Source: Patescibacteria group bacterium (GTDB lineage: Bacteria; Patescibacteriota; Doudnabacteria; UBA920). From it: a stretch of 64,000 nucleotides of DNA. The position numbers were made by a program, and so were the translations under genes. The DNA lies in the NCBI GenBank assembly GCA_013387205.1, contig WARV01000005.1:27924-91923 (forward strand), given 5' to 3'. Under the pieces are notes generated by a model. That model worked only from the letters and a program-made list of their open reading frames with translations. It had not been told where the DNA came from and ran no database searches. Within the stretch, counting starts at the first letter, position 1. The number at the start of each line of letters is the position of its first letter. Below are positions 1 through 64,000 of the stretch, piece by piece.

Positions 1-37
1 TCTGCGATTATCTGCGTATCAGTGGTAATATATTTTT

Positions 38-469
38 ATGTTCATAGGCGAGTATCAAGGTACAATTGATGAAAAGGGCAGGATCTCCATTCCTTCAAAG
101 TTCAGGTCCCAGCTTAAATCCAAAATTGTCGTCACCAGAGGATTGGACAATTCTTTATTTTTGTATGGGGTTGATGAATGGAAAAAGCTTGCGGAAAAAT
201 TGGCTAGTCTCCCAATTTCTACTGCCAACACCCGCGCTTTTTCCAGGTTGATGTTGGCGGGCGCAATGGACTGCGACGTCGACAAGCAGGGCAGGATCAT
301 TTTGCCGGGATATTTAAAAAACTTCGCCAAGATAAACAAGCATCTGGTTTTCGCAGGACTTTATAACCGTATTGAAATTTGGAGCGAAGAATTGTGGAAT
401 ATTTATAAGGAACAGACTGAAAAAGAAAGCACCAACATTGCCGAACAATTGGGAACCCTGGGTGTGTAA
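38..469 (+). CDS. mraZ: Transcriptional regulator MraZ
   Basis: 143 aa. Both halves show the duplicated MraZ fold (DEKGRISIPSKFR and DKQGRIILP). It is the first gene and sits directly upstream of rsmH, the classic dcw arrangement. Confidence 0.9.
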   Translation: MFIGEYQGTIDEKGRISIPSKFRSQLKSKIVVTRGLDNSLFLYGVDEWKKLAEKLASLPISTANTRAFSRLMLAGAMDCDVDKQGRIILPGYLKNFAKINKHLVFAGLYNRIEIWSEELWNIYKEQTEKESTNIAEQLGTLGV

Positions 470-536
470 ATTTTATCAGTTGTCCAATAAGTCCCATCAG
501 TACTATTTGACCTATAAGTCCTATCAATTTATTTAG

Positions 537-1490
537 ATGAATGATTACCACCACATCCCCGTATTGCTAAATGAAGTTATTAAGTACCTGGACCCGAAGC
601 CAGGGGAAAATTTCGTGGACGCGACTTTGGGCGGAGGGGGATATAGCCAGGCTATTTTAAAAAGAATACTTCCCAAAGGAAAACTGCTAGCGATAGATTT
701 GGATACTGAAGCGATAACAAATTTTGAAACAAATCTCAAATCACAAATCTCAAATCAAGAATCAGTAATTCTCGTTCACGACAATTTTAGAAATATAGAC
801 AAAATTGTTGAAAAGCACAAAATAAAAGGCGTGGATGGAATTGTGGCAGATATCGGACTCTCTTCCTACCAGTTAGACCAGTCGGGGCGGGGGATTACTT
901 TTCAAAAAAAAGAATTGCTGAACATGAGGTTTGATGCTTCGGTTGAACAGGTGGATGCGAAATTCATTTTAAACAATTACAGCTACCAGGAACTGGAAAA
1001 GATTTTTAAAGAATTCGGGGAAGAAAAATTCAGCAGGCAAATAGCCAAGAAAATCATAGAATTCAGAAGTAAGAATTCAGAATTAAGGTATACTACAGAT
1101 TTATATCAGGTTATAGAACAAGCGCTGCCAAAACCCGTAAAACACAAGGCGGCAGACAGTGCCAGAAGGATTTTCCAGGCATTGCGCATATCGGTTAACC
1201 ATGAATTGGATAATTTAAGAGAGCTGCTGGAAAAAGGGTTTGATTTGCTGGCGCCGGGCGGCAAGATGGGGATCGTGACGTTCCACTCGCTGGAAGACAG
1301 GATAGTAAAGCATTATTTTAAAGAATTAACAAAAGGCTGCATTTGCCCCATAGATTTTCCTAAGTGCGTATGCGGCAAAAATCCGCAAGGGCGGCTGGTG
1401 ACAAAAAAACCAGTAACCGCTTCTGCAGAAGAAATAAAAAATAACAGCCGGGCTAAGCCGGCAAAATTAAGGGTAATACAAAAAATTTAA
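537..1490 (+). CDS. rsmH: 16S rRNA (cytosine1402-N4)-methyltransferase RsmH/MraW
   Basis: 317 aa. SAM-binding GGGGYS motif, DIGLSSYQLD and FHSLEDR signatures. Follows mraZ. Confidence 0.9.
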   Translation: MNDYHHIPVLLNEVIKYLDPKPGENFVDATLGGGGYSQAILKRILPKGKLLAIDLDTEAITNFETNLKSQISNQESVILVHDNFRNIDKIVEKHKIKGVDGIVADIGLSSYQLDQSGRGITFQKKELLNMRFDASVEQVDAKFILNNYSYQELEKIFKEFGEEKFSRQIAKKIIEFRSKNSELRYTTDLYQVIEQALPKPVKHKAADSARRIFQALRISVNHELDNLRELLEKGFDLLAPGGKMGIVTFHSLEDRIVKHYFKELTKGCICPIDFPKCVCGKNPQGRLVTKKPVTASAEEIKNNSRAKPAKLRVIQKI

Positions 1491-1495
1491 ATTAA

Positions 1496-1657
1496 GAAGT
1501 AGTCTCAAAATCTCATTTTGGCTGCAATTTCAGAATTTCGACATCTTGCCGCAAAAAATTTATTCCGCTTAGCTTTAGCTAAACATCAAAATTTATTTGC
1601 GTCAATCTGCCCGAAATTCTGAAATTTCGCCTGAAAAGCAGCTTTTGAGACTACTTC
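1496..1657. repeat. MITE-like repeat, short subfamily (copy A)
   Basis: ~162 bp intergenic element bounded by terminal inverted repeats gaagtagtctcaaaa...ttttgagactacttc. The same element recurs at 13826-13988, and an extended form at 7245-7450 and 26635-26839. Confidence 0.7.
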
Positions 1658-1677
1658 TGGCCTAAAAAAAACAAAAA

Positions 1678-2061
1678 ATGACAAAAGCAATAGCCTCTCA
1701 AAACATCCTTTTATCCTTCATGCCGCTTAAGGCTGCAAGGAAAGTTAAATTCGCGCAACAGGACAACCGGACCATTTACTGGGCTTCGGTTGTGTTTTTG
1801 GCATTGAACATGGTAATGCTCGGAAGCTATTTGGCGGGAGTTAATAGTTACGCCGCGTCCGGATATGAAATTAAGAAGATGCAGACCAGGCTCGACAGCC
1901 TCAATGAAGAAAACAAAAAATTGACCATTAAGGTTTCCGAAGTTTCCTCCATTGCCAGCGTCCAGTCCAATTTCCAAAATTCTGACTACGTCCCTGCCGG
2001 CACCCCTAAATTCCTTGAGGTTAACCAGTTCTCCCAGTTGCCAAGCTCTTCAAGATACTAA
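1678..2061 (+). CDS. FtsL-like cell division membrane protein
   Basis: 127 aa with one TM helix (YWASVVFLALNMVMLGSYLAGV) followed by a coiled coil (KKMQTRLDSLNEENKKLTIKV). It occupies the ftsL position between rsmH and ftsI. Confidence 0.5.
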   Translation: MTKAIASQNILLSFMPLKAARKVKFAQQDNRTIYWASVVFLALNMVMLGSYLAGVNSYAASGYEIKKMQTRLDSLNEENKKLTIKVSEVSSIASVQSNFQNSDYVPAGTPKFLEVNQFSQLPSSSRY

Positions 2062-2079
2062 AATATAAAAAGGACGCGA

Positions 2080-2345
2080 ATTTCGCTATCCGCTAACTGG
2101 CGGAGGCGGAGCGAAATGAAATCAAATTGTCATTGCGAGGAGTCCGGAGTGCATCCGACCCATTCGATTTCACTCAGGGTCGGCCTGAGCAAGGTCGAAC
2201 GGCCGACGGGCGACGTGGCAATCTATTTGTGTAAAGATCCTTCGTCTTTCAAACACTAATGAAAGGCTCAGGATGACGCCAAGGGCGTTAAGATTGCTTC
2301 GCTTCGCTCGCAATGACACTGGATAATTACAACTGTCATTCGCAT
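2080..2345. repeat. Cluster of GTCATTGCGAG/CTCGCAATGAC palindromic units (REP-like family)
   Basis: Contains gtcattgcgag...ctcgcaatgac inverted termini, a ccgc-ta-actggcgg palindrome and the gattgcttcg motif. Related units occur at 9750-9912, 23985-24188, 50535-50648, 57440-57505 and 57805-58118. Confidence 0.55.
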
Positions 2346-2353
2346 TATGCCTT

Positions 2354-4084
2354 ATGGTTTCCAAACATCCGCAAAAAAACATATTCAGGTCCAGGCTGGC
2401 CGTTTTGACGGCTTTTTTATTGCTGGTTTTTCTTACCGTAATCTTCAGGCTGTTTAGCCTACAGGTAATCCGCGGCAGGCAAAACAGGCTCATGGCCGAA
2501 CAGCAGCACAGCATCTATAAAAAATTGCTGCCCAGCAGGGGAGAGATAAAAATTATTGACCAGTCCACTTTAGAAGCCAGCCCGCTTGCCACCAACATCA
2601 AAAAATACCTGGTTTACGCCGTGCCGGATGAAATAACCGACCCGGCGGTTGCGGCCAAAAGCTTGTCTGAAGCAATACAGCTTCCGGAAAAAGATTTGGA
2701 AGAAAAAATTTCCAACAAGGAAAAGAAATACGTTCCTTTAAAAAAACAGCTCACGGATGGCGAGCAGCAGAAAATTAAGGACTTAAACTTGTCCGGGATT
2801 TATTTTGATTCCGAAGAAACCAGGTTTTATCCGGAGAAAAATTTGCTCAGCCATGTGTTGGGATTTGTCGGTTACAAGAGCGATAAGAAAGTCGGACTTT
2901 ACGGTTTGGAAAGGTATTTTGAAAAAGATTTGGCTGGCAAAGGCGGCAGCTTGAAAGAAGAGAAAGATACGGCCGGAGCCTGGATTTTCGGCTCTAAAAG
3001 GGAAATTAGCCCGGCAGAAGACGGCATCAACTTAGTTTTGACAATAGACAAGACCATCCAGTTTAAAGTGGAAAGCGTGCTTAAAAACGCGGTTACCAAA
3101 AACGGGGCGGATTCAGGATCGGTGGTAGTTGCAGACCCCAAAACCGGAGCTATTTTAGCAATGGCCAACTATCCGGATTTTAATCCTAACGAATACAATA
3201 AAGTTGAGAATATCGGGATTTTTTCCAACGAAGCGGTAATGGGCAATTACGAACCGGGATCCGTGTTTAAGCCTATAACCATGGCTGCTGTCATTGACCA
3301 GGGTGCGGTTACGCCCGACACCACTTATAACGATACGGGAGCCGTGGTTATTGACGGCTATACCATAAAGAATTCCGATAACAAAGGGCATGGCATCCAG
3401 ACTATGACCCAGGTTTTGGAAAAATCTTTGAACACTGGAGTGATTTTTGCCAAAGACCAAATCGGCAACGATGCATTTTTCAGTTACATCAAAAATTTCG
3501 GCTTTGGTAAGGAGACAGGGATTGAGCTTCCTGAGCAAAAGGGGAATTTGGATAACTTAAAAGCCAACATCAAAGTGAATTTTGACACGGCCAGTTTCGG
3601 GCAGGGGATTTCCGTTACGCCTATTCAATTAATTCAAGCTTTTACTGCCATTGCCAATGAAGGCAAAATGATGAAGCCGTTTATTGTCCGGGAAAAAATT
3701 AACGCGTATGGCGATGTGGCGGTTACGCAGCCCGAGGAGGTTAAGGACGTGGTTTCCGCCAAGACTGCCAACACCGTAGCAGCCATGATGGTTAACGTGG
3801 TGGAAAACGGGCATGGGAAAAAGGCGGGTGTGCCGGGATTTTATATTGCGGGAAAAACCGGAACCGCGCAGGTGCCGAAAAAGGATGGGCGCGGCTATGA
3901 AGAAAATAACAACATCGGTTCATTCATCGGGTTTGGCCCGGTAGATAACCCGAAATTTTTAATGCTGGTCAGGGTTGACCATCCTCGGGACGTGAATTTC
4001 GCGGAGAGTACCGCAGCCCCGGCTTTCGGCGAACTGGCACAATTTATCTTGAATTATTACCATATAGAACCGACTAGGAAATAA
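2354..4084 (+). CDS. ftsI: Class B penicillin-binding protein (peptidoglycan D,D-transpeptidase FtsI/PBP2)
   Basis: 576 aa with an N-terminal TM segment and transpeptidase motifs GSVFKP (SxxK), SDN and KTGTAQ. Lies downstream of the ftsL-like gene in the dcw cluster. Confidence 0.9.
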   Translation: MVSKHPQKNIFRSRLAVLTAFLLLVFLTVIFRLFSLQVIRGRQNRLMAEQQHSIYKKLLPSRGEIKIIDQSTLEASPLATNIKKYLVYAVPDEITDPAVAAKSLSEAIQLPEKDLEEKISNKEKKYVPLKKQLTDGEQQKIKDLNLSGIYFDSEETRFYPEKNLLSHVLGFVGYKSDKKVGLYGLERYFEKDLAGKGGSLKEEKDTAGAWIFGSKREISPAEDGINLVLTIDKTIQFKVESVLKNAVTKNGADSGSVVVADPKTGAILAMANYPDFNPNEYNKVENIGIFSNEAVMGNYEPGSVFKPITMAAVIDQGAVTPDTTYNDTGAVVIDGYTIKNSDNKGHGIQTMTQVLEKSLNTGVIFAKDQIGNDAFFSYIKNFGFGKETGIELPEQKGNLDNLKANIKVNFDTASFGQGISVTPIQLIQAFTAIANEGKMMKPFIVREKINAYGDVAVTQPEEVKDVVSAKTANTVAAMMVNVVENGHGKKAGVPGFYIAGKTGTAQVPKKDGRGYEENNNIGSFIGFGPVDNPKFLMLVRVDHPRDVNFAESTAAPAFGELAQFILNYYHIEPTRK

Positions 4085-4215
4085 CACATCTACTAAATAC
4101 TAATATATACTAAAGATACTAAAGCTATATACCAATAGTGATACCAATTAAGTATACTTGATGTGATTTAGTATATTTAGTACCTTTTAGTATTTAGTAG
4201 AGAAATTAGTAGAGA
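4085..4215. repeat. Word-palindrome array built from inverted tactaaa/tttagta 7-mers
   Basis: The left half carries four tactaaa words and the right half four tttagta words. The right arm (4160-4215) is the exact reverse complement of 52268-52305. Confidence 0.5.
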
Positions 4216-4277
4216 TGGTTTGATTTATTTCGAAATAATGCTAAAATAACAACAATATTTAGCAATTAAATTTACCT

Positions 4278-5267
4278 ATGCCACAGACAATACAAAAACC
4301 ATTAGCCGAACTGCATGCCCATTTGGGAGGTTCGGTGGATCCTGTTATACTTTGGTCCATTGCCCATCGCCAGGGAATCAAGCTGCCTAGCAAGAATTTT
4401 TGGGATTTTGAAGACATGATCACCATGACGGGCAAGGAGAAGAACAAGAACCTGGACGAGATGCATAATAATTTTTACCACTGGACGGAATTGATCACCT
4501 CTTCGCCCGAAGCTGTAGAAGAGGTGGTTAAAAGCGTTATCGGTGGAGGATACAGGAAATGCAATATCGTTTTGAACGAGTTAAGGTTTAACCCGATGTT
4601 CCGCAACAGGGGCGGCGAGCGCGATTTGGACCATATTATTTTAGCGTCTTTATGGGGAGTGGAGCGCGCAATTTTGGAATATCCCCAGGTTAAAGCCGGG
4701 GTGATTTTGATGGTAGATCGGATGTTAACTCTCGAGCAGAATTCCATCATTGTCAAAAAAGCCATCAAGCACAAAAGCGCAGGGGTTTTAGGCATTGATT
4801 TGGGCGGCCCTGACCGCAAGAACTTTTCCATAAAAGACCACGCGAACCTGTTTAAGGAAGCCAAGGCCGCGGATTTGGGAATTACCATCCATTCAGGGGA
4901 GGTCGGCAGTCTTGATGAGTTAAGGTTCGTGGTTGAAGAGATAAAACCGCACCGCATCGGCCACGGGATAATGTGCGTAAAGGACAAAGATCTAATGCGG
5001 AAAATTTCCAAGCAGGGGATTGTACTGGAAATTTGCCCGACGTCCAATTTAAAAAATAGCGTGGTAAAAAATTTAGCGGAGATGAAAAATATCATCCGCA
5101 CTTTGTTGAAACATAAGATAAAATTCACAATTAATACCGACGGGCCGGAAATGTATAACACGCATATTTATTCCGAGCAGGAAATGCTGGTTAAAAACAA
5201 GATTTTAACCCAAAAAGAAGTTGACCAGTGCACCAAATGGGCCTTTGAAGCGAGTTTTGTAAAATAA
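4278..5267 (+). CDS. Adenosine/AMP deaminase-family amidohydrolase
   Basis: 329 aa with N-terminal LHAHLGGS metal-ligand motif, HSGE and C-terminal TINTDGP (cf. SLNTDDP) motifs of the adenosine deaminase superfamily. Confidence 0.65.
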   Translation: MPQTIQKPLAELHAHLGGSVDPVILWSIAHRQGIKLPSKNFWDFEDMITMTGKEKNKNLDEMHNNFYHWTELITSSPEAVEEVVKSVIGGGYRKCNIVLNELRFNPMFRNRGGERDLDHIILASLWGVERAILEYPQVKAGVILMVDRMLTLEQNSIIVKKAIKHKSAGVLGIDLGGPDRKNFSIKDHANLFKEAKAADLGITIHSGEVGSLDELRFVVEEIKPHRIGHGIMCVKDKDLMRKISKQGIVLEICPTSNLKNSVVKNLAEMKNIIRTLLKHKIKFTINTDGPEMYNTHIYSEQEMLVKNKILTQKEVDQCTKWAFEASFVK

Positions 5268-5286
5268 ATAATTTAAAGATATTACA

Positions 5287-5326
5287 AGAGGCATCCTTTA
5301 TCAGATAAAGGATGCCTCTTGTTTTG
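5287..5326 (+). terminator. Rho-independent terminator hairpin
   Basis: agaggcatcctttatcagataaaggatgcctct is a 13-bp perfect stem followed by tgttttg. It lies between two convergent genes. Confidence 0.7.
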
Positions 5327-5367
5327 ATTTGTTCCTAAATTCTATATTCTGGATTCCATATTCTAAT

Positions 5368-5670
5368 CTATTCACACTCCGGCAATCCTAACAAATAATC
5401 CGTCTCTTGCCCGTTTACCAAAATACGCGCGTACTTTCTCCCTTCGGGATTCTTGCCCACGCTAACTTCCAATCTTTTAACTTGTGTCGGGTCTCTCGGG
5501 TCAATAATAAAAGCCGCGCCCTTGTTTTGGATAAAGTCGCACAACTCTACCTGGGTGTAGAACCCCTCAAAAACCGTACCGTCTTCTACCCAGTGGAAAT
5601 GCTCAATATCCCAAACATTAGGGCTTTCCAGTTGCCCCTCAACGCATTTTTTAGTAAGGATAATATGCAT
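5368..5670 (-). CDS. Hypothetical protein
   Basis: 100-aa ORF with coding-like composition and no recognisable motif. Confidence 0.4.
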   Translation of the reverse strand: MHIILTKKCVEGQLESPNVWDIEHFHWVEDGTVFEGFYTQVELCDFIQNKGAAFIIDPRDPTQVKRLEVSVGKNPEGRKYARILVNGQETDYLLGLPECE

Positions 5671-5754
5671 ACGGCAATCTTAGGCTGCTCGTGTACTTTT
5701 ACGCCTCTATCATATACCCCAAAAACGAAATTGGCAAATAGGTTAATTTTAAGC

Positions 5755-6423
5755 CTAAATCTCCAGTAATAGGCGATGGTGGCTGAGCCACTGCTTTGCT
5801 GTTTTGAAATTCGGATAATATTTTTTCACCTCGTACCAGAATTTTTTTGAATGGTTGTGGTGCAAGATGTGTGCCAGCTCATGGACCGCCACGTAATCTA
5901 TTATTTCGAGCGGCGCCATTATTAGCCTGAAAGAAAAATTCAATGTTTGCTGGCTGGAACACGATCCCCAGCGGGTTTTGGCAGAAGTAATGGAAAGGCT
6001 TTTATAGCTTATTCCCATTTTTTCCGCGTAGTAATCTACGCGCTGTTTTATTATTTTTTGCGCCTGGGCTTTATACCACTTCCTAAATAATTGCTTGGCT
6101 TGGCCTTGAAAATGGGAAGACAGGATGAATTTTTCCCCGTCAAAATTTAGCCGCCTAAAGTAACTATCCGAAATTATCAAACCATACTGCTGCCCTAAAA
6201 ATAAAAACTTATCATCCTGCGAAAAATTGATTACAGATGCCCTTGGAAGTTGCTTAAGTTTGGCAAGGTGCTTAAAAATCCAAGCCTGCTTGTCTTTAAC
6301 CATGCTATCAATCTGCTTCTCGCTCACAAATTTTGGAGCCCTGACGATTATTTGGCCGTCAGGCTTTATTGCCAAAGCAATAGTCCTTCTTTTTGACCTT
6401 AAAATTTTGTATGTAAAATCCAT
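5755..6423 (-). CDS. YgjP/DUF45-family metal-dependent hydrolase (WLM/M48-like)
   Basis: 222 aa. The C-terminal HELAHILHHNHSKKFW zinc-binding signature is typical of DUF45/YgjP. Confidence 0.75.
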   Translation of the reverse strand: MDFTYKILRSKRRTIALAIKPDGQIIVRAPKFVSEKQIDSMVKDKQAWIFKHLAKLKQLPRASVINFSQDDKFLFLGQQYGLIISDSYFRRLNFDGEKFILSSHFQGQAKQLFRKWYKAQAQKIIKQRVDYYAEKMGISYKSLSITSAKTRWGSCSSQQTLNFSFRLIMAPLEIIDYVAVHELAHILHHNHSKKFWYEVKKYYPNFKTAKQWLSHHRLLLEI

Positions 6424-6511
6424 AGCAGGAGAAATTTATCTGAAAATAGCAATTTAAGTGTTAAAAACAGCCGTCGTCCTTAATTATAGTTTAACATTAA
6501 ATCCACTAATT

Positions 6512-6970
6512 ATGATAAAAAGGCAATTTAGATATACTGCCACAGCAATTGCTGTTGCGGCAATTCTGGCGGTTTCTTCTTTTTGGCGGGTTTCGCCAAG
6601 TTTTGCCGAATCGGCAAAAACCATAGCTAAAAATGAAGCTGCTATTCAAGCTCTTCATTCCAAAGAGAGCAAATCCCAGCTTCAGGCGACAACTTATCCG
6701 GCTCCAAGCAGTAGCGCTAAAACCGCTCCGAATACCGCAACTCCTGGAAAATACAACCAGGCTCAAGTCATGAACACCTTAAAATTGCTTTGCGTTTATT
6801 CCAGCCAGAACTCCTCGGTAAACGCATTAAGGCAGCACTCTAATGTGGAAGTAACGAACATTTCCAACAACACGACCAGCTTAATTTCTTTGGATAGCTT
6901 CTGCTCCCAGGCGTCCAACGCGAATTACGCCAATACTGTCCAAATTAGAAGAGTGGAAATATTGTTTTAG
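6512..6970 (+). CDS. Secreted hypothetical protein (signal peptide, S/T/N-rich)
   Basis: Start is placed at the internal ATG giving MIKRQFRYTATAIAVAAILAVSSFW, a signal peptide. The remainder is low-complexity and S/T/N/A-rich. Confidence 0.5.
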   Translation: MIKRQFRYTATAIAVAAILAVSSFWRVSPSFAESAKTIAKNEAAIQALHSKESKSQLQATTYPAPSSSAKTAPNTATPGKYNQAQVMNTLKLLCVYSSQNSSVNALRQHSNVEVTNISNNTTSLISLDSFCSQASNANYANTVQIRRVEILF

Positions 6971-7007
6971 AAGATGATAAAAACGTCCCGGAAATTTCCG
7001 GGACGTT

Positions 7008-7226
7008 TTAAAATTTCGGCGCAAAAGCAGTGTAGGTTATCCCGTCACTGCCTAAGCGGGTAATGGTTTGCCAGCCGGCTTTTTGCGCCCAGTCTTTTAC
7101 CACGCCGTTTTTTTCTTCCTGGGGAAGGCGCGAAAAATTTTGCAACATTTCGTCGCTTGGATTTTCGTTAAAAGCTGCTTTGTATAAATCGTTAAAACTA
7201 AAAGCGCATTCTGGATATTTTTTCAT
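7008..7226 (-). CDS. Hypothetical small protein
   Basis: 72-aa ORF between a secreted-protein gene and a MITE copy. No motif recognised. Confidence 0.35.
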   Translation of the reverse strand: MKKYPECAFSFNDLYKAAFNENPSDEMLQNFSRLPQEEKNGVVKDWAQKAGWQTITRLGSDGITYTAFAPKF

Positions 7227-7244
7227 AAGTCTAGTGGTTTAATT

Positions 7245-7450
7245 AGAGCTGGTTTCAAAGCCTGCTTTTCAGGCGAAATTTCAGAATTTCGGGCAGATTG
7301 ACGCAAATAAATTTTGATGTTTAGCTAAAGCTAAGCGGAATAAATTTTTTGCGGCAAGATGAGCTTTAATGGCAATCTGGCTCTGCCAGTTGCCAGCTTA
7401 ACCCCAAAATTCTGGAATTGCAGCCAAAATGAGGTTTTGAGACCAGCTCT
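7245..7450. repeat. MITE-like repeat, long subfamily (copy B, inverted relative to copy A)
   Basis: ~206 bp. Terminal inverted repeats are agagctggtttcaaag...ttttgagaccagctct. The interior aligns with copy A in reverse complement and carries an extra ~45 bp (atgagctttaatggcaatctggctctgccagttgccagctt). Confidence 0.7.
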
Positions 7451-7657
7451 TGCAATAAGCCAAAAAACCGTCAATTTTAAGCGATTTTATCCTTAGTGGT
7501 AAAAGTAACCGGGTAGCAAAAATCATTGAAATTTAGCCATATTTTGCGCTAACGCAAAATCGCTATATTTGTACATTTTAGCACATTTAAGATGACGAAT
7601 CCAAAACAGGGTTTAATAATGAAAAGGGCACCGCGGGGGCGCGGTGCCCTGTTGTCC

Positions 7658-8131
7658 TTAAGTCCTGCTTTTGCAATAACGGTGTGCAAGGACTGCAAAT
7701 GCCAAGTCCCCAAACTCATTACCGCATGCTACTGCAACTGCCTGATCGATAGACGCCAGATATGCGACAGCGGCAATCGAAATTTTTAAAGCCCCGGTCG
7801 CTGTTTCGATGAAGAAAAACCTCCAGAACAGGGCTTTTATTATGAACACAATAGCCAGTTGGTACATGCTTGCGCGGCGTTGCCTCATCACCATAAACCA
7901 GTAGTATATGGCGGAATCAATTAGCCACACAAGGAACCCTACAACTAACACATTGTTGATGGACAGGTGGTGGAAAAACTTTGCGGCTGCTAAGGATAAA
8001 ATCCATGATCCAAAGTAGGCCGCAATGCTCCAAAGCATAAAATCCTCCCTTAACTCATCTCTCTTTCCTTTCTTTCCCAGTGTTACAACTATTGTGGATT
8101 TTAGCACAAAAAATAAAAAAACGAAATCCAC
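7658..8131 (-). CDS. Hypothetical membrane protein
   Basis: Multiple hydrophobic segments (e.g. LWSIAAYFGSWILSLAAAKFF and VVGFLVWLIDSAIYYWF). The true start is uncertain. Confidence 0.35.
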   Translation of the reverse strand: MDFVFLFFVLKSTIVVTLGKKGKRDELREDFMLWSIAAYFGSWILSLAAAKFFHHLSINNVLVVGFLVWLIDSAIYYWFMVMRQRRASMYQLAIVFIIKALFWRFFFIETATGALKISIAAVAYLASIDQAVAVACGNEFGDLAFAVLAHRYCKSRT

Positions 8132-8220
8132 AATTTGGTAGGGTTAAAAACCCCTGGTTTTCCTGGACAATAAGCTAATTTTATGGTAAATTAGGATACA
8201 AATTCCAAGGAGGCGGATTC

Positions 8221-9627
8221 ATGAAATATAATACTTTTCCGCCTTCCGGCGGATTGAAAATGGTGGTAGTCCCAAGCCTGTTCTCACTAAGTGAGGGCCT
8301 GCTCGCTCATTCCGATATCTTGTGGGTAACTTATAAGCAGGCAATGTATTTTTCCTGTCCGGATGATATCCCAAAAAACGTCCGGCACGTTGTCATAGAT
8401 AACGCTATCTTGTCGGAATTTTATCTGAACAAGATTGTGACCTTGGCGTTTCAATGCGGGGTTGATGAAGTTTACGCAGTCAACGAGTTTAAGCGTATAA
8501 AGAAATGGGCCGAGGCTTTGCTTGCTTCAAGCAAGCCAGGACGCAGCCTGGAATTGGGCGCGAGACCAAAAAAATATGACGGAGAAAACCAGATGGAAAG
8601 CAGGTTAGATGTTAAGCTGGAAGAAGGAAAGAAGCTGCTGGTGTTGGATGAGGATATAAACACCATCCATTGCGGCGGCCGTGACATGAAAGCAAAGGTG
8701 GAGTTTTGGGGAATCTCGGAAATTAAGAAAGCCCTGGCTGCCCCTTTGCAAGCCGATTTGGCGAACATCCAGTCAGTGGCTATTGTCGCAAGCCTGCCTG
8801 ATAGGTACAAGACTGAAATGCGCAGGCTTTTAATTAATAGGAGAATCAGCGACATCCACGATGTTTCCAATAGAGGGGTTGTAACGCAATACATCAACAG
8901 CTTGGCTTTGTTAAGCCAGGTGCGCGTTGTTGAATCGCCAACATTTGCCAGTAGTTTGGCCGATGTGGTTGTAATGCCGCCAAAACCTCAGGACGAAACT
9001 CCCGATCCTGCCGTCGGCGGCAGCAAGAACCAAGAAAAAGATGTTTTGCAACGCGACGGCGCGGTCCATATTTCGGCTGGGACAGCAACGGGGAAGAAGG
9101 ATTCGCTGACCGAGTTTGTTCGTAAAGAGGCCAACTTTTTTCCCAAATTTCCGAGAGAAGAAATACAGAGACTGGTCGATTTGGCGCTGAGTAGGGATTA
9201 TGATACGGATTTCAAGAGGATGCAGTCATTGTATTACCAGGTTAGAGCCAAACACAATGGTCGTGGTAATAGTAATGGTGATTGCAAAAGTCCAATCCCT
9301 TTTCCGGCATCTGACCCGCAGTGTGCTCCGCAGGTGCAGGCAAACCAGCCTCCAAAACTCAAAGCCGAAGTCTTGATAAGCGGCAATAACGGAGCCGGCG
9401 GGGAATCCTTGGCTAAGTCATTAGACGACGCCATCCGCATGATTTGCGACGGACAGGCGCTCATTAGCAAAGGAATCAAGGCATTGGCAATTTTGATGCC
9501 TGAAGTCGCGGAAGTGGAGAAGCAGGCAGCGGGCACCAAGGAGATAAGCAAAGCGATAGCTGCTTTGACTGAAATCCAGCGGGTCGCGTCTGCAGTGATC
9601 CCGTCAACCCAAGGAGTAAAGAATTAA
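8221..9627 (+). CDS. Hypothetical protein, GC-rich orphan
   Basis: 468 aa. Preceded by a strong SD (aaggaggcggattcATG) and followed by a strong terminator. No recognisable domain. GC content is clearly above the local background. Confidence 0.55.
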   Translation: MKYNTFPPSGGLKMVVVPSLFSLSEGLLAHSDILWVTYKQAMYFSCPDDIPKNVRHVVIDNAILSEFYLNKIVTLAFQCGVDEVYAVNEFKRIKKWAEALLASSKPGRSLELGARPKKYDGENQMESRLDVKLEEGKKLLVLDEDINTIHCGGRDMKAKVEFWGISEIKKALAAPLQADLANIQSVAIVASLPDRYKTEMRRLLINRRISDIHDVSNRGVVTQYINSLALLSQVRVVESPTFASSLADVVVMPPKPQDETPDPAVGGSKNQEKDVLQRDGAVHISAGTATGKKDSLTEFVRKEANFFPKFPREEIQRLVDLALSRDYDTDFKRMQSLYYQVRAKHNGRGNSNGDCKSPIPFPASDPQCAPQVQANQPPKLKAEVLISGNNGAGGESLAKSLDDAIRMICDGQALISKGIKALAILMPEVAEVEKQAAGTKEISKAIAALTEIQRVASAVIPSTQGVKN

Positions 9628-9649
9628 TTTCATGAGCAGTACATCATAA

Positions 9650-9691
9650 ATCCGCGCTTTTCGAATGTCGAAAAGCGCGGATAGTTTTTTT
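9650..9691 (+). terminator. Rho-independent terminator
   Basis: tccgcgcttttcgaatgtcgaaaagcgcgga forms an 11-bp stem followed by tagttttttttacg. Confidence 0.75.
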
Positions 9692-9749
9692 TACGCTGCC
9701 ATCCCGGACCAGATATCTGGTACGGGGCAAGCTAGTGATAATGGTAAGT

Positions 9750-9912
9750 GATGTCATTGCGAGTGCATCCGACTTGTCCTCCGTAGCTTTAGCGAAGGGG
9801 GAAGCAGTCTTCCCCTGTTAGATTGCCACGCAATTTAAGCCAATCCGCCAGCTGGCGAACCTTAAATCGCTCGCAATGACATCGTTTACTGTCATTGCGG
9901 GTGCATTCGATA
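9750..9912. repeat. GTCATTGCGAG-family palindromic unit cluster
   Basis: Contains atgtcattgcgagtgcatccgac and gattgccacgcaatttaagccaatccgccagctggcgaaccttaaatcgctcgcaatgac. The latter recurs almost identically at 57865-57935. Confidence 0.55.
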
Positions 9913-9915
9913 CGA

Positions 9916-10437
9916 TTATTTCCCAATTTGGTAATAAATGTTTGTTCCGTTGGGACCGGTTTCAGAAGATTTAAATACGCCACCGCCGATTCCCGGAGTA
10001 GGGGAGGAGATGCCGGGAAGCGTTATTTCTTCCTTCTCGTTTTCAAAATTTGTGTACATGACGCAATGCCCGTCGCTGGAATACTGGTAGCGGTAGTTTG
10101 TTTTCGCGTCGCTGCCGGTTTTTGGGTCTTTGGGAAGCAGGTAAGAATATTGCACGTATTGCGGGTATTTGGTTTTCAGTTCGGGAACTAAATCCGCCAA
10201 ATCATAATCGCCGGGCCCTGCGCTGGGCTGGTAGCAGGAAGACGCGTACAAAAGCTTACCCATCTGTGCCATGTCGGTTTTCCTTTTGGCATCCCGCGCT
10301 TTTACCCTGGCTCCCGAGACGGCCACTAAAACCACTCCGGCCAAAATCCCGATTATGGCAATGACGACTAAAAGTTCAATTAACGTAAAGCCTTTTTTGC
10401 CATTCTTAATTTTTAAATTTTGTTTCAGTGTTTTCAT
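9916..10437 (-). CDS. Type IV pilin / pseudopilin (prepilin-type N-terminal cleavage/methylation domain)
   Basis: The N-terminus [26 protein letters not shown] is a canonical class III signal with the hydrophobic pilin helix. Confidence 0.85.
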
Positions 10438-10480
10438 AAAAAATATTGTATTATTAATATATCATTAAAATTAAATAAAT

Positions 10481-10517
10481 AAAAACCGGACCCGCTTTTG
10501 GTTGGCGGGTCCGTGGG
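10481..10517 (-). terminator. Rho-independent terminator for the peptidase gene
   Basis: On the minus strand, cacggacccgccaaccaaaagcgggtccg is a GC stem followed by gtttttatttatt. Confidence 0.6.
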
Positions 10518-10532
10518 TGTGAGCGCTGGGTG

Positions 10533-12029
10533 TCAGCGCGGCAGTAATCGTTCTTCGTTGGCAGCCTGGTAAACGACCCAGGCCGCAATCTGTGCGGCTT
10601 GCTTTAGGTTGGCCGGATAAATCCTTGATGAGACATCGGCTGTCGTATGCTGGATGTCTTCATCAATCGGATCTTGGAAAAATTCAAAGGCAGGAACGCC
10701 TTTTTCCAAGAATGACTCAAAGTCACTTTTTACCGGTTGCTTGGGGTTGAGCACAACAGTGTCCTCGCCGGTAGGCTTTAGCCATTTCTTGAGCAGAGGC
10801 TGAAAGCGGGGAGTTTTAACGGCATAAATGCCGCGGATCTTGCCGCCGCCGGAATCAAGATTAAAGTACATCTTCACATCATCTTTTAGCATAAGCGGTC
10901 TGGTATACTCCTTCGATCCCAGCAGTCCTTGTTCCTCGCCGCCCCAAAACGCAATGCGGATTGTCCGTTTCGGTTTTGGCAATCTTGAGATGATCCTTGC
11001 GGCTTCAAGCGCTACGGCAACACCTGCGGCGTTATCAGTCGCGCCTTGGCCATGGAACCAGGAATCCAGATGTGCTCCGAGTAAGATTACCTCATTCGGA
11101 CCCTTTCCCGGAATTTCCGCAATTATGTTGGTGCCGGCCACAGACTTTGCATACAGCCTGGATTTAACTTTAAGCTGCAGGCTGGCCTGTTTCGATGTAG
11201 CCAGATTCACAAGGCGCTTGTAATCTGCCTGGCTGACAACCGCGGTTGGCACGGGAGTGATATCGCTTATCATCCGAAAATCAATTGCCGGGCTTGCAAG
11301 AATGTCTCCGGGCGAACTGCTTGGAATAACAATGCCGGAAATTTTCTCATCAGCCAAAGCTTTCCAGTAGTCGTTCCTGAATTTGCGGTAGTTGTCGTAA
11401 ACCTGGTCAATCAGACTTTGGGGTGCAAGCGCGTAAAAACATCTCCTTTGCGCGGCATCCCTTGGTACAATCGGCTTTGGGTCGACAAGCGGCGGGCAGT
11501 CGAGCGGCTGTTCTTGCCTTTTTAAATCTTCGGCTGTCCATGGCTTTGATGTTTCAGCAGGTTTGGTATTTTCAACCAACTCGCTTAAAAGCACAATTTT
11601 GCCTGCCAGCTTGCCGCCGTATTGCTTGCGGTACTCTTCTGTTGTCTTGGTCGTTGGCGCGTATGCTACAACGCCAGAAATGTTGGCCGTCGGCGAATAG
11701 GGAAGCGGGATAGCTTTAACCGGTTTAGAGGCGGTTTCTGCCCCTTTGACTTCGCACTCGCTCCAGCTCCAGCCTTTTCCGTACGCAAAATTTTCATGGC
11801 GGATGTTCTTTAAGCCAATGGTTCTGGCCTTGTTATCAACCAGCCTGAGGGCTTTGCCAAAGGCCGGTGTGTTGGTTGGCCGTGCGCCGATGGCGCAGAG
11901 TTCGGCCGCGGTTTTGAAAACTATGTCTTCGTTTGAAGCTTGCCGTATTTTTTCCCATACCTGCAAGTCTGCGGCCTGGGAGGAAACGGCAAAATACATC
12001 ATCAAAACTACCGCAACAAACTTGTTCAT
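10533..12029 (-). CDS. M28-family zinc aminopeptidase, secreted
   Basis: 498 aa with a signal peptide (MNKFVAVVLMMYFAVSSQA). M28 metal-ligand block HLDSWFHGQGATDNAAGVAVALEAAR ... FWGGEEQGLLGS. Markedly GC-richer than its neighbours. Confidence 0.8.
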   Translation of the reverse strand: MNKFVAVVLMMYFAVSSQAADLQVWEKIRQASNEDIVFKTAAELCAIGARPTNTPAFGKALRLVDNKARTIGLKNIRHENFAYGKGWSWSECEVKGAETASKPVKAIPLPYSPTANISGVVAYAPTTKTTEEYRKQYGGKLAGKIVLLSELVENTKPAETSKPWTAEDLKRQEQPLDCPPLVDPKPIVPRDAAQRRCFYALAPQSLIDQVYDNYRKFRNDYWKALADEKISGIVIPSSSPGDILASPAIDFRMISDITPVPTAVVSQADYKRLVNLATSKQASLQLKVKSRLYAKSVAGTNIIAEIPGKGPNEVILLGAHLDSWFHGQGATDNAAGVAVALEAARIISRLPKPKRTIRIAFWGGEEQGLLGSKEYTRPLMLKDDVKMYFNLDSGGGKIRGIYAVKTPRFQPLLKKWLKPTGEDTVVLNPKQPVKSDFESFLEKGVPAFEFFQDPIDEDIQHTTADVSSRIYPANLKQAAQIAAWVVYQAANEERLLPR

Positions 12030-12249
12030 CTGATTCTCCTGGATCTTGATAGAAAACGAGAAATTACTGCAGTATTAGTCCTCCTGCAGGTTTTGACACA
12101 AAAGTATCTAATTTTAACATAATTTGGTTTAAATGTCAATAGTATGGTAAATAAAAAAAACCTGGAAAATTCACCAAGTTTTTTGGATTCTTTTGGGCCG
12201 CATATGCTACTGTGCTAGTAGATTAGTACACGTAAAAACGTAAAAATTT

Positions 12250-12795
12250 TCAGGTTTTTAGCAGTGAGATGAATTGTTTTTTCAGCTTTTCCAATTTCGG
12301 ATCAATGACTAACTGGCAGTATGGCAAGTTTTTATGGTTTTCGTAATATTTTTGATGGTAATCTTCGGCAATAAAAAAATTTTTCAAAGGCCTAACTTCT
12401 GTCACAATAGGTTTTCCAAAAAGATTTTGCTCCTCCAAATCTTTCACATATCTTAAAGCCTGCTGTTTTTGTTCTTCGTCCGCATAAAAAATTACGGACT
12501 GATATTGCGGGCCAATGTCCGCGCCCTGCCGGTTTTTTGTTGTCGGGTCGTGCGTGGCAAAAAATACGGCTAAAAGGTCTTTGTATGTAATTTGCGATTC
12601 GTCGAATTCGAATTTTATAACTTCAATATGTCCGGTATAGCCCTTAGTGACCTGTTCGTAGCCCGGGTTTTTTAAATCGCCGCCGCTGTATCCCGGCACA
12701 ACCGAAACCACGCCTTTAAGCTCGTTGAAAACCGCCTCAGTACACCAAAAGCAGCCTCCGCCGAATACTGCTGTCTTAATTTGTCCGTTTGCCAT
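12250..12795 (-). CDS. msrA: Peptide methionine sulfoxide reductase MsrA
   Basis: 181 aa. GGGCFWC active-site motif at the N-terminus and overall MsrA layout. Confidence 0.9.
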   Translation of the reverse strand: MANGQIKTAVFGGGCFWCTEAVFNELKGVVSVVPGYSGGDLKNPGYEQVTKGYTGHIEVIKFEFDESQITYKDLLAVFFATHDPTTKNRQGADIGPQYQSVIFYADEEQKQQALRYVKDLEEQNLFGKPIVTEVRPLKNFFIAEDYHQKYYENHKNLPYCQLVIDPKLEKLKKQFISLLKT

Positions 12796-12819
12796 AAAAC
12801 CCTCCGGTCAGGCAACTTG

Positions 12820-13812
12820 TCACGCTGCCATTTTCAGCTGGGAACAAATTTCCTGGATTTCCGCGCTTGGCAAAATCTGGTCCAAGACTCCGCGGATGAT
12901 TTTTTCGCGCTTGTCCTTATCCCATAATTTGTCAGGGCCTCCGGGAACCTTGCGGGCTTTCCATTTATTTAGCAGGTCAATGACATTTTTTATCGGGATG
13001 GTGATAAGTACCAAATCGTTCACAGGCATTTCTTCTCCCAGCCTGGTTTTAACTTTATTAATCTGGCTCTTTTTATGTTCAGTATTTTCCCTGCTGCTGT
13101 TTGTCGTCAATTGTATGCCAATGTCGTTTGCGTCTTTTTCCTGCTTAACCCCGACTCCGCGGTTATGCTTGACCCTTTGGATAATGAAATCAATTTTATT
13201 GTTGACATCGTCGGAAATCGCCACTTCTTTGATGAAAAATTTGTCATCCGAATCAATGGAAATTTTTTTCAGCATGCAGCGGACGATTTTTTCAGCCACA
13301 AGCCCGTTATGGGTTTCATCCGGTTCCATTTCGCGGGCCTGGTAGGCTTTCCGCTTGCCCTCATCTAAATTAAAATTATGCGATTCGTTTATTGCTATCT
13401 GCCTGTCTAATAAATTTCGAAGCTTTATGGCCGCAATTTGTTTAATATAATCTGCGCGAACGCTTTGGTCTACGGAAGGCCCTAATTTATAAAAAGTATC
13501 CCATTCGGCATCGGTAAAAATTTCGCCTTTAGTCAGGTTAGTCCTTTCTCCCGAGATACCAAACCCGCCGCTAAGTTCGCTAAAATCCACCTTCCTTGCT
13601 TCCTTGAATAATTTTTCCGGGTAACGGTTGTTCTTTATGGCCTGTAAATCTTCTTCCAAATGCTTTAAGATTTCTAACTTTAACCGCTCCAGTTCTTGCA
13701 CGCCTTTTTCAGCTCCAGTATTAATATTGCCGGAAAATTTATATGCCACCTCTAATTGGCTTTCTTCAATTTTTGGCATTTCCATAATGCCGTGTTCCTG
13801 TCCAAATTCCAT
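12820..13812 (-). CDS. Hypothetical protein
   Basis: 330 aa, charged and probably alpha-helical. No recognisable catalytic motif. Confidence 0.5.
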   Translation of the reverse strand: MEFGQEHGIMEMPKIEESQLEVAYKFSGNINTGAEKGVQELERLKLEILKHLEEDLQAIKNNRYPEKLFKEARKVDFSELSGGFGISGERTNLTKGEIFTDAEWDTFYKLGPSVDQSVRADYIKQIAAIKLRNLLDRQIAINESHNFNLDEGKRKAYQAREMEPDETHNGLVAEKIVRCMLKKISIDSDDKFFIKEVAISDDVNNKIDFIIQRVKHNRGVGVKQEKDANDIGIQLTTNSSRENTEHKKSQINKVKTRLGEEMPVNDLVLITIPIKNVIDLLNKWKARKVPGGPDKLWDKDKREKIIRGVLDQILPSAEIQEICSQLKMAA

Positions 13813-13825
13813 AAAGTTTGATATT

Positions 13826-13988
13826 GAAGTAGTCTTGAAAAGCTGCTTTTCAGGCGATGTTTCAGAATTTTGTGCAGATTGGCAGAAATAAATTTTAAGG
13901 TTTAGCTAAAGCTAAGCCGAGAAATTTTTTCTGGCAAGATGCCAAAATTCTGAAATTGCAGCCAAAATGAGGTTTTCAAGACTACTTC
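13826..13988. repeat. MITE-like repeat, short subfamily (copy C)
   Basis: Terminal inverted repeats gaagtagtcttgaaaag...ttttcaagactacttc. The interior is ~85% identical to copy A in reverse complement. Confidence 0.7.
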
Positions 13989-14093
13989 ATTAATTAAGAC
14001 CTGGTAAAAACAATATTCTTACCTTAATTATAGCAAATAAATACATAAGAGGCGCACAAGCTAAAGCAGATGCTGTGCGCCTCAAAGAGAATG

Positions 14094-15323
14094 TTATGCC
14101 AGCCTTGGGTTGGCTGGATTGGGCCATTGCTGCCCCGTTTCAGTGATAGTCTTGTTTTTCCTTTTCCGTTCAGTTATTGCTTCGGTAAGGATTTTCCTGG
14201 CTTCTTTGAAGTCGCCAGGAAGAGTTTTCAAGGCAAGCCTACAAGTCACTTCGGTTTCCATGAGCGACTTTTTGTCACCCGGGGTAATCGAGCGGAGTTG
14301 TTGGCAAAGCCCATCGATTTTTTTCTCACGGATTCTTTTTGGGTCTGCCGGCTGGGCCGAGATTGCATTGGCGAAAGCGTCCATAAGTTTCTGGTGCGCT
14401 TTCTTGGTTTCGTTCTCCTCTTGCCTCAATGCTTCCATCGTTTTCAAATGCTGCCTGCTCGCGAATTGGCGCATCGTGTTTTCCATGCAATGCTTTTCTC
14501 GGGCACTGAATGAAAAAATAAATTGCCAAAAGCTTAAGGCAGCTTCTTCCGATTTCCAGGCCGTCTCTTGGTACTCACGATAAACCATTTTGAGGATGGC
14601 CATGCCTAGCGCCGCTATAAATAGCATCAGCATAAAGCAGAAGCCGCAAGACAGGAGAATAGTTTGCCGCGATTTGTTAATGGCATTCCTGACTTTTTGG
14701 ACAAAGATTGGGAAGCTGTTGGTGCGATCGCTAAACTTCAGCGTGTGGCCGTAAGGGAAGGCTGCAGGCATTCCCAGGTATATCGTACCCAAGTTTATGT
14801 CCTTGCTTAATTCTCCTTCCCACCGCACCGCGGATAAGTCCAGCTTGACCCGCTGGATTACGGACGCTCTTTTTTTGCCGTCCAAAGTGCCGAACACCTT
14901 GTCAAAGACTGAATCAGAAAAGTCAATTTGTCCGGCGGCTGCGGGCCCGGCCTCAATACGGTAAATAGTCTGGCAGATTACATCGCCTTTATCCGTTGCC
15001 GCGAATACCGTCAGCGTAGGATATTGGACAACTCCTTCGCCGAATATTTTAATGGCAGAACCAGCGTCTTTGCAGGCTTCAAGGCTGGTTATAGCCTGGT
15101 AAGCCGAGACGAATTCGCCCTTGTGGTAGGCTTCTTCTGCCAGGACAAGGGCTACGTTTTTCGCGTAGTGCTTGCCTTTGGGAAAGCCGCGCAATATGAT
15201 GATGGCGCCGAAGATTAACAATAACGCCGCAAACAAACTGGCAATTACTATGACCAAGATGCTTTGGCGTCGCTGCTGTTCAGGTTTCGCCAGCAGGCTG
15301 AAACTGTCACTGTTTGAGCTCAT
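14094..15323 (-). CDS. Hypothetical membrane protein (two TM segments flanking a periplasmic domain, C-terminal cytoplasmic helical region)
   Basis: 409 aa. TM helices ILVIVIASLFAALLLIFGAIIIL and ILLSCGFCFMLMLFIAALGMAIL. GC-rich. No kinase or other output motif seen. Confidence 0.5.
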   Translation of the reverse strand: MSSNSDSFSLLAKPEQQRRQSILVIVIASLFAALLLIFGAIIILRGFPKGKHYAKNVALVLAEEAYHKGEFVSAYQAITSLEACKDAGSAIKIFGEGVVQYPTLTVFAATDKGDVICQTIYRIEAGPAAAGQIDFSDSVFDKVFGTLDGKKRASVIQRVKLDLSAVRWEGELSKDINLGTIYLGMPAAFPYGHTLKFSDRTNSFPIFVQKVRNAINKSRQTILLSCGFCFMLMLFIAALGMAILKMVYREYQETAWKSEEAALSFWQFIFSFSAREKHCMENTMRQFASRQHLKTMEALRQEENETKKAHQKLMDAFANAISAQPADPKRIREKKIDGLCQQLRSITPGDKKSLMETEVTCRLALKTLPGDFKEARKILTEAITERKRKNKTITETGQQWPNPANPRLA

Positions 15324-15419
15324 TCGTCCTCCTAGGGCGATTTTTGTGAGTGCATTATATAGAAAAACAGTTATTTCTTCAAGTAGCTGTTTGGGTATTA
15401 AGAACTGATGTAGGGATTA

Positions 15420-15845
15420 TTACGACGCAGTGTCCTGGTAATTTTTAAAAACCAAAACAATGAAGCGGATGAATTCAACTGCGGAAAGAGCGGCTAATAT
15501 AATCGAACAAATTAAAAAGGCCAGTTTTAACGGATTGGTGATATCAATTTTCAAAAAATAAAAGTTAAAAGGATATATCGCGTAAAGCTCGTATATGAAA
15601 ATTGCGCCCAATAAATTCAAAGGTGCCTGGGTTAAGGCTTTAAGCCATGGCCTGTAAAAAACCAGAAAAACCATGTTGAAAAAGATGGTCAGTGCCATGG
15701 ATATGTTTGAGACTACCAGCGGAATAGCAAACTTCGGGGTTATAAACTTAACATTCCATATTAGCAAATGGTTAAAAATATAAAGCAGCGCCAAATTTAC
15801 TATTATGGCTATTATAAAATCTAATTTTGTCGGTTGCTTTTTCAT
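15420..15845 (-). CDS. Hypothetical polytopic membrane protein
   Basis: 141 aa with about four hydrophobic helices. Confidence 0.5.
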   Translation of the reverse strand: MKKQPTKLDFIIAIIVNLALLYIFNHLLIWNVKFITPKFAIPLVVSNISMALTIFFNMVFLVFYRPWLKALTQAPLNLLGAIFIYELYAIYPFNFYFLKIDITNPLKLAFLICSIILAALSAVEFIRFIVLVFKNYQDTAS

Positions 15846-15846
15846 G

Positions 15847-16428
15847 TTAGTTTATTGATTTATTTTTTTCCCTCAGCTCCATATTTTTCAAAGAAAACAT
15901 GCAACCGCAATATTTTTGCAAATATATGCCCCGCTCTTTTACCATTTTATCCCTTTTTTCCTGGCGCCCTTTTTTCTTCCAGTCCTCGTCAAAAAATTCC
16001 AAACCATATTCGCATGCCGCAATTTTTCCAATCGGGTTAATTACTTCCGCCTTTTTAAACCTTCCCATGGTTAAAGTGGTGGAGAAATATTTACAGCCAA
16101 GATCTTTGGCTTTTTTGGCAGCCTCGCCTAGGCGCAAGATAAAGCATTGGCTGCACCTGGCACCACCTTCGGGTTCTTGTTCCAGTCCTTTTATGGCCGC
16201 AAACCATTTTTCGTTTTCATAGTCATCATCAACCATGTTAATTTTCCACTCCTTGCATAGCTTAATAACTTCCGCTTTTCGTTTTTTGTATTCCTCGAGC
16301 GGATAAATATTAGGGTTATAAAAATAAACGGTCAAATCGTAATTTTGGCGCAATTCATCAATAACCGCGATGCCGCAAGGCGCGCAGCAGGTATGCAATA
16401 AAAATTTTTGCCGGTTTTGTTCAGGCAT
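15847..16428 (-). CDS. queH: Epoxyqueuosine reductase QueH (DUF208)
   Basis: The N-terminal LLHTCCAPC cysteine motif and overall length match QueH. Confidence 0.85.
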   Translation of the reverse strand: MPEQNRQKFLLHTCCAPCGIAVIDELRQNYDLTVYFYNPNIYPLEEYKKRKAEVIKLCKEWKINMVDDDYENEKWFAAIKGLEQEPEGGARCSQCFILRLGEAAKKAKDLGCKYFSTTLTMGRFKKAEVINPIGKIAACEYGLEFFDEDWKKKGRQEKRDKMVKERGIYLQKYCGCMFSLKNMELREKNKSIN

Positions 16429-16473
16429 ATAATGTATTATACAGAAAAATGCAGCATGGTTTCAATAGCCGCG

Positions 16474-17088
16474 CTAAATATTCCTTTCAATCCTGCGGTC
16501 AGGTATAAACCAAATTACCGCAACCAAAATAATCAAAATATAAGAAATGGTAGGTCTTATAAAGGCAAATATTATCGCCAGTGCATAACTGGCAAACGAA
16601 ATTTTACCTTTAATATCACTGGAGAATTCCTGTGCCAGCTGGTCCTTGTTTTTGGCGTGAGCCAGTACTGCGCGCTGCAACAACAGATAAGCAGCAGCGC
16701 TTAGCAGTAAAATCGCCGCATACAAGACAGTGGGCCAGGTCCCGCCATGGCTTTCGCCTAGCCAACCGGAAGCGAAAGGGATTAATGACAGCCAAAACAG
16801 CAGGTGCAGATTCGCCCACATAATTCCGGCGCTGACATGCGAAGTAGCTTGCAAAAGATGATGATGGTTGTTCCAATAAGTTCCTATGGTTTGGAAGCTT
16901 ATCAGGTAGGTAAAAAATAAAGGCAATAGCGGCTTTAGGTTTGTGATATCAGCTCCCTGCGGCACCTTAATCCCCAATACCGTAATAGTGATAATTATGG
17001 CCATGACCCCGTCGCTGAAAGACTGTAGCCTGGCAGGGGAGAGCCTTTCGTGCCCATCGGAATCGTGGTTATGTTGATGGTTTTCCAT
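16474..17088 (-). CDS. TMEM175/DUF1211-family potassium channel-like membrane protein
   Basis: RLQSFSDGVMAIIITITVLGI matches the RxxxFSDGVxAIAITLLVL signature of DUF1211. Two repeats of three TM helices. Confidence 0.75.
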   Translation of the reverse strand: MENHQHNHDSDGHERLSPARLQSFSDGVMAIIITITVLGIKVPQGADITNLKPLLPLFFTYLISFQTIGTYWNNHHHLLQATSHVSAGIMWANLHLLFWLSLIPFASGWLGESHGGTWPTVLYAAILLLSAAAYLLLQRAVLAHAKNKDQLAQEFSSDIKGKISFASYALAIIFAFIRPTISYILIILVAVIWFIPDRRIERNI

Positions 17089-17140
17089 AAATTTAAATTA
17101 TATTATTGTAAGACTGTTATGCTAACTTCTGGTTAACTAC

Positions 17141-17172
17141 AAAAAACCCGGCCTTGCCGGGTTTTTGTTTTT
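17141..17172. terminator. Bidirectional rho-independent terminator
   Basis: aaaaaacccggccttgccgggtttttgtttttt is a GC hairpin flanked by an A-run and a T-run. Confidence 0.7.
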
Positions 17173-17221
17173 TATAGCTATTTCTTCTGTTTTATAATTA
17201 GGGCGAATTGGTAACTAAAAA

Positions 17222-17368
17222 TTATTTGAGTTTGAGTTTCTTCAGGTGCTCTTTGGAGTCGCGGCAGGTGCAATTTTTAGCATGCCCAGTATGCCACTTT
17301 ATCTTCTGCTCCAAAGTAGGATTCTTCGGCATCTTATTCTCCAAATGCCACTGCTTATTAATCGCCAT
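17222..17368 (-). CDS. Small hypothetical protein (48 aa), below the ORF-track cutoff
   Basis: Minus-strand ORF MAINKQWHLENKMPKNPTLEQKIKWHTGHAKNCTCRDSKEHLKKLKLK, ending 40 bp before the bidirectional terminator. Absent from the supplied track because it is under 60 aa. Confidence 0.3.
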   Translation of the reverse strand: MAINKQWHLENKMPKNPTLEQKIKWHTGHAKNCTCRDSKEHLKKLKLK

Positions 17369-17379
17369 GATGGTTATAT

Positions 17380-17856
17380 TTAATTAGGTAATCTAATATG
17401 TAATCTTTTTACTTTGTTTCTAGTTAGCTCGTATATATCAGTTAGGGGTTGAAATAATAATAGTATAGCAAAAAGCAAGGTTGGTATAGCAGGCAAGCCC
17501 CATATTGAAGCTTTAAAGAGAAAAGCCGTCAATCCATGAATAGGATTATTTTTATAAATAGCTATGTATAAAATTGGGATTATATAGGAGCTAATGCCAA
17601 TTAATAGTATAATTTTAAAAATTTTTAACAATTTCTCTGGCACCTTATTTTTTATGAATTGAAAAACAATATAATTCAACAGGTATATACTAACAACCAC
17701 ACTCCATGAGACTACAATATCATTTGATTTTTGTTCCGTCTTGTTGGCTAATTTAAAAAGGTTGTATAGTAGAGACGGGAAAAAAACAGAAAGCGTAATA
17801 ACAAATTCAAGTTTTTCCTCAATTTCCCTTATCAGATTTTTTAAATTCTCAACCAT
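17380..17856 (-). CDS. Hypothetical membrane protein in an extremely AT-rich islet
   Basis: 158 aa with about four TM helices. The DNA here is much more AT-rich than the surrounding genes. Confidence 0.5.
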   Translation of the reverse strand: MVENLKNLIREIEEKLEFVITLSVFFPSLLYNLFKLANKTEQKSNDIVVSWSVVVSIYLLNYIVFQFIKNKVPEKLLKIFKIILLIGISSYIIPILYIAIYKNNPIHGLTAFLFKASIWGLPAIPTLLFAILLLFQPLTDIYELTRNKVKRLHIRLPN

Positions 17857-17888
17857 AAAATTCGTAATTTAATGTATAATTTTGAATT

Positions 17889-18551
17889 TTAATATTTCGG
17901 AATATATTTATACACTTTAGAAAATAGGCAATCTTCCCTTTTAAAAGTCTTAATACCAGAAAGATCTTTGCTTATGGGAAATTCTATGAATATACCTTTT
18001 TTGTATTTGTATTCCGGTGACAAAACCAAAGTCGCCAGCTTTATTAAATCGTAAATACGAGATATGGCATTTGTATTGTTAGATTTTTTTGCCTCTATAA
18101 CAATATGATTTTTCTTTTTGCCTCTTTTATGAATAATAATGTCTGGATAAATTCTCTCTTTTAATACCTGATTATTTATTTTTATTAAAAACAAAAGCAC
18201 ATCCCGGTCTTCTAAGTATTCAAATTTTGGCTGGCACAATTGCTGTTTTAGGCTATTAATATCCTCAGGACTGACATTATTATGAAACATGTCACGTATT
18301 TTTGGCGCAAGCTCTCCCAGATGGTCTGCCATTTTGGAAAGAAGTAGTCTTGGCTCTATGGTGATTTCTTTTGGTCGTCTAAGATTTTTATTATATTCAC
18401 AGTCTACGTCCCAAGTACGAAATAATTTTTGATAATGCTCAGCTAGTTTATGGGTAATAGACCTTTCACTCAGGTTATTTTTTAGCAAATATCTATCGTC
18501 ATTCAGAAGAAAACTCAGACCGGTTTCAATTTTTAGGAAATCTGTTGACAT
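17889..18551 (-). CDS. Hypothetical protein with a PD-(D/E)xK-like nuclease motif
   Basis: 220 aa. YPDIIIHKRGKKKNHIVIEAKK gives PD ... (17 aa) ... E-A-K, the core restriction-endonuclease-fold signature. Part of the same AT-rich islet. Confidence 0.45.
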   Translation of the reverse strand: MSTDFLKIETGLSFLLNDDRYLLKNNLSERSITHKLAEHYQKLFRTWDVDCEYNKNLRRPKEITIEPRLLLSKMADHLGELAPKIRDMFHNNVSPEDINSLKQQLCQPKFEYLEDRDVLLFLIKINNQVLKERIYPDIIIHKRGKKKNHIVIEAKKSNNTNAISRIYDLIKLATLVLSPEYKYKKGIFIEFPISKDLSGIKTFKREDCLFSKVYKYIPKY

Positions 18552-18820
18552 TTAATTTATGACTTTTATCTGACATTTTACCATTATTAATTTCTAATGC
18601 CTCATAAACCCTTGCAGGCCCTTTAACCCTTGGAATGATAATTTTTACTAAAAACAAAATTTCTAAGCCATTGGTATGTAAAGAATAAAGATATTTGTCA
18701 TTCTACTTTTTCTAATCCTTGATTAAAATTCCTCCGCGGTGGCGGGTGACTTTTATTTTCTGTTTTTCTTTCCACTTTAGTTCCTGGATCAGGGAGGCGG
18801 GGAGAGTGAGTCCCAGGGGT

Positions 18821-19075
18821 TTATTTATACACACCTTGCCTATGACCTATGCGGATAATTAAGACGACAAGTTCATTTTTCTTTATTAAATAAATAATCC
18901 TGTAAGGCCACACTTCATAAGACCATTGGCCTTTGTGCTCTCCGTCTAAACCTTTGCCGATATAAGGGTTGCCGGCCAACGCGACTAGCGCGGCTTTTAC
19001 GCGGTTAATATAACGGCTATCGATTTTTTTTAGGTCTTTTTGAACCTTTTTTGGCAATATTACTTGATATTGCAT
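18821..19075 (-). CDS. RelE/ParE-family type II toxin
   Basis: Start set at MQYQVILPKKVQKDLKKID. The C-terminus SYEVWPYRIIYLIKKNELVVLIIRIGHRQGVYK is classic RelE/StbE. Confidence 0.8.
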   Translation of the reverse strand: MQYQVILPKKVQKDLKKIDSRYINRVKAALVALAGNPYIGKGLDGEHKGQWSYEVWPYRIIYLIKKNELVVLIIRIGHRQGVYK

Positions 19076-19379
19076 ATTTTTTCTTTGGCTTTTCTGCCAG
19101 GACAAAACCGTCTTTTGCTAAAAGCTCTTCTAAAGTTATATAGTCTCCTTTTTGGTATTCCTTTTCCGCTTCGGCTACATCTTTGCCTAAATCCGGGAAA
19201 ATCTTCATAACTTCCAAAGTTTCGGCCCATGATTCAAATTCGCTTGAAGACATTAATACCGCTTTGGGCTTGCCGTTTTCCGTAAAGGTAAAATACCTTC
19301 CGGGCTTTTGCACTTCTTCGGCAATATCGAAAATTTTGCTTCTGGCTTCTGAAATTGATAATGTTGTGTTATTGCGCAT
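19017..19379 (-). CDS. Phd/YefM-family antitoxin with a lysine-rich C-terminal extension
   Basis: The N-terminus ISEARSKIFDIAEEV ... GKPKAVLMSSSEFESWAETLEV is a typical Phd/YefM fold. The last ~25 aa (KPKKKYAISSNIAKKGSKRPKKNR) overlap the toxin start by 59 nt in another frame. Confidence 0.75.
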   Translation of the reverse strand: MRNNTTLSISEARSKIFDIAEEVQKPGRYFTFTENGKPKAVLMSSSEFESWAETLEVMKIFPDLGKDVAEAEKEYQKGDYITLEELLAKDGFVLAEKPKKKYAISSNIAKKGSKRPKKNR

Positions 19380-19512
19380 TGTATTGCTCCTTTGTAAGCA
19401 TTGGATTGCTTAGTGCTACCGACCAAGCATGTATGTACATTATTATGTACATTTACCGACAAGTCAAGCAGGTAACTCTTACAAGCAAGATAATGGCTTT
19501 AGCCGGAACGGT

Positions 19513-20175
19513 TTACAGGAAATTATGCTCTTTAAAGCTGTAATATCCGTTTTTAGTGGCGATGACGTGGTCGAGGAGGTTGATCCCTAGCAGTTTTCCG
19601 GCGTCGCATAGTCTTTTGGTAATGTTTATATCTTCGTCAGACGGTTCAAGGCTACCTGACGGGTGGTTGTGGGCGACAATTACGCTGGCTACCAAGTTTT
19701 TTACTGCAGGCTCAAAAACTTCCCGGGGATGGATTAAGCTTGCATTTAAAGTGCCCACGGAAATTATTTCCCTTTGGATTTCCTGGTTTTGGGTATTTAA
19801 AAAGAACACGGCAAAATGTTCCTTTTTGTTGTCCCTAATGTCCTTAAGTTGTTCCCAAACTTCGCGCGGTGATATTATGAGTGCGGCTTGTTTATCCTTT
19901 AGCAGCCTTCGTCCCAGCTCAAAGCAGGCAACAATTTCGCAGGCTTTGGACAGGCCTAATCCTTTGGCTGATATTAATTCTTCCACTCCGGCATTAGCCA
20001 GCCTGCAGCCGGGAAATTTATGTAAAATCTTGTTCGACAGTTCAATTACATTTATCCCTTTGCCGCCTGTTCGCAGCAAAATCGCCAGCAATTCGGAGTT
20101 AGATAATTTTCCAGCCCCATATTTTGTCAGTTTTTCTCTGGGCCGCTCAATTTTCGGCAGCTCTTTAATTTTCAT
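19513..20175 (-). CDS. radC: RadC-family JAB/MPN domain protein (UPF0758)
   Basis: 220 aa with N-terminal HhH-like region (SNSELLAILLRTG) and JAMM motif HNHPSGSLEPSDED. Confidence 0.9.
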   Translation of the reverse strand: MKIKELPKIERPREKLTKYGAGKLSNSELLAILLRTGGKGINVIELSNKILHKFPGCRLANAGVEELISAKGLGLSKACEIVACFELGRRLLKDKQAALIISPREVWEQLKDIRDNKKEHFAVFFLNTQNQEIQREIISVGTLNASLIHPREVFEPAVKNLVASVIVAHNHPSGSLEPSDEDINITKRLCDAGKLLGINLLDHVIATKNGYYSFKEHNFL

Positions 20176-20191
20176 TTTTGTATCTAATTAA

Positions 20192-20656
20192 TTATTTCTT
20201 AAAGCGGGGGAGGAGCATACTGGTTTGTTTGCGGTAAGCGCGGTAATCATCCATGAATTTTTCTTCCAAGGCGCGCTCTTCCAGGTTTGCCCAAAACAGC
20301 ATCACAACTGTCAGCCATATGACAGATGCGAGGATGGGGACAATGGGTGCAATTAAAAATATCGCCCAGGCTAAAATAATGTCCGCGGTGTAAATAGGGT
20401 GGCGGATATAAGCATAAATGCCCTCGGTAACAAGCTTGTCTATTGCTGCGGCGCTGCGGGCTGCTTTCCTATGCACGCTGCCGGCCAGAGACAGCAAATA
20501 TATCCAGTTGGCTAAAGCCATACCAAAGGCAATATAGGAAACCGACCCGACACTGAACATCTTTTCTTTTGGGAATATCAAAAAGCTTAAGGCCGCTCCT
20601 GCGAATATTATTACCCACATTAAAATTGGACTGACTAATTTTTGGTTTAGTTTCAT
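20192..20656 (-). CDS. Isoprenylcysteine carboxyl methyltransferase (ICMT)/phospholipid methyltransferase-family membrane protein
   Basis: 154 aa with four TM helices. The C-terminal RHPIYTADIILAWAIFL ... EERALEEKFMDDYRAYRKQT matches the ICMT/PEMT signature. Confidence 0.7.
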   Translation of the reverse strand: MKLNQKLVSPILMWVIIFAGAALSFLIFPKEKMFSVGSVSYIAFGMALANWIYLLSLAGSVHRKAARSAAAIDKLVTEGIYAYIRHPIYTADIILAWAIFLIAPIVPILASVIWLTVVMLFWANLEERALEEKFMDDYRAYRKQTSMLLPRFKK

Positions 20657-20714
20657 AAATTTATTTTAGTTATATAAGGTTATTTTATACCCGCCACAAA
20701 TCTTTTTCCAGCCT

Positions 20715-20812
20715 AGCCTGCTATTCTCTTATTCGCGCGAATAAGAGAACAGTTTGGGTTAATGATTTTTATATTGATATATTGATAGTTGATTATGTCT
20801 TGTTCGCTTATT
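20715..20812. promoter_or_regulatory. Pair of near-perfect palindromes between the helicase and ICMT genes (terminator and/or operator)
   Basis: ctcttattcgcgcgaataagag and ttgttcgcttattcgtacgaataagcgaacaa share the core cttattcg..cgaataag. They are flanked by cccgcc ... ggggcggg. Confidence 0.45.
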
Positions 20813-20840
20813 CGTACGAATAAGCGAACAAGGGGCGGGA

Positions 20841-22787
20841 TCATGCGGAGCTTGGGGAGTTTTTTTGGGTTTTAAAGCCGGACAGGAAGTTTACTACGCG
20901 CTGGTCGAGCAATACGTCTTTTGGCTGGACAGGCTGGCGCAGAATCAAGCCTTCTAAAGTGCGGCAGCGGGACAAGGCCACGTAAAGCTGTCCGTGTGCA
21001 AAGGTACCGGTGGCTAAATCCACGCAAACTTTATCAAAGGTTTTTCCTTGCGCTTTGTGGATGGTTAAAGCCCAAGCCAGTTTTAATGGGTATTGGGTGT
21101 AGGTACCCACGGTTTTGGCGTCGATTTTTTGGGTGTCCTTGTCCAAAACAAACTGGAACATTTCCCAGGTGTGCGGATAAACGTGCACTGTTTCGCCGGT
21201 TTCCAATTCTACAATAATCGTGTCTTTCTTTTTTTGCATCGTTTCTTCCACATGTTGCAATAAGCCTTCTCCTTCATTAAATTCATTATTGTTATCATCA
21301 TCTTCATTATCCGTTTTGGCAAAGCCGATTATTTTTCCCATGGTTCCGTTTACCCAGCGCTTCCTTTGGTCATTGTTGAGCATCATGACCTGTGCGCCGG
21401 TTTTAACCCGCAGCAGCAAATCGTTCGGCAAAGTTTTGTCTTCGAATTTGCCGTAAGCGCTGCCTTTGAACGAAAACTCTTCGGCCTTTATGCGGTCCAG
21501 GAAAAAATTATTGACCTGGTTGGCCCGCGCGTTGGTGGTGGTTAAATACACGGCAAACCTTTCGAACGTGAATTTTACCCCGGCCGTCTGGCTGCGCTGG
21601 TTTAAGATAGTCAGATGTTCGGAACTTGCCGTATTATTGCGGATGGCGTTTAAAATTTCCAGGAATACCTGGTCCTTTTGCCGGTAAACCTGCTTGAGTT
21701 CGGCAAAAGCAAAGTTTGCTTTTTTAAAACTGCGGGCATCAAAAAAGTAAGGGCTGTTGTATTCGGATATCAACCCCTGGCCGCCCGAAAAATCTTTTTC
21801 TACGGGCGGCAATTGGTAAAGGTCGCCAATAAATATCATCTGTATGCCGCCAAACGGCATTAAGTAAGTCGGCCCGTTCTGGCGCAGGAATTTATCCAAA
21901 CAATCCAAAAGGTCAGCCCTGACCATGGATATTTCATCGATGATAATTGTGTTGAGTTTTTGCAGTAACTGCTTCTTACCGCCCCATGGCGCCAGCTTTT
22001 TGACTTTGGACAAGGTTATGTCCGGGCCAAAGCCGCAAAATGAATGGATGGTTTGCCCGCCCACGTTTACTGCAGCTACGCCGGTCGGCGCCAGCACGAC
22101 CACGTTCTTTTTTGTGGTGTATTTGAAATACTGGAGCAGGGTAGATTTGCCCGTACCGGCCTCGCCGGTCAAAAAAATGTTTTGATTGGTCTCTTCAAAC
22201 AAACGCAAAGCGTTTGCCAGTTCTTGGTTTTGCGAAAAATCCATTTCCGGTATTTCCGGCTCGGGTCTTATCCTTTCAGCTTCGTCCTGCCACAGCAAAT
22301 CATTCCTTGTGAAAATTTTAAGGCCATCAACCAATTGGGAAAGCCTGGCTCTTACTGCTTTGCGGCTAATCCCTAATTTTCCACCGACCCTGTTTGCGAA
22401 TGCTTGGAAGGTTTCAGATTTTGAGCCTGCGTATTTTTTATATTCTTCGAGCAATACAGAATCATGCTCAGGCTTAACTCCGGCCAAAGATTCTTCCAGC
22501 TTCTGTAGGTTCCTTTGCTTTTCTTTTTCGTAATCCCAGCCGGGGATATCCTGGTAAAATTGCGCCAGGCGTCCTCTAATCCCGTTGATGTTCCGTCCGA
22601 ACTCAGGCGCTACATCAGTTAAAAATTTTTCAAAATCGCCGGAATTTTCTTCAAGAAAGTTTTGGTATATTTTTTTCAGTCTCTCGTCTTCCTCTTTTTC
22701 CCATTTCATAAAAGCCTTAGGATATGTCTTCCTAATTTCTTGCAGCCAATTGGGGTTTTTGGTTGTTTTGGCGGTTCGGTCTTCCAT
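20841..22787 (-). CDS. PIF1/RecD-like SF1 DNA helicase (AAA_30 + UvrD_C_2 type)
   Basis: 648 aa. Walker A is GEAGTGKST and Walker B IIIDEISMV. Further motifs: GDLYQLPPV, TIHKAQGKTFDKV and LYVALSRCRTLEGL. The N-terminal ~190 aa are unassigned. Confidence 0.8.
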   Translation of the reverse strand: MEDRTAKTTKNPNWLQEIRKTYPKAFMKWEKEEDERLKKIYQNFLEENSGDFEKFLTDVAPEFGRNINGIRGRLAQFYQDIPGWDYEKEKQRNLQKLEESLAGVKPEHDSVLLEEYKKYAGSKSETFQAFANRVGGKLGISRKAVRARLSQLVDGLKIFTRNDLLWQDEAERIRPEPEIPEMDFSQNQELANALRLFEETNQNIFLTGEAGTGKSTLLQYFKYTTKKNVVVLAPTGVAAVNVGGQTIHSFCGFGPDITLSKVKKLAPWGGKKQLLQKLNTIIIDEISMVRADLLDCLDKFLRQNGPTYLMPFGGIQMIFIGDLYQLPPVEKDFSGGQGLISEYNSPYFFDARSFKKANFAFAELKQVYRQKDQVFLEILNAIRNNTASSEHLTILNQRSQTAGVKFTFERFAVYLTTTNARANQVNNFFLDRIKAEEFSFKGSAYGKFEDKTLPNDLLLRVKTGAQVMMLNNDQRKRWVNGTMGKIIGFAKTDNEDDDNNNEFNEGEGLLQHVEETMQKKKDTIIVELETGETVHVYPHTWEMFQFVLDKDTQKIDAKTVGTYTQYPLKLAWALTIHKAQGKTFDKVCVDLATGTFAHGQLYVALSRCRTLEGLILRQPVQPKDVLLDQRVVNFLSGFKTQKNSPSSA

Positions 22788-22941
22788 AAAATTATATTAC
22801 CAGCCGAAATTGCCGTTGTCTATTTTGACTACTAGTAAGCGCACTTATATTTTCGTTTTTGCAGCAAAGTTTCGGGTTTACAAACGTCTATTATTATAAT
22901 TTTTACAATGAAAATTTTGGCTTATTTGAAAGCAGATAGGC

Positions 22942-22970
22942 TTGACAAAAGCGAGGAATTAGCGTAAAAT
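22942..22970 (+). promoter_or_regulatory. Canonical sigma70-type promoter
   Basis: TTGACA (22942-22947), a 17-nt spacer, then TAAAAT (22965-22970). It drives an ~85-nt leader and a 53-aa ORF with a strong SD. Confidence 0.6.
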
Positions 22971-23053
22971 GTTCGGGATGCCTTTTTAGGGTTCCGATGT
23001 GTTTATGCTCGGAATTCGGAGGATGGGAAAAAACCTAAAGGAGGAAAGTTTAG

Positions 23054-23215
23054 ATGGAAGCTAAAGAAAACGCAGTTCCAAACAATTGGTCCAAGTTGGG
23101 CAAGGAAGATAACGACTGGCTAAACCGCCAGACGTTAAACCGCATCAGATCGCTTGAAGCCCAGAAGCAAGTTCCGCCCAACACCGGAAGCCATTGTCCG
23201 GAACCGTATTTCTAA
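23054..23215 (+). CDS. Small hypothetical protein (53 aa), below the ORF-track cutoff
   Basis: MEAKENAVPNNWSKLGKEDNDWLNRQTLNRIRSLEAQKQVPPNTGSHCPEPYF. Preceded by aaaggaggaaagtttagATG and followed by a hairpin with a T-run. Confidence 0.4.
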   Translation: MEAKENAVPNNWSKLGKEDNDWLNRQTLNRIRSLEAQKQVPPNTGSHCPEPYF

Positions 23216-23225
23216 GCCTTAGCCC

Positions 23226-23270
23226 GCTCCGCGCATGTAAAAAACACCTACATGTCGAGCGGGTGTTTTT
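23226..23270. terminator. Terminator-like hairpin with T-run (probably bidirectional)
   Basis: cccgctccgcgcatgtaaaaaacacctacatgtcgagcgggtgtttttt is an imperfect stem followed by a T-run. Confidence 0.5.
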
Positions 23271-23575
23271 TAATTAATTTCTACCGGATAACCTTTGGAT
23301 AAAGCCGAAATTAAGTATTGCTTATATTGCATGGCTTCGTAATCGCTTAAATCCATTTTTTCTTCATTGGCGATTTCTGCCAAAGCCATGGTTGCGTATT
23401 CCTCAAGTTTTTCCTGAGCCAAGAAAAAACTGTTGGATTTTATCGGGCGGCCGCCATTCTGCAGATATAAAACTTTTAAAATATTTTCCGCATCAGATTC
23501 CGCTCTGGCTTGTATTATCTTGGCGCGATATTCCTGGTTTTCAATATTCGGTTGAGGTGTATACCTTTCGCCCAT
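23270..23575 (-). CDS. Hypothetical protein
   Basis: 101-aa ORF with no motif. Confidence 0.45.
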   Translation of the reverse strand: MGERYTPQPNIENQEYRAKIIQARAESDAENILKVLYLQNGGRPIKSNSFFLAQEKLEEYATMALAEIANEEKMDLSDYEAMQYKQYLISALSKGYPVEIN

Positions 23576-23579
23576 AAAA

Positions 23580-23918
23580 TTATTTTTTATTCTGGATTTG
23601 GTCCGGGTTTAAACTTTTCAAATCGAACTGCTTGAAATCCATTTGCTTAATGTTTTTTAAGGCATCCTGCAAATCTTTGTTTTGGGTCTGGGTTGCGCCC
23701 TGGATGCCTTGCAACTGGCTGTACATAGTGCCTATTTGGTTCAAGAAGGGCTGGAAATAAAAATATGCCCAGACCAGCGGCCCGACAATTATCACGAACT
23801 TTACAAATCCCCACACCCGCCCCCAGCGGGCGGCATTCCGCATGCTTAATAAAATTTTATTGTTTTCTTCAGAGAGAGTAACTGCCCTCTGTAGAACTTG
23901 CATTTCTTCTGGAGTCAT
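23580..23918 (-). CDS. Hypothetical protein with one TM helix
   Basis: 112 aa. Hydrophobic segment WGFVKFVIIVGPLVWAYFYF. Confidence 0.45.
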   Translation of the reverse strand: MTPEEMQVLQRAVTLSEENNKILLSMRNAARWGRVWGFVKFVIIVGPLVWAYFYFQPFLNQIGTMYSQLQGIQGATQTQNKDLQDALKNIKQMDFKQFDLKSLNPDQIQNKK

Positions 23919-23984
23919 TGTTTTAGGTTTTAGTTGTTAGTTTGTAGATATATAACTCAGCTATATTTTAGCATTTTTATAATG

Positions 23985-24188
23985 CGGCGTCATCCTGAGC
24001 CGTGAGCGAAGTTCTGCTCTTGATGCAAGAGCAGAACGAAGTCGAAGGGCGAAGGATCCCTTAATGAAAAATAAGAGATTCTTCGGTCGGATGCACTCCC
24101 TCGGAATGACGTCGTTTAAAGATTGCTTTGTCGTCGGATGCCCCAAAGGGGCCTCTTTGAGGCACTCCTCCTCGCAATGACAACAAAT
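23985..24188. repeat. GTCATTGCGAG-family palindromic unit cluster (variant termini gtcatcctgagc / cctcgcaatgac)
   Basis: Nested inverted repeats: gcagaacgaagtcgaagggcgaagg, ggatgcactccctcggaatgacgtcg, gtcgtcggatgcccc ... cctcctcgcaatgacaac. The overlapping track ORF 23961-24146 is probably spurious. Confidence 0.5.
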
Positions 24189-24193
24189 TAAAA

Positions 24194-25600
24194 TTAATCA
24201 CTTTTGCAGCGGTATATGCCAATAAAGTTATCCTGCTCGCCTGAAGTGCTGGGAAGTTTCGCTGCTGCCTGGCAGTATCTCTGCAAAAGCCCCGGGCTAA
24301 AATATCCGTCCATGCCGAAATCTTTAATGCCGAATTGCGGCAAATCTGTTACGCGGCCCAAAAGATATACGCCGTGCCTGACAGCGGAAGCGCTGGCCTC
24401 GCCGAGATCCTGCCCGCCGGAAGCAAAGGCTTGCGTGTTAGTGTCTATATAATTATTAAACAAGTTCCTGCCAGACATTAGCGCAATAAGAGGCGCCACC
24501 TCGTGCGAGCCGTAAAGTTCCATTTTATCAGGTAATTTTTTTACTGCTTCTGCCACTTCGGGCGCGTTCGTGAACCGGCCAATGGTATAAAATTCGTTTT
24601 TATAAACCCAAAAAGAAACAGAAGCAAACAGCAAATAAACAGCGAGGACGCCGAGTGCAATCTGTTTGCCGAAATATTTATAATCCCAAACTGCTGACAA
24701 AAATATAACCGCACCCAAAACCAAATACGCAAAAAAACTTTCCAAATAGAGATAGTACAAATCGGGAAATATCAGGAAAAAAGCAGCCGTGAAAATCAGC
24801 GGCAAAATCAAGATCTTCTTTTTTAAAATCATAACTCCTAAAATTCCAAATAAAACCAAGAGCCATTCTTTTTTCAAAAAGAATTGCCAGATGTACCATT
24901 TGTCGAGTCCTGGCGGCCTGTGCAGTTGGTGGCTGAACATGTAGCCGTAAACTTTGCCGAATGACAAAACCAGGAACGGGCCTAAAATCACGATACCGGC
25001 AATAAGCGCTCCGGCTAAAATCCTAAAAAACTTTTTAACCGGAGTTTTTGTAATTAGCAGATACAGCAAAAATCCCGCAAAGGCCGGCAGGGCGTACATT
25101 TTAGTTAAAATTGCCAAGGAAAAGCCAAGCCCGGAAAGTAGGGGGAAGTCGTATTCCCAAAATAGCAGGCCCAAGGTCATTAGCAAAACAGTCAGCTGGA
25201 TACCGGTTAAATAATCACTGGTGGCCAGAACAGTGAAAGAAAACAAATAAAAAACCGGACCAAAAAAAGCCAGGGGCTGCCGCCATTTTTTTAGAATAAA
25301 ATAAATCGCAATCGCTGTAAGGCTCTCCAAGAATATCGGCAGGACCTGGAATAATATCAATTTTTGTCCAAAAATAAGTTTGAAAGGAGCAAGAAATAAT
25401 ACTAAAAATGGGGGATCGGCCAAAAAGAAATCGCGGTAGGGAAGCTGGCCCTGCAGTAGCCCTTCGGCCATGTAAAGGTATGCGTTGCCATCGCCAAAAC
25501 GGAAAGTTAAAAATTCAAGCTTGTATATTAAAAAACCGGCCAGGATTAAGGCTAAAAAAATGGCTTCCAAGTATTTTTTTTGTTTCCAAAAAGCCTGCAT
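24194..25600 (-). CDS. GT-C fold membrane glycosyltransferase-like protein (ArnT/PMT-like)
   Basis: 468 aa with 12 or more TM helices and a C-terminal periplasmic domain of ~130 aa. The first extracytoplasmic loop DGNAYLYMAEGLLQGQLPYRDFFLADPP resembles GT-C glycosyltransferases. Confidence 0.6.
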   Translation of the reverse strand: MQAFWKQKKYLEAIFLALILAGFLIYKLEFLTFRFGDGNAYLYMAEGLLQGQLPYRDFFLADPPFLVLFLAPFKLIFGQKLILFQVLPIFLESLTAIAIYFILKKWRQPLAFFGPVFYLFSFTVLATSDYLTGIQLTVLLMTLGLLFWEYDFPLLSGLGFSLAILTKMYALPAFAGFLLYLLITKTPVKKFFRILAGALIAGIVILGPFLVLSFGKVYGYMFSHQLHRPPGLDKWYIWQFFLKKEWLLVLFGILGVMILKKKILILPLIFTAAFFLIFPDLYYLYLESFFAYLVLGAVIFLSAVWDYKYFGKQIALGVLAVYLLFASVSFWVYKNEFYTIGRFTNAPEVAEAVKKLPDKMELYGSHEVAPLIALMSGRNLFNNYIDTNTQAFASGGQDLGEASASAVRHGVYLLGRVTDLPQFGIKDFGMDGYFSPGLLQRYCQAAAKLPSTSGEQDNFIGIYRCKSD

Positions 25601-25639
25601 GTGCGTCTACGATTATTTTACCACATTGCAGGTTCGTTA

Positions 25640-25885
25640 TTAAGTGATGTTTCTTATTTTGGCCTTAACCTTGTTCTTTATTTCCCCAGCGCTCATGTTG
25701 TCTTTAACTTCTATATTAAATTGCCGCGCCAGGTCAGCAAGTTTTTCCCTGGCTTCTTCCGTATTCTCCCTGGCTAGGCCTTCGGTTTGGCGCAAAATGT
25801 CCTTAAACCTTTCATCGCTGGCTTTTGCCATGCCTTCAGCCTTGGTTTCCAGATTTTCCCATGAAGGGTTTTTAATTTCAGGCAT
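25640..25885 (-). CDS. Hypothetical small charged protein
   Basis: Start is probably MPEIKNPSWENLE. Lys/Glu-rich and helical. Confidence 0.4.
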   Translation of the reverse strand: MPEIKNPSWENLETKAEGMAKASDERFKDILRQTEGLARENTEEAREKLADLARQFNIEVKDNMSAGEIKNKVKAKIRNIT

Positions 25886-26019
25886 AAAGTTTCCTTTCAA
25901 GATAATTATTTGTCATTCCGGGCTTGACCTGGAATCTACGTTTTGATTTCACCAAAGTTTTGGATTTTCATCTTAAGGCGACGCGGGAATGGCAGATTGT
26001 GATGATTTTTCAAATAATC

Positions 26020-26619
26020 TTAGAAAAAGAAATCATCGTCCCGGGTTTCTGCCTGGCTTTTTTGCCTTACCGCTTCCTTGGCAGCGGATTCTGTTTTGGA
26101 ATTTTCTTCCCCAATTTGGCTTTCCATCCAGTCATAAAATTCCAGCGTGTCGTGGTAAAGCCTTTCCCTGTCTTCGTTCTGCCCGGCCCTGACCCTAGAC
26201 GCTTCCAAAGCCGCGGCAGACTTGAACGCCACCTGCATCAAAATTGACGACTGCCTTTTGGCTTCGCGCTTTTCCCAATACTCGAGCCCCGGCCGGCCGC
26301 CGCCCGCGCTTGTCCTGGCGCGCCACTGCGCGGCCGGGGTTACGGATGCTTTTTCTTCGGGCTGTCCGGTCGCCGGCTTAAAGAGCATGATGTTTTTTAT
26401 CACGCCGTCTTTGTATGGCACTTCCTTAAAAGTCACCATCACATTGTCGCCGATTTTATATTGCTGGTAGCTTTTATAAGCTTCGGTGTCTCCGCCATCT
26501 TTCTTTGATTTAAAGAAAGAATAAATCCTGCGGTTTTGGTCGCGGATTTTAATTTGTTGGCCGGTATCTTCGACGCTGGAAATGGTGATGTTTTCACTGT
26601 GTATTTCTTCGTTAGGCAT
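26020..26619 (-). CDS. Hypothetical protein
   Basis: 199 aa. The N-terminal half is beta-like and the C-terminal half charged. No motif. Confidence 0.45.
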   Translation of the reverse strand: MPNEEIHSENITISSVEDTGQQIKIRDQNRRIYSFFKSKKDGGDTEAYKSYQQYKIGDNVMVTFKEVPYKDGVIKNIMLFKPATGQPEEKASVTPAAQWRARTSAGGGRPGLEYWEKREAKRQSSILMQVAFKSAAALEASRVRAGQNEDRERLYHDTLEFYDWMESQIGEENSKTESAAKEAVRQKSQAETRDDDFFF

Positions 26620-26634
26620 AAAAACCCCCTTATA

Positions 26635-26839
26635 AGAGCTGGTTCCAGAACCTCATTTTGCCTGCAATTGCAAATTTTTGGGGTTAAGCTGGCAACTGGC
26701 AGAGCCAGATTGCCATTAAAGCTCATCTTGCCAGAAAAAAATTTTCGGCTTAGCCCTAGCTAAACCTCAAAATTTTTTTCTGCCAATCTGCCCAAAAATT
26801 TGCAATTTCGTCTTAAAAGCAGGTTTTGGAACCAGCTCT
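26635..26839. repeat. MITE-like repeat, long subfamily (copy D)
   Basis: Terminal inverted repeats agagctggttccagaacc...ggttttggaaccagctct. It shares with copy B the ~45-bp internal segment missing from copies A and C. Confidence 0.7.
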
Positions 26840-26950
26840 ATAAAACAATTTTCATCGTAATATTTGACGGATGTTACTTAAGCCTTAAAACTACCCTGCT
26901 TAATTTTGGGAAAATTAATTGTATAAAAAAGAGGTTTGTTTATGCGGAAA

Positions 26951-26980
26951 CGAATGGCTCAACCCACGGTTGAGCCATTC
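26951..26980. repeat. Conserved 30-bp hairpin (cgaatggctcaaccNacggttgagccattc), copy 1
   Basis: A 12-bp perfect stem. An almost identical copy lies at 56401-56430, differing at one loop base. Confidence 0.5.
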
Positions 26981-26990
26981 ATCAGGTACA

Positions 26991-27030
26991 ACAAAGGGGG
27001 TACCTTGCATTAATGCAAGGTACCCCCTTT
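26991..27030 (-). terminator. Long palindromic terminator for the anti-sigma/sigma operon
   Basis: caaagggggtaccttgcattaatgcaaggtaccccctttg is an 18-bp perfect stem. It lies immediately downstream of the minus-strand gene ending at 27053. Confidence 0.6.
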
Positions 27031-27052
27031 GTTAAATGTCGGTAGATGTTAG

Positions 27053-27838
27053 CTAATTATCTTCTGTTTTTTTGCTATTTTTTACATCAAGCAATTCTAT
27101 TTTTCCTGATGTATTGTTTTTCCTTGAAGCCTTGGAATTTTCCGAATCGCGCGAATCATTAGTCTGCTGGTTGTCCTGCCTGCGTTCCTTGTCATTTTGG
27201 CTGCGCTTGTCTTCTTTGGAAGGCTTTCCTTGGTTATCTTCAATTTTAACTCCTTGCTTTTTGGCTTCATTGCTTAAGTCTTCAATTTTCTTCCTGATCT
27301 CTGACGCGTTATCGTTATTGCCTTTTCGTTCGTAGTCCTTTTCCACTTTTTGCAAAGAATTTATCGCCTGGTTAACTTCGGTTTTGGCTCGCCCTAAAGC
27401 TTCTTCTTTTTGCGGCTGCTGGCTTTGTGGTGTTTGCGGGTTGTCAATCGCCTTGAGTTCGTTAAGCCTTTCTTGGGCATGGTTTGCTTTAATGTATGCT
27501 TTTTTCTGCGGGCTTGGGGTGATATTCAGTTCAACATTTTCTTTGGCCATCTTAAGTTTATAAAGCGCGGTTCCTGGCAAGGCCTGGCTGGATGCGTAAA
27601 CCGCGCCGCTTAAAATTACGAACACGACAGCCAAGGCAAAAGATAACCTGGCAAGGCCAAAAGTCCACGAGGTTTTTTTTACCAACGTTAATTTCTGGTC
27701 CTGGGTAATGTTTGATATTTGGGCAAGCACGGAATTTCTTATCTGCTTTTGACTGTCTTTTGGCAAATTAAAAGATTCGCTAAGCTTGCTTAGCTCGGAT
27801 TGAATATCATCTTTTTTTCGGTTGTCAGCGGAGTTCAT
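27053..27838 (-). CDS. Putative anti-sigma factor-like membrane protein (single TM, DUF5667-like extracytoplasmic segment, K/E/Q-rich tail)
   Basis: 261 aa. Overlaps the upstream ECF sigma gene by 14 nt. One TM helix (FGLARLSFALAVVFVILSGAVYA) followed by LPGTALYKLK, then a low-complexity charged tail. Confidence 0.55.
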   Translation of the reverse strand: MNSADNRKKDDIQSELSKLSESFNLPKDSQKQIRNSVLAQISNITQDQKLTLVKKTSWTFGLARLSFALAVVFVILSGAVYASSQALPGTALYKLKMAKENVELNITPSPQKKAYIKANHAQERLNELKAIDNPQTPQSQQPQKEEALGRAKTEVNQAINSLQKVEKDYERKGNNDNASEIRKKIEDLSNEAKKQGVKIEDNQGKPSKEDKRSQNDKERRQDNQQTNDSRDSENSKASRKNNTSGKIELLDVKNSKKTEDN

Positions 27839-28388
27839 GTTCAGGATATTGTTTGATTAGTGTTTGAAGTTTCTTTAAAGCCCGGTGCTGGGCCATTCTT
27901 ACGGAAAGCGAACTTTTGTTAAGCGCTTGGGCTGTTTCTTTTATGGATAAGTCAGATAAGAACCTTAACTCCAAAACTGTCCGGTAATTATCGGGAAGCT
28001 GTGAAAGCATCTGCCGCAGTTTTTCCGAGCTGAGATTTTTGTCCAAATCCTGCTCGCTGTTTAAAGATGCCGGGGCGTCTAAATTATCAAAAATTTCCAC
28101 GGTCTGGATGATGCGGGAATTTTTCCGGTAATGGTCGGTTATGGCATTGAGCGCTATTTTATAAAGCCAGCCGGAAAAACTTCCGGCGTCGGGATTAAAC
28201 AAAGGCAAGCCCTTCCAGGCTTTGATGAAAGTTTCCTGAAGCAGATCTTCGGCTTGCTGGTTGCCGCTGGTTTTAGCGCGGATAAACCTGTAGAGCGGCT
28301 GGCTGAATTGGTCATAAATCACGCCAAAAGATTCCGTACTGCCGGACTGCGCTTTTTTTATATGGTTTGAAAGTTCGTCCTTTTCCAA
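27825..28388 (-). CDS. ECF-type RNA polymerase sigma factor (sigma-70 family regions 2 and 4)
   Basis: 187 aa. Region 2 (QETFIKAWKGLPLF, SGWLYKIALNAITDHYRK) and region 4 HTH (LSIKETAQALNKSSLSVRMAQHRALKKL). Confidence 0.85.
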   Translation of the reverse strand: MEKDELSNHIKKAQSGSTESFGVIYDQFSQPLYRFIRAKTSGNQQAEDLLQETFIKAWKGLPLFNPDAGSFSGWLYKIALNAITDHYRKNSRIIQTVEIFDNLDAPASLNSEQDLDKNLSSEKLRQMLSQLPDNYRTVLELRFLSDLSIKETAQALNKSSLSVRMAQHRALKKLQTLIKQYPEHELR

Positions 28389-28670
28389 TTTGGTAAACGA
28401 TAATTTATTGGCCTTTGTTTCTATATCTACTATTTAAATATTACAGCTTTGGGGAATTGTTGGCAAAAGCCGTTTTTGATAAAAAACAGGCTTGCGCGGC
28501 ATTTTATTGCCGCGCAAACCTCATTTGCCTTCCTTAAAATCGCTCGAGCCGCCTTAAGGAAAGCGTGTTTCCATGGGTTTTTCCAAAATTACCCAACTAC
28601 ATATACGTTGGCAATAAAATTTTGTTTCTTTTGTATAGAAAAATCATCGTTGGAAATTAGTAGGTATTTT

Positions 28671-28701
28671 AAAAACACCAACCGATCGGTTGGTGTTTTT
28701 A
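28671..28701. terminator. Bidirectional terminator (perfect palindrome)
   Basis: aaaaacaccaaccgatcggttggtgttttt is an 11-bp stem with an A-run on one side and a T-run on the other. Confidence 0.65.
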
Positions 28702-28877
28702 TGGCTGAACAAGACTGTCTGGTACGGGTATTGTAAGGGATTTAGGGAGTCTTTGCTAGCCCTTAGGAGGCACTACGGTCACTTTTGGCTACAAACAAAA
28801 TGTTACAAATGTTACACCATTTCGTGGGGTACTGTAACATGTAATTTTTTAGGGTTGGCGCAACTCCAAATCAACGC

Positions 28878-30011
28878 TCAAAGTTTCTTCAAAGCTTCAA
28901 TAAAACTGGGGTCATTTATGTACGCTTCGACGATGATTTTAATGTAATTAAAAGCAATTTCCACAAAATCAAACATATCACTATCTTTCCGTCCCGTTAC
29001 ACTCCTCATGTACCGATCCAAAGCGTTCCAGTCCCCGTGGGCAATCATGGACCTAATGTCGTAAAGATTTTTAAGCTTTTTAACTGCGGCTGCAAAATCA
29101 CCCTTGTTTTTTTGTTTTATTAGTACTCCAGCTTTCAGTTGAAACTGTTTGCTAATAGAGTCTTCGACATTAAACCTTGAGTAATCCGGATTATGGGTCA
29201 GTAAAAATTCTATGATGCTAACAAGCATGAGTAATTGCATTCTAGAATTGATCGTATTTTCATTGACATTGCGGATCATCTCGCCGACAAACATCAATTT
29301 CCCTTTTTGCTCCGACGATAGCAAATCAATTCTTTCACCCCAACGCACCATGTCATCTATCCGCCCCATCACTGTTTGGTAGTCAAACTCCTTGAATTTT
29401 TTATCAGGAAAAGATAATTGATGCAGGTATATGAACAATTCTTGGGTGAGTGAACGTTTTTCAGTTTCCAGTTCAATGGTCTTAGTCAAACGCCCCTCAA
29501 AAACATCTAAAAATAGTAAGGATAGGATAGCTGCAAAATTTGAAGCGTTTTCTTCCCTAACAGCACCAACTTCATTGCCTTGTAAAATAAACAACCCCCG
29601 TTCCTTGCGCTTTCTCATTTGCCGTTGCTCTTCTCTGAGTTTTTCAAAAAAACCTTCATCATCAAAACGTACAATGAGCCAGCTATTAGCTAGGTAATTA
29701 AAAGCTTCTTTTGGATCGTAATGTTTTAGGAAAGTTTTATCAATGTATTCATTTTTTTGACTTTTTTGTTTAAGCCCAATAAGTATTTTCTTTAGGTATT
29801 TTTTATGCAAAATAGTTTTCCCCTCAGACATAAAAAAATAATTTTTTAGCCTTTTATCATCGTCCCGAAATTCAATGTGCTCTTCTAAAAGCTGCCGAAA
29901 GTAAGATTGTTCGTTAGGGGTGCGTGGGTTGTCTAGTTCAATTTTCCAATATTTTGATAAGGTAATTTTTTTGTTTAAAGGGAAGACTCCTTTTAGTGGA
30001 ATTATATTCAT
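28878..30011 (-). CDS. Hypothetical protein with C-terminal HEPN-like Rx4H motif (Abi-like)
   Basis: 377 aa. The C-terminus LKNLYDIRSMIAHGDW contains R-x4-H (RSMIAH), the minimal HEPN RNase motif seen in Abi_2/AbiD/AbiF-type proteins. The N-terminal 300 aa are unassigned. Confidence 0.45.
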   Translation of the reverse strand: MNIIPLKGVFPLNKKITLSKYWKIELDNPRTPNEQSYFRQLLEEHIEFRDDDKRLKNYFFMSEGKTILHKKYLKKILIGLKQKSQKNEYIDKTFLKHYDPKEAFNYLANSWLIVRFDDEGFFEKLREEQRQMRKRKERGLFILQGNEVGAVREENASNFAAILSLLFLDVFEGRLTKTIELETEKRSLTQELFIYLHQLSFPDKKFKEFDYQTVMGRIDDMVRWGERIDLLSSEQKGKLMFVGEMIRNVNENTINSRMQLLMLVSIIEFLLTHNPDYSRFNVEDSISKQFQLKAGVLIKQKNKGDFAAAVKKLKNLYDIRSMIAHGDWNALDRYMRSVTGRKDSDMFDFVEIAFNYIKIIVEAYINDPSFIEALKKL

Positions 30012-30022
30012 GTATTTAAAAT

Positions 30023-31039
30023 TTATTCGTTTGCTAACTTATTATTTTTCGTTCTTTGCGCCAAATTTTCCGGACCTTTCGGCCCAGTCTTATCAATACA
30101 GTCTACATTCATTATATTCTTGGCACCGGCTGGCAGTTGGAAGCTTAGATCGTGGATATTTTTTTGGACTTCTTTTTCGGTAAGGGTTTGCATATAGCCC
30201 AGAATCTTATAATCCTTCAGCGCTTCCATGGGGTTTGTATGGTAAATCCATGGCTCCGAATGGTACCAGTCCTCTCCATCCTTTTTAAACTTAATTAAAG
30301 GCCATTTAGTAAGCTTTTTGGGCGGCAGGACGTCTTTTTGATCATCTATCAGGAAAACCTGGCAATGCGCCCGTCCTGAAGCATTAGGGATTATCCTGGG
30401 TTTGAGCAGTTCTTCCTTAACCAGCCTTTTTAAGCCGTAGCGGTTAATAAAAAAGCTGTGTTCCAGATCCAGGGCCGAATACCAGGTTTCCTCGTCGCTG
30501 GCGACGGTTGCCGGGATGATATTATCATCAATCGCTTTCTGGCAGATAAGACATTTAACCCCGTGCTCGTCGTACCAGGTTTCCTGGTCAGATACTGACC
30601 TGCCGCAAATAGCGCAGGAATAGCCCTGGCCTTCCAAATGGAATCCTTTGGGAAATTCTTTCAGTTTTTCTTTGCGTTTCCATTCTGTGAGGCCGATATC
30701 ATACATCACTTCAGCATACTGCTTCAGCCAAAATTCGGACTCGTTCAATTCTGATTCGGTCACCTCCCGGCCCGTATGCTTTTCCAGGATGTCTTTCAGC
30801 TCGGCTTTCATCTTATCCCTGTTTTTCTGCGCCTTGATTTCCGAAGACTTAGTCCGGTGTATTATTGGAGGGATGTAATGGGGAGGTTCTTTTAAGATTG
30901 GCTCTTGGGGTGCCGCTTTGAGAATATCGTCATTTTTTAAATCCGTTTTTAAAGCAGGCTGAACACGCACGGCTGTTCCGCACTGGCCGCAAAATTTATC
31001 ACCCATTTCCAATTTGTTGCCGCAATTCGTGCAGAACAT
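30023..31039 (-). CDS. Hypothetical protein with N-terminal zinc ribbon and an internal Cys4 cluster
   Basis: 338 aa. CTNCGNKLEMGDKFCGQCG at the N-terminus and CAICGRSVSDQETWYDEHGVKCLICQ internally. Separated from the HEPN-like gene by only 11 nt. Confidence 0.5.
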   Translation of the reverse strand: MFCTNCGNKLEMGDKFCGQCGTAVRVQPALKTDLKNDDILKAAPQEPILKEPPHYIPPIIHRTKSSEIKAQKNRDKMKAELKDILEKHTGREVTESELNESEFWLKQYAEVMYDIGLTEWKRKEKLKEFPKGFHLEGQGYSCAICGRSVSDQETWYDEHGVKCLICQKAIDDNIIPATVASDEETWYSALDLEHSFFINRYGLKRLVKEELLKPRIIPNASGRAHCQVFLIDDQKDVLPPKKLTKWPLIKFKKDGEDWYHSEPWIYHTNPMEALKDYKILGYMQTLTEKEVQKNIHDLSFQLPAGAKNIMNVDCIDKTGPKGPENLAQRTKNNKLANE

Positions 31040-31043
31040 ATTT

Positions 31044-31316
31044 TTAATTTGGGATTATGTTACAGAACAACATATGTGTCCCGCCATACCTAATATCAAA
31101 CAAAGTATAGTAACTTATTTCTACGCTGTTAATACTCCGCTCGGTGATCTTTGCCGTACGATAAAGCGAATTAGGAAATTTAGATACTTCCTGCTGAGCC
31201 AGCTTTACGCAGGGGCCGGAACCTAAACCAGCATTTCGAATAAGGACTTTGGGTATTGCGAGGCCGATTATCAGAATCAGGATAAGAGTTGTAAGGATAA
31301 CAACCGATTTTTTCAT
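31044..31316 (-). CDS. Small hypothetical membrane/secreted protein
   Basis: 90 aa with an N-terminal hydrophobic helix (VVILTTLILILIIGLAI). The stop is 4 nt from the next gene, and the gene abuts the mltG stop. Confidence 0.4.
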   Translation of the reverse strand: MKKSVVILTTLILILIIGLAIPKVLIRNAGLGSGPCVKLAQQEVSKFPNSLYRTAKITERSINSVEISYYTLFDIRYGGTHMLFCNIIPN

Positions 31317-32368
31317 TACTGGTTTTTTAAGTACTGGTTGATATTGGCCTGGTGTTCCTCATAAGTCTTGGCACAATGAATCTGCTTGTTGGAATCATGC
31401 AGATAATACAGACACTCGGTTTCTGCTGGGTATAGCGCAGCTTTAATAGCATCAATTCCCGGGTTGTCTATCGGGTGGGGCGGCAGGCCTTTGTAGAGAT
31501 ATGTATTGTAGGGCGAATCGATCTTTTCATCGGCAGGGGTAATCGGCGTCCACCAGGTGCCGTCGATTTTATAGTTTGTGCTCTGGTAAAGCCCGGGCTC
31601 CTTGCCGTAGTGGGCCAGGCTGTCGCGAGCGTACTGCACCGTAGCGTCTATCTCCAACTTCATGCCCTTAAGCAGGCGGTTCCAGATTACACCTGATATT
31701 ACTGGAGCATCGTCTTTGCCTGCCGCTTCCCGCTGGACTATGGAAGCGACTTTCAGCAACGTGTCCCATTTGATGTTCTGGTTTAAGGCTTCCTTGGAGT
31801 AAGGTGCAAATTCTTCATTAAATTTAACCCTTAGGCGCTGGGCGGTTTGCAGCGGCGTTTCGCTTACCGGAATCAAATAGGTATCGGGAAAATACACCCC
31901 TTCCAGATAGTCAAAATTTAAGGCTGTATAATTGGTTATGAATTTATCCTGGTCTTCGTCGCTCCAGCCTAAGTTTTTGGCCATGATGGAAGCGATTTGT
32001 TCTTTACGCAAACCTTCGGGAATAGTAACCCATTTCATATCAGGCTCACGGGTTAAATGGTTTTCCACCAAGTCCCAAGCAGAAGAACTTTTAGAAATGC
32101 TATAGCTGCCCGGCTTAATGGTTGCACCCCTGCCTTCAATTTTCATAGCCCAATTAAAACCTAACTTACTCTTGATGAAGCCTTTGGTATAGAGGCTGTT
32201 AACGATATCCTGCTGGGAAGCGTTTTGGGAAACCGTGAAAGCTTCGGGCTTAGCTCCTTTTTCGGGAGCACCAAATAATGCCAAATAGGCAAAAATTATA
32301 GTTGCGGCAATGACGATTATGCCGCCAAATGCCGTTCCTGCAATTATTGCAAGCTTTTTATTAAACAT
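31316..32368 (-). CDS. mltG: Endolytic murein transglycosylase MltG (YceG family)
   Basis: 350 aa with an N-terminal TM helix. YceG signatures GVYFPDTY, ASIVQREAA and VIWNRL. Confidence 0.9.
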   Translation of the reverse strand: MFNKKLAIIAGTAFGGIIVIAATIIFAYLALFGAPEKGAKPEAFTVSQNASQQDIVNSLYTKGFIKSKLGFNWAMKIEGRGATIKPGSYSISKSSSAWDLVENHLTREPDMKWVTIPEGLRKEQIASIMAKNLGWSDEDQDKFITNYTALNFDYLEGVYFPDTYLIPVSETPLQTAQRLRVKFNEEFAPYSKEALNQNIKWDTLLKVASIVQREAAGKDDAPVISGVIWNRLLKGMKLEIDATVQYARDSLAHYGKEPGLYQSTNYKIDGTWWTPITPADEKIDSPYNTYLYKGLPPHPIDNPGIDAIKAALYPAETECLYYLHDSNKQIHCAKTYEEHQANINQYLKNQ

Positions 32369-32407
32369 ATTTTACCCCTATAGTTAATTTGTAAATTTAG
32401 TTTATAT

Positions 32408-34885
32408 TTATACAAAACTTTCTGCTTCAAATATTAATATATCGTTTTCGTTATTGGTTTTCATCGTATCGATAAGATTCTGGCGGTACTGGACTACGTC
32501 TTGCTCTAAGTCAAAGCTTAAAAATTCCTGGTATTTTTCATTCAGCAATTTTGCTAATTCCATTGAAAAACCATTTTTCAATAAACAGATAATGTGCGGA
32601 TTATTTGTTCCGTATTTAACGTGGTCGTAAAAATCCGAATCAACCAAATCGAGGTCTTTCAAAATTTCCAGATACTTGAGGATATAGAAATCTACAAATT
32701 CCTGCTCTTCTTTTATTTTGGCTACGGCTAGGTTTATCCTCTGTACCTCGTTTTTTTCGCTGATGTTCACATATAAGCTTTGGTGCCCGTCTCCGCCGGT
32801 GCGGTCGCCCCACTTGGCGCCAACGTACACTAGGACATCTCCTCCCGCCTCCCTCCTTTTCCAGTAAGCGAGAAAACGGCTAATCATGAGCGGATACGGA
32901 GCCCCTTGGGACCGCCATGCTATAAACATGGAGTAAAAATTTCTCGCGATTTCATTGCCCTTTATACGGGCAATATTATCACTGCCACTTTTTAAGGTTA
33001 TGCCTTCAAAGAAAATCTTAACGATGGCATTGATTAAAGTTTCTGCACTGTTCATTTTTGGATTGCCCACTTCATTATAGTAAGCAAGATTGGCATTCAG
33101 TATTTGCTCGCTTTCTAAGATATTAAAGTCGTGTATATTGTTAGCAAAACACAGCCTACCCAATTCAGTTGCCGGAGCCGGTATGTCCGTAAGGCCGGAA
33201 GATCCGGGTTCAACATTTTCCAAGTAGGAAAGGACCTGCTTTGTTTTTTCTGTGTTTTCAGACTTCTCTAATAAAGGATTTTCTACAGTGTCTTCATGCT
33301 TGACCCCGGAATTCACCTTTTTATGATAAAAGGAGAGGGGCGAAAAACCCTTCGGAGAATAGGCTCCCCTCATCAAATAAATTTCCGGCTCAAGCAGCTT
33401 AAGGCTGCCCGATTCCAAGTCAAAAACTTCCTTGAAGCGGCAGACCCGGCCTATAAGATTTTTAAACTGGGAAGCGCTGAGGTGGCTCCTGCCTTTTTTA
33501 GGATTTAGTATGAAAATTTTCTGCGCCGGAATATTAACCCCTTCCAATAAAGTCGAGGTTGTGATGATAAATTCAAATTCTGGATTTTTTGAGAATATTT
33601 CTTCGATGTATAATTTTATAACATCGGGAATTCCGCCATGGTGGTAGAGTATCCCGTGCTTTATGCACTCAATTAGATTATATTCGGGATGGATTAGTTC
33701 GCTGATGGATTCGATAACCTTGTTTATTACCGGTGTTAAGGCTATGGGATTTTTTTGCCGTGCAAAGCTTAACGAAAAATCTTCAACGGTAACAGGCCGG
33801 TTAAGATAAATGATATTTTTATTAGCTTTGTGAGCCATGATGAACGCCACATCCGTGCGGTAATGTTTATTTGGTATGGGAAACGCCTGATCTAAAAATT
33901 GGTCATAAAAGTGCATGTTTTGCGTTCTGGTATCGTAAGCGTAAAACCTTTCGACTTTCATATACTCCTCGATCTTTTGGCCCCTCACCGCAATCTGGTG
34001 GTTTTTGATGCTCAGACTGCCAGTGTCTATCAGAAAGGGCGTAAAAAAATTTACCAGAGCCCTCTCGTTGCGCTTCTTTAATATCAGCAATACCTGAGCC
34101 AGCAGATGCGCTCGCTCGGAATCTTCCAAAATATTATGGGCTTCGTCAACCAGAGCCAAGTCCAAAGACAGCTGCTGGTGCTTCTGCAGCAAAATTAAAA
34201 GCCGCTCCTGGGTTAATACTGCCAAAAACGACTGGTCGGTTTCCCTGAACATATCGGGGTGGGTAATAATCTTTTTGAAATTTTGCCTTATCATCCCGTC
34301 TTTCAATAAGTTATGTTTGGTCTGCGCCAACAAGGCTTTGCTGGGTACGACGATACATATTTTTTTGTTTGGATAATTCCGAACCTTTCGCACGATCATC
34401 TCTGACTTTCCATAAGAAGTCGGGGCGACCACGGCGATATTGTCCTCAGTCAGGGAAAATTTGTTTAAAGCCAACTGACCTAACGACCTGTATAGGTTGG
34501 CGCCGTCCCCCTCGATTTTAAAAGATTCCTGGTATGCAGAAATGTAGAGATTGGAAAACGAATCCCTGCTATTTTCTCCGTTGGCATACTTGTTCTCAAT
34601 AAATTTTACTATGGGAATGTAGTCCCTGCTCAGCGCGACGTCTCTAAGGGGTTCGTAATCGCTAAATTGGTTTGCATACTTAAGTATGATCCTATAACCA
34701 AGCCGCTCGATATCAGGATCATCAGAGTTAAGGAAATAAACCGCAACTTTTAAAATAAATATTTTATTTTCTTCGGAAATATTTGCGCCGCCCAAGACTA
34801 ATTTTTTATAGACATTTAGAAACAGTGAGCCGTCAAGGTTCTTTTTGTTCCGGATCTTTTTTAGCGTCAGTTCGTAAATGTCCAT
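32408..34885 (-). CDS. hamB: SF2 (Ski2/Hel308-like) helicase, Hachiman HamB-like
   Basis: 825 aa. Motif I VVAPTSYGKS, motif II LVDEAHN, motif V ITTSTLLEGVNIP, motif VI QFKNLIGRVCR. Start overlaps the stop of the upstream DUF1837-like gene (shared nt 34885). Confidence 0.6.
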   Translation of the reverse strand: MDIYELTLKKIRNKKNLDGSLFLNVYKKLVLGGANISEENKIFILKVAVYFLNSDDPDIERLGYRIILKYANQFSDYEPLRDVALSRDYIPIVKFIENKYANGENSRDSFSNLYISAYQESFKIEGDGANLYRSLGQLALNKFSLTEDNIAVVAPTSYGKSEMIVRKVRNYPNKKICIVVPSKALLAQTKHNLLKDGMIRQNFKKIITHPDMFRETDQSFLAVLTQERLLILLQKHQQLSLDLALVDEAHNILEDSERAHLLAQVLLILKKRNERALVNFFTPFLIDTGSLSIKNHQIAVRGQKIEEYMKVERFYAYDTRTQNMHFYDQFLDQAFPIPNKHYRTDVAFIMAHKANKNIIYLNRPVTVEDFSLSFARQKNPIALTPVINKVIESISELIHPEYNLIECIKHGILYHHGGIPDVIKLYIEEIFSKNPEFEFIITTSTLLEGVNIPAQKIFILNPKKGRSHLSASQFKNLIGRVCRFKEVFDLESGSLKLLEPEIYLMRGAYSPKGFSPLSFYHKKVNSGVKHEDTVENPLLEKSENTEKTKQVLSYLENVEPGSSGLTDIPAPATELGRLCFANNIHDFNILESEQILNANLAYYNEVGNPKMNSAETLINAIVKIFFEGITLKSGSDNIARIKGNEIARNFYSMFIAWRSQGAPYPLMISRFLAYWKRREAGGDVLVYVGAKWGDRTGGDGHQSLYVNISEKNEVQRINLAVAKIKEEQEFVDFYILKYLEILKDLDLVDSDFYDHVKYGTNNPHIICLLKNGFSMELAKLLNEKYQEFLSFDLEQDVVQYRQNLIDTMKTNNENDILIFEAESFV

Positions 34886-35700
34886 TATTGTGGTACAGGC
34901 TGTTGAATTGCCCGCAGCTCTTCATTTAAAAACTGTTCAATTTTGGAATAGGTCGACTTTTGAATGCAAAACAAAATAAGGCCTGCGAAAGCACCTTCTC
35001 CTTTTATAGCAGTCAAGCGGTCTCGGACCGCCTCGTGGGAAATTTTATTCGTGATGTCATGGAATAAAACAGAAACTAAGATCGCGTTTTTCTTGGTTCC
35101 TGGAGTTTGTTGGATTTCAGTAATGTCCCCATCCAACAATTCCTTTACCTTTTTCCTGTCGCCCTGGGCCAAGCTTAGGCTGACGTCCATAATAACGCTT
35201 TGCCACAAGTTCGGCCGTCTCCCTTGAAGAAATTCCTGCATCGCAGTTTTTGACTCGTCCAGCAACTTTTTGTTTTTTGCATCCGGCCCCTCGTCGTTGC
35301 CGGTCTCGCCTGATTTAACTTCGCCATACCAAATAGCGTTGCCACTGACCTCAACATATGTCAGGTCAAATCCCTTTCTTATGCTCTGTTCTTCCTTATT
35401 AAAAAAGATTGTAATTTTTTTCAGGTTCGGCAAAAATTTATCAATAACGAGGTGGGCAATGAATTCTCCCATCATGCCTTTTTTTGTCTGCGATGACTTG
35501 CTGGAGTATCGCTTGATAAATTCAGCCAAAGTGTTTTTATACGAATGGATTCCCAGCGTAAATTCTTTTACTTCATTTTTGCCATGACAAATAGCGCTTA
35601 ATTCGCTTCTGATTAAGCCTTTAATTTCCTCGCTCAATTCGTTTATGTGGCAAACTACAAACCCGTCTTCTTGCGTAACGTTTATGCCCTTCATACGCAT
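34885..35700 (-). CDS. hamA: HamA-like (DUF1837-type) predicted PD-(D/E)xK nuclease
   Basis: 271 aa, the typical HamA size. Candidate catalytic core GFDLTYVEV ... YGEVKSG (D ... E-V-K). Directly coupled to the helicase gene. Confidence 0.55.
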   Translation of the reverse strand: MRMKGINVTQEDGFVVCHINELSEEIKGLIRSELSAICHGKNEVKEFTLGIHSYKNTLAEFIKRYSSKSSQTKKGMMGEFIAHLVIDKFLPNLKKITIFFNKEEQSIRKGFDLTYVEVSGNAIWYGEVKSGETGNDEGPDAKNKKLLDESKTAMQEFLQGRRPNLWQSVIMDVSLSLAQGDRKKVKELLDGDITEIQQTPGTKKNAILVSVLFHDITNKISHEAVRDRLTAIKGEGAFAGLILFCIQKSTYSKIEQFLNEELRAIQQPVPQ

Positions 35701-35822
35701 TAATCTTAATTAACCCTTAAATTAAGCTAATTTTACCATTTTTTGGCTCATTCATAAAGATGCTTCCAATCGCTCAATATTAAAAGCCGCAAGCGCAATC
35801 GCCAACGGCTTTTAATAGTTTA

Positions 35823-36254
35823 CTAACTTGCTTTTTGTCTAATGTTTACGCTGCGTAAATATTTGTAAAAGACAGCCATCCCGTCTGAATCCCCCGAAGG
35901 AACTAGTGAACCATTGGCATCCAGAGTTACGGTCAGCTGACAGGTTTTACCTGGGCGGTTGCCGTAAATCATATAGAGGATACCAGGGATGATAGCAAGC
36001 CAGAGCAGTAGAAACGCCACCAGGCAGCTACCTTTCTGGGCAGGAATAACTTTCTGGTAGCTGAGCAGAGTTGCGGATTTATTGGCCAGTACCCAGCCCC
36101 TACCATAAGAGGCCATGAATTGTTCAAATGACTGAAGATGGGTTTGATTAGCAGGTGTCTGCTGGCCGGAACCTTCGGCCAAATCCCGGTTGCAGTACTT
36201 GCAAAATACAGCAGCGTCCTGGATTTCCTCAAAACAAAATGGACATTTCTTCAT
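35823..36254 (-). CDS. Zinc-ribbon membrane protein (paralog 1)
   Basis: 143 aa. N-terminal MKKCPFCFEEIQDAAVFCKYC zinc ribbon, then a TM segment (CLVAFLLLWLAIIPGILYMIY). Confidence 0.5.
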   Translation of the reverse strand: MKKCPFCFEEIQDAAVFCKYCNRDLAEGSGQQTPANQTHLQSFEQFMASYGRGWVLANKSATLLSYQKVIPAQKGSCLVAFLLLWLAIIPGILYMIYGNRPGKTCQLTVTLDANGSLVPSGDSDGMAVFYKYLRSVNIRQKAS

Positions 36255-36258
36255 AGGG

Positions 36259-37416
36259 TTATTGATTGTTCTTTAACGCCGCATAAGTTGCCAGCACATT
36301 CTGCATAGCCGTCTTTTCTGCCGCTGTGATGTCGCGGTCTTTGTAGTACTTATCACCCTCGTAGCGCATCTTGGTTTTCGTTCCGGCAAGGACAGCGTTG
36401 ATAATTTTCATTTCGTCATCACCAACCAGGGTGACCGAAGTTTCCCAGACCGTGCTGTTATTATCCCGGCTGACTGAGAGCGGAATGTAGTTATAGTTTA
36501 CTCCGTCTATGTTGAAGATATATTTGTTAACGAACAGCCAGTCGTCGCCGTGGTAAGTCACTTTCATCCAGAGAGTCGGTTGTCCGTTATCCGGTTTGTC
36601 GATCAGCAGCATTACAACGCTCTGCCAATAGCTGGGAGGAAAGCCCTTGTCATAATAAGTCGTGGTCTTTTTAATATCATCATAATCAGAACCCATTTTA
36701 GACAGGACGGCTTTGGTCTTTGCGTCAGCTTCTGCTTTGGCCTTTGCCTGGGCTTCCTGGTCGACCTTGGCTTTAGCGGCAGCTTCAGCATCAGCCTGCG
36801 TCTTGGCTGTTTTTTCTTCCTCGGTGAAGATGCGTTTTACGCTTAAAGTATTAGTAGTCTTTTTGCCGCCATTAGTAGCAGTAATATTAATTTGGTTTCT
36901 GCCTTCGTTCGGGACAGGAGTCTGGTAATCAAAGCTGCCATCTTTTTGAACAGTAACTCGTTTATTGTTTATGAGCAGCATTGACCCTGCTGGATTGACC
37001 TTGCCTTTGACGCTGACTGTTTTGGCCTGGACGGTATAGCCACTCGCAGGTTCAGTAATAGTAAGGGAAGGCGCACGGCCTGCATAAGCAGTGGAGATTT
37101 TTAAAACCGCAAATACCAGGACGATAGCTACAGTGGCAATCGTGTTGGTCTTTGCGGTAAACTTGGTTTTTTTCCAGAGGAACCAGATTCCGGCACCTGG
37201 GATAGTCAGGTACCACAGGAACGGAGTTAGGATAACTAATAGCACTATAGCGGAAATCTTTAAGATCTTTTTGATTCCCGCTGACTGGCTTGGCATGTGC
37301 GGCAGGGCTGCCGCAACTGCTGGTTGTGCAGAGGCCGGGACAAGGCTCTTTTTGCAGTGCCTGCAAACGGTAGCCTGATCCTGGATGTCCTCGGCGCAAT
37401 AGGGACATTTTTTCAT
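36259..37416 (-). CDS. Zinc-ribbon membrane protein with extracytoplasmic Ig-like and A/K-rich segments (paralog 2)
   Basis: Start set at MKKCPYCAEDIQDQATVCRHC (13 codons inside the track ORF). Two TM helices, a beta-rich domain, then an AKAKAEADAKTKA-type low-complexity stretch. GC-rich. Confidence 0.55.
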   Translation of the reverse strand: MKKCPYCAEDIQDQATVCRHCKKSLVPASAQPAVAAALPHMPSQSAGIKKILKISAIVLLVILTPFLWYLTIPGAGIWFLWKKTKFTAKTNTIATVAIVLVFAVLKISTAYAGRAPSLTITEPASGYTVQAKTVSVKGKVNPAGSMLLINNKRVTVQKDGSFDYQTPVPNEGRNQINITATNGGKKTTNTLSVKRIFTEEEKTAKTQADAEAAAKAKVDQEAQAKAKAEADAKTKAVLSKMGSDYDDIKKTTTYYDKGFPPSYWQSVVMLLIDKPDNGQPTLWMKVTYHGDDWLFVNKYIFNIDGVNYNYIPLSVSRDNNSTVWETSVTLVGDDEMKIINAVLAGTKTKMRYEGDKYYKDRDITAAEKTAMQNVLATYAALKNNQ

Positions 37417-37440
37417 TGTAGTTTCCTTGATCGGTTTTTC

Positions 37441-37570
37441 CTGGCCGGATAACATAAAGGCCCCCGCCAGGAGCTCGACCCTTTCGGGCCGAACGCATGG
37501 GTTTCCCCATACGACCGATCAAGGAACCCTGACGAGGGGTTCTATATCTTGATCGGATTTTTTGACCATA
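37441..37570. other. GC-rich structured element (candidate ncRNA or structured 5' leader)
   Basis: An ~130-nt island of ~60% GC in AT-rich DNA. Long-range stem ccttgatcgg ... ccgatcaagg encloses ggcccccgccaggagctcgaccctttcgggcc. An extra hairpin gaaccctgacgaggggttc and a third cttgatcgg copy follow. The overlapping track ORF 37052-37522 is probably spurious. Confidence 0.3.
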
Positions 37571-37958
37571 TCCCTTAGAAGTATAAGGGGGTTAGGTCGT
37601 TGAGTTGTTAAGATAATTATACGACATTTAAGCCGATTAATCCAGTCCATTTTAACTTAGTATTGGAAGGTTGCGAAGTACTAGTTATCTACTGCTGTGG
37701 ATATCTTTATATTGACTCGATAGTGGGCAGTGCTATCATTTTATATAGAACAACTACATATAAAAACACGCTCGCCCGACTCTGATCCGGGGTCACAAAT
37801 TGCGGATCAAATTAATTATTAACGAATTACTTATTTAACTGAATTGGGGCTTGACACTTAGCTGTGTCAGGCTTACACCAATTCAGATTTTTTGTAAGCC
37901 GACCTAGCTTTGTGTCGGCTGTTTTGATGTGTGGCTAAAAATCATTAATTAGAACCAT

Positions 37959-39257
37959 ATGTCAACACAAAAAGGAACGAAAACAACTTGCTTGCAATGG
38001 CACAACGAAAAGCGCAGGGTCAAAGACCTGCTGCCGTGGGATAAAAATCCCAGAACTCTTTCCGAAGAGCAGGAAGAACACCTAAAGGAATCTATCTCCA
38101 AATTTAATTTGGCAGAGATTCCCGTAATCAACCTGGACAATAAAATTGCCGCGGGACATCAACGTTTGAAAATTCTGCATCTGCTCGGCAGGAGCAATGA
38201 GATAATCGATGTAAGGGTGCCAAACCGCAAACTGACCCAAAAAGAGTTTGAGGAGTATAACCTCAGGAGCAATGCAAACGTGGGCTCATGGAATTATGAA
38301 ATGCTTTTGGAGCACTTTGAGATCGACACTCTCTTGGAGATCGGGTTTGACGAGCAGGCTTTGGCAGACGTGTGGGATGGCATGCTCGAAACGGAGGACG
38401 ATAATTTGGACTTGGAAAAAGAAATCAAAAAAGCCCAGAGCACCAAAATTAAGCCTGGGGATATGTTTTCCTTAGGCAGGCACACTTTACTCTGCGCCGA
38501 TAGCCTTGAACTTAAAAACATTAAGCGCCTGGTCTGCAACCAAAAAATGGACGTGTTGTATGTAGATTTACCCTATAATACAAAACTCTCGTACTCTGAA
38601 GGCGTTGGCAAGAAGCGCAACTATGGCGGCCATACCAATGACAACAAAACCGATGCCGAATATGAGCAGTTTGTTACGACTATGGTTAGCAATGGATTGG
38701 CAGTTTCCAAACCCGATGTCCATAGTTTCTTCTGGTGTGATGAAAGGTATATTGGGTTATTTCAGAAAGTCTTTGCCAACTGCGGCATTAATTCGCTCCG
38801 CGTATGTTACTGGCTCAAGAACGGCTTTAACGTGACACCGCATGTGGCCTTTAATAAAGTTTTGGAAGCTTGCGTCTACGGTACGGTTGGCAAGCCCTAC
38901 TTAAATCCAAACGCTACAAATTTGCATGAGTTGCTTAACAAAGAACTCGGCACTGGTAACCAGTTGGCTGATGACATTTTGGATCAGTTTAACATTTGGC
39001 TGGCCAAGCGTGATGCCGGGCAAGATTACGAGCACCCGACCCAGAAGCCAATTACATTAGCCGAGCGCCCATTAAGGCGTTGCAGCAAACCAGGCGACAA
39101 TGTGCTGGACTTAACGGCTGGTAGCGGCTCGACAATATTGTCGTGCGAGCAACTTAAACGCCGCTGCTTTGCCTGCGAGATCGAACCAGTGTTTTGCCAG
39201 GTAATCATTAACAGATTTGAAACTTATGCCAAACAAAAAGTTAAAAAACTCAACTAA
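37959..39257 (+). CDS. ParB-like nuclease domain fused to N6-adenine/N4-cytosine DNA methyltransferase
   Basis: 432 aa. N-terminal ParB/Srx-like region (WDKNPRTLSEEQEEHLKESISKFNLAEIPVI). C-terminal MTase motifs: DLPYN (motif IV variant), HPTQKP, DLTAGSGST (motif I). Confidence 0.75.
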   Translation: MSTQKGTKTTCLQWHNEKRRVKDLLPWDKNPRTLSEEQEEHLKESISKFNLAEIPVINLDNKIAAGHQRLKILHLLGRSNEIIDVRVPNRKLTQKEFEEYNLRSNANVGSWNYEMLLEHFEIDTLLEIGFDEQALADVWDGMLETEDDNLDLEKEIKKAQSTKIKPGDMFSLGRHTLLCADSLELKNIKRLVCNQKMDVLYVDLPYNTKLSYSEGVGKKRNYGGHTNDNKTDAEYEQFVTTMVSNGLAVSKPDVHSFFWCDERYIGLFQKVFANCGINSLRVCYWLKNGFNVTPHVAFNKVLEACVYGTVGKPYLNPNATNLHELLNKELGTGNQLADDILDQFNIWLAKRDAGQDYEHPTQKPITLAERPLRRCSKPGDNVLDLTAGSGSTILSCEQLKRRCFACEIEPVFCQVIINRFETYAKQKVKKLN

Positions 39258-40008
39258 AGAAATTGAAATCAAATACGGTGACCAGTTTGCACTTGGCGAG
39301 CATAAGTTACTGTGTGCGGATGCCGCTGACACCAAAACCATTTCCGCTTTCATCGGCAACGCTAAAATCAGCCAGATAAACTGTGATGTTCCATACGGAA
39401 TTGAGTATGCCCAATCGAAGGCTGGCTTTGGCAAAATTAAGGTGGACAAGGAAATTTTAAACGACGATTTTGTCTCAGACAGCCAGTATGCAGCCTTTAC
39501 CAAATCCTGGCTGGATGCCGTGGTACCACACCTGGCCAAAAAGAATTCCGTGTATATCTTTAACTGCGATAAAATGTTGTTTGCCCTTCGTGACGGTATG
39601 CAGCAAGCTGGAGTGAAATTTTCCCAGCTTCTCATCTGGATCAAGAGCCAGGCAGTCATTGGACGCAAAGATTATCTGCCAGCCCACGAACTTATTGCTT
39701 ATGGCTGGGCCGGAACTCACGAGTTCCACCGTTCCAAAGACAAAAGCGTACTGTATTATCCTAAGCCTTCCAAAAGTCCACTTCACCCGACTCAAAAACC
39801 AGTTGGCCTTATTCGTAAGTTAATTCTGAATAACACGAAAATTGGGGATACGGTTTACGACTGCTTTAGTGGTAGCGGAACTTGTTTAATTGCTTGCGAG
39901 CAAACCAGGCGTAAATGCTTGGCGGTTGAACTTGACCCACAGTATTGCCAGACTATTATTACCCGCTACGAAAAATTAACAGGTATTAAGGCTAAAAAGT
40001 TAACTTAA
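39217..40008 (+). CDS. DNA methyltransferase (N6-A/N4-C, beta-class), paralog of the preceding MTase domain
   Basis: 263 aa. DVPYG (DPPY variant), HPTQKP and DCFSGSGT motifs. Overlaps the previous gene by 41 nt. Confidence 0.75.
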   Translation: MKLMPNKKLKNSTKEIEIKYGDQFALGEHKLLCADAADTKTISAFIGNAKISQINCDVPYGIEYAQSKAGFGKIKVDKEILNDDFVSDSQYAAFTKSWLDAVVPHLAKKNSVYIFNCDKMLFALRDGMQQAGVKFSQLLIWIKSQAVIGRKDYLPAHELIAYGWAGTHEFHRSKDKSVLYYPKPSKSPLHPTQKPVGLIRKLILNNTKIGDTVYDCFSGSGTCLIACEQTRRKCLAVELDPQYCQTIITRYEKLTGIKAKKLT

Positions 40009-40012
40009 GTTT

Positions 40013-40447
40013 ATGATTACCGACAAACAAAAACAATTATTACTTGAGCAATTGAGAAAAACGCCGATCATCCAGTTGGCTACTGAAAAAACCGGCATCT
40101 CTCGCATGACTTACTATCGCTGGAGACGGGAAAGCCAAAAGTTTAAAAGGGCGGCTGACGAAGCCTTGGCCCAGGGAGAGCTCCTGATTAACGATTTATC
40201 TGAAGGGGTGCTCATATCTTTAATTAAGGAGAAAAATTTTCAGGCAGTTTCCCTGTGGCTAAAACAACACCATCCTAAGTATGCGGCAAGGTTAGAAATT
40301 TCCGGCCGCATCGAGCATGAAGACGGCAATCTTTCGGCTAAGCAAAAAGCCATTATTAAGCAGGCCCTGCGCCTGTCTATGATTAACAAACAAAACTACT
40401 ATGAACAAAGAAAAGGAGTTCCAAAAGATCCAGCACTGGATGCTTAG
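40013..40447 (+). CDS. Terminase small subunit-like HTH protein
   Basis: 144 aa. HTH (LATEKTGISRMTYYRWRRE) and an LWLKQHHPKYA-type segment typical of phage TerS. Immediately upstream of terL and overlapping it. Confidence 0.5.
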   Translation: MITDKQKQLLLEQLRKTPIIQLATEKTGISRMTYYRWRRESQKFKRAADEALAQGELLINDLSEGVLISLIKEKNFQAVSLWLKQHHPKYAARLEISGRIEHEDGNLSAKQKAIIKQALRLSMINKQNYYEQRKGVPKDPALDA

Positions 40448-41900
40448 TGACATTAAAGTCAGGAGGGAAATCGTTACCAAAGACCACAGTTGGTTTTTCA
40501 GCTATTACTTAACCGGCCACCACGACCTGGAAACCGCCCCTTTCCAGCACGAGATGCTGGCTATCACCGAAGACCCAAAAGTCGATTTGGCGGTGATAAC
40601 CGCCTTTAGGGACAGCGGCAAAAGTACTATTTGTACCCTGTCTGGCGTATTGTGGTCGGTCTTAGGATGCCAAAAGAAAAAGCTGGTTATCATTATCGGC
40701 AAGACTTTAGACAAAGCCCAGACCCATCTGGTCAACATCAAGCACGAGTTGGAAAATAATGAGATGCTCAGGAAAGACTTAGGGCCTTTCCAAGAAATCA
40801 GTGGTCAGTGGGGCCTTCAGGCTTTGATTATTCCAAAGTACAATGCCAAGATCATGGTAAGCTCAGTCGGCCAATCCGTGCGTGGTGAAAAATATTTGCA
40901 AAGCCGCCCTGACCTGATTATTTTGGACGACGTGGAAGATCTGGAATCCGTCAAAACCAAAGAGAGCCGTGACGGCCTCTGGAACTGGTTTGTCGGCGAA
41001 GTCCTGCCTGCCAGAAGCCATAACAATTCCAAAGTCATCGTGGTAGGCAACCACCTGCACGAAGATTCGCTGCTTAAAAAGCTTCAAAAGAAAATTGAAG
41101 CCGGGGAAATTGACGGGATCTACCGTGAATATCCGATTATGGATAAAGATAAAAATCCCTTGTGGCCAGCCAGGTATCCTGACATGGCGGCTATCGAAGC
41201 CAAAAGAAAAAGTACTATGGACGAGCGAGCCTGGTACCGCGAGTTTTTGCTAATTATTCTGCCTGACGACGACCAAATCGTTAAGTCTGAATGGCTGCAG
41301 GAGTACGAACCTGGACAGCTTCCTGATAAGGATTTTCGCTATGCGGCGATGGGTGTGGATCTGGCTATCTCCCAACGCAGTAAGGCAGATAGTACCGCAA
41401 TAATTCCGGTTTATGTTTACGGAAACCAAGAAAACCTCAAAGTTTACCTGCTGCCACACCCAATCAACAAGCAGATGACAGGGTTGGAAACTTTGCAAAC
41501 ACTTAAAAATCTGTCTGACACTTTAAGCACAAGAGGCCGTGCCAAAATTTTTATCGAGAACAACGGCATGCAGCAGGTATTTGTTGAACAATTACAGAAC
41601 GCAGGATATCCGGCAGTAGGTATGCCTTCTTACGGCTCTGACAAACCGGGTAGGTTTAAATCCATCAGCCACTTGATCCAGGGAGCTAAAGTTTTCTTTC
41701 CCAAAGGGTGTTATCAAGAACTGCGGCAGCAGATGCTGGGCTTTGGCGTGGAAGCCCATGATGACTTGGTTGACGCCCTGACTTTACTGCTCCAAGGTGT
41801 AATGAAGGAAGATAGGCCAGCATGCAGGACTGGATGTTTTCCAGTGCCGACATGGTCAACCGGTAGGACTGAGTTCGGAAAAAGCATTGCGGTGTATTAA
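40401..41900 (+). CDS. Phage terminase large subunit
   Basis: 499 aa. Walker A AFRDSGKST, Walker B LIILDDVEDL, and a C-terminal RNase H-like nuclease region with conserved acidic residues (GVDLAIS ... EAHDDLVDAL). Confidence 0.8.
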   Translation: MNKEKEFQKIQHWMLSDIKVRREIVTKDHSWFFSYYLTGHHDLETAPFQHEMLAITEDPKVDLAVITAFRDSGKSTICTLSGVLWSVLGCQKKKLVIIIGKTLDKAQTHLVNIKHELENNEMLRKDLGPFQEISGQWGLQALIIPKYNAKIMVSSVGQSVRGEKYLQSRPDLIILDDVEDLESVKTKESRDGLWNWFVGEVLPARSHNNSKVIVVGNHLHEDSLLKKLQKKIEAGEIDGIYREYPIMDKDKNPLWPARYPDMAAIEAKRKSTMDERAWYREFLLIILPDDDQIVKSEWLQEYEPGQLPDKDFRYAAMGVDLAISQRSKADSTAIIPVYVYGNQENLKVYLLPHPINKQMTGLETLQTLKNLSDTLSTRGRAKIFIENNGMQQVFVEQLQNAGYPAVGMPSYGSDKPGRFKSISHLIQGAKVFFPKGCYQELRQQMLGFGVEAHDDLVDALTLLLQGVMKEDRPACRTGCFPVPTWSTGRTEFGKSIAVY

Positions 41901-41908
41901 AATGGCCG

Positions 41909-42604
41909 CTAACAAACGAATTTTTTCTGTTTTTTGCTGTATGAACACTTAACCGCATCAGTTTTGCCGTCTGATAAGCATTGCCTTACCAACTCGATCA
42001 GCTGGTCAGATATGACTTTGCCTTTTTGGTATGCATAATGGTAACCGAAGTTGCCTTTGCTCGGATGCGGTACGCCAATGATTTTGCGATTAGGATAAAC
42101 GTAAGCCAGTAACTCAAAAGCGTGATTGCCCACAGCAATCAGCGGCGTATTTTCCGGTATTAGAGAAATTTCTTTACTGAGGTAATTGCTGATGCTGTAG
42201 CGTATGGTGTTGAGAGATAAGGCTTTAACGTTTTTATTGCTTTGGCATTTAACTAATTCTGTCCAGAGGATTGGGCCGGTTAAACCAGTCTTGTCAGCCA
42301 AGTCCCGTAGCGGACCATAAAAATTTATATAGTCTTTGCGATTGAGTTCCCAGTAGCGCACAGCAGCTGGGTAATTTCGGTTTGCCTTGTCTGTAAAATA
42401 TATGGTTTCCTCCGGCCTTGCACGGCCAGGGTTCATGCCGACAATGATAGCACTTTTGCCCTTGCGGCCGTCTATTTCGTAGTAAAGGCATCGGGCGATG
42501 ATGCCTTGTTCGGGTTGGTAGTCGATATCAGAAAAGCTTTGCCAGGTTTTGTCATCCATCATGCGCTGGCCAATTACGGCGATTTGTTCGGAGATTGATT
42601 GCAT
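41909..42604 (-). CDS. Uracil-DNA glycosylase superfamily protein (MUG/SMUG-like motifs)
   Basis: 231 aa. Motif A IIVGMNPGRA and motif B GVPHPSKGNFGY are spaced ~130 aa apart, as in the UDG fold. Confidence 0.55.
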   Translation of the reverse strand: MQSISEQIAVIGQRMMDDKTWQSFSDIDYQPEQGIIARCLYYEIDGRKGKSAIIVGMNPGRARPEETIYFTDKANRNYPAAVRYWELNRKDYINFYGPLRDLADKTGLTGPILWTELVKCQSNKNVKALSLNTIRYSISNYLSKEISLIPENTPLIAVGNHAFELLAYVYPNRKIIGVPHPSKGNFGYHYAYQKGKVISDQLIELVRQCLSDGKTDAVKCSYSKKQKKFVC

Positions 42605-42610
42605 AGCTTT

Positions 42611-43261
42611 TTAAGTTTTAATTTTCAGAGGCATGCCTGCCTTTGTGACTTCCCATCCTTTCAAGTACCGAAAAAGAATCCCCGTAATTTCCATAAAAGC
42701 CATAAGCGCTTCCAGATAACCAGAGTCTGGTATAGCTTCGTCCATGGAGCTGATTTTAATCACTACAGTATGTTCGGATTCGTTGGGTTTGCTCAAAGCA
42801 TTGGCAAAATGTTTGTCCGAAAGATGGATGTATCCTGAAGTATGTTCGTAGACATTTTTTAATTGCGGGTACTCCTGGGCAAGGCTTTCGATAAGGTAGC
42901 CGTCTTTTAGTTTTCGGCCATCTTTATCTTTCAGCGTATTAATTTTGGTTCCTTTAAAAACTTCCATGGCAAAATCATGAAGATCTTTTACCAGCCACGC
43001 TGCTCGGTAGCGCAGTAAATTATCCAGTTGCATGCGAATCAGCGGGGCTGCGGCTATAAAATTATGTTTTTCAATCAGATCGCAGAATCCCGACATTAGG
43101 CATAATGAGCGGTTCATGACTGCAAAAGAAAACAGATCCATAGGATACAGTTTTCCATCAGCTGCCCTCATTATTTTTTCTCCCACTTCTTTATGGTCAT
43201 TGACCGTAGAACGCAGACTTGCAATTGCTTGCTTGATTTTGTCAGAAAGCTCTATTTCCAT
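42611..43261 (-). CDS. Hypothetical protein
   Basis: 216 aa with no motif recognised. The gap to the UDG-like gene is 6 nt and to the HEPN-like gene 20 nt. Confidence 0.45.
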   Translation of the reverse strand: MEIELSDKIKQAIASLRSTVNDHKEVGEKIMRAADGKLYPMDLFSFAVMNRSLCLMSGFCDLIEKHNFIAAAPLIRMQLDNLLRYRAAWLVKDLHDFAMEVFKGTKINTLKDKDGRKLKDGYLIESLAQEYPQLKNVYEHTSGYIHLSDKHFANALSKPNESEHTVVIKISSMDEAIPDSGYLEALMAFMEITGILFRYLKGWEVTKAGMPLKIKT

Positions 43262-43281
43262 GTTTTTGTCCCAATGGCTAA

Positions 43282-44619
43282 TTAAGAAATTTTTACCAGT
43301 AGTAATGCTATGACATTTTCCATTGATTTAAATACAAGCGACAAAGTTTTGTCATCTTTTAAAATAAATCCTTTATGAGCATAAGCGCACCGTAATTTGT
43401 AAAGATCATTAAACCACGGCAGCAATTCCGGCTTTAGCGCATGAATGCCGCCGACAATATATTTCTTGTTGTCGCTATTCACATTTTTAGGTACAAAAAG
43501 GTGTTCCAAGCTGCAATACATAAGCAAAATTTTAGCGCCAAGATCTGGAATCTGAGTGGCAGAACTCAAGATGTCCAGCGTAGGTTGAATATCATTGACA
43601 CTCCTCTCAGTCCAAGGGTTTTTCAAGCTATCCAAAATTTTTTGGTTTTCTAAAAAGAACTTTTCTATTCCGCCAAACGTACGATCGTCGATATACATCT
43701 TAGCCAGGCCTCGGTAGCCGTAAGACAAAAACAGGCAGCCATCGGGCGTCTTTAGCCAAGGTTCTCTTTTGTCTTCGTCCCAACTAAAAACTCCCAAGTA
43801 GCCGCTGTTTAGAAGGACAGGCGAAGTTGGCGCTTCCAGCCTAACGTCAGATTGCCCGAAATCCATCTGTGGCCGGTAGATGAAACTGGCGATTCGCAGC
43901 ATATTAAAAAAAGTTCTGAGCCAAGCGGAAGCGTACCAGTAGGCATAAGTCATCGATCCTTCGGTTGCAAATCCTATGGAAGGAGAGTGAAAAAAATTTT
44001 TGGCTTCTTTTTTATTATACTGTCGTAAATGGGGTTGGTATTGTTGATGTTTGGCAACAAGCTGGCTGGCTTTCAAAAAACAGACAAACGGCAGACTAAG
44101 TTTTGCAAATAAGCCGTCAAAAAATGCCTGCACGTCTCCAAATGGAGTATCGAAATACGAGACTGTGGTTACTAACGTCTGCGATTGAACAAATCCTTTC
44201 AAGCGCTCGAAATATTCCTCAATGATTGCCTGATATCCTTTTGTTTTATCACGCCAAGGCACTACGAATTGACTTTCGTCAACATACGACCCGCCCCCAA
44301 CCCTTTTGTGATATTCCTTTTCATCACTAAATTCAAAAGCCATTTTGCAGCGAAATAAAATATTAGTTACGTCAGCGGGAGAAATTTTCAGGCCTTTATC
44401 GACGAAGTATTCGCACTCTTTCTGTATTAAAGGCAGCAAAAAACGCTGGTGATAATATTGTTCTTTACCCCATTTATCAACGGGTGGCATCAATTTGGCA
44501 AGAGAGGCTTCTGTATCAGCCACTCGCTCGAGATGTAGCCACATCTGCTCACCAATTTGGTTTTTGACGGTTTGTAAAAAAGAAGTCGGCATAGATATAT
44601 TGTAGCACTTTTCGGCCAA
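43282..44619 (-). CDS. Hypothetical protein with C-terminal HEPN-like Rx4H motif
   Basis: 445 aa. The C-terminus NDLYKLRCAYAHKGF contains RCAYAH (R-x4-H), analogous to the motif in the 28878-30011 protein. Confidence 0.45.
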   Translation of the reverse strand: MAEKCYNISMPTSFLQTVKNQIGEQMWLHLERVADTEASLAKLMPPVDKWGKEQYYHQRFLLPLIQKECEYFVDKGLKISPADVTNILFRCKMAFEFSDEKEYHKRVGGGSYVDESQFVVPWRDKTKGYQAIIEEYFERLKGFVQSQTLVTTVSYFDTPFGDVQAFFDGLFAKLSLPFVCFLKASQLVAKHQQYQPHLRQYNKKEAKNFFHSPSIGFATEGSMTYAYWYASAWLRTFFNMLRIASFIYRPQMDFGQSDVRLEAPTSPVLLNSGYLGVFSWDEDKREPWLKTPDGCLFLSYGYRGLAKMYIDDRTFGGIEKFFLENQKILDSLKNPWTERSVNDIQPTLDILSSATQIPDLGAKILLMYCSLEHLFVPKNVNSDNKKYIVGGIHALKPELLPWFNDLYKLRCAYAHKGFILKDDKTLSLVFKSMENVIALLLVKIS

Positions 44620-44722
44620 ACTAGCGGCTTTTCCTTAGCTTTCCGGGGTCTGGACTTCCTCTGCAATTTGAGTCATTCCTTTGATTGTGAGTGATATTTT
44701 GTATATAATTAATAAAGAAGCT

Positions 44723-45643
44723 ATGTCAAAAATTACAAAACCTGTGTTAATAACAGAATATGGACACCTTTATAAGGGTGATTGTTTACAGATAATGAGA
44801 GGGATAAAATCTGAAAGCGTTGACCTGTTTTTTGCCGACCCTCCATTTAACCTGAATAAATCTTACGGGAATGGTGTCAGGGATGACTTGCAGGAAAGCG
44901 AATATCTGGAATGGTGCCACAAGTGGATTGATGAAGGCGTGCGCGTCCTTAAACCCGGAGGTTCATTTTTTCTCTATAATATTCCCAAATGGAATGTCCA
45001 GCTGGCAAGCTATATTTCCAAGTCTTTAAATTTCCGGAGCTGGATAGCAATAGAAATAACTTTTTCTCTTCCGATTAAAGGCAGGCTATATCCGTCTCAT
45101 TACTCCTTGCTCTATTTTGTAAAAGGTAAGAAGCCCAACACTTTTGAACCGCCAAGACTTCCAATGCAGGTTTGCCGTCACTGTGGTGGGGAAATAAAGG
45201 ATTACGGCGGATATAAAAATAAGATGAATCCCAAAGGGATCAACTTATCTGATATCTGGACTGATATACCGCCCGTTAGGCACAAGAAGTACAAAAATCG
45301 CGAAGCCAATGCTCTAAGCCTAAAACTGCTCGACAGGATCTTGGATATGTCCTCTAAAGAAGGTGATGTAATACTAGACCCTTTTGGTGGCAGCGGGACG
45401 ACTTATATAGCAGCCGAATTGAAAATGCGGAAATGGATTGGAATGGAGATATCTACCACTGATGAAATCACGAGACGATTTAAGAGCATGGCCAAGGATA
45501 AGGAATACTATGACTGCTTAAGAGAAAATGTAAATGTTTTATTTACAAAGAAAGCTTTGGAATTACGAAAAAAACACGGCCACCATAACGGTAAGTACGT
45601 GCTTAGCGAAACAAATATTACAAAACAAAAAGCGTTGTTCTAA
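44723..45643 (+). CDS. DNA methyltransferase (N4-C/N6-A, beta-class) of a candidate type II R-M pair
   Basis: Start set at MSKITKPVL. Motif IV FADPPFN, motif I DPFGGSGTT. A CxxC ... zinc-finger insertion (CRHCGG) is present. Confidence 0.75.
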   Translation: MSKITKPVLITEYGHLYKGDCLQIMRGIKSESVDLFFADPPFNLNKSYGNGVRDDLQESEYLEWCHKWIDEGVRVLKPGGSFFLYNIPKWNVQLASYISKSLNFRSWIAIEITFSLPIKGRLYPSHYSLLYFVKGKKPNTFEPPRLPMQVCRHCGGEIKDYGGYKNKMNPKGINLSDIWTDIPPVRHKKYKNREANALSLKLLDRILDMSSKEGDVILDPFGGSGTTYIAAELKMRKWIGMEISTTDEITRRFKSMAKDKEYYDCLRENVNVLFTKKALELRKKHGHHNGKYVLSETNITKQKALF

Positions 45644-45646
45644 AAA

Positions 45647-46291
45647 CTATAATAAGGCTCTGCCATCCGTACCTTTTGGAATGCGCGGAGCTTTTTTATT
45701 TAGTCCGTCCTGCTCTACTACAATAATATAGATTACACCATTTTTGTACGGGATACTTTGCCAGAGCGGCAGGTATGGCGCTATTTCCCTGAAGTTACCG
45801 ACCCGGTCAGTAAGATAGGGATAGAGATTTGTAGATGGTAAAACCAATACTCCACCGGCGAGTTCTTTATTTAAAACTCCTAAGCAGATTTTATTCAGTG
45901 CCCTGTGGCTGGATGATATATTGCCAGTTTCCCATTCAATAGCAAACAGACCGAAAGGTGTTTCCCGGACAGCATCAAGAGGGCCTGTACCGGCCACTCC
46001 GCGCGGACGCAGGCGCAATTCATCCTTCCAGCCCTTGGTTTTCAAATAAGTTATACAAGCTTCTTTGATAGGTTTGACGCCGTTTCCCTCACCACGGCCT
46101 TTGCCTTTTGAGTTAGGATTTAAGTAAAAACCAGCAGAACCGGGAGGCCAGGAAATTTTACTAATCGCAGCCTTTATCTCTTTTTCTATTTGAACCATTA
46201 TTAAAGAGCGCGGTAAAGGACCTTTTTTCAAAATATATTTTGTATCAACGATTTTCATATTTCTGGCTAAAGTATAAATTAATTGTATCAC
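45647..46291 (-). CDS. Putative type II restriction endonuclease (BamHI/BglII-like D...ExE signature)
   Basis: 214 aa. LDAVRETPFGLFAIEWETGN gives D ... E-W-E, as in BamHI-like catalytic cores. Convergent with the MTase gene. Confidence 0.4.
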   Translation of the reverse strand: MIQLIYTLARNMKIVDTKYILKKGPLPRSLIMVQIEKEIKAAISKISWPPGSAGFYLNPNSKGKGRGEGNGVKPIKEACITYLKTKGWKDELRLRPRGVAGTGPLDAVRETPFGLFAIEWETGNISSSHRALNKICLGVLNKELAGGVLVLPSTNLYPYLTDRVGNFREIAPYLPLWQSIPYKNGVIYIIVVEQDGLNKKAPRIPKGTDGRALL

Positions 46292-46390
46292 TAAATTTAC
46301 CAGCAGTCACTACCAAGCCCATCAAAGAAAATACGACGTTTTTCCTAGCTTTGCGGGGTCTGGACTTACTTTGGAATTAGCGTCATTCCT

Positions 46391-47731
46391 TTGCTTGTAG
46401 AGATTATTAACTTTTACAAGCATATGCAAGCAAACCAAGGGGTTTTGGCGGGCAGTGTTGAGTACTGCCTGTATGCTCGGAAAAGTACCGAGCAGGATGA
46501 GCGACAGGCTTTGTCCATTGATTCCCAGATCAAGGAAATGATGAGCCTGGCCGAGCGGGAGAACTTAACTATTAAGGAAATCAGGCGGGAGAGCCATTCA
46601 GCAAAAAACTCCGGCTGTAGGCCCGTATACAACGAGCTGATTTTAGATGTCCGAAGCGGCAAGTTTTCGGGCATCCTGACTTGGGCACCGGACAGGTTAA
46701 GTAGGAATGCAGGTGACTTGGGAGCCATTGTGGATTTAATGGATCAGGGTCACTTAAAGGAAATCAGAACCCACGGCCAAAGGTTTACCAATTCGCCGAA
46801 CGAAAAATTCTTGCTAATGATCCTTTGTAGCCAGGCTAAGCTGGAAAACGACAACCGGGGCATTAACGTCAAGCGTGGCCAAAAGACCAAAGTGGAAATG
46901 GGTATGCGGCCATGCATGGCACCACTGGGATACCTGCAAATCATGGACGGCCGAAGCAGAAGGAGCAAGACCATAGTAGATTCAGAAAGAGCGCCCATAA
47001 TCAAAGACATTTTTGAATACGTAGCCTACGGCCACGCCTCAGGCCGGGACATTCTAAAGTGGATTAACAACAACACCAATTTTAAAACCCGAAAAAATAA
47101 ACCCGTAGCTTTAAGCATGGTCTATAACATGCTGAGAAACCCATTCTACTACGGCGAGTTTGAATACCCCAAAAACAGCGGCAAATGGTATCATGGTTTG
47201 CACGAGCCGCTGATTACCAAAGAGCTGTTCGACAAAGCCCAAGAAAAGCTGGATCAGGCACCCACAGCCAAAAGTTGGAACGCCAAGGTGTTTGATTACA
47301 CCAAGCTATTCCAGTGCGGCGTGTGCGGCTCTGGGGTTACAGCGCAGGAAAAGTTCAAGAAAATCAAGGACGGCAGCATGAGGCGGTATGTCTACTATAA
47401 CTGCACGGGAGGATTAAACCGGGAGTGTAAACAGCCATATATTAGGGAAGAAGAGCTGCAAAGCCAGCTGCTGGAATTAATCGACCAGGTCAACCTTGAT
47501 CAGATGGGTATCCAACAAAAAGTCATCGAGGAAGTGGAACGGTACAAAAAGCTGCTGCATGGCGTATTCGGGCAAAAAGACCAGCTAATTAAAATGTACG
47601 AGGTAGACCCCAAAGCTTATGCCAAACACATTCTTAGAGAGGGAACCAAAGACGAAAAGCGGGAAATATTATCCTGCTTTAAGGACCAGATTTACCTTAA
47701 GGACAAAAAGATTTATCTAAGTAAAAAGTAG
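46391..47731 (+). CDS. Large serine recombinase (resolvase N-terminal domain + recombinase domain + zinc ribbon)
   Basis: 446 aa. N-terminal YARKSTEQDERQALSIDSQ (catalytic Ser region), DRLSRN motif, recombinase-domain segment YGHASGRDILKWIN, and C-terminal CGVCGS ... YYNC zinc ribbon. Confidence 0.85.
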   Translation: MLVEIINFYKHMQANQGVLAGSVEYCLYARKSTEQDERQALSIDSQIKEMMSLAERENLTIKEIRRESHSAKNSGCRPVYNELILDVRSGKFSGILTWAPDRLSRNAGDLGAIVDLMDQGHLKEIRTHGQRFTNSPNEKFLLMILCSQAKLENDNRGINVKRGQKTKVEMGMRPCMAPLGYLQIMDGRSRRSKTIVDSERAPIIKDIFEYVAYGHASGRDILKWINNNTNFKTRKNKPVALSMVYNMLRNPFYYGEFEYPKNSGKWYHGLHEPLITKELFDKAQEKLDQAPTAKSWNAKVFDYTKLFQCGVCGSGVTAQEKFKKIKDGSMRRYVYYNCTGGLNRECKQPYIREEELQSQLLELIDQVNLDQMGIQQKVIEEVERYKKLLHGVFGQKDQLIKMYEVDPKAYAKHILREGTKDEKREILSCFKDQIYLKDKKIYLSKK

Positions 47732-47739
47732 CTCCTAAA

Positions 47740-48759
47740 TTAAGCCTCAAGAAGTTTTGCCCGAATTTCATTTAAATGGACCGATCCGGACTGATCGGGC
47801 GGAAATATTTCTCTTAACGAATACGGAAAATATCCGCTAATGGCTGGCCAGAGGCGGTATGAATCAATAATAAAATTCCCGGCTTCAAATTTGTCCGGCG
47901 CTGTAGTTGTCAAAATATATAATTTTAGACCGTGATTTTTGGCCGCATCCCAGATAATTTTATTGACATGCTTATCGTGAAATCCGTAACCGATGACCAG
48001 CAATTTTTTATTGCCTTCCTTGAGGACAGCCTTAAATAATTCCAGATAATACTTCAGTAAGGGCTCGTTGTTTATTTCTTGTTCCTTGTTGACCCCAATA
48101 ATCATTTGGCTGCCGCCGTGCGCCGACCTCCAGCCGAACGAGCCATGCAGTTTTATGTAATGTAGGGTGTTAGTATTTTGAATAATTTCTTTTTCAGCCA
48201 AATCAGCGGCATTTTCGCCCGGCAAGGTAACGGAGTAAGTTGGCAAAAATTCCCTTTGTGATAGAGTAGTAAACTCCTGAGGGAATCTCGGCGCACCCGG
48301 GGACATAAAATTGTTTCTTCTTTCCATAAAGATATCCTGATTTAAGGTGAAAAAGAAACCTCTCTCTGAGGGAGTACCTACAAACAGATTCAAAAGCTCG
48401 CCAAGCTTATAAGTGTCTAAGGAGGTCGGATTATCGTCGTTCATCTGCCATGTCCGTATGGAATCGTCGAGTTGTTTGTAAACTTGTTCCATCACTGACT
48501 GCAAAACTTGCTTCTCTTCTTCAGTAAAAGCCGGGGTAGGCAGGCTGGTATTACCATCGCTATCAATTCCATGCACGACTTTGGAATAAACAGACTCGAA
48601 ATCATAATCCATGCTAAGCAGATTTTTGATACGTTCTTGCCGACTAATCTGAGCATGGTTAAAAATCTTTGACCACATTTCGCGGGCAAGAAAACCATTG
48701 AAGTTTTTGGTAAATCCAGCTCCAGTCAGTAAAACAAGGCGTTTTGAGGCAATAGGCAT
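47740..48759 (-). CDS. SIR2_2-family (Sir2-like NADase-type) protein, standalone
   Basis: 339 aa. LLTGAGFTKNFNG (Rossmann GAGxS), FTLNQD (TxNYD-like), IKLHGS (catalytic His) and LLVIGYGFHDKHVN. Confidence 0.7.
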   Translation of the reverse strand: MPIASKRLVLLTGAGFTKNFNGFLAREMWSKIFNHAQISRQERIKNLLSMDYDFESVYSKVVHGIDSDGNTSLPTPAFTEEEKQVLQSVMEQVYKQLDDSIRTWQMNDDNPTSLDTYKLGELLNLFVGTPSERGFFFTLNQDIFMERRNNFMSPGAPRFPQEFTTLSQREFLPTYSVTLPGENAADLAEKEIIQNTNTLHYIKLHGSFGWRSAHGGSQMIIGVNKEQEINNEPLLKYYLELFKAVLKEGNKKLLVIGYGFHDKHVNKIIWDAAKNHGLKLYILTTTAPDKFEAGNFIIDSYRLWPAISGYFPYSLREIFPPDQSGSVHLNEIRAKLLEA

Positions 48760-48770
48760 GCGGGATAAAT

Positions 48771-48920
48771 TTAGTGTTCAATATTCCTTTCCTCTTCTGG
48801 CGACATCAGCAAACCTCCACCGCACACCGAACAGTCAGCAATATCAATAGTGACCTCTCGCCATTGCTGGCAATCCGAACAAAACCTTTTTACCACTAGT
48901 TCTCCGTTTTTAAATCTCAT
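48771..48920 (-). CDS. Small zinc-ribbon protein (49 aa) upstream of the SIR2-like gene, below the ORF-track cutoff
   Basis: MRFKNGELVVKRFCSDCQQWREVTIDIADCSVCGGGLLMSPEEERNIEH (CxxC ... CxxC). Stop lies 11 nt before the SIR2 start. An extended -10 (TGGTAAAAT) sits 6 nt upstream of the ATG, suggesting a leaderless transcript. Confidence 0.3.
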   Translation of the reverse strand: MRFKNGELVVKRFCSDCQQWREVTIDIADCSVCGGGLLMSPEEERNIEH

Positions 48921-49034
48921 AATAGTATTTTACCACTATATGAGATAAGGGGGAATTCGCGCCACGTAAGTATCGAACCAAAAATTATACAGCCTTTACC
49001 GCAGTTCTAGACCGGAAAGCATCAAGGACAAATT

Positions 49035-49067
49035 TAAAAACCATGGGGACAAAATTTCCATGGTTTT
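49035..49067. terminator. Bidirectional terminator-like palindrome
   Basis: aaaaaccatggggacaaaatttccatggttttt is a 10-bp stem with an A-run on one side and a T-run on the other. Confidence 0.5.
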
Positions 49068-49136
49068 TAAATCTTTGGACTGTTAATACAATAGTTTTGT
49101 TGGAAGACACTACGGTCTTCCAGAACCAAGTATTAG

Positions 49137-49211
49137 TGGCTGGGGTGGAAGGATTCGAACCTTCGAATGGCGCCTCCAAAGGGCGCTGCCTTACCACTTG
49201 GCGACACCCCA
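49137..49211 (-). tRNA. tRNA-Gln (anticodon UUG)
   Basis: 75 nt: UGGGGUG acceptor with U1:A72, D-arm GCCAAGUGGUAAGGC, anticodon stem GCGCC/GGCGC with loop CUUUGGA, T-arm GAAGGUUCGAAUCCUUC, discriminator G, encoded CCA. Confidence 0.8.
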
Positions 49212-49348
49212 AAAAGACAGCTAACATATTATAAAATATTTAGGGAAAAAAGAAAAGACCTCGTTATGGTTTGTGTATGAGTATTGCTCAAAATATTAGT
49301 AGGTATTAAAATAGCTTTAAGAACATTTTTAAACAAATCATTAAATTT

Positions 49349-50014
49349 ATGGAATTAAAAGACAAAATTGTGGTTATAACCGGCGGCACCAAAGGATTAG
49401 GAAAAGCTTTGGCTTTGGAGTTTGAACAATCAGGAGCTAAGGTTATTGTTAGTTCGCGACAAGGAAATGATACAGAAAATTATATTAAAGCTGATGTTAG
49501 AAATGAAAACGAAGTCCAAAGCTTGGCTAAAACAGTTATTGATAAATACGGGCGAATTGATATATGGATAAATAATGCCGGTATTTGGTTGCCTCATGCT
49601 CCAGTGGAAGAAATTGATATGAAGCGGGTGCATGATATGGTTGAGGTAAATCTATTCGGCACCATGTATGGCGCAAAAGCAGCTATTATTCAAATGCGAA
49701 AACAGAATTTTGGAACCATAATTAATATTCTTTCTACCAGTGCTTTAGAAGGAAGGGCAGGTATCTCTGGTTATGGCGCCAGCAAGTTTGCGGCAATGGG
49801 TTTTACCCAGGCCATCAGGAAAGAAGTGGAGGAAGCTGGTATTAAAGTCGTTAGTATTTATCCGGGCGGTATGCAAACTAATTTTTTTGATGAAAAGCAG
49901 CCGGCAAATTATCAAAAATATATGGACCCTCAAGAAGTGGCCAGTAAAATAGTCCAAAACCTACAAAAAGATATACCGGAAGAAGAGTTGATTATAAAGC
50001 GCCCGACCGCTTAA
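49349..50014 (+). CDS. Short-chain dehydrogenase/reductase (SDR)
   Basis: 221 aa. TGGTKGLGKA cofactor motif, NNAG and YGASKFA (YxxxK catalytic). Confidence 0.85.
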   Translation: MELKDKIVVITGGTKGLGKALALEFEQSGAKVIVSSRQGNDTENYIKADVRNENEVQSLAKTVIDKYGRIDIWINNAGIWLPHAPVEEIDMKRVHDMVEVNLFGTMYGAKAAIIQMRKQNFGTIINILSTSALEGRAGISGYGASKFAAMGFTQAIRKEVEEAGIKVVSIYPGGMQTNFFDEKQPANYQKYMDPQEVASKIVQNLQKDIPEEELIIKRPTA

Positions 50015-50157
50015 TAGAGATACAAGTTATCTTTTTAAATATAAAAAAAGACTGACAGGGGTTTTGCGTCTGATGTATTATATAAACAGCAATTGTTTTG
50101 ATGGTGACCATCCCGATGGTCACCATCAAGGTTGATAAAATTTAATCAATACGATAT

Positions 50158-50529
50158 ATGAGCGAACATTATAAGGAAACAAGGCCGTGGGGGAATTTTG
50201 AAATATTAAGCGAGTTTGAGGTTAAGGATGAAAAAGGCCAAGATGTCACAGTAAAAAAAATAACGGTTAACCCCAAATCCCGCCTGTCATACCAATCCCA
50301 CAAATTCCGAGATGAACATTGGACCATTGTCCAGGGCCAAGGCAGCGTGATATTGAACGATGTTGAAAAAAGCGTGAAGGCAGGGGATACGGTAGAAATT
50401 TTAAAGACCACCAAGCACAGGGTGGTAAACAATGATGAAAATCAAGTTTTGGTTTTTATAGAAGTTTCCACCGGGCATTTTGACGAGAATGACAACACCC
50501 GCTACGAAGACGATTACGGCCGAGTATAA
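50158..50529 (+). CDS. Cupin-domain protein (mannose-6-phosphate isomerase type II C-terminal-like)
   Basis: 123 aa. Beta-barrel metal-site motifs (SYQSHKFRDEHWTIVQGQG ... GDTVEI ... KHRV). Confidence 0.65.
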   Translation: MSEHYKETRPWGNFEILSEFEVKDEKGQDVTVKKITVNPKSRLSYQSHKFRDEHWTIVQGQGSVILNDVEKSVKAGDTVEILKTTKHRVVNNDENQVLVFIEVSTGHFDENDNTRYEDDYGRV

Positions 50530-50534
50530 AAGGT

Positions 50535-50648
50535 TGTGTCATCGCGAGTGCAGCCGAAGCGATCTTTCGCTGCCTGTTAGATTGCTTCGCTCCTTTCAGT
50601 CGCTCGCAATGACATCAGTCTTGTGGTCAAAGAGCACCTTTGACCAAA
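50535..50648. repeat. GTCATTGCGAG-family palindromic unit
   Basis: gtgtcatcgcgagtgcagccgaagcgatctttcgctgcctgttagattgcttcgctcctttcagtcgctcgcaatgacatcagtcttgtggtcaaagagcacctttgaccaaa. Its tail ctcgcaatgacat..ggtcaaagag..ctttg recurs at 57930-57960. Confidence 0.5.
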
Positions 50649-50692
50649 AGAACGGCTAAAACACTTATTTATTACGTTTTGCCGTTCTTTTG
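50646..50692 (+). terminator. Terminator-like hairpin after the cupin gene
   Basis: aaaagaacggc ... gccgttctttt forms an 11-bp stem. Confidence 0.5.
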
Positions 50693-50877
50693 TACCACCT
50701 CCCCCTCGCTTCGCTCGGGTACTCCTCCTATATTAGGAGGAGAGACTACTGCAGTTCTCCCTGCAAAGGGAAGGCGGCCCGCGAAGCGAGACGGAAGGGT
50801 ATTTATACCACCTGGTAGGAGGAGAGAAAACTGCGGGATGGTTGATTCAAACCAATAACATTGGTATAATTTTATGC

Positions 50878-51507
50878 ATGAATCAAGAAAAAAATGTTCC
50901 TGCTCTTGGAGCAATTGCTGCTTCTTTATACGTTTCTTTCCAGCTTATTGCCAATGTGCTGTCTACTAAAATCGCGCTGCTGCCCTGGCTTAACTGGTCC
51001 ATAGATGGCGGCACTGTTATCTACCCCCTAACTTTTACATTAAGGGATTTCGTACACAAAACTTTAGGCAAAAAAAGCGCCAGGCAAATTGTGGTATTAG
51101 CCGCAGCCATCAACCTGGCTATGGCTTTACTGTTTATCCTTATTGGCAAAGTAAAACCCGACCCGACCTGGCAGTACCAGGTCGCATACGAAAAAATCCT
51201 CCTTCCGGTATGGAGGATAACTTTGGGCAGCATTATCGCCCAGGTTATTTCTGAGCTTTTGGATACCGAAATTTTCAGCGTAGCTTACAGGAAAATGGAT
51301 GACGTGGCGGCGGTATTGTTTTCCAATTCGGTTTCCCTTGTTGCGGACAGCTTTATTTTTGCGATAATAGCTTTTGCTTTTTTCCTGCCATGGATTACGG
51401 TTTGGCAGATAATTTTTACCAACATTATCGTGAAAACGGCAATGAGCCTGCTTTCTGCGCCAAGTATTAAGCTTGTGCCCAGGACTGTGGAGTTTGAGCA
51501 GATATAA
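50878..51507 (+). CDS. Queuosine-precursor transporter YhhQ family (DUF165)
   Basis: Start set at MNQEKN. GGTVIYPLTFTLRDFV matches the YhhQ signature. Six TM helices. An extended -10 TGGTATAAT at 50861-50869 ends 8 nt before the ATG, suggesting a leaderless transcript. Confidence 0.75.
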   Translation: MNQEKNVPALGAIAASLYVSFQLIANVLSTKIALLPWLNWSIDGGTVIYPLTFTLRDFVHKTLGKKSARQIVVLAAAINLAMALLFILIGKVKPDPTWQYQVAYEKILLPVWRITLGSIIAQVISELLDTEIFSVAYRKMDDVAAVLFSNSVSLVADSFIFAIIAFAFFLPWITVWQIIFTNIIVKTAMSLLSAPSIKLVPRTVEFEQI

Positions 51508-51587
51508 TCTGCAAGATATAATCCCTCAAGACGTTATAAGAAGTAGTCTCAAAATCACGTTTTGAGATAGCTGCTAATTATAAGATT

Positions 51588-52262
51588 ATGAGTTCTGCAG
51601 ATTTAATACAACAAGGAATTGATTTGCGCGAAAGAGGCCAGCTTCCCCAGGCTTTGAAAATTCTGGGGCAGGCCGTGAATGCGGCTGCCAAAGAAAAAGA
51701 TTTCATCAGGATGATAACCGCCCTTGGGGAAAGAGGCCTGGTTTGGAAGCATTTTCATCTTGAAACCAAGGATCGCGCGTTTTTGGTGCTGGCCAGGAAA
51801 GACATTGAAGCAATGCAGCTGATAAGCGAATTGAAATCGGTTGACATTAAGCGCCACACCATAAGTTTTTTACTGGGCCAGACGGACATGCTGCTGGGTG
51901 ATTTTAAAAACGCGATTATAAATTTTCGGAAAGCCCTAAGGATTTTTAAAGGATTATCATCTGAAAAAGGGGATTGGAGATACCATTTGGGCGAAGCTTA
52001 TTACAAAGCGGGAGACAAGGAAAAAGGCAAAAAAACTATTTTTGAAGGGATCGAAGAAATAAAGAAAGGCTCCGAAGAAGCGCCTAAGTTTTTATGCAAC
52101 GTTTGGCTTTCCGGAGCCTTTATGAGATTGGCTGATTTGTTGAGGCTGGATGAACCAAAAGAAGCAAAAAAATATTTAGGGCAGGCGGAAGACATAATAG
52201 ATAAAACAAAAGGATTGGTTATGAGAAGAAGGCAGCTTCAAAGGCTAAAAAGGAAATTTTAA
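51588..52262 (+). CDS. Tetratricopeptide-repeat protein
   Basis: 224 aa with TPR-like helical repeats (e.g. LGEAYYKAGDKEKGKK, ALRIFKGL). Confidence 0.6.
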   Translation: MSSADLIQQGIDLRERGQLPQALKILGQAVNAAAKEKDFIRMITALGERGLVWKHFHLETKDRAFLVLARKDIEAMQLISELKSVDIKRHTISFLLGQTDMLLGDFKNAIINFRKALRIFKGLSSEKGDWRYHLGEAYYKAGDKEKGKKTIFEGIEEIKKGSEEAPKFLCNVWLSGAFMRLADLLRLDEPKEAKKYLGQAEDIIDKTKGLVMRRRQLQRLKRKF

Positions 52263-52400
52263 ATACTCTACTAAATACTAAAAGGTACTAAATATACTAA
52301 AATATCAATACGTGTTTAATTGATATCAATGCCGGTATATGATTTAGTATCTTTAGTATTATTTAGTATTTAGTAGAGGGATAGTATTTAGTAGAGTATT
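52262..52400. repeat. Word-palindrome array (tactaaa/tttagta), inverted copy of the 4085-4215 element
   Basis: The left arm ctctactaaatactaaaaggtactaaatatactaaa is the reverse complement of 4160-4215. The right arm again carries tttagta words (gatttagtatctttagtattatttagtatttagtagag). Confidence 0.5.
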
Positions 52401-53317
52401 TATATCTCGAAATGCGTCAGTTGTTTAAATTGCGAAAACCTATTAGCAATTTCTTCCTGGCTGATTTCTTCCAAAGCCTTAGCGCCCATCTGCTCTACGC
52501 AAAAAGAAGCCATTATTGAGCCTGCTACAGAGGCTCTTTTTAAATTCTCCCAGGAATGATCGCCGGTTTTCGCTAAAAATCCCATAAACCCTCCGGCAAA
52601 GGAGTCGCCTGCGCCGGTTGGATCGAAAACGTTTTCTAAAGGAAAAGCCGGAAGATGGAAAGTCTTGCCGCCTTTAAAAAGGAATAGTCCAAATTCACCC
52701 TGCTTGATAATTAAAGCAGGATCTTTTTTTTCATCCATCATCCCCAAAATTTTATTAGCAGCCTTAAAGAGATTGTATTCTTGGGACAGCTCCCGGCATT
52801 CAGAGTCATTGATGATAAAAATATTTACCCGCTTTAAGACTTCCAAAAGCTCTTGACGGCTGTTTTCTATCCAAAGGTTCATGGAATCCAGGCCGACAAA
52901 TTTTGCGCCTTGTGCCTGCTGTAAAACTTTATTTTGCAAAGCCGGGTGGATATTGCCCAAAAACAGGTACTGACAAGTTTTAAAATTATCCGGCAAGACA
53001 GGGTTAAAATTTTCAAAGACATTCAATTCAGTAAAAAGCGTTTCGCGGTTGTTCAAATCAAAACCGTATTTGCCGCCCCAGCGGAATGTTTTACCTTCCG
53101 TCTTTTTTATTGCAGATACGTCTACGCCTTTTTGTTCTAACATGGAAAGATGGGAATCCTTAAAGTCTTCACCAACCACAGCTAAAATTTTTGGCTTGGT
53201 AAAATAGCTGGCTGCCAAAGAAAAATACGTGCCGCTGCCGCCGAGCGCATCATCAACTTTGCCAAAAGGCGTTTCAATTGTGTCGTATGCCACTGACCCG
53301 ATAATTAAAATGTCCAT
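52400..53317 (-). CDS. PfkB-family carbohydrate/nucleoside kinase (ribokinase-like)
   Basis: 305 aa. C-terminal DPTGAGDSFAGGF signature, plus N-terminal GG motif region. Confidence 0.85.
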   Translation of the reverse strand: MDILIIGSVAYDTIETPFGKVDDALGGSGTYFSLAASYFTKPKILAVVGEDFKDSHLSMLEQKGVDVSAIKKTEGKTFRWGGKYGFDLNNRETLFTELNVFENFNPVLPDNFKTCQYLFLGNIHPALQNKVLQQAQGAKFVGLDSMNLWIENSRQELLEVLKRVNIFIINDSECRELSQEYNLFKAANKILGMMDEKKDPALIIKQGEFGLFLFKGGKTFHLPAFPLENVFDPTGAGDSFAGGFMGFLAKTGDHSWENLKRASVAGSIMASFCVEQMGAKALEEISQEEIANRFSQFKQLTHFEI

Positions 53318-53524
53318 ACAACGATTATAGCATTTTTATAAGTTAACAGATATGGTTAAGGGTTGCGATTGGCTAAGGATTACGGATCTGTATATCCGTA
53401 ATAGATCAGTAATCTCTAACCCTATTATTGGTAATATAGTTTTTTACGTGATAAAATTTATATAGATGCCAATTAGCCTGTGGATAACCTAAAATAGGCT
53501 TAAATTTAAGGTTTTATATATTCC

Positions 53525-54136
53525 ATGGCAAAATCTATAACTTTAAACATTGCGATTTTCCCGCCCGAGACAGTCAGCCGCAAGGCTATGCTTTTAAGCA
53601 GGCAGTTAAAACAGCATAGCGGCATGTTTATATTGGACGGCAAAAATTTCCATCCGCACGTGACGATTTATTTGGCGGAATTCCCCAAAAAGAATTTGAA
53701 AAAAATCCAGCTTGCCGTAAAAAAGATCGCAGCAGGCTGTAAGACTTTTTTATTAAAATCGACAGAATACAGCCAGAATGCAAACCTATATATTGCCGTT
53801 GGCTTTAAAAATAGCAAAGAAATTTATGGCTTGCATAAAAAAATTGTCACTGATTTGAATCCTTTAAGGGAAGGCTTGCTCAGGCAAAAAGACATAAACA
53901 GGTTAAAAGAGTTCAGCAAGGAGGCACAGAAAAATCTTACGGAATACGGATATAACAACGCCCTAAAAAAATATTTCCCTCACTTAACTTTTTCCAAACT
54001 GGCGGATGATAATAAGGAAGCCATAAAACGCCTGCCAAAAATGGATTTTTCCTTCTTGGCTGAAAAAATCGTAATTTTCCAGTCCGGTGATCATCAAAAA
54101 ATCCTGGCGGAGCTCAATTTTTCTAAGAAAAAATAA
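53525..54136 (+). CDS. 2H phosphoesterase superfamily protein (LigT/2'-5' RNA ligase-like)
   Basis: 203 aa with two HxT/S motifs (HPHVTI and FPHLTF) ~100 aa apart. Confidence 0.65.
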   Translation: MAKSITLNIAIFPPETVSRKAMLLSRQLKQHSGMFILDGKNFHPHVTIYLAEFPKKNLKKIQLAVKKIAAGCKTFLLKSTEYSQNANLYIAVGFKNSKEIYGLHKKIVTDLNPLREGLLRQKDINRLKEFSKEAQKNLTEYGYNNALKKYFPHLTFSKLADDNKEAIKRLPKMDFSFLAEKIVIFQSGDHQKILAELNFSKKK

Positions 54137-54326
54137 GCCACTTTACAAGATAGTGTTATTTATATATCATTTGCATATGAACCAGCAATCTTTTGTAAAA
54201 TCTATCACAATGTGGATGCCCCTTTCTACCAAGGGCTGGTTTTAACTGCATTAATTTGCAATAACAACTGCCAAGCCCTTTTGAGAGGGTTTTTATTTTA
54301 TCGAAACAGATAAGGAGGATGTTGTC

Positions 54327-54500
54327 ATGGTTATCGCAACGACGGAAAATAAAGGAACTTGCCCGAAATGCAAGAAGGAGGTCAATTTCCTGGTCAACGA
54401 CAGCACTAACACGGGACCGGTGGTCTACGAATGCCGTGAATGCAGAGAGGTAATTGAGGCTAATAACCTCGAGGAATTACAGGAAAAATTGGCTGCATGA
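54327..54500 (+). CDS. Small zinc-ribbon protein (57 aa), below the ORF-track cutoff
   Basis: MVIATTENKGTCPKCKKEVNFLVNDSTNTGPVVYECRECREVIEANNLEELQEKLAA. Preceded by an SD (aaggagg) 7 nt upstream and followed directly by a strong terminator. Confidence 0.5.
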   Translation: MVIATTENKGTCPKCKKEVNFLVNDSTNTGPVVYECRECREVIEANNLEELQEKLAA

Positions 54501-54511
54501 TCGGCCGTACA

Positions 54512-54558
54512 AAAAGGACGGAACGCGAATCTTCGCGTTCCGTCCGGTTTTTTTTATA
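54512..54558 (+). terminator. Strong rho-independent terminator
   Basis: ggacggaacgcgaatcttcgcgttccgtcc is a 13-bp stem followed by ggtttttttttat. Confidence 0.8.
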
Positions 54559-54594
54559 TTCAATTAATATTTTGGTTTAATCTTGTCATTATCA

Positions 54595-54720
54595 GTATTG
54601 TGAATCAGTCTTTTATTAGTGACAAAAGCTACCAATCTACTAATCTATCCGAATACTACCAATACCTACTAATCTTCTTAGATGGACATTTGTAGGTATT
54701 TGTAGATTGGTATTAATTGG
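54595..54720. repeat. Word-palindrome array (ctaccaat/ctactaat left; attggta/atttgtag right)
   Basis: Same architecture as the tactaaa arrays but built from different 7-8-mers. It lies directly upstream of pcm. Confidence 0.45.
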
Positions 54721-54735
54721 TAGATTTGTAGTTTT

Positions 54736-55356
54736 ATGACTAGAGACCATCTAAAACACGAACTTATTATTCAGGACGTATTAGATACGCCGGAGCTGTC
54801 CGCGGCTTTTGATGAAATTGACCGCGCGGATTTTGTGCCCGAAGATTTTAAAGACGCGGCATACGAAAATTTGCCGCTGCCGATTGGTTTTAACCAGACA
54901 ATATCCCAGCCTTTTACCGTGTTTTTTATGCTCGGCCTTTTGGATGTGAAAAAAGGGGATAGGGTATTGGAAATTGGCACGGGCAGCGGATGGCAAACTG
55001 CTTTGCTTAGTTTTTTGGCAGGCAAAAATGGAAAAGTGGTATCACTAGAAAGGATTTTTGAACTTGTAGAATTCGCCAAAAATAATTTATCTCAATACTC
55101 CGAATATTATCGTGCTAGTAAAGTAGTACACGGGGATGGTAGTTTTGGGATGCCCGAATTCGCGCCGTTTGATAAAATTATCGCCGCAGCCGCGGCAGCG
55201 GAAATTCCCAAAGCGTGGAAAGAGCAGCTTAAAGTAGGTGGTAAAATAATCGCGCCTGTTGAACATGATATCATTATGCTGCAAAAAAACTCTTCCGATG
55301 ATTTTAAAAAAACCGTATTCGAAGGCTTCGCCTTTGTGCCATTGGTTAGTGAATGA
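54736..55356 (+). CDS. pcm: Protein-L-isoaspartate O-methyltransferase
   Basis: 206 aa. SAM motif VLEIGTGSGWQTALL, plus post-I and motif II/III spacing typical of PCMT. Confidence 0.8.
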   Translation: MTRDHLKHELIIQDVLDTPELSAAFDEIDRADFVPEDFKDAAYENLPLPIGFNQTISQPFTVFFMLGLLDVKKGDRVLEIGTGSGWQTALLSFLAGKNGKVVSLERIFELVEFAKNNLSQYSEYYRASKVVHGDGSFGMPEFAPFDKIIAAAAAAEIPKAWKEQLKVGGKIIAPVEHDIIMLQKNSSDDFKKTVFEGFAFVPLVSE

Positions 55357-55363
55357 TTATACA

Positions 55364-55396
55364 AAAACACCCCAACTTAATATTGGGGTGTTTTTG
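55364..55396 (+). terminator. Rho-independent terminator
   Basis: aaaaacaccccaacttaatattggggtgttttt is a 10-bp stem with a T-run. Confidence 0.7.
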
Positions 55397-55450
55397 GAGC
55401 TCCTTAGTCATGAATATTAGAACCGAGGTGATGAAAATGTTTATTAGTTT

Positions 55451-56083
55451 TTAACTAATCTTTTGTAATTTTATTAAGGATAGTTTTGCTTCCACCTTGT
55501 TAGAATCTCTATAGTCCATAAGGTTGCCTTTAGGAATTTCTTCTTTACTGATAGTTTTGTTATTTATCATTTCTTCAAGAATCTGATCAAATATAGATTC
55601 TAATATTTTTTGATGCGGGATTGTATTTTCACGTGTCACCCTACCTAATTTAATGTAACCTTTCACTTGTAGGACTCTAAGCATTTCTTCTAAAACCTCT
55701 TTGACCTTTTTCTTTGCTGGGTTAGAATTACCTGCCAATAATTGTTCTTTTATTTCCTTATCCATAAGAACAAAAAAAGGGAAAGCCGCATTGGAAACCA
55801 CAAGTTCAAATTCCCCATCTTTAAATGGTAATTTTTCTGCTGAGCCAACGATTGAATTTTTTACTCCTTCTACAGGTTGCCTTGGATCAATGGAATAAAT
55901 TTTTGAACTTAAATCTCGCTCTGCTGATTTTTTCGCAAATTTACCCAAACCACCTCCCACATCTAACATTTTTCTTTGAAAATCATCATGCGTAAGATCT
56001 AATTGTTGTATATAATCATCAACAATATCTAACTTTTCTTTATTAACTTCTGGATACTGGTACGGCCTCTTTTCAGTATTCAT
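55451..56083 (-). CDS. Class I SAM-dependent methyltransferase
   Basis: 210 aa. Motif I LDVGGGLGKFA and motif II-like EFELVVSNAAF. Confidence 0.7.
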   Translation of the reverse strand: MNTEKRPYQYPEVNKEKLDIVDDYIQQLDLTHDDFQRKMLDVGGGLGKFAKKSAERDLSSKIYSIDPRQPVEGVKNSIVGSAEKLPFKDGEFELVVSNAAFPFFVLMDKEIKEQLLAGNSNPAKKKVKEVLEEMLRVLQVKGYIKLGRVTRENTIPHQKILESIFDQILEEMINNKTISKEEIPKGNLMDYRDSNKVEAKLSLIKLQKIS

Positions 56084-56123
56084 ACAAAAATCTTTAGTTT
56101 AGTAGGGAGCTCTTGCTACATAT

Positions 56124-56196
56124 GGAGCGGGTAACGGGAATCGGACCCGTGTCTCAACCTTGGGAAGGTCGCATACTACCATTGTACTATACCCGC
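56124..56196 (-). tRNA. tRNA-Gly (anticodon CCC)
   Basis: 73 nt: acceptor GCGGGUA/UACCCGC, D-arm GUAC-AAUGGUA-GUAU, anticodon stem CGACC/GGUUG with loop UUCCCAA, T-arm ACGGG-UCCGAUU-CCCGU, discriminator U, encoded CCA. Confidence 0.8.
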
Positions 56197-56229
56197 ACAT
56201 TGATTATGTTTTAAAGTTTTTTATTTTGT

Positions 56230-56290
56230 TATATATCCAATTTTACACCCGCCTCATCGGCGGGCTGCCGAAGAGGCAGCTACTATTGTA
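56230..56290 (-). other. tRNA-like fragment / pseudo-tRNA (duplicate of the tRNA-Gly 5' half)
   Basis: The minus-strand sequence GCUGGUAUAGUACAAUAGUAGCU... matches the acceptor and D-arm of the adjacent tRNA-Gly at about 20 of 24 positions. It lacks a canonical anticodon arm, T-loop and 3' acceptor strand. Confidence 0.3.
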
Positions 56291-56400
56291 CTATACCAGC
56301 AAGAAATAAATTTTGACTGTATTTATGATACTAAATTTTTACCCCAAATTCAATAGTTATTTTTCGAAGTTTGAAAATTGCCATTTTTTTTAGGAAACGA

Positions 56401-56430
56401 ATGGCTCAACCTACGGTTGAGCCATTCATG
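56401..56430. repeat. Conserved 30-bp hairpin (cgaatggctcaacctacggttgagccattc), copy 2
   Basis: Near-identical to 26951-26980. It sits just upstream of the probable Nudix start codon and inside the long track ORF. Confidence 0.5.
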
Positions 56431-56479
56431 GTATAATGGGGTTGGAAAGATTGTCATTCTAAATTTAGATACCAAAACC

Positions 56480-56995
56480 ATGTCCGCTGAAAAAATTAGC
56501 ATTGAAAACGCCAAACAGGATAAATTGTTTTATTTTGTGGCCAATGTCGTTATTTACCGCGAAAGCGACAAGCGCTGCCTGGTTTTAAAGCGCAGCGAGC
56601 GGGAAAAAGTACATCCGGGGAAATTTGGGGTACCGGGAGGTAAACTGGAATGGAAAGATTTGGATTTGAGTAATCCTACCCGCAGGAATGGTGATGTGCT
56701 GGATTTTGAAAATGCAACGGAGATGCTTTTAAAGCGCGAAGCTTTGGAAGAAGCCGGGGTAGAAATAGGCAGTCAGTTAAAATACATTAACAGCGTGGCG
56801 TTTATCAGGCCAGACGGGATTCCTGTGGTTTTAGTAAAATTTGCAGCCAAATATAAATCCGGGGAAATTAAGCTAGAGGACGGCGCGTTTACGGATTACG
56901 CCTGGGTTAATGAGGAAGAAGTGGAAAAATTGGATTGCATTTTAGGCGTGCCTGAAGAAGTCAGCGAAACAATAAAATTATTTTCAAAACCATGA
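56480..56995 (+). CDS. Nudix hydrolase
   Basis: Start set at MSAEKISIENAK. Nudix box GGKLEWKDLDLSNPTRRNGDVLDFENATEMLLKREALEEAGV. Confidence 0.8.
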   Translation: MSAEKISIENAKQDKLFYFVANVVIYRESDKRCLVLKRSEREKVHPGKFGVPGGKLEWKDLDLSNPTRRNGDVLDFENATEMLLKREALEEAGVEIGSQLKYINSVAFIRPDGIPVVLVKFAAKYKSGEIKLEDGAFTDYAWVNEEEVEKLDCILGVPEEVSETIKLFSKP

Positions 56996-57402
56996 ACATT
57001 TTTTTATCTTTCCGTTTTACCGGGGCAGATATGGCGGAGACGGATAAGTTTTTAGGCCAGGTTTGCGAGCAGTTAAGTCAAGCAGGGCATGATCCAATCT
57101 GCACTTTTTGGAAAGAACCGTTTTTCCAGGAAAACAAATACAATTTAAAACAGGTATTCAATTACGCATTTAAAGAACTAGATAAAGCGGATATGCTTTT
57201 GGCTTTGGTTGATAGTCCTGAAAAAAGCACGGGGATGCTTTTAGAGATTGGCTATGCTAAGGCTAAGGGTAAAAAAATAATCATGGCTGTAAAAAAAGGA
57301 GTTAACGCCGGTACCTTGCCCGAATTTGCGGATGAGGTTTTTGAATTTTATAAAGTAGAAGATATTATTAAGGCTATTGAGGAAGTCCTGGTGAGATTAT
57401 AA
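56992..57402 (+). CDS. Nucleoside 2-deoxyribosyltransferase-like (NDT/SLOG-fold) protein
   Basis: 136 aa. N-terminal MNIFLSFRF and C-terminal LLEIGYAKAKGKKII resemble the NDT-family ExGyA...gKpv signature. Overlaps the Nudix gene by 4 nt. Confidence 0.5.
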   Translation: MNIFLSFRFTGADMAETDKFLGQVCEQLSQAGHDPICTFWKEPFFQENKYNLKQVFNYAFKELDKADMLLALVDSPEKSTGMLLEIGYAKAKGKKIIMAVKKGVNAGTLPEFADEVFEFYKVEDIIKAIEEVLVRL

Positions 57403-57439
57403 GGTTTAAGCATTTGCCAAAAGTGCTTTTTGATAAACG

Positions 57440-57505
57440 TTGCATCGCATCATGTCATTGCGAGGAGTCAAAGGGCTTTGTCTTTGATGACGAAGCAATC
57501 TAAAT
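57440..57505. repeat. GTCATTGCGAG-family palindromic unit
   Basis: catgtcattgcgaggagtcaaagggctttgtctttgatgacgaagcaatct. Confidence 0.5.
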
Positions 57506-57515
57506 CTCAAGGTCT

Positions 57516-57806
57516 ATGAGCAAGCAATATTATGTTTATATACTGACTAATTTTACAAATACAGTTTTGTATACTGGCATTACTAACGATTTAGTGCGCC
57601 GCATTTACGAACACAAGAATCATTTAGCTAAAGGATTTACTGATAAATATAATGTGACTAAACTTGTATACTTTGAGAATACCGACAGTGTAGAAAGCGC
57701 GATTGCTAGAGAAAAGCAGATTAAGGCCGGATCAAGGCAAAGGAAAATTGATTTAATTAATTCAAACAATCCTAGCTGGGAAGATTTGTGCAATACAATC
57801 ATATAA
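57516..57806 (+). CDS. GIY-YIG nuclease-domain protein (YhbQ-like)
   Basis: 96 aa. YYVYILTN ... LYTGITNDLVRRIYEH ... REKQIK is the canonical GIY-YIG layout. Confidence 0.85.
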   Translation: MSKQYYVYILTNFTNTVLYTGITNDLVRRIYEHKNHLAKGFTDKYNVTKLVYFENTDSVESAIAREKQIKAGSRQRKIDLINSNNPSWEDLCNTII

Positions 57807-58118
57807 CGTCATCGCGGGAAGGGGTGCAGTCGACGACAAAGTAACCTCTATTACAAAGGAATGATTGCCACGCAATTTAAGCCAGTCCGCCAGCTGGCGG
57901 ACCTTAAATTGCTCGCAATGACATTGGCTTTATGGTCAAAGAGTATCTTTGGCATTTTTATATTTCCCGTAAAAATGGTATAATTAATGCAAGAATTATT
58001 CAATACTATCCCAAAACGTGAGGGATTAATAGTTTGTCATCGCGAGGGAATGCATTTGGTCGCGGCGATCTTTCAATAGATTGCTTCGTCGTATAACTCC
58101 TCGCAATGACAAGGAGCC
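57805..58118. repeat. Cluster of GTCATTGCGAG-family palindromic units up to the hisS ribosome-binding site
   Basis: Includes gattgccacgcaatttaagccagtccgccagctggcggaccttaaattgctcgcaatgac (≈ 9820-9880), ttgtcatcgcgagggaatgcatttggtcgcggcgatc and gattgcttcgtcgtataactcctcgcaatgacaaggag. The last unit supplies the hisS SD. Confidence 0.55.
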
Positions 58119-58121
58119 GTA

Positions 58122-59429
58122 ATGAACCAACAAAATAAACTATCTTTAGAATCGTATAAAGGCACTAGGGATTTTTATCCGGAAGACCAATTCGTTCAGA
58201 ATTATATTTTTGGCGTGTGGCGCAAAGTGGCGGAAAAGTACGGATATTTAGAATACAATGCTTCAATTCTGGAAGAGGCGGCTTTGTATAAGGCCAAGAG
58301 CGGGGAAGAAATTGTCAACGAGCAGACTTATACGTTTATTGACCGTGGGGGCAGGGAAGTCACAATCCGCCCGGAAATGACGCCGACTGTGGCCAGGATG
58401 GTCGCGCAAAAACGCAAAGAGCTGGCGTTTCCTTTGCGCTGGTTCAGTATTCCTAATTTGTTTAGATACGAGCGCCCGCAGCGCGGCCGTTTGCGCGAGC
58501 ACTGGCAATTGAACGTGGACATGTTCGGAGTAGAATCTATAGGCGCGGATTTGGAAATTGTTTCCGTGGCTTACGACATTATGAAAGCTTTTGGCGCCAA
58601 AGACGAATCTTTCGCCATAAAAATCAACAGCCGCAAGTTTTTGAATTTCCTAATGGATACTTTTTTAAGGCTTAACGGGCAGCAGGCGCATCAAATATCC
58701 AAACTTTTGGACCGCATGCACAAAATTAGCGGTGAAGATTTTATTGCCCAAGCTAAAGAAATTTTAGGCGACGACAGTAAAGTAGAAGCCTTGGCTACTA
58801 TCACCAGAATTAAAAATTTAGACGAGCTGCCGGAAGAAGTTAAAGCGCACGAATCGGTTGCGGAATTAAAATCTTTCCTGGCCAGAATGGAAACTTTGGG
58901 AATTAAGAACGCTATTTTTGATGTCAGCTTGGTGCGTGGGTTTGATTACTACACCGGCATTGTATTCGAGGTTAATGACACAAGCCCGGCAAACCCGAGG
59001 GCTTTGTTTGGTGGCGGCAGGTATGACGATTTGGTGGGGATTTTCGGCGTGGAAAAAGTGCCTGGGATAGGGTTTGGCATGGGGGATGTGACAATTCGTG
59101 ATTTTTTAGAAACATACAGCCTGCTCCCGTCGTATGAATCTATAGTGGATTTGTATATCTGCAAGTTTGACGAGTCTTTTGCAGGTTTCGCCAGCCAGCT
59201 GGCATCTGATTTGCGCAAAGAGGGCATAAATGCGGCCGTGGATTTAACTGACAAGAAAGTATCGGCGCAGGTAAAAACTGCAGACCGGCAAAAGATCCCG
59301 TTCGTGCTGGTAGTCGGCGAAGAAGAAACAAAAAGCAATAAATTCAAATTAAAGAACCTGTCGGAATCGAAAGAAATTGAAGTCAGCCGGGAAGATTTGG
59401 CAAAAACAATCAAATCTTTGGAATCGTAA
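58122..59429 (+). CDS. hisS: Histidine--tRNA ligase
   Basis: 435 aa. KGTRDFYPED motif, class II aaRS motifs (FRYERPQRGRLREHWQ, GGGRYD) and a C-terminal anticodon-binding domain. Confidence 0.9.
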   Translation: MNQQNKLSLESYKGTRDFYPEDQFVQNYIFGVWRKVAEKYGYLEYNASILEEAALYKAKSGEEIVNEQTYTFIDRGGREVTIRPEMTPTVARMVAQKRKELAFPLRWFSIPNLFRYERPQRGRLREHWQLNVDMFGVESIGADLEIVSVAYDIMKAFGAKDESFAIKINSRKFLNFLMDTFLRLNGQQAHQISKLLDRMHKISGEDFIAQAKEILGDDSKVEALATITRIKNLDELPEEVKAHESVAELKSFLARMETLGIKNAIFDVSLVRGFDYYTGIVFEVNDTSPANPRALFGGGRYDDLVGIFGVEKVPGIGFGMGDVTIRDFLETYSLLPSYESIVDLYICKFDESFAGFASQLASDLRKEGINAAVDLTDKKVSAQVKTADRQKIPFVLVVGEEETKSNKFKLKNLSESKEIEVSREDLAKTIKSLES

Positions 59430-59467
59430 ACTTATGCATTTCTTCACTACTTCGAAGTAGTAAAGTT

Positions 59468-59911
59468 TTGTCAAAATTTGAAATTATGGATAAAAAAGAG
59501 GTTGTCCTGCAAGTTGGAGTTAAGGTGCTGCTTAAAAACAGCGAAGGGAAATATTTGCTGGTCAGGAGGAATCCGAAAAAATATCCGGAAGTGGGCCCCA
59601 AGTGGGACATTGTCGGCGGCAGGATTGACCCTGGCTCGCCGCTTTTAGATAACCTAAAGCGCGAAGTTAAGGAAGAAACAAATTTGGATTTATCAATAGA
59701 GCCAAAGCTGGTTGCCGCCCAAGATATTTTGCGCGTGGAAGGCCGGCATGTGGTCAGGTTATCATACATAGGCGAAATTGAAGGCAGTCCGCAGCTCGAC
59801 GATGATCATCTGGAATTTAAATGGTTTACGGGGGAAGAAATAAAATCGTTATCCGAAGAGGAATTGGATATTTATTTCAAGGAATTAGCGGATAAGGGCG
59901 TGATGTTATAA
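59468..59911 (+). CDS. Nudix hydrolase
   Basis: 147 aa. Nudix box GGRIDPGSPLLDNLKREVKEETNL. The start may instead be the ATG at 59486. Confidence 0.75.
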   Translation: MSKFEIMDKKEVVLQVGVKVLLKNSEGKYLLVRRNPKKYPEVGPKWDIVGGRIDPGSPLLDNLKREVKEETNLDLSIEPKLVAAQDILRVEGRHVVRLSYIGEIEGSPQLDDDHLEFKWFTGEEIKSLSEEELDIYFKELADKGVML

Positions 59912-59999
59912 TTCGAAAACCGCGAAATAGCATGCGAATTATGCGAAAGTATTTTTTTGCGGCATTCGCATAATAATTTGTAGTTTCGCATTATTCCAT

Positions 60000-60572
60000 A
60001 TGGACTATAACCACTCCGAAAATTTCATACTTGGGCTTATTGAAGAAGATGAATGGATGATGGATATTTTGCAAGTCGCAAAAAGTTTTAGCTTGCCCGA
60101 TTGGTGGGTGGCAGCCGGGTTTGTCAGGAATAAGGCTTGGGACCATTTGCACGGATTTAAAAAAAGGACATATGGAGGCGGCATGGATGTTGACGTTATA
60201 TATTTTGACCCGAAAGATTTGTCGGAGACCGCGGAAAAAGAAATGGAATTAAAATTTTATATAGCCAAGCCGGGAATTCCCTGGTCAGTAAAAAACCAGG
60301 CCAGGATGCACGTACAAAACGGAGATGGTCCTTACAAAGATTCAGTTGACGCTATGGCCAAATGGCCGGAAACAGCAACATGCGTGGGGGTTAAAATAGG
60401 AAATGACGGCAAATTGGTTTTGGCGGCCCCGCTTGGCGTTAGTGATGTCGTGAACATGGTTTTGCGGCCAAATCAGAATTGCAAAAGAAATCCGCAAGCT
60501 TTTATATCCCGAATGGAAAAAAAGAATTGGCTAAACAAATGGCCGAAAACAATTATTATTGACAAAAATTAA
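60000..60572 (+). CDS. Nucleotidyltransferase-family protein (NTP_transf_6/DUF925-like)
   Basis: 190 aa. DWWVAAGFVRNKAWDHLHG resembles the DUF925 signature. Preceded by an inverted-repeat region (atgcgaat...attcgcat). Confidence 0.55.
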   Translation: MDYNHSENFILGLIEEDEWMMDILQVAKSFSLPDWWVAAGFVRNKAWDHLHGFKKRTYGGGMDVDVIYFDPKDLSETAEKEMELKFYIAKPGIPWSVKNQARMHVQNGDGPYKDSVDAMAKWPETATCVGVKIGNDGKLVLAAPLGVSDVVNMVLRPNQNCKRNPQAFISRMEKKNWLNKWPKTIIIDKN

Positions 60573-60650
60573 AAAAATGACAAAAGTGACAAAAATAACT
60601 GCAGTATTAATTTTGTCATTTCCGTCGTTTTTGTCATTTATGTCATTTCT
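60560..60650. repeat. Word-palindrome array (tgacaaa / tttgtca)
   Basis: The left arm is tgacaaaagtgacaaaaata. The right arm is ttttgtcatttccgtcgtttttgtcatttatgtcattt. Confidence 0.45.
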
Positions 60651-60653
60651 TTT

Positions 60654-61349
60654 ATGATCATTGTTGCCCATAGAGGCGCGAGTAAAATTGCCCCGGAAAA
60701 TACCCTGCAAGCTTTCCAAAAAGCCATTGATATTGGCGCTGATATGCTTGAATTCGACGTACGGAAGACCCAAGACGGCGCATTGGTTGTTTTTCACGAT
60801 CCTGACTGTCAGGGCTTGCAAATAAATACCATCACTTTAAAAAAGCTGAAAGAATTGTCTTATGGCTTTATTCCGACTTTGGAAGAAGCGCTTCAGGTTA
60901 CGGCCGGAAAAATAAAACTGGATGTTGAGTTAAAAGAAAAAGGCTGCGCCAAGGAAGCTGTGCCGCTGCTTTTAAAATATTTTTCCGTTAATAATTTTTT
61001 TATCAGTTCTTTTAAAAAGCCAATTTTGGCAGAAGTTTTTAAAGAGAATCCTTCTGTCAGGCTCGGGTGGATCTTGGGCAATGACGGATTCCAAAGCAGG
61101 CTTAAAATCCTTTTTGATATTTTAAAAGTCGTAATCAATCCCAGTACCACTGACCGTTACCAGTATTTAATTGTAAACAAGCATATTTACAACCACCAAA
61201 CATTCAGCTTTTTGCCTTATCAGAAAAAGCAAGTTTTTATTTGGACGGTGGACAATGAAAAAATGATCAATATGATTTGCGGCGATAGCCGCGTAAATGG
61301 CGTAATTACCAATGTTCCGGATTTGGCTTTAAAAATCCGGAATGAATAA
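60654..61349 (+). CDS. Glycerophosphodiester phosphodiesterase (GDPD family)
   Basis: 231 aa. N-terminal IIVAHRGASKIAPENT ... EFDVRKTQDGALVVFHD catalytic motifs. Confidence 0.85.
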   Translation: MIIVAHRGASKIAPENTLQAFQKAIDIGADMLEFDVRKTQDGALVVFHDPDCQGLQINTITLKKLKELSYGFIPTLEEALQVTAGKIKLDVELKEKGCAKEAVPLLLKYFSVNNFFISSFKKPILAEVFKENPSVRLGWILGNDGFQSRLKILFDILKVVINPSTTDRYQYLIVNKHIYNHQTFSFLPYQKKQVFIWTVDNEKMINMICGDSRVNGVITNVPDLALKIRNE

Positions 61350-61374
61350 TCTAATAACTAAATTTTATTGCCAT

Positions 61375-61470
61375 TCCCGATCTAGATCGGGAATCTAAAA
61401 CTTTGATTATTATCGACGCATGGATTCCGGATAGCTCTCGGCCTGCGACCTCGTGGCTTCCGGAATGACA
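61375..61470. repeat. Palindromic units (attcccgatctagatcgggaat; gtcattccgg-type variant)
   Basis: A perfect 9-bp stem around a ctag loop, then ggattccggatagctctcggcctgcgacctcgtggcttccggaatgacaagt. Related to 25905-25935 (ttgtcattccggg ... ctggaat). Confidence 0.4.
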
Positions 61471-61518
61471 AGTGGTGTTAATCTAATTACTAATTACTAT
61501 TCACTAATCACTATAAAA

Positions 61519-61785
61519 ATGACCGAACAAGAATGGAAAGATGTTTTGGCAAGCGAAGGTTTTAGCGATATTTACATTTGGCACGATGATGCTAATGTGG
61601 AATATCCCGACCATCTCCATGAAAAAATTACTGCCCATGTCATTTTAAGCGGCGGCATGGAACTAAATGACCACGGCCATGTAAAAATTTTAAAGGCCGG
61701 AGAAAGGTTTGATATCAAAGCCGGGACAACGCATTCGGCAAAAATCGGACCAGACGGCTGCAGGTATGTAGTGGGAGAAAAATAA
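61519..61785 (+). CDS. Cupin-domain protein
   Basis: Start set at MTEQEWKDVL. HLHEKITAHVILSGGME ... GTTHSAKIG shows cupin metal-site residues. Flanked on both sides by cactaat/attagtg word arrays. Confidence 0.55.
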   Translation: MTEQEWKDVLASEGFSDIYIWHDDANVEYPDHLHEKITAHVILSGGMELNDHGHVKILKAGERFDIKAGTTHSAKIGPDGCRYVVGEK

Positions 61786-61870
61786 TTTATTATCCACGAA
61801 CACACTAATTATCACGAATATCACTAATATAGCATTAGTGTAATTAGTGTTTATTCGTGAATTAGTGGAT
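61786..61870. repeat. Word-palindrome array (cactaat/attagtg, cacgaa/ttcgtg)
   Basis: ccacgaacacactaattatcacgaatatcactaat ... attagtgtaattagtgtttattcgtgaattagtgg. A partner half-array (ctaattactaattactattcactaatcac) lies at 61470-61510 upstream of the cupin gene. Confidence 0.45.
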
Positions 61871-61879
61871 GAGTAATAT

Positions 61880-62749
61880 ATGAGCAAAAGAATTACATTT
61901 TTACTAATTTTAATAGCAGCAATTTTAGTCTGGAATTACCGGGATAAAATTATGCATGGCCAGTTTGGCCTGGGTAATTTTAAAAACCAGGCCACTTTCG
62001 ACAATACTATTGTCGAGGCTTTGAAAAAGGAAATTCTGACTTCCGGCCCTTTGCGCAGCAAGACAAATTATCCGAACTCGGTTTTGACTCAAGCGGGGAT
62101 TATCGCGGAGACGAATGTGCAAAGAGGCATGTTTGGCGTATCAATCTTAAAAGAAAACCAAAAGCTCAACGAAGCGGCTGCGCTTAAGGTTAAAGACATG
62201 TTTAGACGGCAGTATTTTGAACATTTGTCCCCGGACGGCAAAGGTCCTTCTGATTTAGCCGGAAACGTTCATTACGATTATATCGCCATTGGAGAAAATT
62301 TGGCTTTGGGAAATTTCAAAGACGATGCTGCATTGCTTGAAGCCTGGATGAACAGCCCGGGGCACAAAGCCAATATTATCAACAGTAAGTTTACGGAGAT
62401 TGGCGTTGCCGTAGGGCAGGGAGAATATGAAGGGAAAACCGTCTGGTTAGCTGTGCAGGAATTCGGCAAGCCAGTGTCAGATTGCCCGGTTGTAGATGTT
62501 GGGTTAAAAGCCAAGCTCGACGGAATAAAGCTGGACACAGGAGAATTAGAGCTTCAAATTAATTTGCTGAAAAAAGAAATAGAGGCAATAAACCCTAAAG
62601 ATTCCCAGCGGCAGGACGAGTATAATGCTAAAGTCTCTGAATATAATAACTTAATCCAGAATTATAACAATAAAGTGGATTCCCTAAAGTTACTGGCAGG
62701 CCAGTATAACCAGCAGGTAAACGCTTTCAACAGGTGTCTTGGGAAATGA
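61880..62749 (+). CDS. CAP/SCP (YkwD-like) domain secreted protein with C-terminal coiled coil
   Basis: 289 aa with a signal/TM anchor. GHKANIINSKFTEIGVAV is the CAP signature. The C-terminal ~90 aa are coiled-coil (LQINLLKKEIEAINPK ...). Confidence 0.7.
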   Translation: MSKRITFLLILIAAILVWNYRDKIMHGQFGLGNFKNQATFDNTIVEALKKEILTSGPLRSKTNYPNSVLTQAGIIAETNVQRGMFGVSILKENQKLNEAAALKVKDMFRRQYFEHLSPDGKGPSDLAGNVHYDYIAIGENLALGNFKDDAALLEAWMNSPGHKANIINSKFTEIGVAVGQGEYEGKTVWLAVQEFGKPVSDCPVVDVGLKAKLDGIKLDTGELELQINLLKKEIEAINPKDSQRQDEYNAKVSEYNNLIQNYNNKVDSLKLLAGQYNQQVNAFNRCLGK

Positions 62750-62752
62750 AAC

Positions 62753-63442
62753 ATGGCATATCGCACAAAGGTTTTAAGTAAAAAATCCATAGCGCCGAAT
62801 GTTGTCGAACTGGCAGTCGAACTTGTCGAGCCGGGGAAAATTGTTTTTACGGCAGGGCAGTTCATGCAGTTTGAAATAGGCACTCAATTAAGATCTTATT
62901 CTATCGTCTCTGCTCCTGGTGACAGGAAGGATTTGTCTTTTTGCATTGAACTTGTTAAAGAAGGTTTGGGCTCTGAGTTTGTCAGAAATTTGAAAGAAGG
63001 CGATTTGATTTCAATGAAAGGGCCGTTCGGCGTTTTTACTTTAAAGGATTTCCAAAAAAGCGCGGCTTTTGTGGCAACTGGAGTCGGGGTGGCTCCGTTC
63101 AAGCCGATGATAGAAGAAGCTTTAAAATACGGCTATAAAAAACCGGTTTTGCTGCTTTTCGGCATAAGGACCCAGGACGATGCAATTTATTTCGAAGACT
63201 TCCATAAACTATCATCAGAATATAAAAATTTTGAATTTATCCCCATCCTGAGCAAGCCAAACGGTAAGGAGTGGAACGGCGAGACTGGCAGGGTGACATT
63301 ATTTTTAGAAACCAATTATGAAAAATACAAGGACCGATTGTTTTATCTTTGCGGCGGAATGCAAATGATAAAGGATGCCAGGGGGGTGCTGCTGGAAAAA
63401 GGACATAGTCCGCTTAATATCAAACTGGAAATTTTTTCCTGA
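62753..63442 (+). CDS. Ferredoxin-NADP+ reductase-like FAD/NAD(P)-binding oxidoreductase
   Basis: 229 aa. RSYSIVS (RxYS FAD-binding), GVGVAPF (NAD-binding glycine-rich) and a C-terminal LCGGMQMI-type motif. Confidence 0.75.
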   Translation: MAYRTKVLSKKSIAPNVVELAVELVEPGKIVFTAGQFMQFEIGTQLRSYSIVSAPGDRKDLSFCIELVKEGLGSEFVRNLKEGDLISMKGPFGVFTLKDFQKSAAFVATGVGVAPFKPMIEEALKYGYKKPVLLLFGIRTQDDAIYFEDFHKLSSEYKNFEFIPILSKPNGKEWNGETGRVTLFLETNYEKYKDRLFYLCGGMQMIKDARGVLLEKGHSPLNIKLEIFS

Positions 63443-63546
63443 AATAAGCGTCTTATTAAGCAGGTTGTCCTTTTTAAGGCAAAAAATACCCCATATCCCC
63501 AGCATATTTATGGTATAATAACTATAGAATTAAATTTAAAAAATTT

Positions 63547-64000
63547 ATGGCAAAAAAATTTTTTGTTTTGAGTTTGTTCGCTTGTTTGTGTGTGTTTTCC
63601 ACGGCCAAAGCCGCGGAATTCATTGCCGCGCCAAAAGGCCAACCAAATATAACCTTGGGCGCGTCCGAAACGCATAAAAACCTTTACGCGGCAGGAGGCA
63701 GCGTTAATGTAAACAGCGCTACGCTGGGTGACTTATACGTTGCCGGCGGAACCATTAATGCCGACGGTCCGGTTGAGCAGGACTCCAGCATTGCCGGCGG
63801 AACCGTAACAACTAGCGGCACAATTGGCGGCGACTTGAGAATTGGCGGCGGCAATATAACCGTTAACAGCGCGGTTGGCGGCGACGTTTTGGTGGGCGGC
63901 GGCAATATTACCATTTCTGATAAATCAAACGTTGGCGGTGATTTGGTAATTGGCGGAGGAAATGTGGTTGTTGATGCTCCTGTCAAAGGCAATGTAAAAA
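63547..64000 (+). CDS. Secreted beta-helix repeat protein (bactofilin/adhesin-like GG-x-I/V repeats), 3' truncated by the window end
   Basis: Signal peptide MAKKFFVLSLFACLCVFSTAKA, then degenerate ~20-aa repeats (LYVAGGTINADG, LRIGGGNITVNS, VLVGGGNITISD, LVIGGGNVVVDA). It is absent from the track because no stop codon falls inside the window. Confidence 0.5.
   Translation, partial: MAKKFFVLSLFACLCVFSTAKAAEFIAAPKGQPNITLGASETHKNLYAAGGSVNVNSATLGDLYVAGGTINADGPVEQDSSIAGGTVTTSGTIGGDLRIGGGNITVNSAVGGDVLVGGGNITISDKSNVGGDLVIGGGNVVVDAPVKGNVK

Follow-up and report, generated by a model that had tools for sequence, protein, structure and literature searches.

We found that the window, the whole stretch of 64,000 nucleotides of Patescibacteria DNA that was analysed, carries four full copies of a non-coding palindromic repeat, and that further copies lie in three or four other Patescibacteria genomes. 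These repeats probably constitute a new ERIC/Correia-like (MITE-like) family of the Patescibacteria whose members are moved by an enzyme acting in trans and are transcribed together with adjacent genes. Elements of this kind are well known, and what is new is the family itself, in Patescibacteria, whose genomes measure about 1 Mb, leave very little space between genes and have yielded few described mobile elements. In the literature searched we found no description of MITE-like repeats in Patescibacteria/CPR.

Repeat copies in the window and their size classes

A profile built from the four full copies was matched by all four of them in an nhmmer search of the window, with E values from 4.5e-54 to 1.4e-50, and no further match below E 0.1 was found. 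An unfiltered covariance-model scan of the window returned the same four at 167-187 bits; the next matches, unrelated, were generic terminator hairpins of 22 bits or less. These scores show that the family of four full copies proposed in an earlier, sequence-only reading of this DNA is real. Two copies belong to a short class. The first, c1, lies at 1495-1658 on the plus strand (164 nt; termini AGAAGTAGTC.../...GACTACTTCT; nhmmer span 1494-1658, E 1.3e-52; covariance model 187 bits), and the second, c2, at 13825-13989 on the minus strand (165 nt; GAAGTAGTC-type termini; nhmmer span 13826-13988, E 2e-51). In c2 the termini are longer by one base pair, both arms having gained a base (TCTTGAAAA / TTTTCAAGA). 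The long class consists of c3, at 7245-7450 on the minus strand (206 nt; termini AGAGCTGGTC.../...ACCAGCTCT; nhmmer span 7244-7451, E 4.5e-54), and c4, at 26635-26839 on the plus strand (205 nt; AGAGCTGG-type termini; nhmmer span 26634-26840, E 1.4e-50). A miniature copy, c5, occupies 51539-51574 on the plus strand, where 36 nt hold the left terminus AGAAGTAGTCTCAAAA and, beyond a loop of 5 nt, a right terminus that is degraded (TTTTGAGATAGCTGCT).

The full copies lie two per strand at unrelated loci of the window, as expected from the earlier claim that their orientation differs. The boundaries given then for c3 and c4 hold, but those for c1 and c2 (1496-1657 and 13826-13988) had to be moved, the palindrome running one base further out, to AGAR...YTCT. 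The element is 163-206 nt long with a G+C content of 36-42% (42% for the window), and the window has about one copy for every 13-16 kb. The element is non-coding, as none of the reading frames stays open throughout the copies; the ORFs that overlap c3 are at most 47 aa long, and the ORF context agrees with the previous statement that all copies are intergenic. An assembly artefact is unlikely to be the source of the repeats, since they are present in NCBI, ENA and Logan assemblies that were made independently. The family does break short-read assemblies: the Logan contig of the same genome ends inside c3.

The long class differs from the short class by a block of 42 nt at one internal position (gap columns 49-90 of the alignment A3 described below). 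The sequence-only reading had noticed this extra segment, at a length of ~45 bp. The block folds as a hairpin of its own (TGGCAACTGGC-AGA-GCCAGATTGCCA) and is identical in c3 (7362-7403, minus strand) and c4 (26682-26723, plus strand). We considered whether it might be a nested, independent mini-repeat and rejected this, since it was found nowhere else in the window and its 26-nt core matches c3 and c4 only.

At the other end of the size range, the stretch at 51541-51572 had been taken for a solo-end remnant. The stretch is present, but it keeps both ends, at 51539-51574, and c5 is better described as an internally deleted miniature. Its left terminus is an exact match (15/15 nt), and a local alignment of c5 with c1 scored 42, a value reached by 0 of 500 shuffles; taken alone, c5 is weak by the covariance model (10.9 bits, E = 2), and its DNA fold has a z of -2.8. 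Deleted copies of 36-79 nt that keep both ends occur in the window, in the genome AMAZON02 and in contig L146 (see below). The sizes thus form a series of 206, 163, about 77 and about 36 nt, with both ends kept throughout.

A whole-length hairpin with covarying arms

Every full copy is an imperfect palindrome from the first base to the last and forms a single hairpin of about 63-66 pairs, capped at the apex by TTAGC-NNNN-GCTAA. Terminal inverted repeats of ~15-20 bp had been reported earlier; inverted repeats are present, but they are not terminal only, the arms being complementary over their whole length (~65 pairs). Folded as RNA, the copies gave -61.8 kcal/mol (c1, z -10.7), -65.6 kcal/mol (c2, z -11.0), -76.7 kcal/mol (c3, z -6.8) and -95.3 kcal/mol (c4, z -10.4), and for each of them 0 of 200 shuffles were as stable. 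Asymmetric internal loops (CTCA opposite GCAG, a TG bulge and a TC/TC loop) are common to nearly all copies, and the element therefore has polarity. Of the two strands, the one named 'rev', which is the reverse complement of the sequence as aligned, gives the more stable RNA in every full copy, by 7-19 kcal/mol, in part because a conserved G·U at the apex is an A·C mismatch on the other strand.

The constant parts of the element are few: only the outermost AGAR...YTCT and an inner TCYCAAAA block are shared among the copies. The outer 5-9 nt are its most variable part, and the copies differ there by compensatory changes, positions 5-9 covarying between the two ends. For example, the termini of c1 and c3 are 75% identical and their interiors 98%; interior identity among the four window copies is 81-98%. 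Five terminus types were counted among nine or ten copies, and in each type the two ends are complementary to each other.

Covariation was measured in A3, an alignment of seven full copies from four genomes with 66 stem pairs. Standard pairs filled 93.4% of the pair cells, and 23 of the 66 pairs showed compensatory double changes with pairing kept. The expectation from shuffling was 9.1±2.0 double changes, 0 of 500 shuffles reached 23, and slid partners gave 2-5. Compensation is spread beyond the ends. Interior pairs change from CGC...GCG to CAG...CTG, the apex stem switches from TTAGC/GCTAA to TTAAC/GTTAA, the full copy of L146 (named GCA146) has CATAAC/GTTATG where other copies have CAAAAC/GTTTTG, and the 1-bp insertion of c2 is mirrored in both arms. 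Most switches are full Watson-Crick swaps, transversions included, and single-sided G·U is rare (6 cells). Unpaired columns are not better conserved than paired ones, 11/33 and 63/129 of them, respectively, being invariant. We also tried the strand bias of wobble cells as a test of RNA versus DNA pairing and discarded it; the counts, 6 G·U against about 12 A·C cells, do not differ significantly, and the cells are non-independent.

The strong covariation leaves room for a structural role, as RNA or as single-stranded DNA. It is conceivable, though unlikely, that the hairpin itself is the selected unit, either as a start-codon-proximal regulatory RNA/DNA module, exploited by the host at translation-initiation regions of reduced CPR genomes, or as a new class of folded-single-strand mobile element. 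A rival reading, which we think unlikely, is that of a selected RNA structure acting in cis, domesticated or never mobile, that controls mRNA processing, stability or translation from just 5' of the ribosome-binding region or from between cistrons. RNase III cleavage of the stem or protection of the 5' end by it would be examples. The covariation along the whole stem, beyond the ends, the conservation of the asymmetric loops and of one apex A·C/G·U position in all copies, and the better folding of the 'rev' strand in every full copy are consistent with such a structure. However, an RNA would not lead us to expect so few G·U cells among mostly full Watson-Crick swaps, nor unpaired columns that are no better conserved than the stem.

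Another rival, which we regard as quite doubtful, is an element of hairpin DNA whose folded single strand is recognised by a structure-specific recombinase, following the logic of REP/RAYT, IS200/IS605 or attC. DNA pairing predicts just the Watson-Crick double changes that predominate here, and structural recognition agrees with five terminus types that each have complementary ends, with the paired 1-bp insertion of c2, with constant blocks that are short and confined to terminal (AGAR/YTCT) and subterminal positions, and with the conservation of extrahelical or mismatched positions. But a hairpin of about 163 nt is far longer than the REP or IS200 end hairpins, and the GTAG tag of many REPs occurs in one terminus type only.

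The anatomy of the ends also bears on the MITE-like reading that we prefer, and it speaks against it, variable termini being the opposite of what a sequence-specific transposase predicts. Because only AGAR...YTCT and TCYCAAAA are constant and positions 5-9 covary, the folded hairpin, or a bipartite end, would likely be the recognised feature rather than a fixed terminal sequence.

Relatives, insertion sites and neighbouring genes

Among named sequences, those that best match the window's MraW belong to the Patescibacteria group and Candidatus Doudnabacteria. Non-self homologues reach only 68% identity, so the collections searched hold no close sequenced relative of this host, a CPR bacterium, and three of four window proteins looked up by exact sequence, with a view to lengthening the source contig, had no record there; MraW in the relatives that carry the element is 66-68% identical to that of the window. 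A search of GTDB genomes with the apex pattern gave one true match, in the Patescibacteria MAG AMAZON02 (L003), and a match in Acinetobacter that was dismissed as chance. AMAZON02 holds a full copy, AMZ_a, at 30-193 with a third terminus type (AGAGTTTATCC.../...GGGACCAACTCT) and an internally deleted copy of 75-77 nt at 3206-3283. The 5'-arm pattern picked out 81 stretches in metagenomes with one true member, a copy of a fourth terminus type at the end of a Hainich groundwater contig (L081); this pattern is too strict for a census of the family. Two more relatives were reached by way of MraW homologues: a diverged copy with a fifth terminus type (AGAACCTATTT/AAATAGGTTCT) at 12518-12680 of ENA contigs L142 and L144, which is also carried by ENA contig L155 from a sister strain of L142, and the full copy GCA146 at 681-843 of NCBI GCA_023484515.1 (L146). 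The covariance model located a 79-nt relative, a miniature, at 13807-13885 of L146.

No copies lay within 10 kb of mraW in three other lineages sampled. The phage, plasmid and E. coli collections gave no blastn match, the E. coli search covering 20,395 records from 5,426 genomes at word size 11 and E <= 0.01. Two pattern scans of IMG/VR viral contigs returned 54 and at least 120 matches, which were set aside as chance, none fitting the family profile. Copies from different genomes can be closer than copies within one: c3 and GCA146 are 90% identical and c4 and AMZ_a 87%, versus 77-84% among most window pairs. Between genomes, copies of the element are 78-90% identical, or 60-65% for one diverged copy, whereas the proteins of these genomes share only 58-70% identity and their housekeeping proteins about 66%, a degree of conservation that would suit a selected cis-acting RNA. 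The repeat could serve in strain typing and as a tracer of horizontal exchange between CPR lineages in groundwater.

We then compared occupied and empty sites. The mraW-ftsL spacer is free of the element in six related loci (L139, L142, L146, L148, L152 and L153; distant relatives, MraW 66% identity). In L139 this spacer is 33 nt long and aligns with the window spacer after the element is removed; judged by this alignment, c1 appears as an insertion into the mraW-ftsL spacer. Elsewhere, c4 precedes a 199-aa gene whose L146 orthologue has no copy, and the L146 miniature lies 12 nt upstream of a 101-aa gene whose window orthologue (5368-5670) has none. We looked for a relic upstream of the L146 orthologue of the c4-adjacent gene, and a 16-nt match (15/16) there was rejected as too weak, being reached by 4 of 500 shuffles. 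Among the loci compared, no two genomes shared a copy at an orthologous position, which counts against a selected cis-acting RNA. Close strains could be compared in one case, that of L142 and its sister L155; the two are 100% identical across the copy, and no presence/absence polymorphism was found with this one pair available. All four combinations of terminus type and interior type are present in the window, which points to exchange between copies.

The flanks were read for target-site duplications. Repeats are present at c4 (TATAA/TATAA), c2 (AAT/AAT) and AMZ_a and GCA146 (TA/TA), and there are none at c1, c3 or A2b. No consistent duplication emerged from these flanks, which are A+T-rich and in which the outer A...T pair of the element blurs the boundary, and no conserved target tetranucleotide was seen 5' of the insertions. 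The lack of an evident duplication is a feature of HUH enzymes and would thus fit the folded single-strand element considered above, but that element would also lead one to expect a target tetranucleotide, copies in arrays or cassettes, and a suitable enzyme, and we saw none of these: neither the window nor the fetched loci encode an HUH (Y1) transposase, a RAYT or an integrase of the integron type.

The earlier statement that no transposase is encoded in the window holds for DDE and HUH enzymes: Pfam scans of 68 ORFs found no such transposase and no Y1_Tnp domain. The window does encode a large serine recombinase (46391-47731), part of an unrelated restriction-modification/defence island beside a tRNA-Gln gene. 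A cognate transposase with ends matching the terminal inverted repeats had been proposed as something to look for; neither the window nor about 290 kb of fetched related loci held another occurrence of any terminus type, or a transposase or larger element bounded by one. The only IS seen, an IS1595-family element in L152, was rejected as the autonomous partner, its terminal repeats being unrelated. If the MITE-like reading is right, the element would have been moved, now or recently, by an enzyme supplied in trans and not encoded in the window.

We next examined the genes around the copies. Copy c1 lies inside the dcw operon, where the order is mraZ, mraW/rsmH (537-1490), c1, an ftsL-like gene (1678-2061) and a PBP gene; between the mraW stop at 1490 and the ftsL-like start at 1678 it takes up nearly the whole gap of 187 nt. 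A 72-aa ORF on the minus strand starts at 7226, 18 nt downstream of c3. Further upstream of c3 are a promoter-like site at 7503-7474 and the terminator of the upstream gene at 7650-7625, and because the promoter-like site is upstream of the element, c3 is expected to lie in a 5' UTR. Two other copies lie upstream of minus-strand start codons, at distances of 12 nt for c2 (start codon at 13812) and 15 nt for c4 (start codon at 26619, backed by an orthologue alignment from residue 1), and c5 lies 13 nt upstream of an ATG at 51588. With c1 (19 nt), the AMAZON02 miniature (11-12 nt), which like c1 occupies a gap between two cistrons, and the L146 miniature, 7 of 10 copies end 11-19 nt upstream of a start codon; orthologue alignment from residue 1 confirms 3 of these 7 start codons. 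The spacers at c2, c3 and c4 are 118-228 nt long, and uniform placement would give such proximity with a probability of about 0.001, a rough estimate of ours. The exceptions are the L142 copy, between a stop codon and a terminator (3' UTR), the full copy of L146, between a terminator and a TTGACA-17-TACAAT promoter, and the full copy of AMAZON02, 49 nt from a tRNA. Relative to the adjacent gene, the orientation is mixed (4 forward, 3 reverse).

These placements bear on whether the copies could be genes in themselves, the sequence-only reading having suggested a duplicated small RNA gene. Such a family, each copy being its own transcription unit for a hairpin sRNA, would agree with a structure that is stable and covarying and with conservation across genomes, and yet we consider it very improbable. 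No sigma-70 promoter, outward or internal, and no terminator is attributable to the element; none of the copies has a promoter-like site inside it or at its margins, neither strand is followed by a U-tract terminator, and the sole terminator-like match, inside c4, is the apex hairpin. The near-complete filling of the dcw gap by c1, the mixed orientation and the deleted versions, which in 36-79 nt keep only the ends, also argue against an independent gene. A known ncRNA family would have offered another explanation, but at the gathering score no Rfam family matches any copy anywhere in the window; in E-value mode, two copies gave only generic hairpins of the miRNA-precursor type, at 14-25 bits against thresholds of 56-140.

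The same placements are also an argument for a selected cis-acting RNA, whose position just upstream of start codons in 7 of 10 copies and, for c3, in a 5' UTR behind a promoter-like site would be in accord with control of the downstream message. On the other hand, the mixed orientation means that the mRNAs carry different strands, three copies (in L142, L146 and L003) are away from start codons, and Rfam offers no family. Against the MITE-like reading, the conserved asymmetric loops and the seven start-proximal copies both suggest a constraint beyond selfish spread.

In the MITE-like reading, most copies would probably be transcribed within neighbouring mRNAs and form the ~65 bp stem there, since most of them are preceded by a promoter or an upstream gene and followed by a start codon. 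As has been reported for ERIC and Correia, such a stem, once transcribed, could be cut by RNase III or stabilise the 5' end of the message. Natural long hairpins beside ribosome-binding sites make effects on RNase III cleavage and 5' stability testable in organisms that are not culturable alone.

Comparison with known repeat systems

Bacterial MITEs are known for terminal inverted repeats, long RNA stem-loops, co-transcription and effects on mRNA stability (reviewed in PMC3184786). Like them, the present element is small, below the limit of about 400-500 bp for MITEs, and non-coding, has terminal inverted repeats and exists in multiple dispersed copies in both orientations; a related autonomous IS or transposase with the same termini was not present in the window or the related loci. 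The MITE-like reading given earlier is partly supported. Dispersal, both orientations, lack of coding capacity, size variants, relatives in other genomes and the empty c1 site favour it, but a consistent duplication, an autonomous element and a fixed terminus are missing. With neither an established target-site duplication nor a cognate transposase, the element is best called MITE-like rather than a MITE in the strict sense.

The Correia elements of Neisseria (CREE/NEMIS) and RUP, Nezha and Chunjie resemble the present family in being non-coding repeats of 100-200 bp with inverted repeats and dispersed intergenic copies. Correia and other bacterial MITEs share with it size classes formed by internal deletion, long RNA hairpins, and frequent positions near gene starts with co-transcription (PMC3184786). 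However, the terminal repeats of Correia and most MITEs, ~26 bp long, are conserved in sequence, their TA duplication is clear and several have a related IS, whereas the element described here has variable termini and inconsistent duplication, and no related IS was found.

The REP/BIME elements of RAYT systems are palindromic and extragenic, like ours; they are recognised as hairpins and have no target-site duplication, and GTAG is present in one terminus type of our family (GAAGTAGTC). REPs are G+C-rich sequences of 20-40 nt, tagged with GTAG or CGTC, that occur in hundreds of copies, often as doublets beside a RAYT gene (Y1 HUH). Unlike REPs, the present element measures about 163 nt with 36-42% G+C, four of its five terminus types are without GTAG, and there is no Y1 transposase in the window. 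Integron attC sites are similar in being imperfect palindromes in which structure and a few extrahelical bases outweigh stem sequence, with short motifs at the extreme ends. But attC sites bound cassettes in arrays beside intI and their interior is not conserved, whereas in our element the interior is best conserved, the copies are solitary and no integron integrase is nearby.

The likeness to ERIC/IRU is in the architecture. Both ERIC and the present element are whole-length imperfect palindromes, strictly intergenic, often within transcription units, in either orientation, and conserved across species, and neither has a known cognate transposase. ERIC is transcribed along with its neighbours and has been reported to affect mRNA stability (PMC3184786). 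In sequence the two are not similar; the element described here is found in Patescibacteria, is 163 bp long versus about 127 bp, has ERIC-type TA flanks at only some ends, and has an outer stem that is variable and covarying. Membership in ERIC itself is excluded by the sequence, and the resemblance is architectural only. ERIC is reportedly shortened by internal deletion and lengthened by an insert at a fixed internal site, and this pattern is matched by our element, a whole-length palindrome whose size variants arise through internal insertion and deletion. The covariation of its termini bears on the still-unexplained spread of transposase-less palindromic repeats such as ERIC.

Observations at related loci and in an independent assembly

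In L142, the contig of a Patescibacteria relative reached through MraW homologues, the region of the mraW-ftsL spacer (5988-6088) contains a 60-nt composite hairpin (CACCCCAGTCAAAT...ATTTGACGGGGTA). This hairpin is distinct from the hairpin element and occupies the position held in the window by copy c1. Inserts that form hairpins seem to have landed in this spacer repeatedly.

In L146, a locus of GCA_023484515.1, the DNA downstream of the element copy (869-1110) bears a consensus promoter, TTGACA-17-TACAAT, followed by a leader with GGTGGTACCGCG and a terminator; this arrangement resembles a possible T-box leader. Elsewhere in the same locus (17905-17945, minus strand), a 16-nt stretch, CTTAAGAGCAGGTTTT, matches the 3' arm of the element at 15 of 16 positions, a score that was reached by 4 of 500 shuffles. 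The gene that follows this stretch directly is orthologous to the one adjacent to copy c4. The match could be what is left of an earlier insertion at that gene, or it could be due to chance.

An independent short-read assembly of the window's genome (Logan contig from SRR19769811) is identical to window 7414-9804, and its end (contig positions 1-38) falls inside element copy c3, showing that the repeat fragments assemblies.

Other hairpin families in the window

Long, very A+T-rich inverted repeats, built of TACTAAA-like or CTACCAATCTAC-like units, were found in intergenic DNA at 4089-4208, 52260-52378 and 54626-54734, the last ending 1 nt ahead of the PCMT start codon (ATG, 54736). With these repeats, the source genome carries several unrelated hairpin families beside gene ends. 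A second palindromic family (GATTGC-CACGCAATTTAAGCC...GGCG.ACCTTAAAT.GC-TCGCAATGACAT) has three copies, at 9821-9882, 57863-57924 and 50595-50642; two share 95% identity, and the third has no internal hairpin. A 96-aa GIY-YIG gene (57516-57806) is closely followed by the copy at 57863. A terminator-like hairpin (GAATGGCTCAACC...GGTTGAGCCATTC) is also repeated, at 26939-26982 and 56386-56429, with 91% identity between the copies. One of these shares its spacer with element copy c4.

A candidate island and a defence-like gene pair

The stretch 37959-48759, together with tRNA-Gln at 49137-49211, is probably an integrated island, and no copy of the hairpin element was found in it. It encodes three N6/N4 DNA methyltransferases, a BamHI-family endonuclease (45647-46291), a large serine recombinase (46391-47731), a SIR2_2 protein (47740-48759), a protein with a sub-threshold match to HTH_Tnp_1_2 and an ORF of 499 aa that matches no Pfam family. 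Of a 60-nt direct repeat (44629-44688 and 46339-46398), one copy is upstream of a methyltransferase gene and the other upstream of the recombinase gene.

On the minus strand, a LOOT RNA (Rfam RF03000; gathering score 46.4) was detected at 37476-37598, where the match scores 77.5 bits. The gene directly downstream of it (36259-37455) encodes 398 aa and has a Glucodextran_B domain. Also on the minus strand, a gene for a HamA-domain protein (34885-35700) adjoins that of a DEAD/ResIII helicase (32408-34885), and the two together resemble a Hachiman-type defence system.

Follow-up and report, generated by a model that had tools for sequence, protein, structure and literature searches.

The closest described relatives of the locus analyzed here are Hachiman anti-phage systems. 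Those of type I-A, exemplified by HamAB from E. coli ECOR31 (PDB 8VX9), E. coli DEC14B and Bacillus cereus-type systems, are two-gene hamA-hamB operons in which a HamA consisting of a DUF1837 domain only, with an intact D-E(x)K site, is combined with a Ski2-like SF2 helicase, HamB, that carries an N-terminal helical domain. In ECOR31 HamB this N-terminal alpha-helical domain (NAH) binds HamA, and it is absent from other Ski2 helicases. In characterized Hachiman systems, E138/K140 and D431 mutants abolish defence (PMC12278908), E150/K152 are the essential equivalents (PMC11914072), and D127, E147 and K149 are essential (PMC13064477). Other arrangements include AbpAB from E. coli K-12 (type I-B, PDB 8ZUE), in which AbpA has a Cap4 nuclease at its N terminus and a DUF1837 domain that is catalytically dead (PMC11914072), and Hachiman-MBL (PDB 9WH1; 10.1101/2025.09.03.673762), in which HamA bears a trypsin-like N-terminal domain and is predicted to be inactive, the MBL protein being the effector. 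In Patescibacteria (CPR), which have small genomes, the defence repertoire is debated (PMC12259885).

Here, a 64-kb stretch of a Patescibacteria genome (the window) was analyzed. The genes at 34885-35700 and 32408-34885 very probably constitute a genuine, intact two-gene Hachiman system against phages, with HamA as the nuclease and HamB as the helicase, of type I and I-A-like in the scheme of PMC11914072; within this known defence family the pair is unremarkable. Its genes, family membership, intact motifs, conserved pairing and exchangeable cargo position in a defence hot spot are established by the results below. A preliminary description of this DNA had recognized a Hachiman-like pair, a PD-(D/E)xK protein and a Ski2-type helicase, upstream of mltG, and the family profiles, motifs and pairing bear it out; the open reading frames (271 and 825 aa, minus strand) are present as it gave them. 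It also counted seven genes between 28878 and 35700, where we count six tiling ORFs. The features are as follows.

32370-35889, no strand assigned: strain-specific cargo segment of ~3.5 kb, holding the 3' tail of a 143-aa gene, a hairpin, hamA, hamB and the mltG leader (sister-strain comparison).
32408-34885, minus strand: hamB, SF2 Ski2/Hel308-like helicase, 825 aa (ORF, Pfam, PADLOC, PDB sequence matches, AF2 model, Foldseek).
HamB domains: all-helical N-terminal domain (residues about 1-120), RecA1, RecA2 and a helical C-terminal half.
HamB motifs: I/Walker A, APTSYGKS, 154-161; II, DEAH, 247-250; V, TSTLLEGVNIP, 443-453; VI, QFKNLIGRVCR, 473-483.
34883-34887, minus strand: TAATG overlap, one base being common to the hamA stop codon and the hamB ATG (direct reading, CAA-TAA-TGG).
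34885-35700, minus strand: hamA, predicted stand-alone DUF1837 PD-(D/E)xK nuclease, 271 aa (ORF, Pfam, PADLOC, hhalign, AF2 model, BFVD fold match).
35778-35817, minus strand: terminator-like hairpin with UUUUAAUAUU behind it, located immediately past the stop codon of the 143-aa gene upstream.

Neither gene is a chance ORF: at 50% identity there are 506 representatives of HamA, and more than 2500 homologues of HamB are found at E ≤ 1e-10. The DUF1837 assignment proposed for the 271-aa protein was confirmed by Pfam PF08878 (HamA/DUF1837), which matched residues 29-199 with 34.1 bits, above its curated cutoff of 25. Four PADLOC HamA1 models also match the catalytic core; the matches are weak, at about 4e-6, and each spans only some quarter of its model, so that an automated pipeline might miss this protein. 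A profile of the HamA clade matched a Bacillus cereus protein from a Hachiman locus, annotated by RefSeq as DUF1837 (hhalign probability 94%, E 1.4e-7), with GE79..H83, GFD112 and GE127-x-K129 in register with the canonical protein and its GFD and GESK motifs. The B. cereus protein in turn matches the DUF1837 domain of solved AbpA (8zue_A), linking that domain to canonical HamA by sequence, and when used as query it found hamA as its only match in the window. Proteins 61-63% identical to the 271-aa protein, in Paceibacterota and Patescibacteria MAGs, are named 'Hachiman antiphage defense system protein HamA' by NCBI. The gene may start at the ATG at 35694 rather than 35700, as the public gene model gives 269 aa and it is with the second Met that homologues line up.

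At the same time, the protein is a peripheral member of its family. Of 59 clade members sampled, only 35 are detected by Pfam HamA at E ≤ 0.01. Neither the single sequence nor profiles built from 31 and 59 sequences retrieved a solved HamA chain from the PDB sequences, chance matches alone being returned, a divergence that sets the protein apart from type I-A HamA, and hhalign of the clade profile was not significant against either a Bacillus trypsin-HamA or a Sphingobium DUF1837 protein, though in the latter the three motifs lined up by eye. A D ... EVK core had been suggested for the protein, and GFD112 and GE127-V-K129 are indeed present; E79, D112, E127 and K129 are invariant across the 59 clade members and are the predicted catalytic residues, to which the essential residues of the three mutational studies cited above are equivalent. 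In the AF2 model (pLDDT 90), E79 is in helix 70-89, D112 immediately precedes strand 113-117, and E127 and K129 are in strand 123-131, which places them on the canonical alpha-beta-beta-beta elements. The only significant match of this model in BFVD was a 'HamA C-terminal domain-containing protein' (E 4e-4, TM 0.47). Foldseek against the PDB gave no significant match, the weak top ones being PD-(D/E)xK enzymes (MunI, Exo5 and a Cas4-family protein; TM ≤ 0.25).

HamB was assigned by its profiles. Pfam detects DEAD, ResIII and Helicase_C domains, and in the PADLOC search HamB1 matched at 2.3e-71, with HamB models accounting for 21 of the 25 matches. Ranked by sequence, its PDB matches are 9wh1_B (1e-27), 8zue_B and 8vx9_B, all Hachiman helicases, and then Hel308. 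The scores for NCBIfam Hel308 (NF040935; 34.9 bits, cutoff 1200) and PRK01172 (38.6, cutoff 891) are far below threshold, so the helicase does not group with housekeeping Lhr/Hel308 enzymes, the outcome that would have counted against the preliminary description. Motifs I, II, V and VI are intact and invariant in 33 homologues; the first three were reported correctly in that description, whereas the last, given as QxxGRxxR, reads Qx5GRxxR. By fold, the AF2 model (pLDDT 88) is matched best by the E. coli Hachiman helicase 8zue_B (Foldseek E 7e-17, TM 0.55/0.67), and is barely closer to it than to Pol theta helicase and Hel308, with which it shares its overall fold and motif set. It differs from both in its putative HamB-type N-terminal helical domain (residues 1-120 are all-helical ahead of RecA1, and the PADLOC HamB1 models align from residue 38), in its obligatorily linked HamA nuclease gene and in its strain-variable, mobile distribution.

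The order hamA then hamB, with the two genes overlapping, had been noted before; the TAATG junction confirms the overlap, which is consistent with translational coupling. The same order, with a hamB of ~825 aa, is kept in all six relatives examined (L001, L002/3, L019, L020/21, L022 and L023), in neighborhoods that differ among all six. Identities to the HamA/HamB pair of the window rise and fall together (66/72, 63/63, 62/61, 60/62, 56/58 and 36/44%). Synteny through mltG was no guide to the pair: none of the 15 related mltG loci (species-level genomes) contains hamAB, and the relatives there are at most 54% identical and have no common neighbors. The zinc-ribbon gene at 30023-31039 was considered as a third component, as in L019 a homologue 57% identical to it comes straight after hamB, and was rejected because the sister strain keeps it without hamAB and other relatives lack it.

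In comparison with the solved systems, the window HamB is much shorter than that of ECOR31 (825 versus 1174 aa) and has DEAH in place of DEGH (PMC12278908) at motif II. It matches 8vx9_B by sequence over RecA2 only and poorly by structure (TMt 0.37, normalized to target), and therefore probably lacks some of the C-terminal domains of ECOR31 HamB. Hachiman-MBL provides the closest solved HamB by sequence (the match covers residues 153-472) and one of similar length (853 aa). The HamA of the window, in contrast, has no trypsin-like N-terminal domain, is accompanied by no MBL gene nearby and keeps its catalytic residues; AbpA likewise differs from it, as DUF1837 is here the sole domain and its residues are intact. 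With a DUF1837-only HamA, a complete D-ExK site and a HamB, and with no HamC, MBL or trypsin component, the pair is therefore, by its predicted content, a type I (I-A-like) system.

The location of the pair was resolved by comparison with a sister strain (84-87% DNA identity), in which the flanks are conserved and 32370-35889 is replaced by other defence genes (PDC-S37/Hhe-like, RmuC-like and Mrr-like). Sister-strain contig L035 is collinear with 35890-41902 at 87%, and L025 and L026 with 30900-32369 at 84%. The segment ends at the mltG start codon, which accounts for the mixture of defence-like genes with housekeeping mltG remarked on previously; as the flanks are kept while 3.5 kb is swapped, the adjacency of hamAB to mltG is incidental, the slot merely ending just before that gene. 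No convincing direct repeats flank the segment, a 16-nt family (D8) looking like chance. The surrounding island contains a HEPN protein, a BamHI-like R-M pair, a SIR2 protein, terminase genes and a serine integrase, together with ordinary host-type genes.

Three other readings of the pair were weighed. It might be a housekeeping DNA-repair module, in which a Hel308/Lhr-type helicase is joined to an unrelated nuclease. The near-equal fold similarity of HamB to Pol theta helicase and Hel308, the weak NCBIfam Hel308 matches and the position directly upstream of mltG with no intervening terminator all point that way, but a Hel308 equivalog score so far below its cutoff is set against HamB profiles at 2e-71, hamAB is missing from 15 of 15 related mltG loci, the sister strain has other defence genes at the same site, and in relatives the pair is found in the company of recombinases, R-M, Gabija-like and other defence genes; we consider such a module extremely unlikely. 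Nearly as improbable is that the pair is an incomplete fragment of a larger variant, non-functional alone, whether of type II with HamC (DUF3223) or of Hachiman-MBL with trypsin-HamA and an MBL nuclease. The 62%-identical relative L001, in which a DUF3223 gene immediately precedes hamA, and the origin of 9wh1_B in a trypsin-HamAB-MBL system lend it some substance. However, tblastn of the whole window found no DUF3223, MBL or trypsin homologue (best E 1.1 with the L001 HamC), and Pfam scans of the genes neighboring hamAB found none of these domains; HamA has no N-terminal extension or effector domain, its D-ExK site is kept where variants recruiting other effectors have lost it (PMC11914072; 10.1101/2025.09.03.673762), and five of the six relatives, all except L001, have plain two-gene pairs.

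The remaining reading adds to, and does not replace, that of an intact Hachiman system: hamAB as cargo of a phage-derived integrative element (TerS/TerL, ParB-type methyltransferase, large serine integrase), mainly serving that element and engaged in conflicts among mobile elements no less than in host defence. It draws on five homologous genes (for a serine recombinase, a TerS-like protein, a ParB-type methyltransferase, HamA and HamB) common to the window, L019 and L020, on resolvases or integrases that adjoin hamAB in other relatives, and on matches of window genes to the PHROGs terminase small and large subunits and integrase. Against it, no portal, capsid or att sites were identified, the island holds host-type genes, and the methyltransferase-TerS-TerL block is still present at 87% identity in the sister strain, where only the hamAB segment has been replaced; what is exchanged is therefore the 3.5-kb cassette rather than the entire element. 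The same comparison weakens the idea that hamAB is the terminal cargo of a single mobile element extending from mltG to the integrase. We therefore regard service to the element as rather unlikely. It is possible, and we put it forward tentatively, that the cassette sits in a cargo hot spot bordering such an element, one that recurs with Hachiman in several genomes (L019, L020), at least one of which is labelled Paceibacterota. Elements of this family could be satellites or cryptic prophages of CPR bacteria that carry defence genes and have so far gone undescribed, with a slot in which strains exchange Hachiman for Hhe/PDC-S37-like and Mrr-like systems.

For the intact Hachiman system, we infer every step of its mechanism by homology to characterized systems (PMC12278908, PMC11914072; PMC13064477 for the residues), from which complex formation, trigger, nuclease activity and a protective phenotype would all be expected. 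HamA and HamB would form a heterodimer in which the N-terminal helical domain of HamB holds HamA, and the complex would be quiescent on intact dsDNA. A free 3' ssDNA end or damaged DNA, arising from phage replication, would enter the helicase channel of HamB, where ATP hydrolysis would ratchet the enzyme and so switch on the HamA nuclease through E79, D112, E127 and K129. HamA may then degrade phage and host DNA non-specifically, resulting in abortive infection.

The pair adds one more intact system to the Hachiman catalogue and leaves current understanding of Hachiman unchanged; its worth comes mostly from its context, as the slot presents a defence hot spot at base-pair resolution in a CPR genome. 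The HamA clade lies at the edge of current HMMs: Pfam HamA picks up only ~60% of the members sampled, and counts of Hachiman in metagenomes are therefore probably too low. In addition, a compact 271-aa HamA that is predicted to be catalytically active, together with an 825-aa HamB related to the trypsin-MBL HamB, could make this pair a handy minimal model in which to compare the control of different effectors by HamB.

Finally, the transcription signals around the pair were considered. The hamB stop lies 39 nt ahead of the mltG ATG, and there is no terminator between them. Scans with promoter and terminator consensus patterns gave counts equal to the shuffled expectation. By eye, an extended -10 (TGgTAAAAT) was picked at 35730-35738, as a guess. 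The hairpin at 35778-35817 folds as RNA at -23.3 kcal/mol (z = -4.4), and none of 200 shuffled sequences folds as well; as it is terminator-like and follows the 143-aa gene, hamAB would start its own transcript in the 122-nt spacer.

The two genes of the Hachiman-like pair were located on the minus strand exactly where the preliminary description had placed them:

34885-35700, minus strand: hamA, 271-aa ORF
32408-34885, minus strand: hamB, 825-aa ORF

The junction between them reads CAA-TAA-TGG, with one base common to the hamA stop codon and the hamB ATG. Translation of hamA may in fact begin at the second ATG (35694): the public gene model has 269 aa, and it is with that methionine that homologues align. 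The interval 28878-35700, previously described as holding seven genes, is instead tiled by six ORFs.

The 271-aa protein carries both elements of the nuclease core first read from its sequence, GFD112 and GE127-V-K129, and its membership of DUF1837, on which the original assignment hinged, was borne out by a Pfam HamA/DUF1837 match of 34.1 bits (curated cutoff 25) that aligns residues 29-199 with model positions 6-167 of 230. Four PADLOC HamA1 models match the catalytic core (~4e-6), and proteins 61-63% identical from Paceibacterota and Patescibacteria MAGs are named 'Hachiman antiphage defense system protein HamA' by NCBI. Clustered at 50% identity, the clade has 506 representatives, almost all of them 255-285 aa long, and in a sample of 59 of its sequences E79, D112, E127 and K129 are invariant; in three characterised systems defence requires the D, E and K equivalents (PMC12278908, PMC11914072, PMC13064477). 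In the AlphaFold model (pLDDT 90.3, pTM 0.89) E79 lies on helix 70-89, D112 enters strand 113-117, and E127 and K129 are on strand 123-131, a predicted arrangement that is classical PD-(D/E)xK. The only significant match to this fold in BFVD is an 'Anti-bacteriophage protein A/HamA C-terminal domain-containing protein' (E 4e-4, probability 1.0, TM 0.47). A Bacillus cereus plasmid with a textbook Hachiman locus adjoining gajA provided a further comparison: it encodes a 731-aa helicase and a 312-aa protein that is annotated as 'DUF1837 domain-containing protein' and matches the DUF1837 domain of the solved AbpA (8zue_A, E 0.0014). Alignment of the window HamA clade profile with this B. cereus HamA by hhalign (94% probability, E 1.4e-7) places the motifs in register (GEFIAH/GELILH, GFD/GFD and WYGEVK/WLGESK), and the sole match of the B. 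cereus protein in the whole 64-kb window is hamA (E 2e-4). This HamA clade lies at the margin of what present detection models recognise, which is one source of modest added interest.

The helicase motifs reported for the 825-aa protein are all present (APTSYGKS 154-161, DEAH 247-250, TSTLLEGVNIP 443-453 and QFKNLIGRVCR 473-483), and its identity as HamB, rather than a housekeeping Hel308, was upheld: PADLOC HamB1 matches it at up to 2.3e-71, HamB models account for 21 of its 25 matches, and against the NCBIfam Hel308 equivalog, whose cutoff is 1200 bits, it reaches 34.9. Among PDB structures, three Hachiman helicases match its sequence best: 9wh1_B (1e-27), AbpB (8zue_B, 1.6e-12) and ECOR31 HamB (8vx9_B, 5e-9), ahead of Hel308, Pol theta and Ski2/Mtr4. 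The window HamB is nearer to the trypsin-MBL branch than to ECOR31. Chain B of 9WH1 is labelled 'DNA polymerase theta (Helicase domain only)' in the PDB. The preprint from its depositors (10.1101/2025.09.03.673762) identifies it as the HamB of a trypsin-HamAB-MBL Hachiman system, and the label could mislead automated annotation. In the AlphaFold model of HamB (pLDDT 88), an all-helical N-terminal domain (~1-120) precedes two RecA domains, and the C-terminal half is helical. For this model Foldseek ranks 8zue_B, the Hachiman helicase of E. coli, first (7e-17, TM 0.55/0.67), with the Pol theta helicase, HamB 8vxa/8vx9 and Hel308 only a little behind. From the modelled fold alone, therefore, HamB and Hel308 cannot be told apart; what distinguishes HamB is its match to sequence profiles and its obligatory HamA partner.

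In six independent relatives with unrelated neighbourhoods, hamA is followed directly by a hamB of ~825 aa, with HamA/HamB identities to the window proteins of 66/72, 63/63, 62/61, 60/62, 56/58 and 36/44%; judged from sequence, the divergence of one protein keeps pace with that of the other. Plasmids of Subdoligranulum, Microbulbifer, Staphylococcus and Bacillus carry related pairs as well. The two-gene Hachiman interpretation is correct: hamAB is intact, and an ordinary representative of a defence family already known. Neither a DUF3223/HamC gene nor an MBL gene was found in the window, nor was a trypsin or Cap4 extension found on its HamA. As these extra components are absent and the catalytic site is intact, the system is classed by its predicted content as type I in the PADLOC scheme and I-A-like in that of PMC11914072. 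In one relative (L001, HamA 62% identical to that of the window) a DUF3223 (HamC) gene, L001:122-790, lies directly upstream of hamA, so this HamA/HamB clade includes both type I and type II architectures.

By homology to the Hachiman mechanism (PMC12278908, PMC11914072), HamA and HamB would pair as a heterodimer in which HamB holds the nuclease in check on intact DNA. A 3' ssDNA end, or damaged DNA, that enters HamB would elicit ATP hydrolysis and ratcheting, thereby activating HamA for indiscriminate breakdown of phage and host DNA and leading to abortive infection. Beyond gene content, motifs and context, everything about the window hamAB is what we infer by such analogy.

A strong hairpin with a U-run (35778-35817, −23.3 kcal/mol, z = −4.4) stands directly 3' of the 143-aa gene upstream of hamA, so that hamAB probably has its own transcript beginning in the 122-nt spacer. 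At the other end, only 39 nt separate the end of hamB from the ATG of mltG, a bona fide gene (Pfam YceG 5.9e-72; TIGR00247 162 bits, cutoff 103). This spacer includes the mltG ribosome-binding site, AGGGG, but showed no significant structure, so transcription may run on into mltG. Scans for consensus promoters and terminators gave no information.

The source genome is probably patescibacterial. The best MltG relatives, from species-level genomes at ≤54% identity, belong to Portnoybacteria, Roizmanbacteria, Staskawiczbacteria and unclassified Patescibacteria MAGs, and none of 15 related mltG loci carries hamAB. Two contigs of a sister strain (GCA_020026565.1) delimit the variable segment. L025 is collinear with window 30900-32369, from inside a zinc-ribbon gene through mltG, at 84% identity, and its similarity breaks off where the mltG coding sequence starts; L035 is likewise collinear, at 87% identity, over the stretch from TerL down to 35890, a point within the 3' end of the 143-aa gene, and diverges from there on. 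By alignment, therefore, the 3.5 kb between these limits (32370-35889), with the hairpin and both ham genes, are specific to the strain. In its place the sister strain (L035:192-5081 and L025:1-2972 region) carries:

1629-aa DUF4011/AAA_11/AAA_12/MTES_1575 protein (PADLOC PDC-S37 2e-277, Hhe 1e-145)
RmuC-like fragment
Mrr-like nuclease, Mrr_cat/zinc-ribbon (PDC-S02 2e-17; type IV REase models)
375-aa gene with no assigned family

The hamAB site is thus a hot spot for defence genes whose cargo can be exchanged, with mltG as no more than its conserved flank. Such a hot spot, resolved to the base pair in a probable CPR genome, is of modest added interest.

Zinc-ribbon genes lie on both sides of the slot:

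30023-31039, minus strand: 338-aa protein, N-terminal zinc ribbon
35823-37455, minus strand: two N-terminal zinc-ribbon proteins (143 aa and 398 aa), between the methyltransferases and hamA

The 338-aa protein was considered as a third Hachiman component; it is probably a conserved flank instead, because the sister strain retains its gene without hamAB. In the closest relative, L019, a 57%-identical homologue (L019:9934-10905) comes straight after hamB; in the window, the two genes are separated by mltG and a 90-aa ORF. The 398-aa protein also has an Ig-like Glucodextran_B domain and is conserved in the sister strain, where conservation of the 143-aa gene stops at the breakpoint, 35890.

Beyond these genes lies a phage-derived block, 37959-47731, which contains:

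37959-40008: ParB-type N6_N4 methyltransferase (432 aa) and second methyltransferase, ParB-type/N6_N4 (263 aa)
40013-40447: terminase small subunit, TerS-like protein
40401-41900: terminase large subunit TerL (phrog_38 1.3e-76)
within 37959-47731: UDG-family gene
within 37959-47731: two genes without assigned family
44629-46398: BamHI-like R-M pair, detailed below
46391-47731: large serine integrase

No portal or capsid genes were recognised in 37959-47731, which could be a cryptic prophage or satellite-like element. The recombinase, TerS-like protein, ParB-methyltransferase, HamA and HamB are homologous between the window and the relatives L019 and L020, in both of which the first three adjoin hamAB; on this gene content Hachiman is thus repeatedly associated with a phage-derived terminase-methyltransferase-integrase module, a recurring link that likewise adds modest interest.

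Further defence-like genes and neighbouring features are present in the window:

44629-46398: complete type II BamHI-like R-M pair, 60-nt direct repeat at both ends
44681-45643, plus strand: its N6_N4 methyltransferase (PADLOC MTase_II 7e-132)
45647-46291, minus strand: its BamHI-like endonuclease (Pfam BamHI 6.7e-52)
28878-30011, minus strand: 377-aa Apea-like HEPN protein (family naming in some sources and Rx4H motif)
47740-48759, minus strand: 339-aa SIR2_2-domain protein (PADLOC SIR2 1.4e-16), between the serine integrase and tRNA-Gln
49137-49211: tRNA-Gln
20841-22787, minus strand: Pif1/RecD-like helicase (PADLOC candidate system PDC-S68 2e-24; type IV RecD models)
19513-20175, minus strand: RadC/JAB protein, near the helicase

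The 60-nt repeats (44629-44688 and 46339-46398, 85% identity) suggest insertion of the R-M cassette at a site immediately upstream of the integrase gene. The 377-aa protein has zero matches in Pfam, PADLOC and NCBIfam; its family is widespread, and some sources name members 'Apea-like HEPN' or 'HEPN domain-containing protein'. In its Rx4H motif, RSMIAH, R320 and H325 are invariant among 16 homologues, and the protein is therefore a likely RNase-type effector that acts alone in defence or abortive infection. The sister-strain contig L027 resembles the window at the DNA level only up to a point before this gene and has a different gene in its place. The 339-aa protein is a possible single-gene SIR2 defence effector, and 19513-22787 may be another mobile-element or defence-related cluster.

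Follow-up and report, generated by a model that had tools for sequence, protein, structure and literature searches.

Core genes and right end of the element

The window, a 64,000-nucleotide stretch of DNA from a CPR/Patescibacteria bacterium, carries a compact integrative element at ~35.8-49.2 kb, whose left end may lie as far out as 32.37 kb. It is an intact representative of a family that is widespread among CPR/Patescibacteria. The family is large and has apparently not been described before. Its core is one string of plus-strand genes that encode a ParB-like protein fused to a DNA methyltransferase (ParB-MTase), a second methyltransferase (MTase 2) that is missing from many relatives, a TerS-like protein, the terminase large subunit (TerL) and a large serine recombinase. 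The core is without virion, lysis or replication genes.

The operon is preceded by a structured leader at 37599-37958 (plus strand, fold z-score -3.6), which has a promoter-like site at 37712-37739 (TTGACT-16-TATCAT with an extended -10) and terminator-like hairpins 5′ of the ParB-MTase ATG. The stem of the hairpin at -62 is kept in a contig of the sister element, L016, via a compensatory change. The first gene (37959-39257) joins a ParB-like N-terminus/nuclease domain to an N6/N4 DNA methyltransferase (phrog_620, 4e-16; PF01555, 1e-22; phrog_498, 1e-77) and displays the motifs NPR...GHQR, DLPY and DLTAGSGST. MTase 2 (39217-40008), also of the N6/N4 type, is assigned by profile matches. For the 144-amino-acid HTH protein at 40013-40447, weak matches (phrog_4044, 1e-7; HTH_Tnp_1_2) suggest a TerS, and the same protein cluster sits 5′ of TerL in a bona fide phage contig, L089. 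TerL itself (40401-41900, with a probable true start at 40440; phrog_38, 1e-76; Terminase_6C, 1.5e-5) has the composition of a Caudoviricetes TerL: an N-terminal ATPase with Walker A and B motifs and the acidic residues of a C-terminal RNase H-like nuclease. No variation is seen among 20 homologues in Walker A (FRGSGKS), in Walker B (DDVED) or at the nuclease aspartates D320 and D454/D455.

The recombinase gene (46391-47731, probably starting at ATG 46424 and not at the annotated 46391) encodes an integrase-type large serine recombinase with the catalytic motif YARKS and with Resolvase (PF00239), Recombinase (PF07508) and Zn_ribbon_recom (PF13408) domains, all above cut-offs. It is 89% identical in nucleotide sequence to its counterpart in a second sister contig, L162. 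A right-end segment of 186 bp (48951-49136) lies between the recombinase and tRNA and is 84% identical to L162 positions 1424-1609; it opens with a tRNA-T-arm-like fragment and presumably carries the recombination site. Next to it is tRNA-Gln(ttg) (49137-49211, minus strand; ARAGORN, Rfam), whose 3′ end faces the recombinase and at whose 5′ end homology with the sister stops. The same orientation, with the tRNA 3′ end toward the recombinase, is found in 20/20 family loci that have a downstream tRNA, and one relative (L072) displays a 14.3-kb unit bounded by a repeat that ends 6 nt inside tRNA-Ser. A left att site was not found in the window element, nor does the window hold anywhere the partial tRNA-Gln duplicate that had been looked for.

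An earlier reading of the sequence only had described this locus as a phage-like element that adjoins the tRNA-Gln 3′ end and carries packaging, methylation, recombination and defence genes, and this description was borne out. Profile matches confirmed all of its gene calls (ParB-MTase, MTase, TerS-like, TerL, recombinase, MTase/REase and SIR2), and also the absence of capsid, portal, protease and tail genes from the block. Virion domains were detected neither by PHROGs in nine ORFs, all inside the block, nor by Pfam in 20 ORFs in or beside the block and 10 larger ORFs elsewhere in the window. Portal, capsid, protease, tail or lysis genes or their remnants, which in a prophage would lie between terminase and integrase, are absent at 32-49 kb.

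Cargo slots, left arm and selection

Anti-phage cassettes are exchanged at fixed slots, namely between TerL and recombinase, between recombinase and tRNA, and to the left of the ParB-MTase. Such exchange is seen between elements that are 83-94% identical. The first slot of the window element holds two cassettes. One is a minus-strand operon of three genes (41909-44619) encoding a UDG-superfamily protein (41909-42604; Pfam UDG, 2.7e-7), a 216-amino-acid protein without family matches (42611-43261) and a 445-amino-acid protein, also without family matches (43282-44619), that has a conserved C-terminal Rx4H motif. Across 17 homologues of the last, R410 never varies and H415 is kept in at least 90% (RCxYAH). 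The protein has no match in Pfam (HEPN included), PDB profiles or PADLOC, its AF2 model is unusable (pLDDT 37) and its family is rare, with 71 representatives among 1.84 billion. The three genes had been taken for a UDG-like/HEPN-like trio; the Rx4H motif is indeed conserved, but the trio is at most a putative system, and the nearest homologue (L167) has different neighbours.

The other cassette (44629-46398; PADLOC, Pfam and repeat search) is a type II restriction-modification system of the BamHI family. An N4/N6 methyltransferase (44681-45643, plus strand; PADLOC MTase_II, 7e-132) lies beside a BamHI-fold endonuclease (45647-46291, minus strand; PF02923, 7e-52; PADLOC REase_II, 2e-55), which gives a family to what was previously a putative REase. 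The cassette is flanked by a 60-nt direct repeat (44629-44688 and 46339-46398, 85% identity). The repeat is a duplicated recombinase leader, of which sister L162 has one copy.

The slot between recombinase and tRNA contains a minus-strand cassette (47719-48950) with a SIR2-like gene (SIR2_2; 47740-48759; Pfam SIR2_2; PADLOC SIR2, 1e-16) and an ORF for a 49-amino-acid CxxC...CxxC protein (48771-48920). The cassette is an insertion absent from the sister, since positions 47718 and 48951 are contiguous in L162 (1423/1424).

The bounds first given to the element, 37600-49136, proved too narrow. The block in common with the sister element begins at ~35.82-35.89 kb (87% identity to L016 over 35890-41902), and the additional left part consists of two Zn-ribbon genes and a LOOT RNA. 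The Zn-ribbon genes (35823-37455, minus strand; Pfam) encode proteins of 143 amino acids (35823-36254) and of 398 amino acids with a Glucodextran_B/Ig-like domain (36259-37455, true start probably ATG 37419). The LOOT RNA (Rfam RF03000; 37476-37598, minus strand; 77.5 bits vs a gathering score of 46.4, model positions 1-121) lies immediately 5′ of the Zn-ribbon operon and points away from the packaging operon. This hitherto orphan motif now has a genomic context: in further loci (L016, L018, L022, L026, L031, L056, L059, L071 and L072) it precedes a cargo ORF on the same strand by 17-76 nt. All 10 of the 10 copies found are 5′ of a same-strand gene.

Farther left, and outside the coordinates first assigned, is a Hachiman pair (32408-35700, minus strand). 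HamA (DUF1837; 34885-35700; Pfam HamA, 3e-8; PADLOC HamA, 4e-6) adjoins the HamB helicase (32408-34885; Pfam DEAD/ResIII/Helicase_C; PADLOC HamB, 2e-71), and the genes overlap by 1 nt. Homology with a host contig of the sister population, L098, ends exactly at the start of YceG (32369), where the region variable relative to that contig begins; it takes in the Hachiman system. At the Hachiman position L098 has 375-aa/Mrr_cat/384-aa genes, and L016 carries, left of its Zn-ribbon pair, a DUF4011 helicase. Hachiman represents either variable left-arm cargo or a neighbouring hotspot.

It had been argued that the same gene order in relatives would make the region ancestral. The sister genome does have the same core beside tRNA-Gln, so the core is older than the split from the sister; its cargo, however, differs at at least three junctions. 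Other family members occupy many different tRNAs. Against the sister element, to which it is 87-89% identical, dN/dS is 0.042 for ParB-MTase, 0.052 for MTase 2, 0.032 for TerS-like, 0.038 for TerL and 0.027 for the recombinase. Host YceG gives 0.033 and the 143-amino-acid Zn-ribbon gene 0.053. The core is thus under strong purifying selection and is constrained like a housekeeping gene (0.027-0.052 for the five genes). As the core genes have a dS (0.42-0.95) not far from that of the host (1.14), the window copy may have been inherited vertically for a long time.

The family across CPR and the origin of the module

The co-linear order ParB-MTase, (MTase 2), TerS-like, TerL, cargo and recombinase is found again in more than 50 loci, which come from many CPR classes. 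Among 83 TerL-anchored loci, 51 have the co-linear module, and portal, protease and capsid clusters are present in 0/51; in 21 phage-type loci these clusters follow right after TerL. When the search was begun from the recombinase, nearly all of 68 loci displayed the module upstream on the same strand. The gap between TerL and recombinase, determined in 42 loci, is ≤200 bp in 20, 0.8-1.3 kb in 11 and 2.2-8.3 kb in 11. CPR contigs of 0.78 and 1.1 Mb show the module flanked by housekeeping genes, without virion genes. In a neighbour-joining tree, the phylogenetic check proposed at the outset, element TerLs are cleanly apart from those of true phages and the window TerL falls in the element clade.

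The sequence-only reading had offered two origins, the first being a decayed prophage turned defence island. An internal deletion from TerL to the integrase would have left an inert remnant that serves as a landing pad for defence genes. A single deletion in attL-MTase-TerS-TerL-...-int-attR would leave exactly the two ends seen here, and phage contig L089 displays the corresponding layout, MTase-TerS-TerL followed by portal, protease and capsid, which is plausibly ancestral to the element operon. That no excised form has been seen and that dS is similar to the host also agree with this origin. Nevertheless, more than 50 loci, spread over CPR classes and 40-60% identical in amino acids, have the same minimal set, TerLs are distinct from those of phages, dN/dS is low (0.03-0.05) with catalytic motifs intact, and in the TerL slot a non-orthologous replacement has occurred. 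Such conservation is not expected of an inert remnant in ~1 Mb genomes, and a decayed prophage is considered highly improbable.

The replacement is found in L170, where a non-orthologous TerL (PDB 4zni, 3e-11) occupies the TerL slot; L172, with an unmatched 441-aa ORF in that slot, probably represents a second case. Eight loci have TerS, ParB-MTase and recombinase without TerL. As TerL is replaced in its slot and TerS is kept without it, the packaging function seems to be selected. TerS without TerL is the classical satellite strategy.

Alternatively, the methyltransferases, TerS and TerL might themselves form a defence system, restriction-like or a packaging decoy, in which TerL is an ATP-driven nuclease effector and the methyltransferases provide self-protection, carried on a serine-recombinase cassette. 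In every case the module has defence genes around it, which in the family include type I, II and III R-M, Hachiman, RT, CBASS cyclase, GmrSD, PDC-S11, SIR2 and TIR. One or two orphan-looking methyltransferases beside a nuclease-ATPase would also suit this function, as would L165, where the four-gene operon persists and the nearest 10 kb are free of a recombinase, a hint of a cell-level benefit. On the other hand, PADLOC gives no match for TerS or TerL, the morphogenesis operon of a real phage (L089) opens with an identical MTase-TerS-TerL block, the eight loci above dispense with the supposed effector, and the number of methyltransferases varies. A defence function of the module is accordingly judged quite improbable.

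The least probable of the origins considered is an SCC-like cassette chromosome, a serine-recombinase island at a conserved 3′ gene end that accretes cargo and has inherited the terminase operon as one such block. Among NCBIfam models the recombinase matches CcrB best, the element inserts site-specifically at a gene 3′ end, and composite tandem arrays and cassette turnover are seen. The CcrB score of 127 bits is, however, far under the cut-off of 900, the terminase operon is an invariant partner of the recombinase and not variable cargo, and the SCC replication genes (cch, polA-like) are absent. SCC resembles the CPR element in several respects: both have a large serine recombinase, insert at a conserved gene's 3′ end, form composite arrays in tandem, carry modular cargo and lack transfer machinery of their own. 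SCC differs in having no terminase/MTase operon and in its target, rlmH instead of a tRNA, and the CPR recombinase is only distantly Ccr-like, below the NCBIfam equivalog threshold.

A probable terminase-encoding satellite

The second origin offered at the outset, a satellite-like element that keeps terminase genes, is favoured by the comparative data. We infer, with a probability of roughly 0.55, that the element is a helper-dependent phage satellite encoding its own terminase. The element would stay integrated via the serine recombinase until infection by, or induction of, a related tailed phage of CPR bacteria. The operon would then be switched on, by release of a LexA/CI-type repressor in some relatives and by passage of the leader terminators in the window copy. 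The two methyltransferases might protect the DNA from restriction in the next host, and TerS and TerL would recognize a pac site belonging to the element and package its DNA into helper procapsids, as the excised element or, in situ, as adjacent cargo. The predicted outcome is spread of the element with its defence cargo and a lowered helper yield.

Module recurrence, distinct TerLs, intact catalytic motifs, low dN/dS, tRNA orientation and cargo swaps are consistent with this proposal. So are divergent repressors: L053, L071, L080, L081, L088 and L164 each have a LexA/S24 repressor divergent from ParB-MTase, and none is recognizable in the window. Several observations count against it. Neither a replication gene nor a recombination directionality factor was recognized in the element by Pfam and PHROGs, and minimal relatives are without a replication domain. 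No helper phage was found, and ~130 IMG/VR loci show no excised form: no circular, DTR or concatemer (recombinase to ParB-MTase) junction beyond tandem arrays. The missing left att, the core dS close to the host, L165 and the weakness of the TerS matches (1e-7) point the same way. In addition, TerL would have to dock on a foreign portal, a need that TerL-encoding cf-PICIs avoid with a portal of their own.

Some of these features would suit a resident packaging platform that benefits the host and does not transfer itself. From an integrated pac/TerS/TerL, headful packaging would begin in situ and fill helper or GTA-like capsids, a lateral transduction that would export downstream defence cargo and neighbouring chromosome, and the recombinase would mainly shuffle cassettes. 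The cargo does lie downstream of TerL in the direction of transcription, a replication module is absent, dS is comparable to that of the host, the sister has the same core at tRNA-Gln, L165 lacks a recombinase within 10 kb, and modules are inverted relative to the recombinase in L169, L192 and L202. The constant position at tRNA 3′ ends, the tandem arrays and the many tRNA targets speak instead for repeated site-specific integration of a mobile unit, and the platform rests on a putative pac site, packaging direction and capsid source. It appears unlikely.

Among known systems, the PICI/SaPI group is close to the element: small (6-17 kb) integrated islands without capsid, tail or lysis genes, with anti-phage cargo, an own TerS that redirects packaging and often a repressor that responds to SOS or to the helper and lies divergent to the packaging operon. 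The window element likewise has its own TerS and no virion genes. PICIs differ in their tyrosine integrase and in a primase/helicase-rep-ori module absent from the window element and its minimal relatives. CPR elements mostly have a complete TerL, one or two methyltransferases (one ParB-fused) head the operon, the hosts are CPR, and any induction and helper dependence are putative. cf-PICIs also encode both TerS and TerL, and their packaging is therefore exclusive to the satellite, but they add HNH, portal, protease, major capsid and head-tail connectors, absent from the window element and more than 50 relatives. The defence hotspots of P2/P4 and prophages are similar in that unrelated defence systems are swapped between close relatives at fixed intergenic slots of a conserved mobile backbone. 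Backbone, host and integrase are different there, and the CPR slots flank the recombinase gene, inside its leader (the 60-nt duplication) and at its last codons. The Bacillus subtilis skin/SpoIVCA and SPbeta/SprA elements are phage-derived islands with terminase genes and a large serine recombinase as well; they retain many structural/lysis remnants, interrupt a host gene and are confined to a single lineage, whereas the CPR family consists of a streamlined core of five genes that has radiated widely.

The ultra-small CPR/Patescibacteria account for much of bacterial diversity and have ~1 Mb genomes with few CRISPR systems; to our knowledge, very little has been learned of their mobile elements and phages. 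A wider proposal is put forward tentatively, at somewhat less than even odds. The family may be the first of satellite type in Patescibacteria and a new architectural class of satellite, with a five-gene core of complete terminase, methylases and serine integrase and without capsid or replication genes. It might ride CPR phage capsids or drive lateral transduction from an integrated pac site, and be a main vehicle by which defence islands are built and exchanged in these tiny genomes, with LOOT RNA as a leader or regulator of cargo cassettes. If true, this would explain how defence islands of CPR bacteria are assembled and moved, and would add a new gene-content class to the satellites P4, PICI, cf-PICI, PLE and PICMI. 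It would also provide a testable handle on interactions of CPR phage, host and satellite, since the element TerLs single out a specific group of phages as candidate helpers. The distinction matters for databases: IMG/VR lists many such loci as viral contigs although virion genes are absent from them.

Gene content and phylogenetic range of the packaging operon

The island beside the tRNA-Gln gene encodes a phage-type packaging operon and a large serine recombinase, together with genes of predicted defence function. ORF, tRNA and profile searches bear out every gene listed in the sequence-only reading. A ParB-like domain fused to an N6/N4 methyltransferase (MTase) (37959-39257) is followed by a second methyltransferase, MTase 2 (39217-40008), a 144-amino-acid TerS-like protein with an HTH that matches TerS PHROGs (40013-40447), and TerL (40401-41900; phrog_38, 1e-76). 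Next are a minus-strand group consisting of a UDG-superfamily gene and two unknowns of 216 and 445 amino acids (41909-44619), an MTase with a BamHI-family restriction enzyme (44681-46291; PF02923, 7e-52), the three-domain recombinase (46391-47731), a SIR2-like gene (47740-48759) and the minus-strand tRNA-Gln(ttg) (49137-49211). Just to the left of position 37600, where that reading began the block, is a complete Hachiman pair, HamB and HamA (32408-35700; PADLOC HamB 2e-71), and beside it two Zn-ribbon genes and an Rfam LOOT RNA.

The reported lack of virion genes also holds: portal, capsid, protease and tail domains were not found by Pfam in 20 ORFs in or beside the block and 10 larger ORFs elsewhere in the window, or by PHROGs in nine ORFs, all within the block. 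The larger ORFs outside the block include HisRS, PfkB, peptidase M28, a PIF1 helicase and YceG/MltG (Pfam). A Zn-ribbon protein adjoining YceG (30023-31039) groups in protein cluster c14, and the other proteins of this cluster flank terminase-recombinase modules in loci L025, L051 and L079.

Related loci were collected by TerL profile (80 IMG/VR loci), with the addition of loci on large MAG contigs, and compared by tBLASTn and protein clustering. In 51 loci, the window included, the plus strand carries a co-linear string of ParB-MTase, (MTase 2), TerS-like protein, TerL, [cargo] and serine recombinase; none of the 51 has the Pfam-identified clusters for portal and MuF, prohead protease S78 or HK97 capsid. 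Portal, protease and capsid genes follow TerL directly in 21 other loci, which are ordinary tailed phages. A distance-based, midpoint-rooted neighbour-joining tree of 82 TerLs, drawn without support values, separates element-type from phage-type sequences with zero exceptions. One phage-type contig, L089, begins with MTase-TerS-TerL and continues with portal, protease and capsid, which is a plausible ancestral layout for the element. The remainder of this contig (L163) does not provide a full-length temperate phage carrying the element-type recombinase.

In 42 loci TerL is followed on its own strand by the recombinase, with a gap of ≤200 bp (20 loci), 0.8-1.3 kb (11) or 2.2-8.3 kb (11). In three loci it seemed to be missing until a recombinase-anchored scan located it 10-20 kb farther downstream, on the same strand of the same contig. 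This reverse scan yielded 68 loci, nearly all with a ParB-MTase/TerS(/TerL) block upstream. The module is flanked by housekeeping genes, with no virion genes nearby, in two large contigs, one of 1.1 Mb from Saccharimonadales and one of 0.78 Mb from Paceibacterota. Named relatives closest to TerL and the recombinase are from Uhr-, Yanofsky-, Kuenen-, Komeili- and Peregrinibacteria, Paceibacterota and Saccharimonadales. The best TerL match among GenBank phages is only 26% identical; thus there is no cultured relative. A full-text literature search of partial coverage, where absence is no proof, found no published description of the family.

Contigs that carry modules in tandem or in pairs are common. 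Seven IMG/VR contigs of 25-55 kb have two modules or recombinases, in tandem or mutually inverted (3300033402_000781, 3300032737_000190, 3300014205_009253, 3300042286_000458, 3300000970_000154, 3300014208_000734 and 3300009873_002614), and are catalogued as viral despite zero virion genes. A second, paralogous TerL (40-45% identical to the window TerL) is found directly behind the first and ahead of the recombinase in L024, L027, L029, L033, L036 and L085/L214.

Conservation of the core and exchange of cargo

The core genes are predicted to be functional. The Walker A, Walker B and nuclease aspartate residues of TerL are all invariant in 20 homologues, the ParB-MTase keeps NPR/GHQR, DLPY and FxGxG-type motifs, and the recombinase keeps YARKS. 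A sister element in metagenome GCA_020026565.1 (contigs L016 and L162) is 87-89% identical to the window element at the nucleotide level, and dN/dS between the two is 0.042 for ParB-MTase, 0.052 for MTase 2, 0.032 for TerS, 0.038 for TerL and 0.027 for the recombinase; the corresponding value for host YceG, taken against the sister-population contig L098, is 0.033. The recurrence of the same core string in 51 loci, the intact motifs and the low dN/dS argue against an inert remnant and against the decayed prophage that was one proposal from the sequence alone. Positions 1-19 of L162 (GenBank JAHQYO010190536.1) are an untrimmed Nextera transposase adapter, AGATGTGTATAAGAGACAG, and represent contamination.

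Cargo differs even between close relatives. Relative to the sister, the SIR2 gene and a 49-amino-acid Zn-ribbon gene form a 1232-bp cassette (47719-48950) that interrupts the final codons of the recombinase gene; the window junction reads ...GATTTATCT|AAGTAA...GATAAG|GGGGAATTCGCGCC and the uninterrupted sister junction ...GATTTATCT|GGGGAGTCGCGCC. The BamHI restriction-modification (R-M) cassette is bracketed by a 60-nt repeat, 85% identical (44629-44688 and 46339-46398), that is a duplication of the recombinase leader and gene start, so that the start of the M gene is now inside a leader copy. The sister has one recombinase leader copy with other DNA upstream. To the left of the Zn-ribbon genes, the window carries Hachiman whereas the sister carries a 1629-amino-acid DUF4011 helicase. 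L043, L045 and L046 are 83-94% identical and differ in the genes between TerL and recombinase. Cargo or neighbours in other loci include type I and type III R-M systems, an Eco57I-type MTase with a PLD-SNF2 protein, reverse transcriptases, AAA_15 ATPases, GmrSD, TIR with a caspase-like protein, a CBASS cyclase and PDC-S11 nucleases.

The minus-strand UDG/unknown/HEPN-motif trio was considered as a conserved system and is rejected for now, as the nearest homologue of the 445-amino-acid protein has other neighbours. The family of this protein is rare, with 71 representatives, in which the R of an RCxYAH motif is invariant and the H nearly so. Neither it nor the 216-amino-acid protein has a PDB or Pfam match, a 17-sequence profile included, and single-sequence AF2 models of both are unusable (pLDDT 36-37).

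The terminase itself varies. In L170 (1780-3060) the slot behind TerS holds a 426-amino-acid protein unrelated to the family TerL by HMM and hhalign; it matches solved phage TerL ATPases (4zni, 3e-11; also D6E TerL and T4 gp17). The same slot in L172 (8529-9854) holds a 441-amino-acid ORF of comparable length, unmatched in sequence comparisons. Eight loci (L174, L176, L179, L188, L189, L196, L198 and L212) have ParB-MTase, TerS and recombinase with neither TerL nor a TerL remnant, and approximately 1 kb of partly conserved sequence devoid of a long ORF separates TerS from the recombinase. It seems that packaging function is what selection conserves. Phage satellites (SaPI/PICI and cf-PICI) show the same range, from TerS alone to TerS plus one of two TerL types.

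Integration site and mode of life

The comparison shows a phage-derived packaging operon that is conserved, under selection, coupled to a serine integrase, positioned at the 3′ ends of tRNA genes and subject to cassette exchange. A tRNA gene downstream of the recombinase is present in 20 loci, and in all 20 it is a minus-strand gene whose 3′ end points toward the recombinase, 94 bp to 5.6 kb away; the tRNAs are Gln, Ser, Glu, Asp, Arg, Trp and Asn. The recombinase gene of the sister continues straight into a 186-bp segment (window 48951-49136) and then tRNA-Gln, and homology to the window ends at the 5′ end of this tRNA gene. On the left, the block common to the sister has its edge at 35.82-35.89 kb. 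Homology with the sister-population host contig extends precisely to the start codon of YceG (32369) and no further; past this point, Mrr-type genes (Mrr_cat) take the place of Hachiman in that contig.

The partial tRNA-Gln duplicate anticipated near the left end did not materialize: no such fragment or att repeat is present in the window at up to 3 mismatches, nor was an inverted copy of the right-end 23-mer or a terminal inverted repeat found there. Six other loci have no direct repeats of the tRNA end. The crossover of serine recombinases is 2 bp, and the lack of a tRNA-Gln fragment or terminal inverted repeat is therefore expected. Comparison material consists of fragments of one sister population (GCA_020026565.1; L016, L098 and L162). 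An empty tRNA-Gln site was not detected by a YceG search of genome contigs (relatives ≤54% identical, top genome matches being Patescibacteria MAGs; no synteny) or by a right-side SDR search of metagenome contigs (≤68%, no synteny).

In L072, a 14.3-kb unit is bounded by a 325-bp direct repeat (322-646 and 14678-15002; 87-92% identical) that terminates 6 nt into tRNA-Ser; to the left of ParB-MTase, the unit has about 3 kb of cargo. It has the appearance of two related elements accreted in tandem at a single tRNA. Fragments resembling tRNA 3′ halves, with T-arm motifs GTATCGAACC or GGATTCGAACC, are found between the recombinase stop and the intact tRNA in the window (48951-48980), L020 (~6445-6468) and L035 (~5030-5045), and may be remnants left by previous site-specific events or may belong to att sites.

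A satellite life style is inferred, whereby the element's own terminase would package element DNA into helper capsids and the MTases would protect this DNA in new hosts. This reading is weakened by searches that did not find a replication gene, RDF or helper, circular or DTR contigs, or an excised or encapsidated form. Two further points weaken it: the dS of the element core is close to host dS in the sister comparison, and in L165 (JGI Ga0376277_0000094, 553 kb) a ParB-MTase/MTase/TerS/TerL operon (7595-11443) resides amid housekeeping genes and has no serine recombinase to either side for 10 kb. The L165 operon is either a copy that has become immobile or a hint that the operon serves the host. 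Rival explanations are that the terminase acts from its chromosomal position, as an in-situ lateral-transduction platform, that the terminase/MTase operon is itself a defence system, and that the element is an SCC-like island or an inert remnant. An SCC-like island would share the exchange of cargo, but SCC elements use Ccr recombinases and the element recombinase scores far below the Ccr cut-off.

As a putative satellite, the element functions most like those of PICI type, yet it differs from PICIs in traits that define them. PICIs have a tyrosine integrase and a pri-rep module, whereas the element has a serine integrase and no pri-rep; cf-PICIs are defined by capsid genes, which the element does not have.

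Leader structures and the LOOT RNA

The 360-nt leader of the packaging operon (37599-37958) is unusually structured (z = -3.6). A promoter-like site is followed by two terminator-like hairpins ahead of the start codon, and one leader hairpin is preserved in the sister through compensatory change. Control of the antitermination type may be involved. Terminator-like hairpins are present upstream of ParB-MTase in about 12/38 loci; across the family they are not significantly enriched (14 vs 11 on the opposite strand). A LexA/S24 repressor gene is divergent from the operon in several relatives, with none recognised in the window.

LOOT (RF03000) is an orphan of Rfam type "sRNA", whose name stands for Latescibacteria/OD1/OP11/TM7. 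It is found in the window (37476-37598, minus strand) and in nine related loci: L016 (6835-6957), L018 (6663-6784), L022 (5517-5639), L026 (6967-7081), L031 (1287-1423), L056 (8442-8559), L059 (5520-5654), L071 (16354-16475) and L072 (9153-9278). In all ten cases the RNA is 17-76 nt 5′ of a same-strand ORF, a position that suggests a cis-acting or regulatory leader tied to the terminase-recombinase family. The ORFs encode Zn-ribbon/Ig-like membrane proteins or a PD-(D/E)xK PDC-S11 nuclease, and every one is cargo of, or neighbour to, a terminase-recombinase element. A weak terminator-like hairpin (37474-37460) separates the window copy of LOOT from ATG 37419, the likely true start of the gene that follows.
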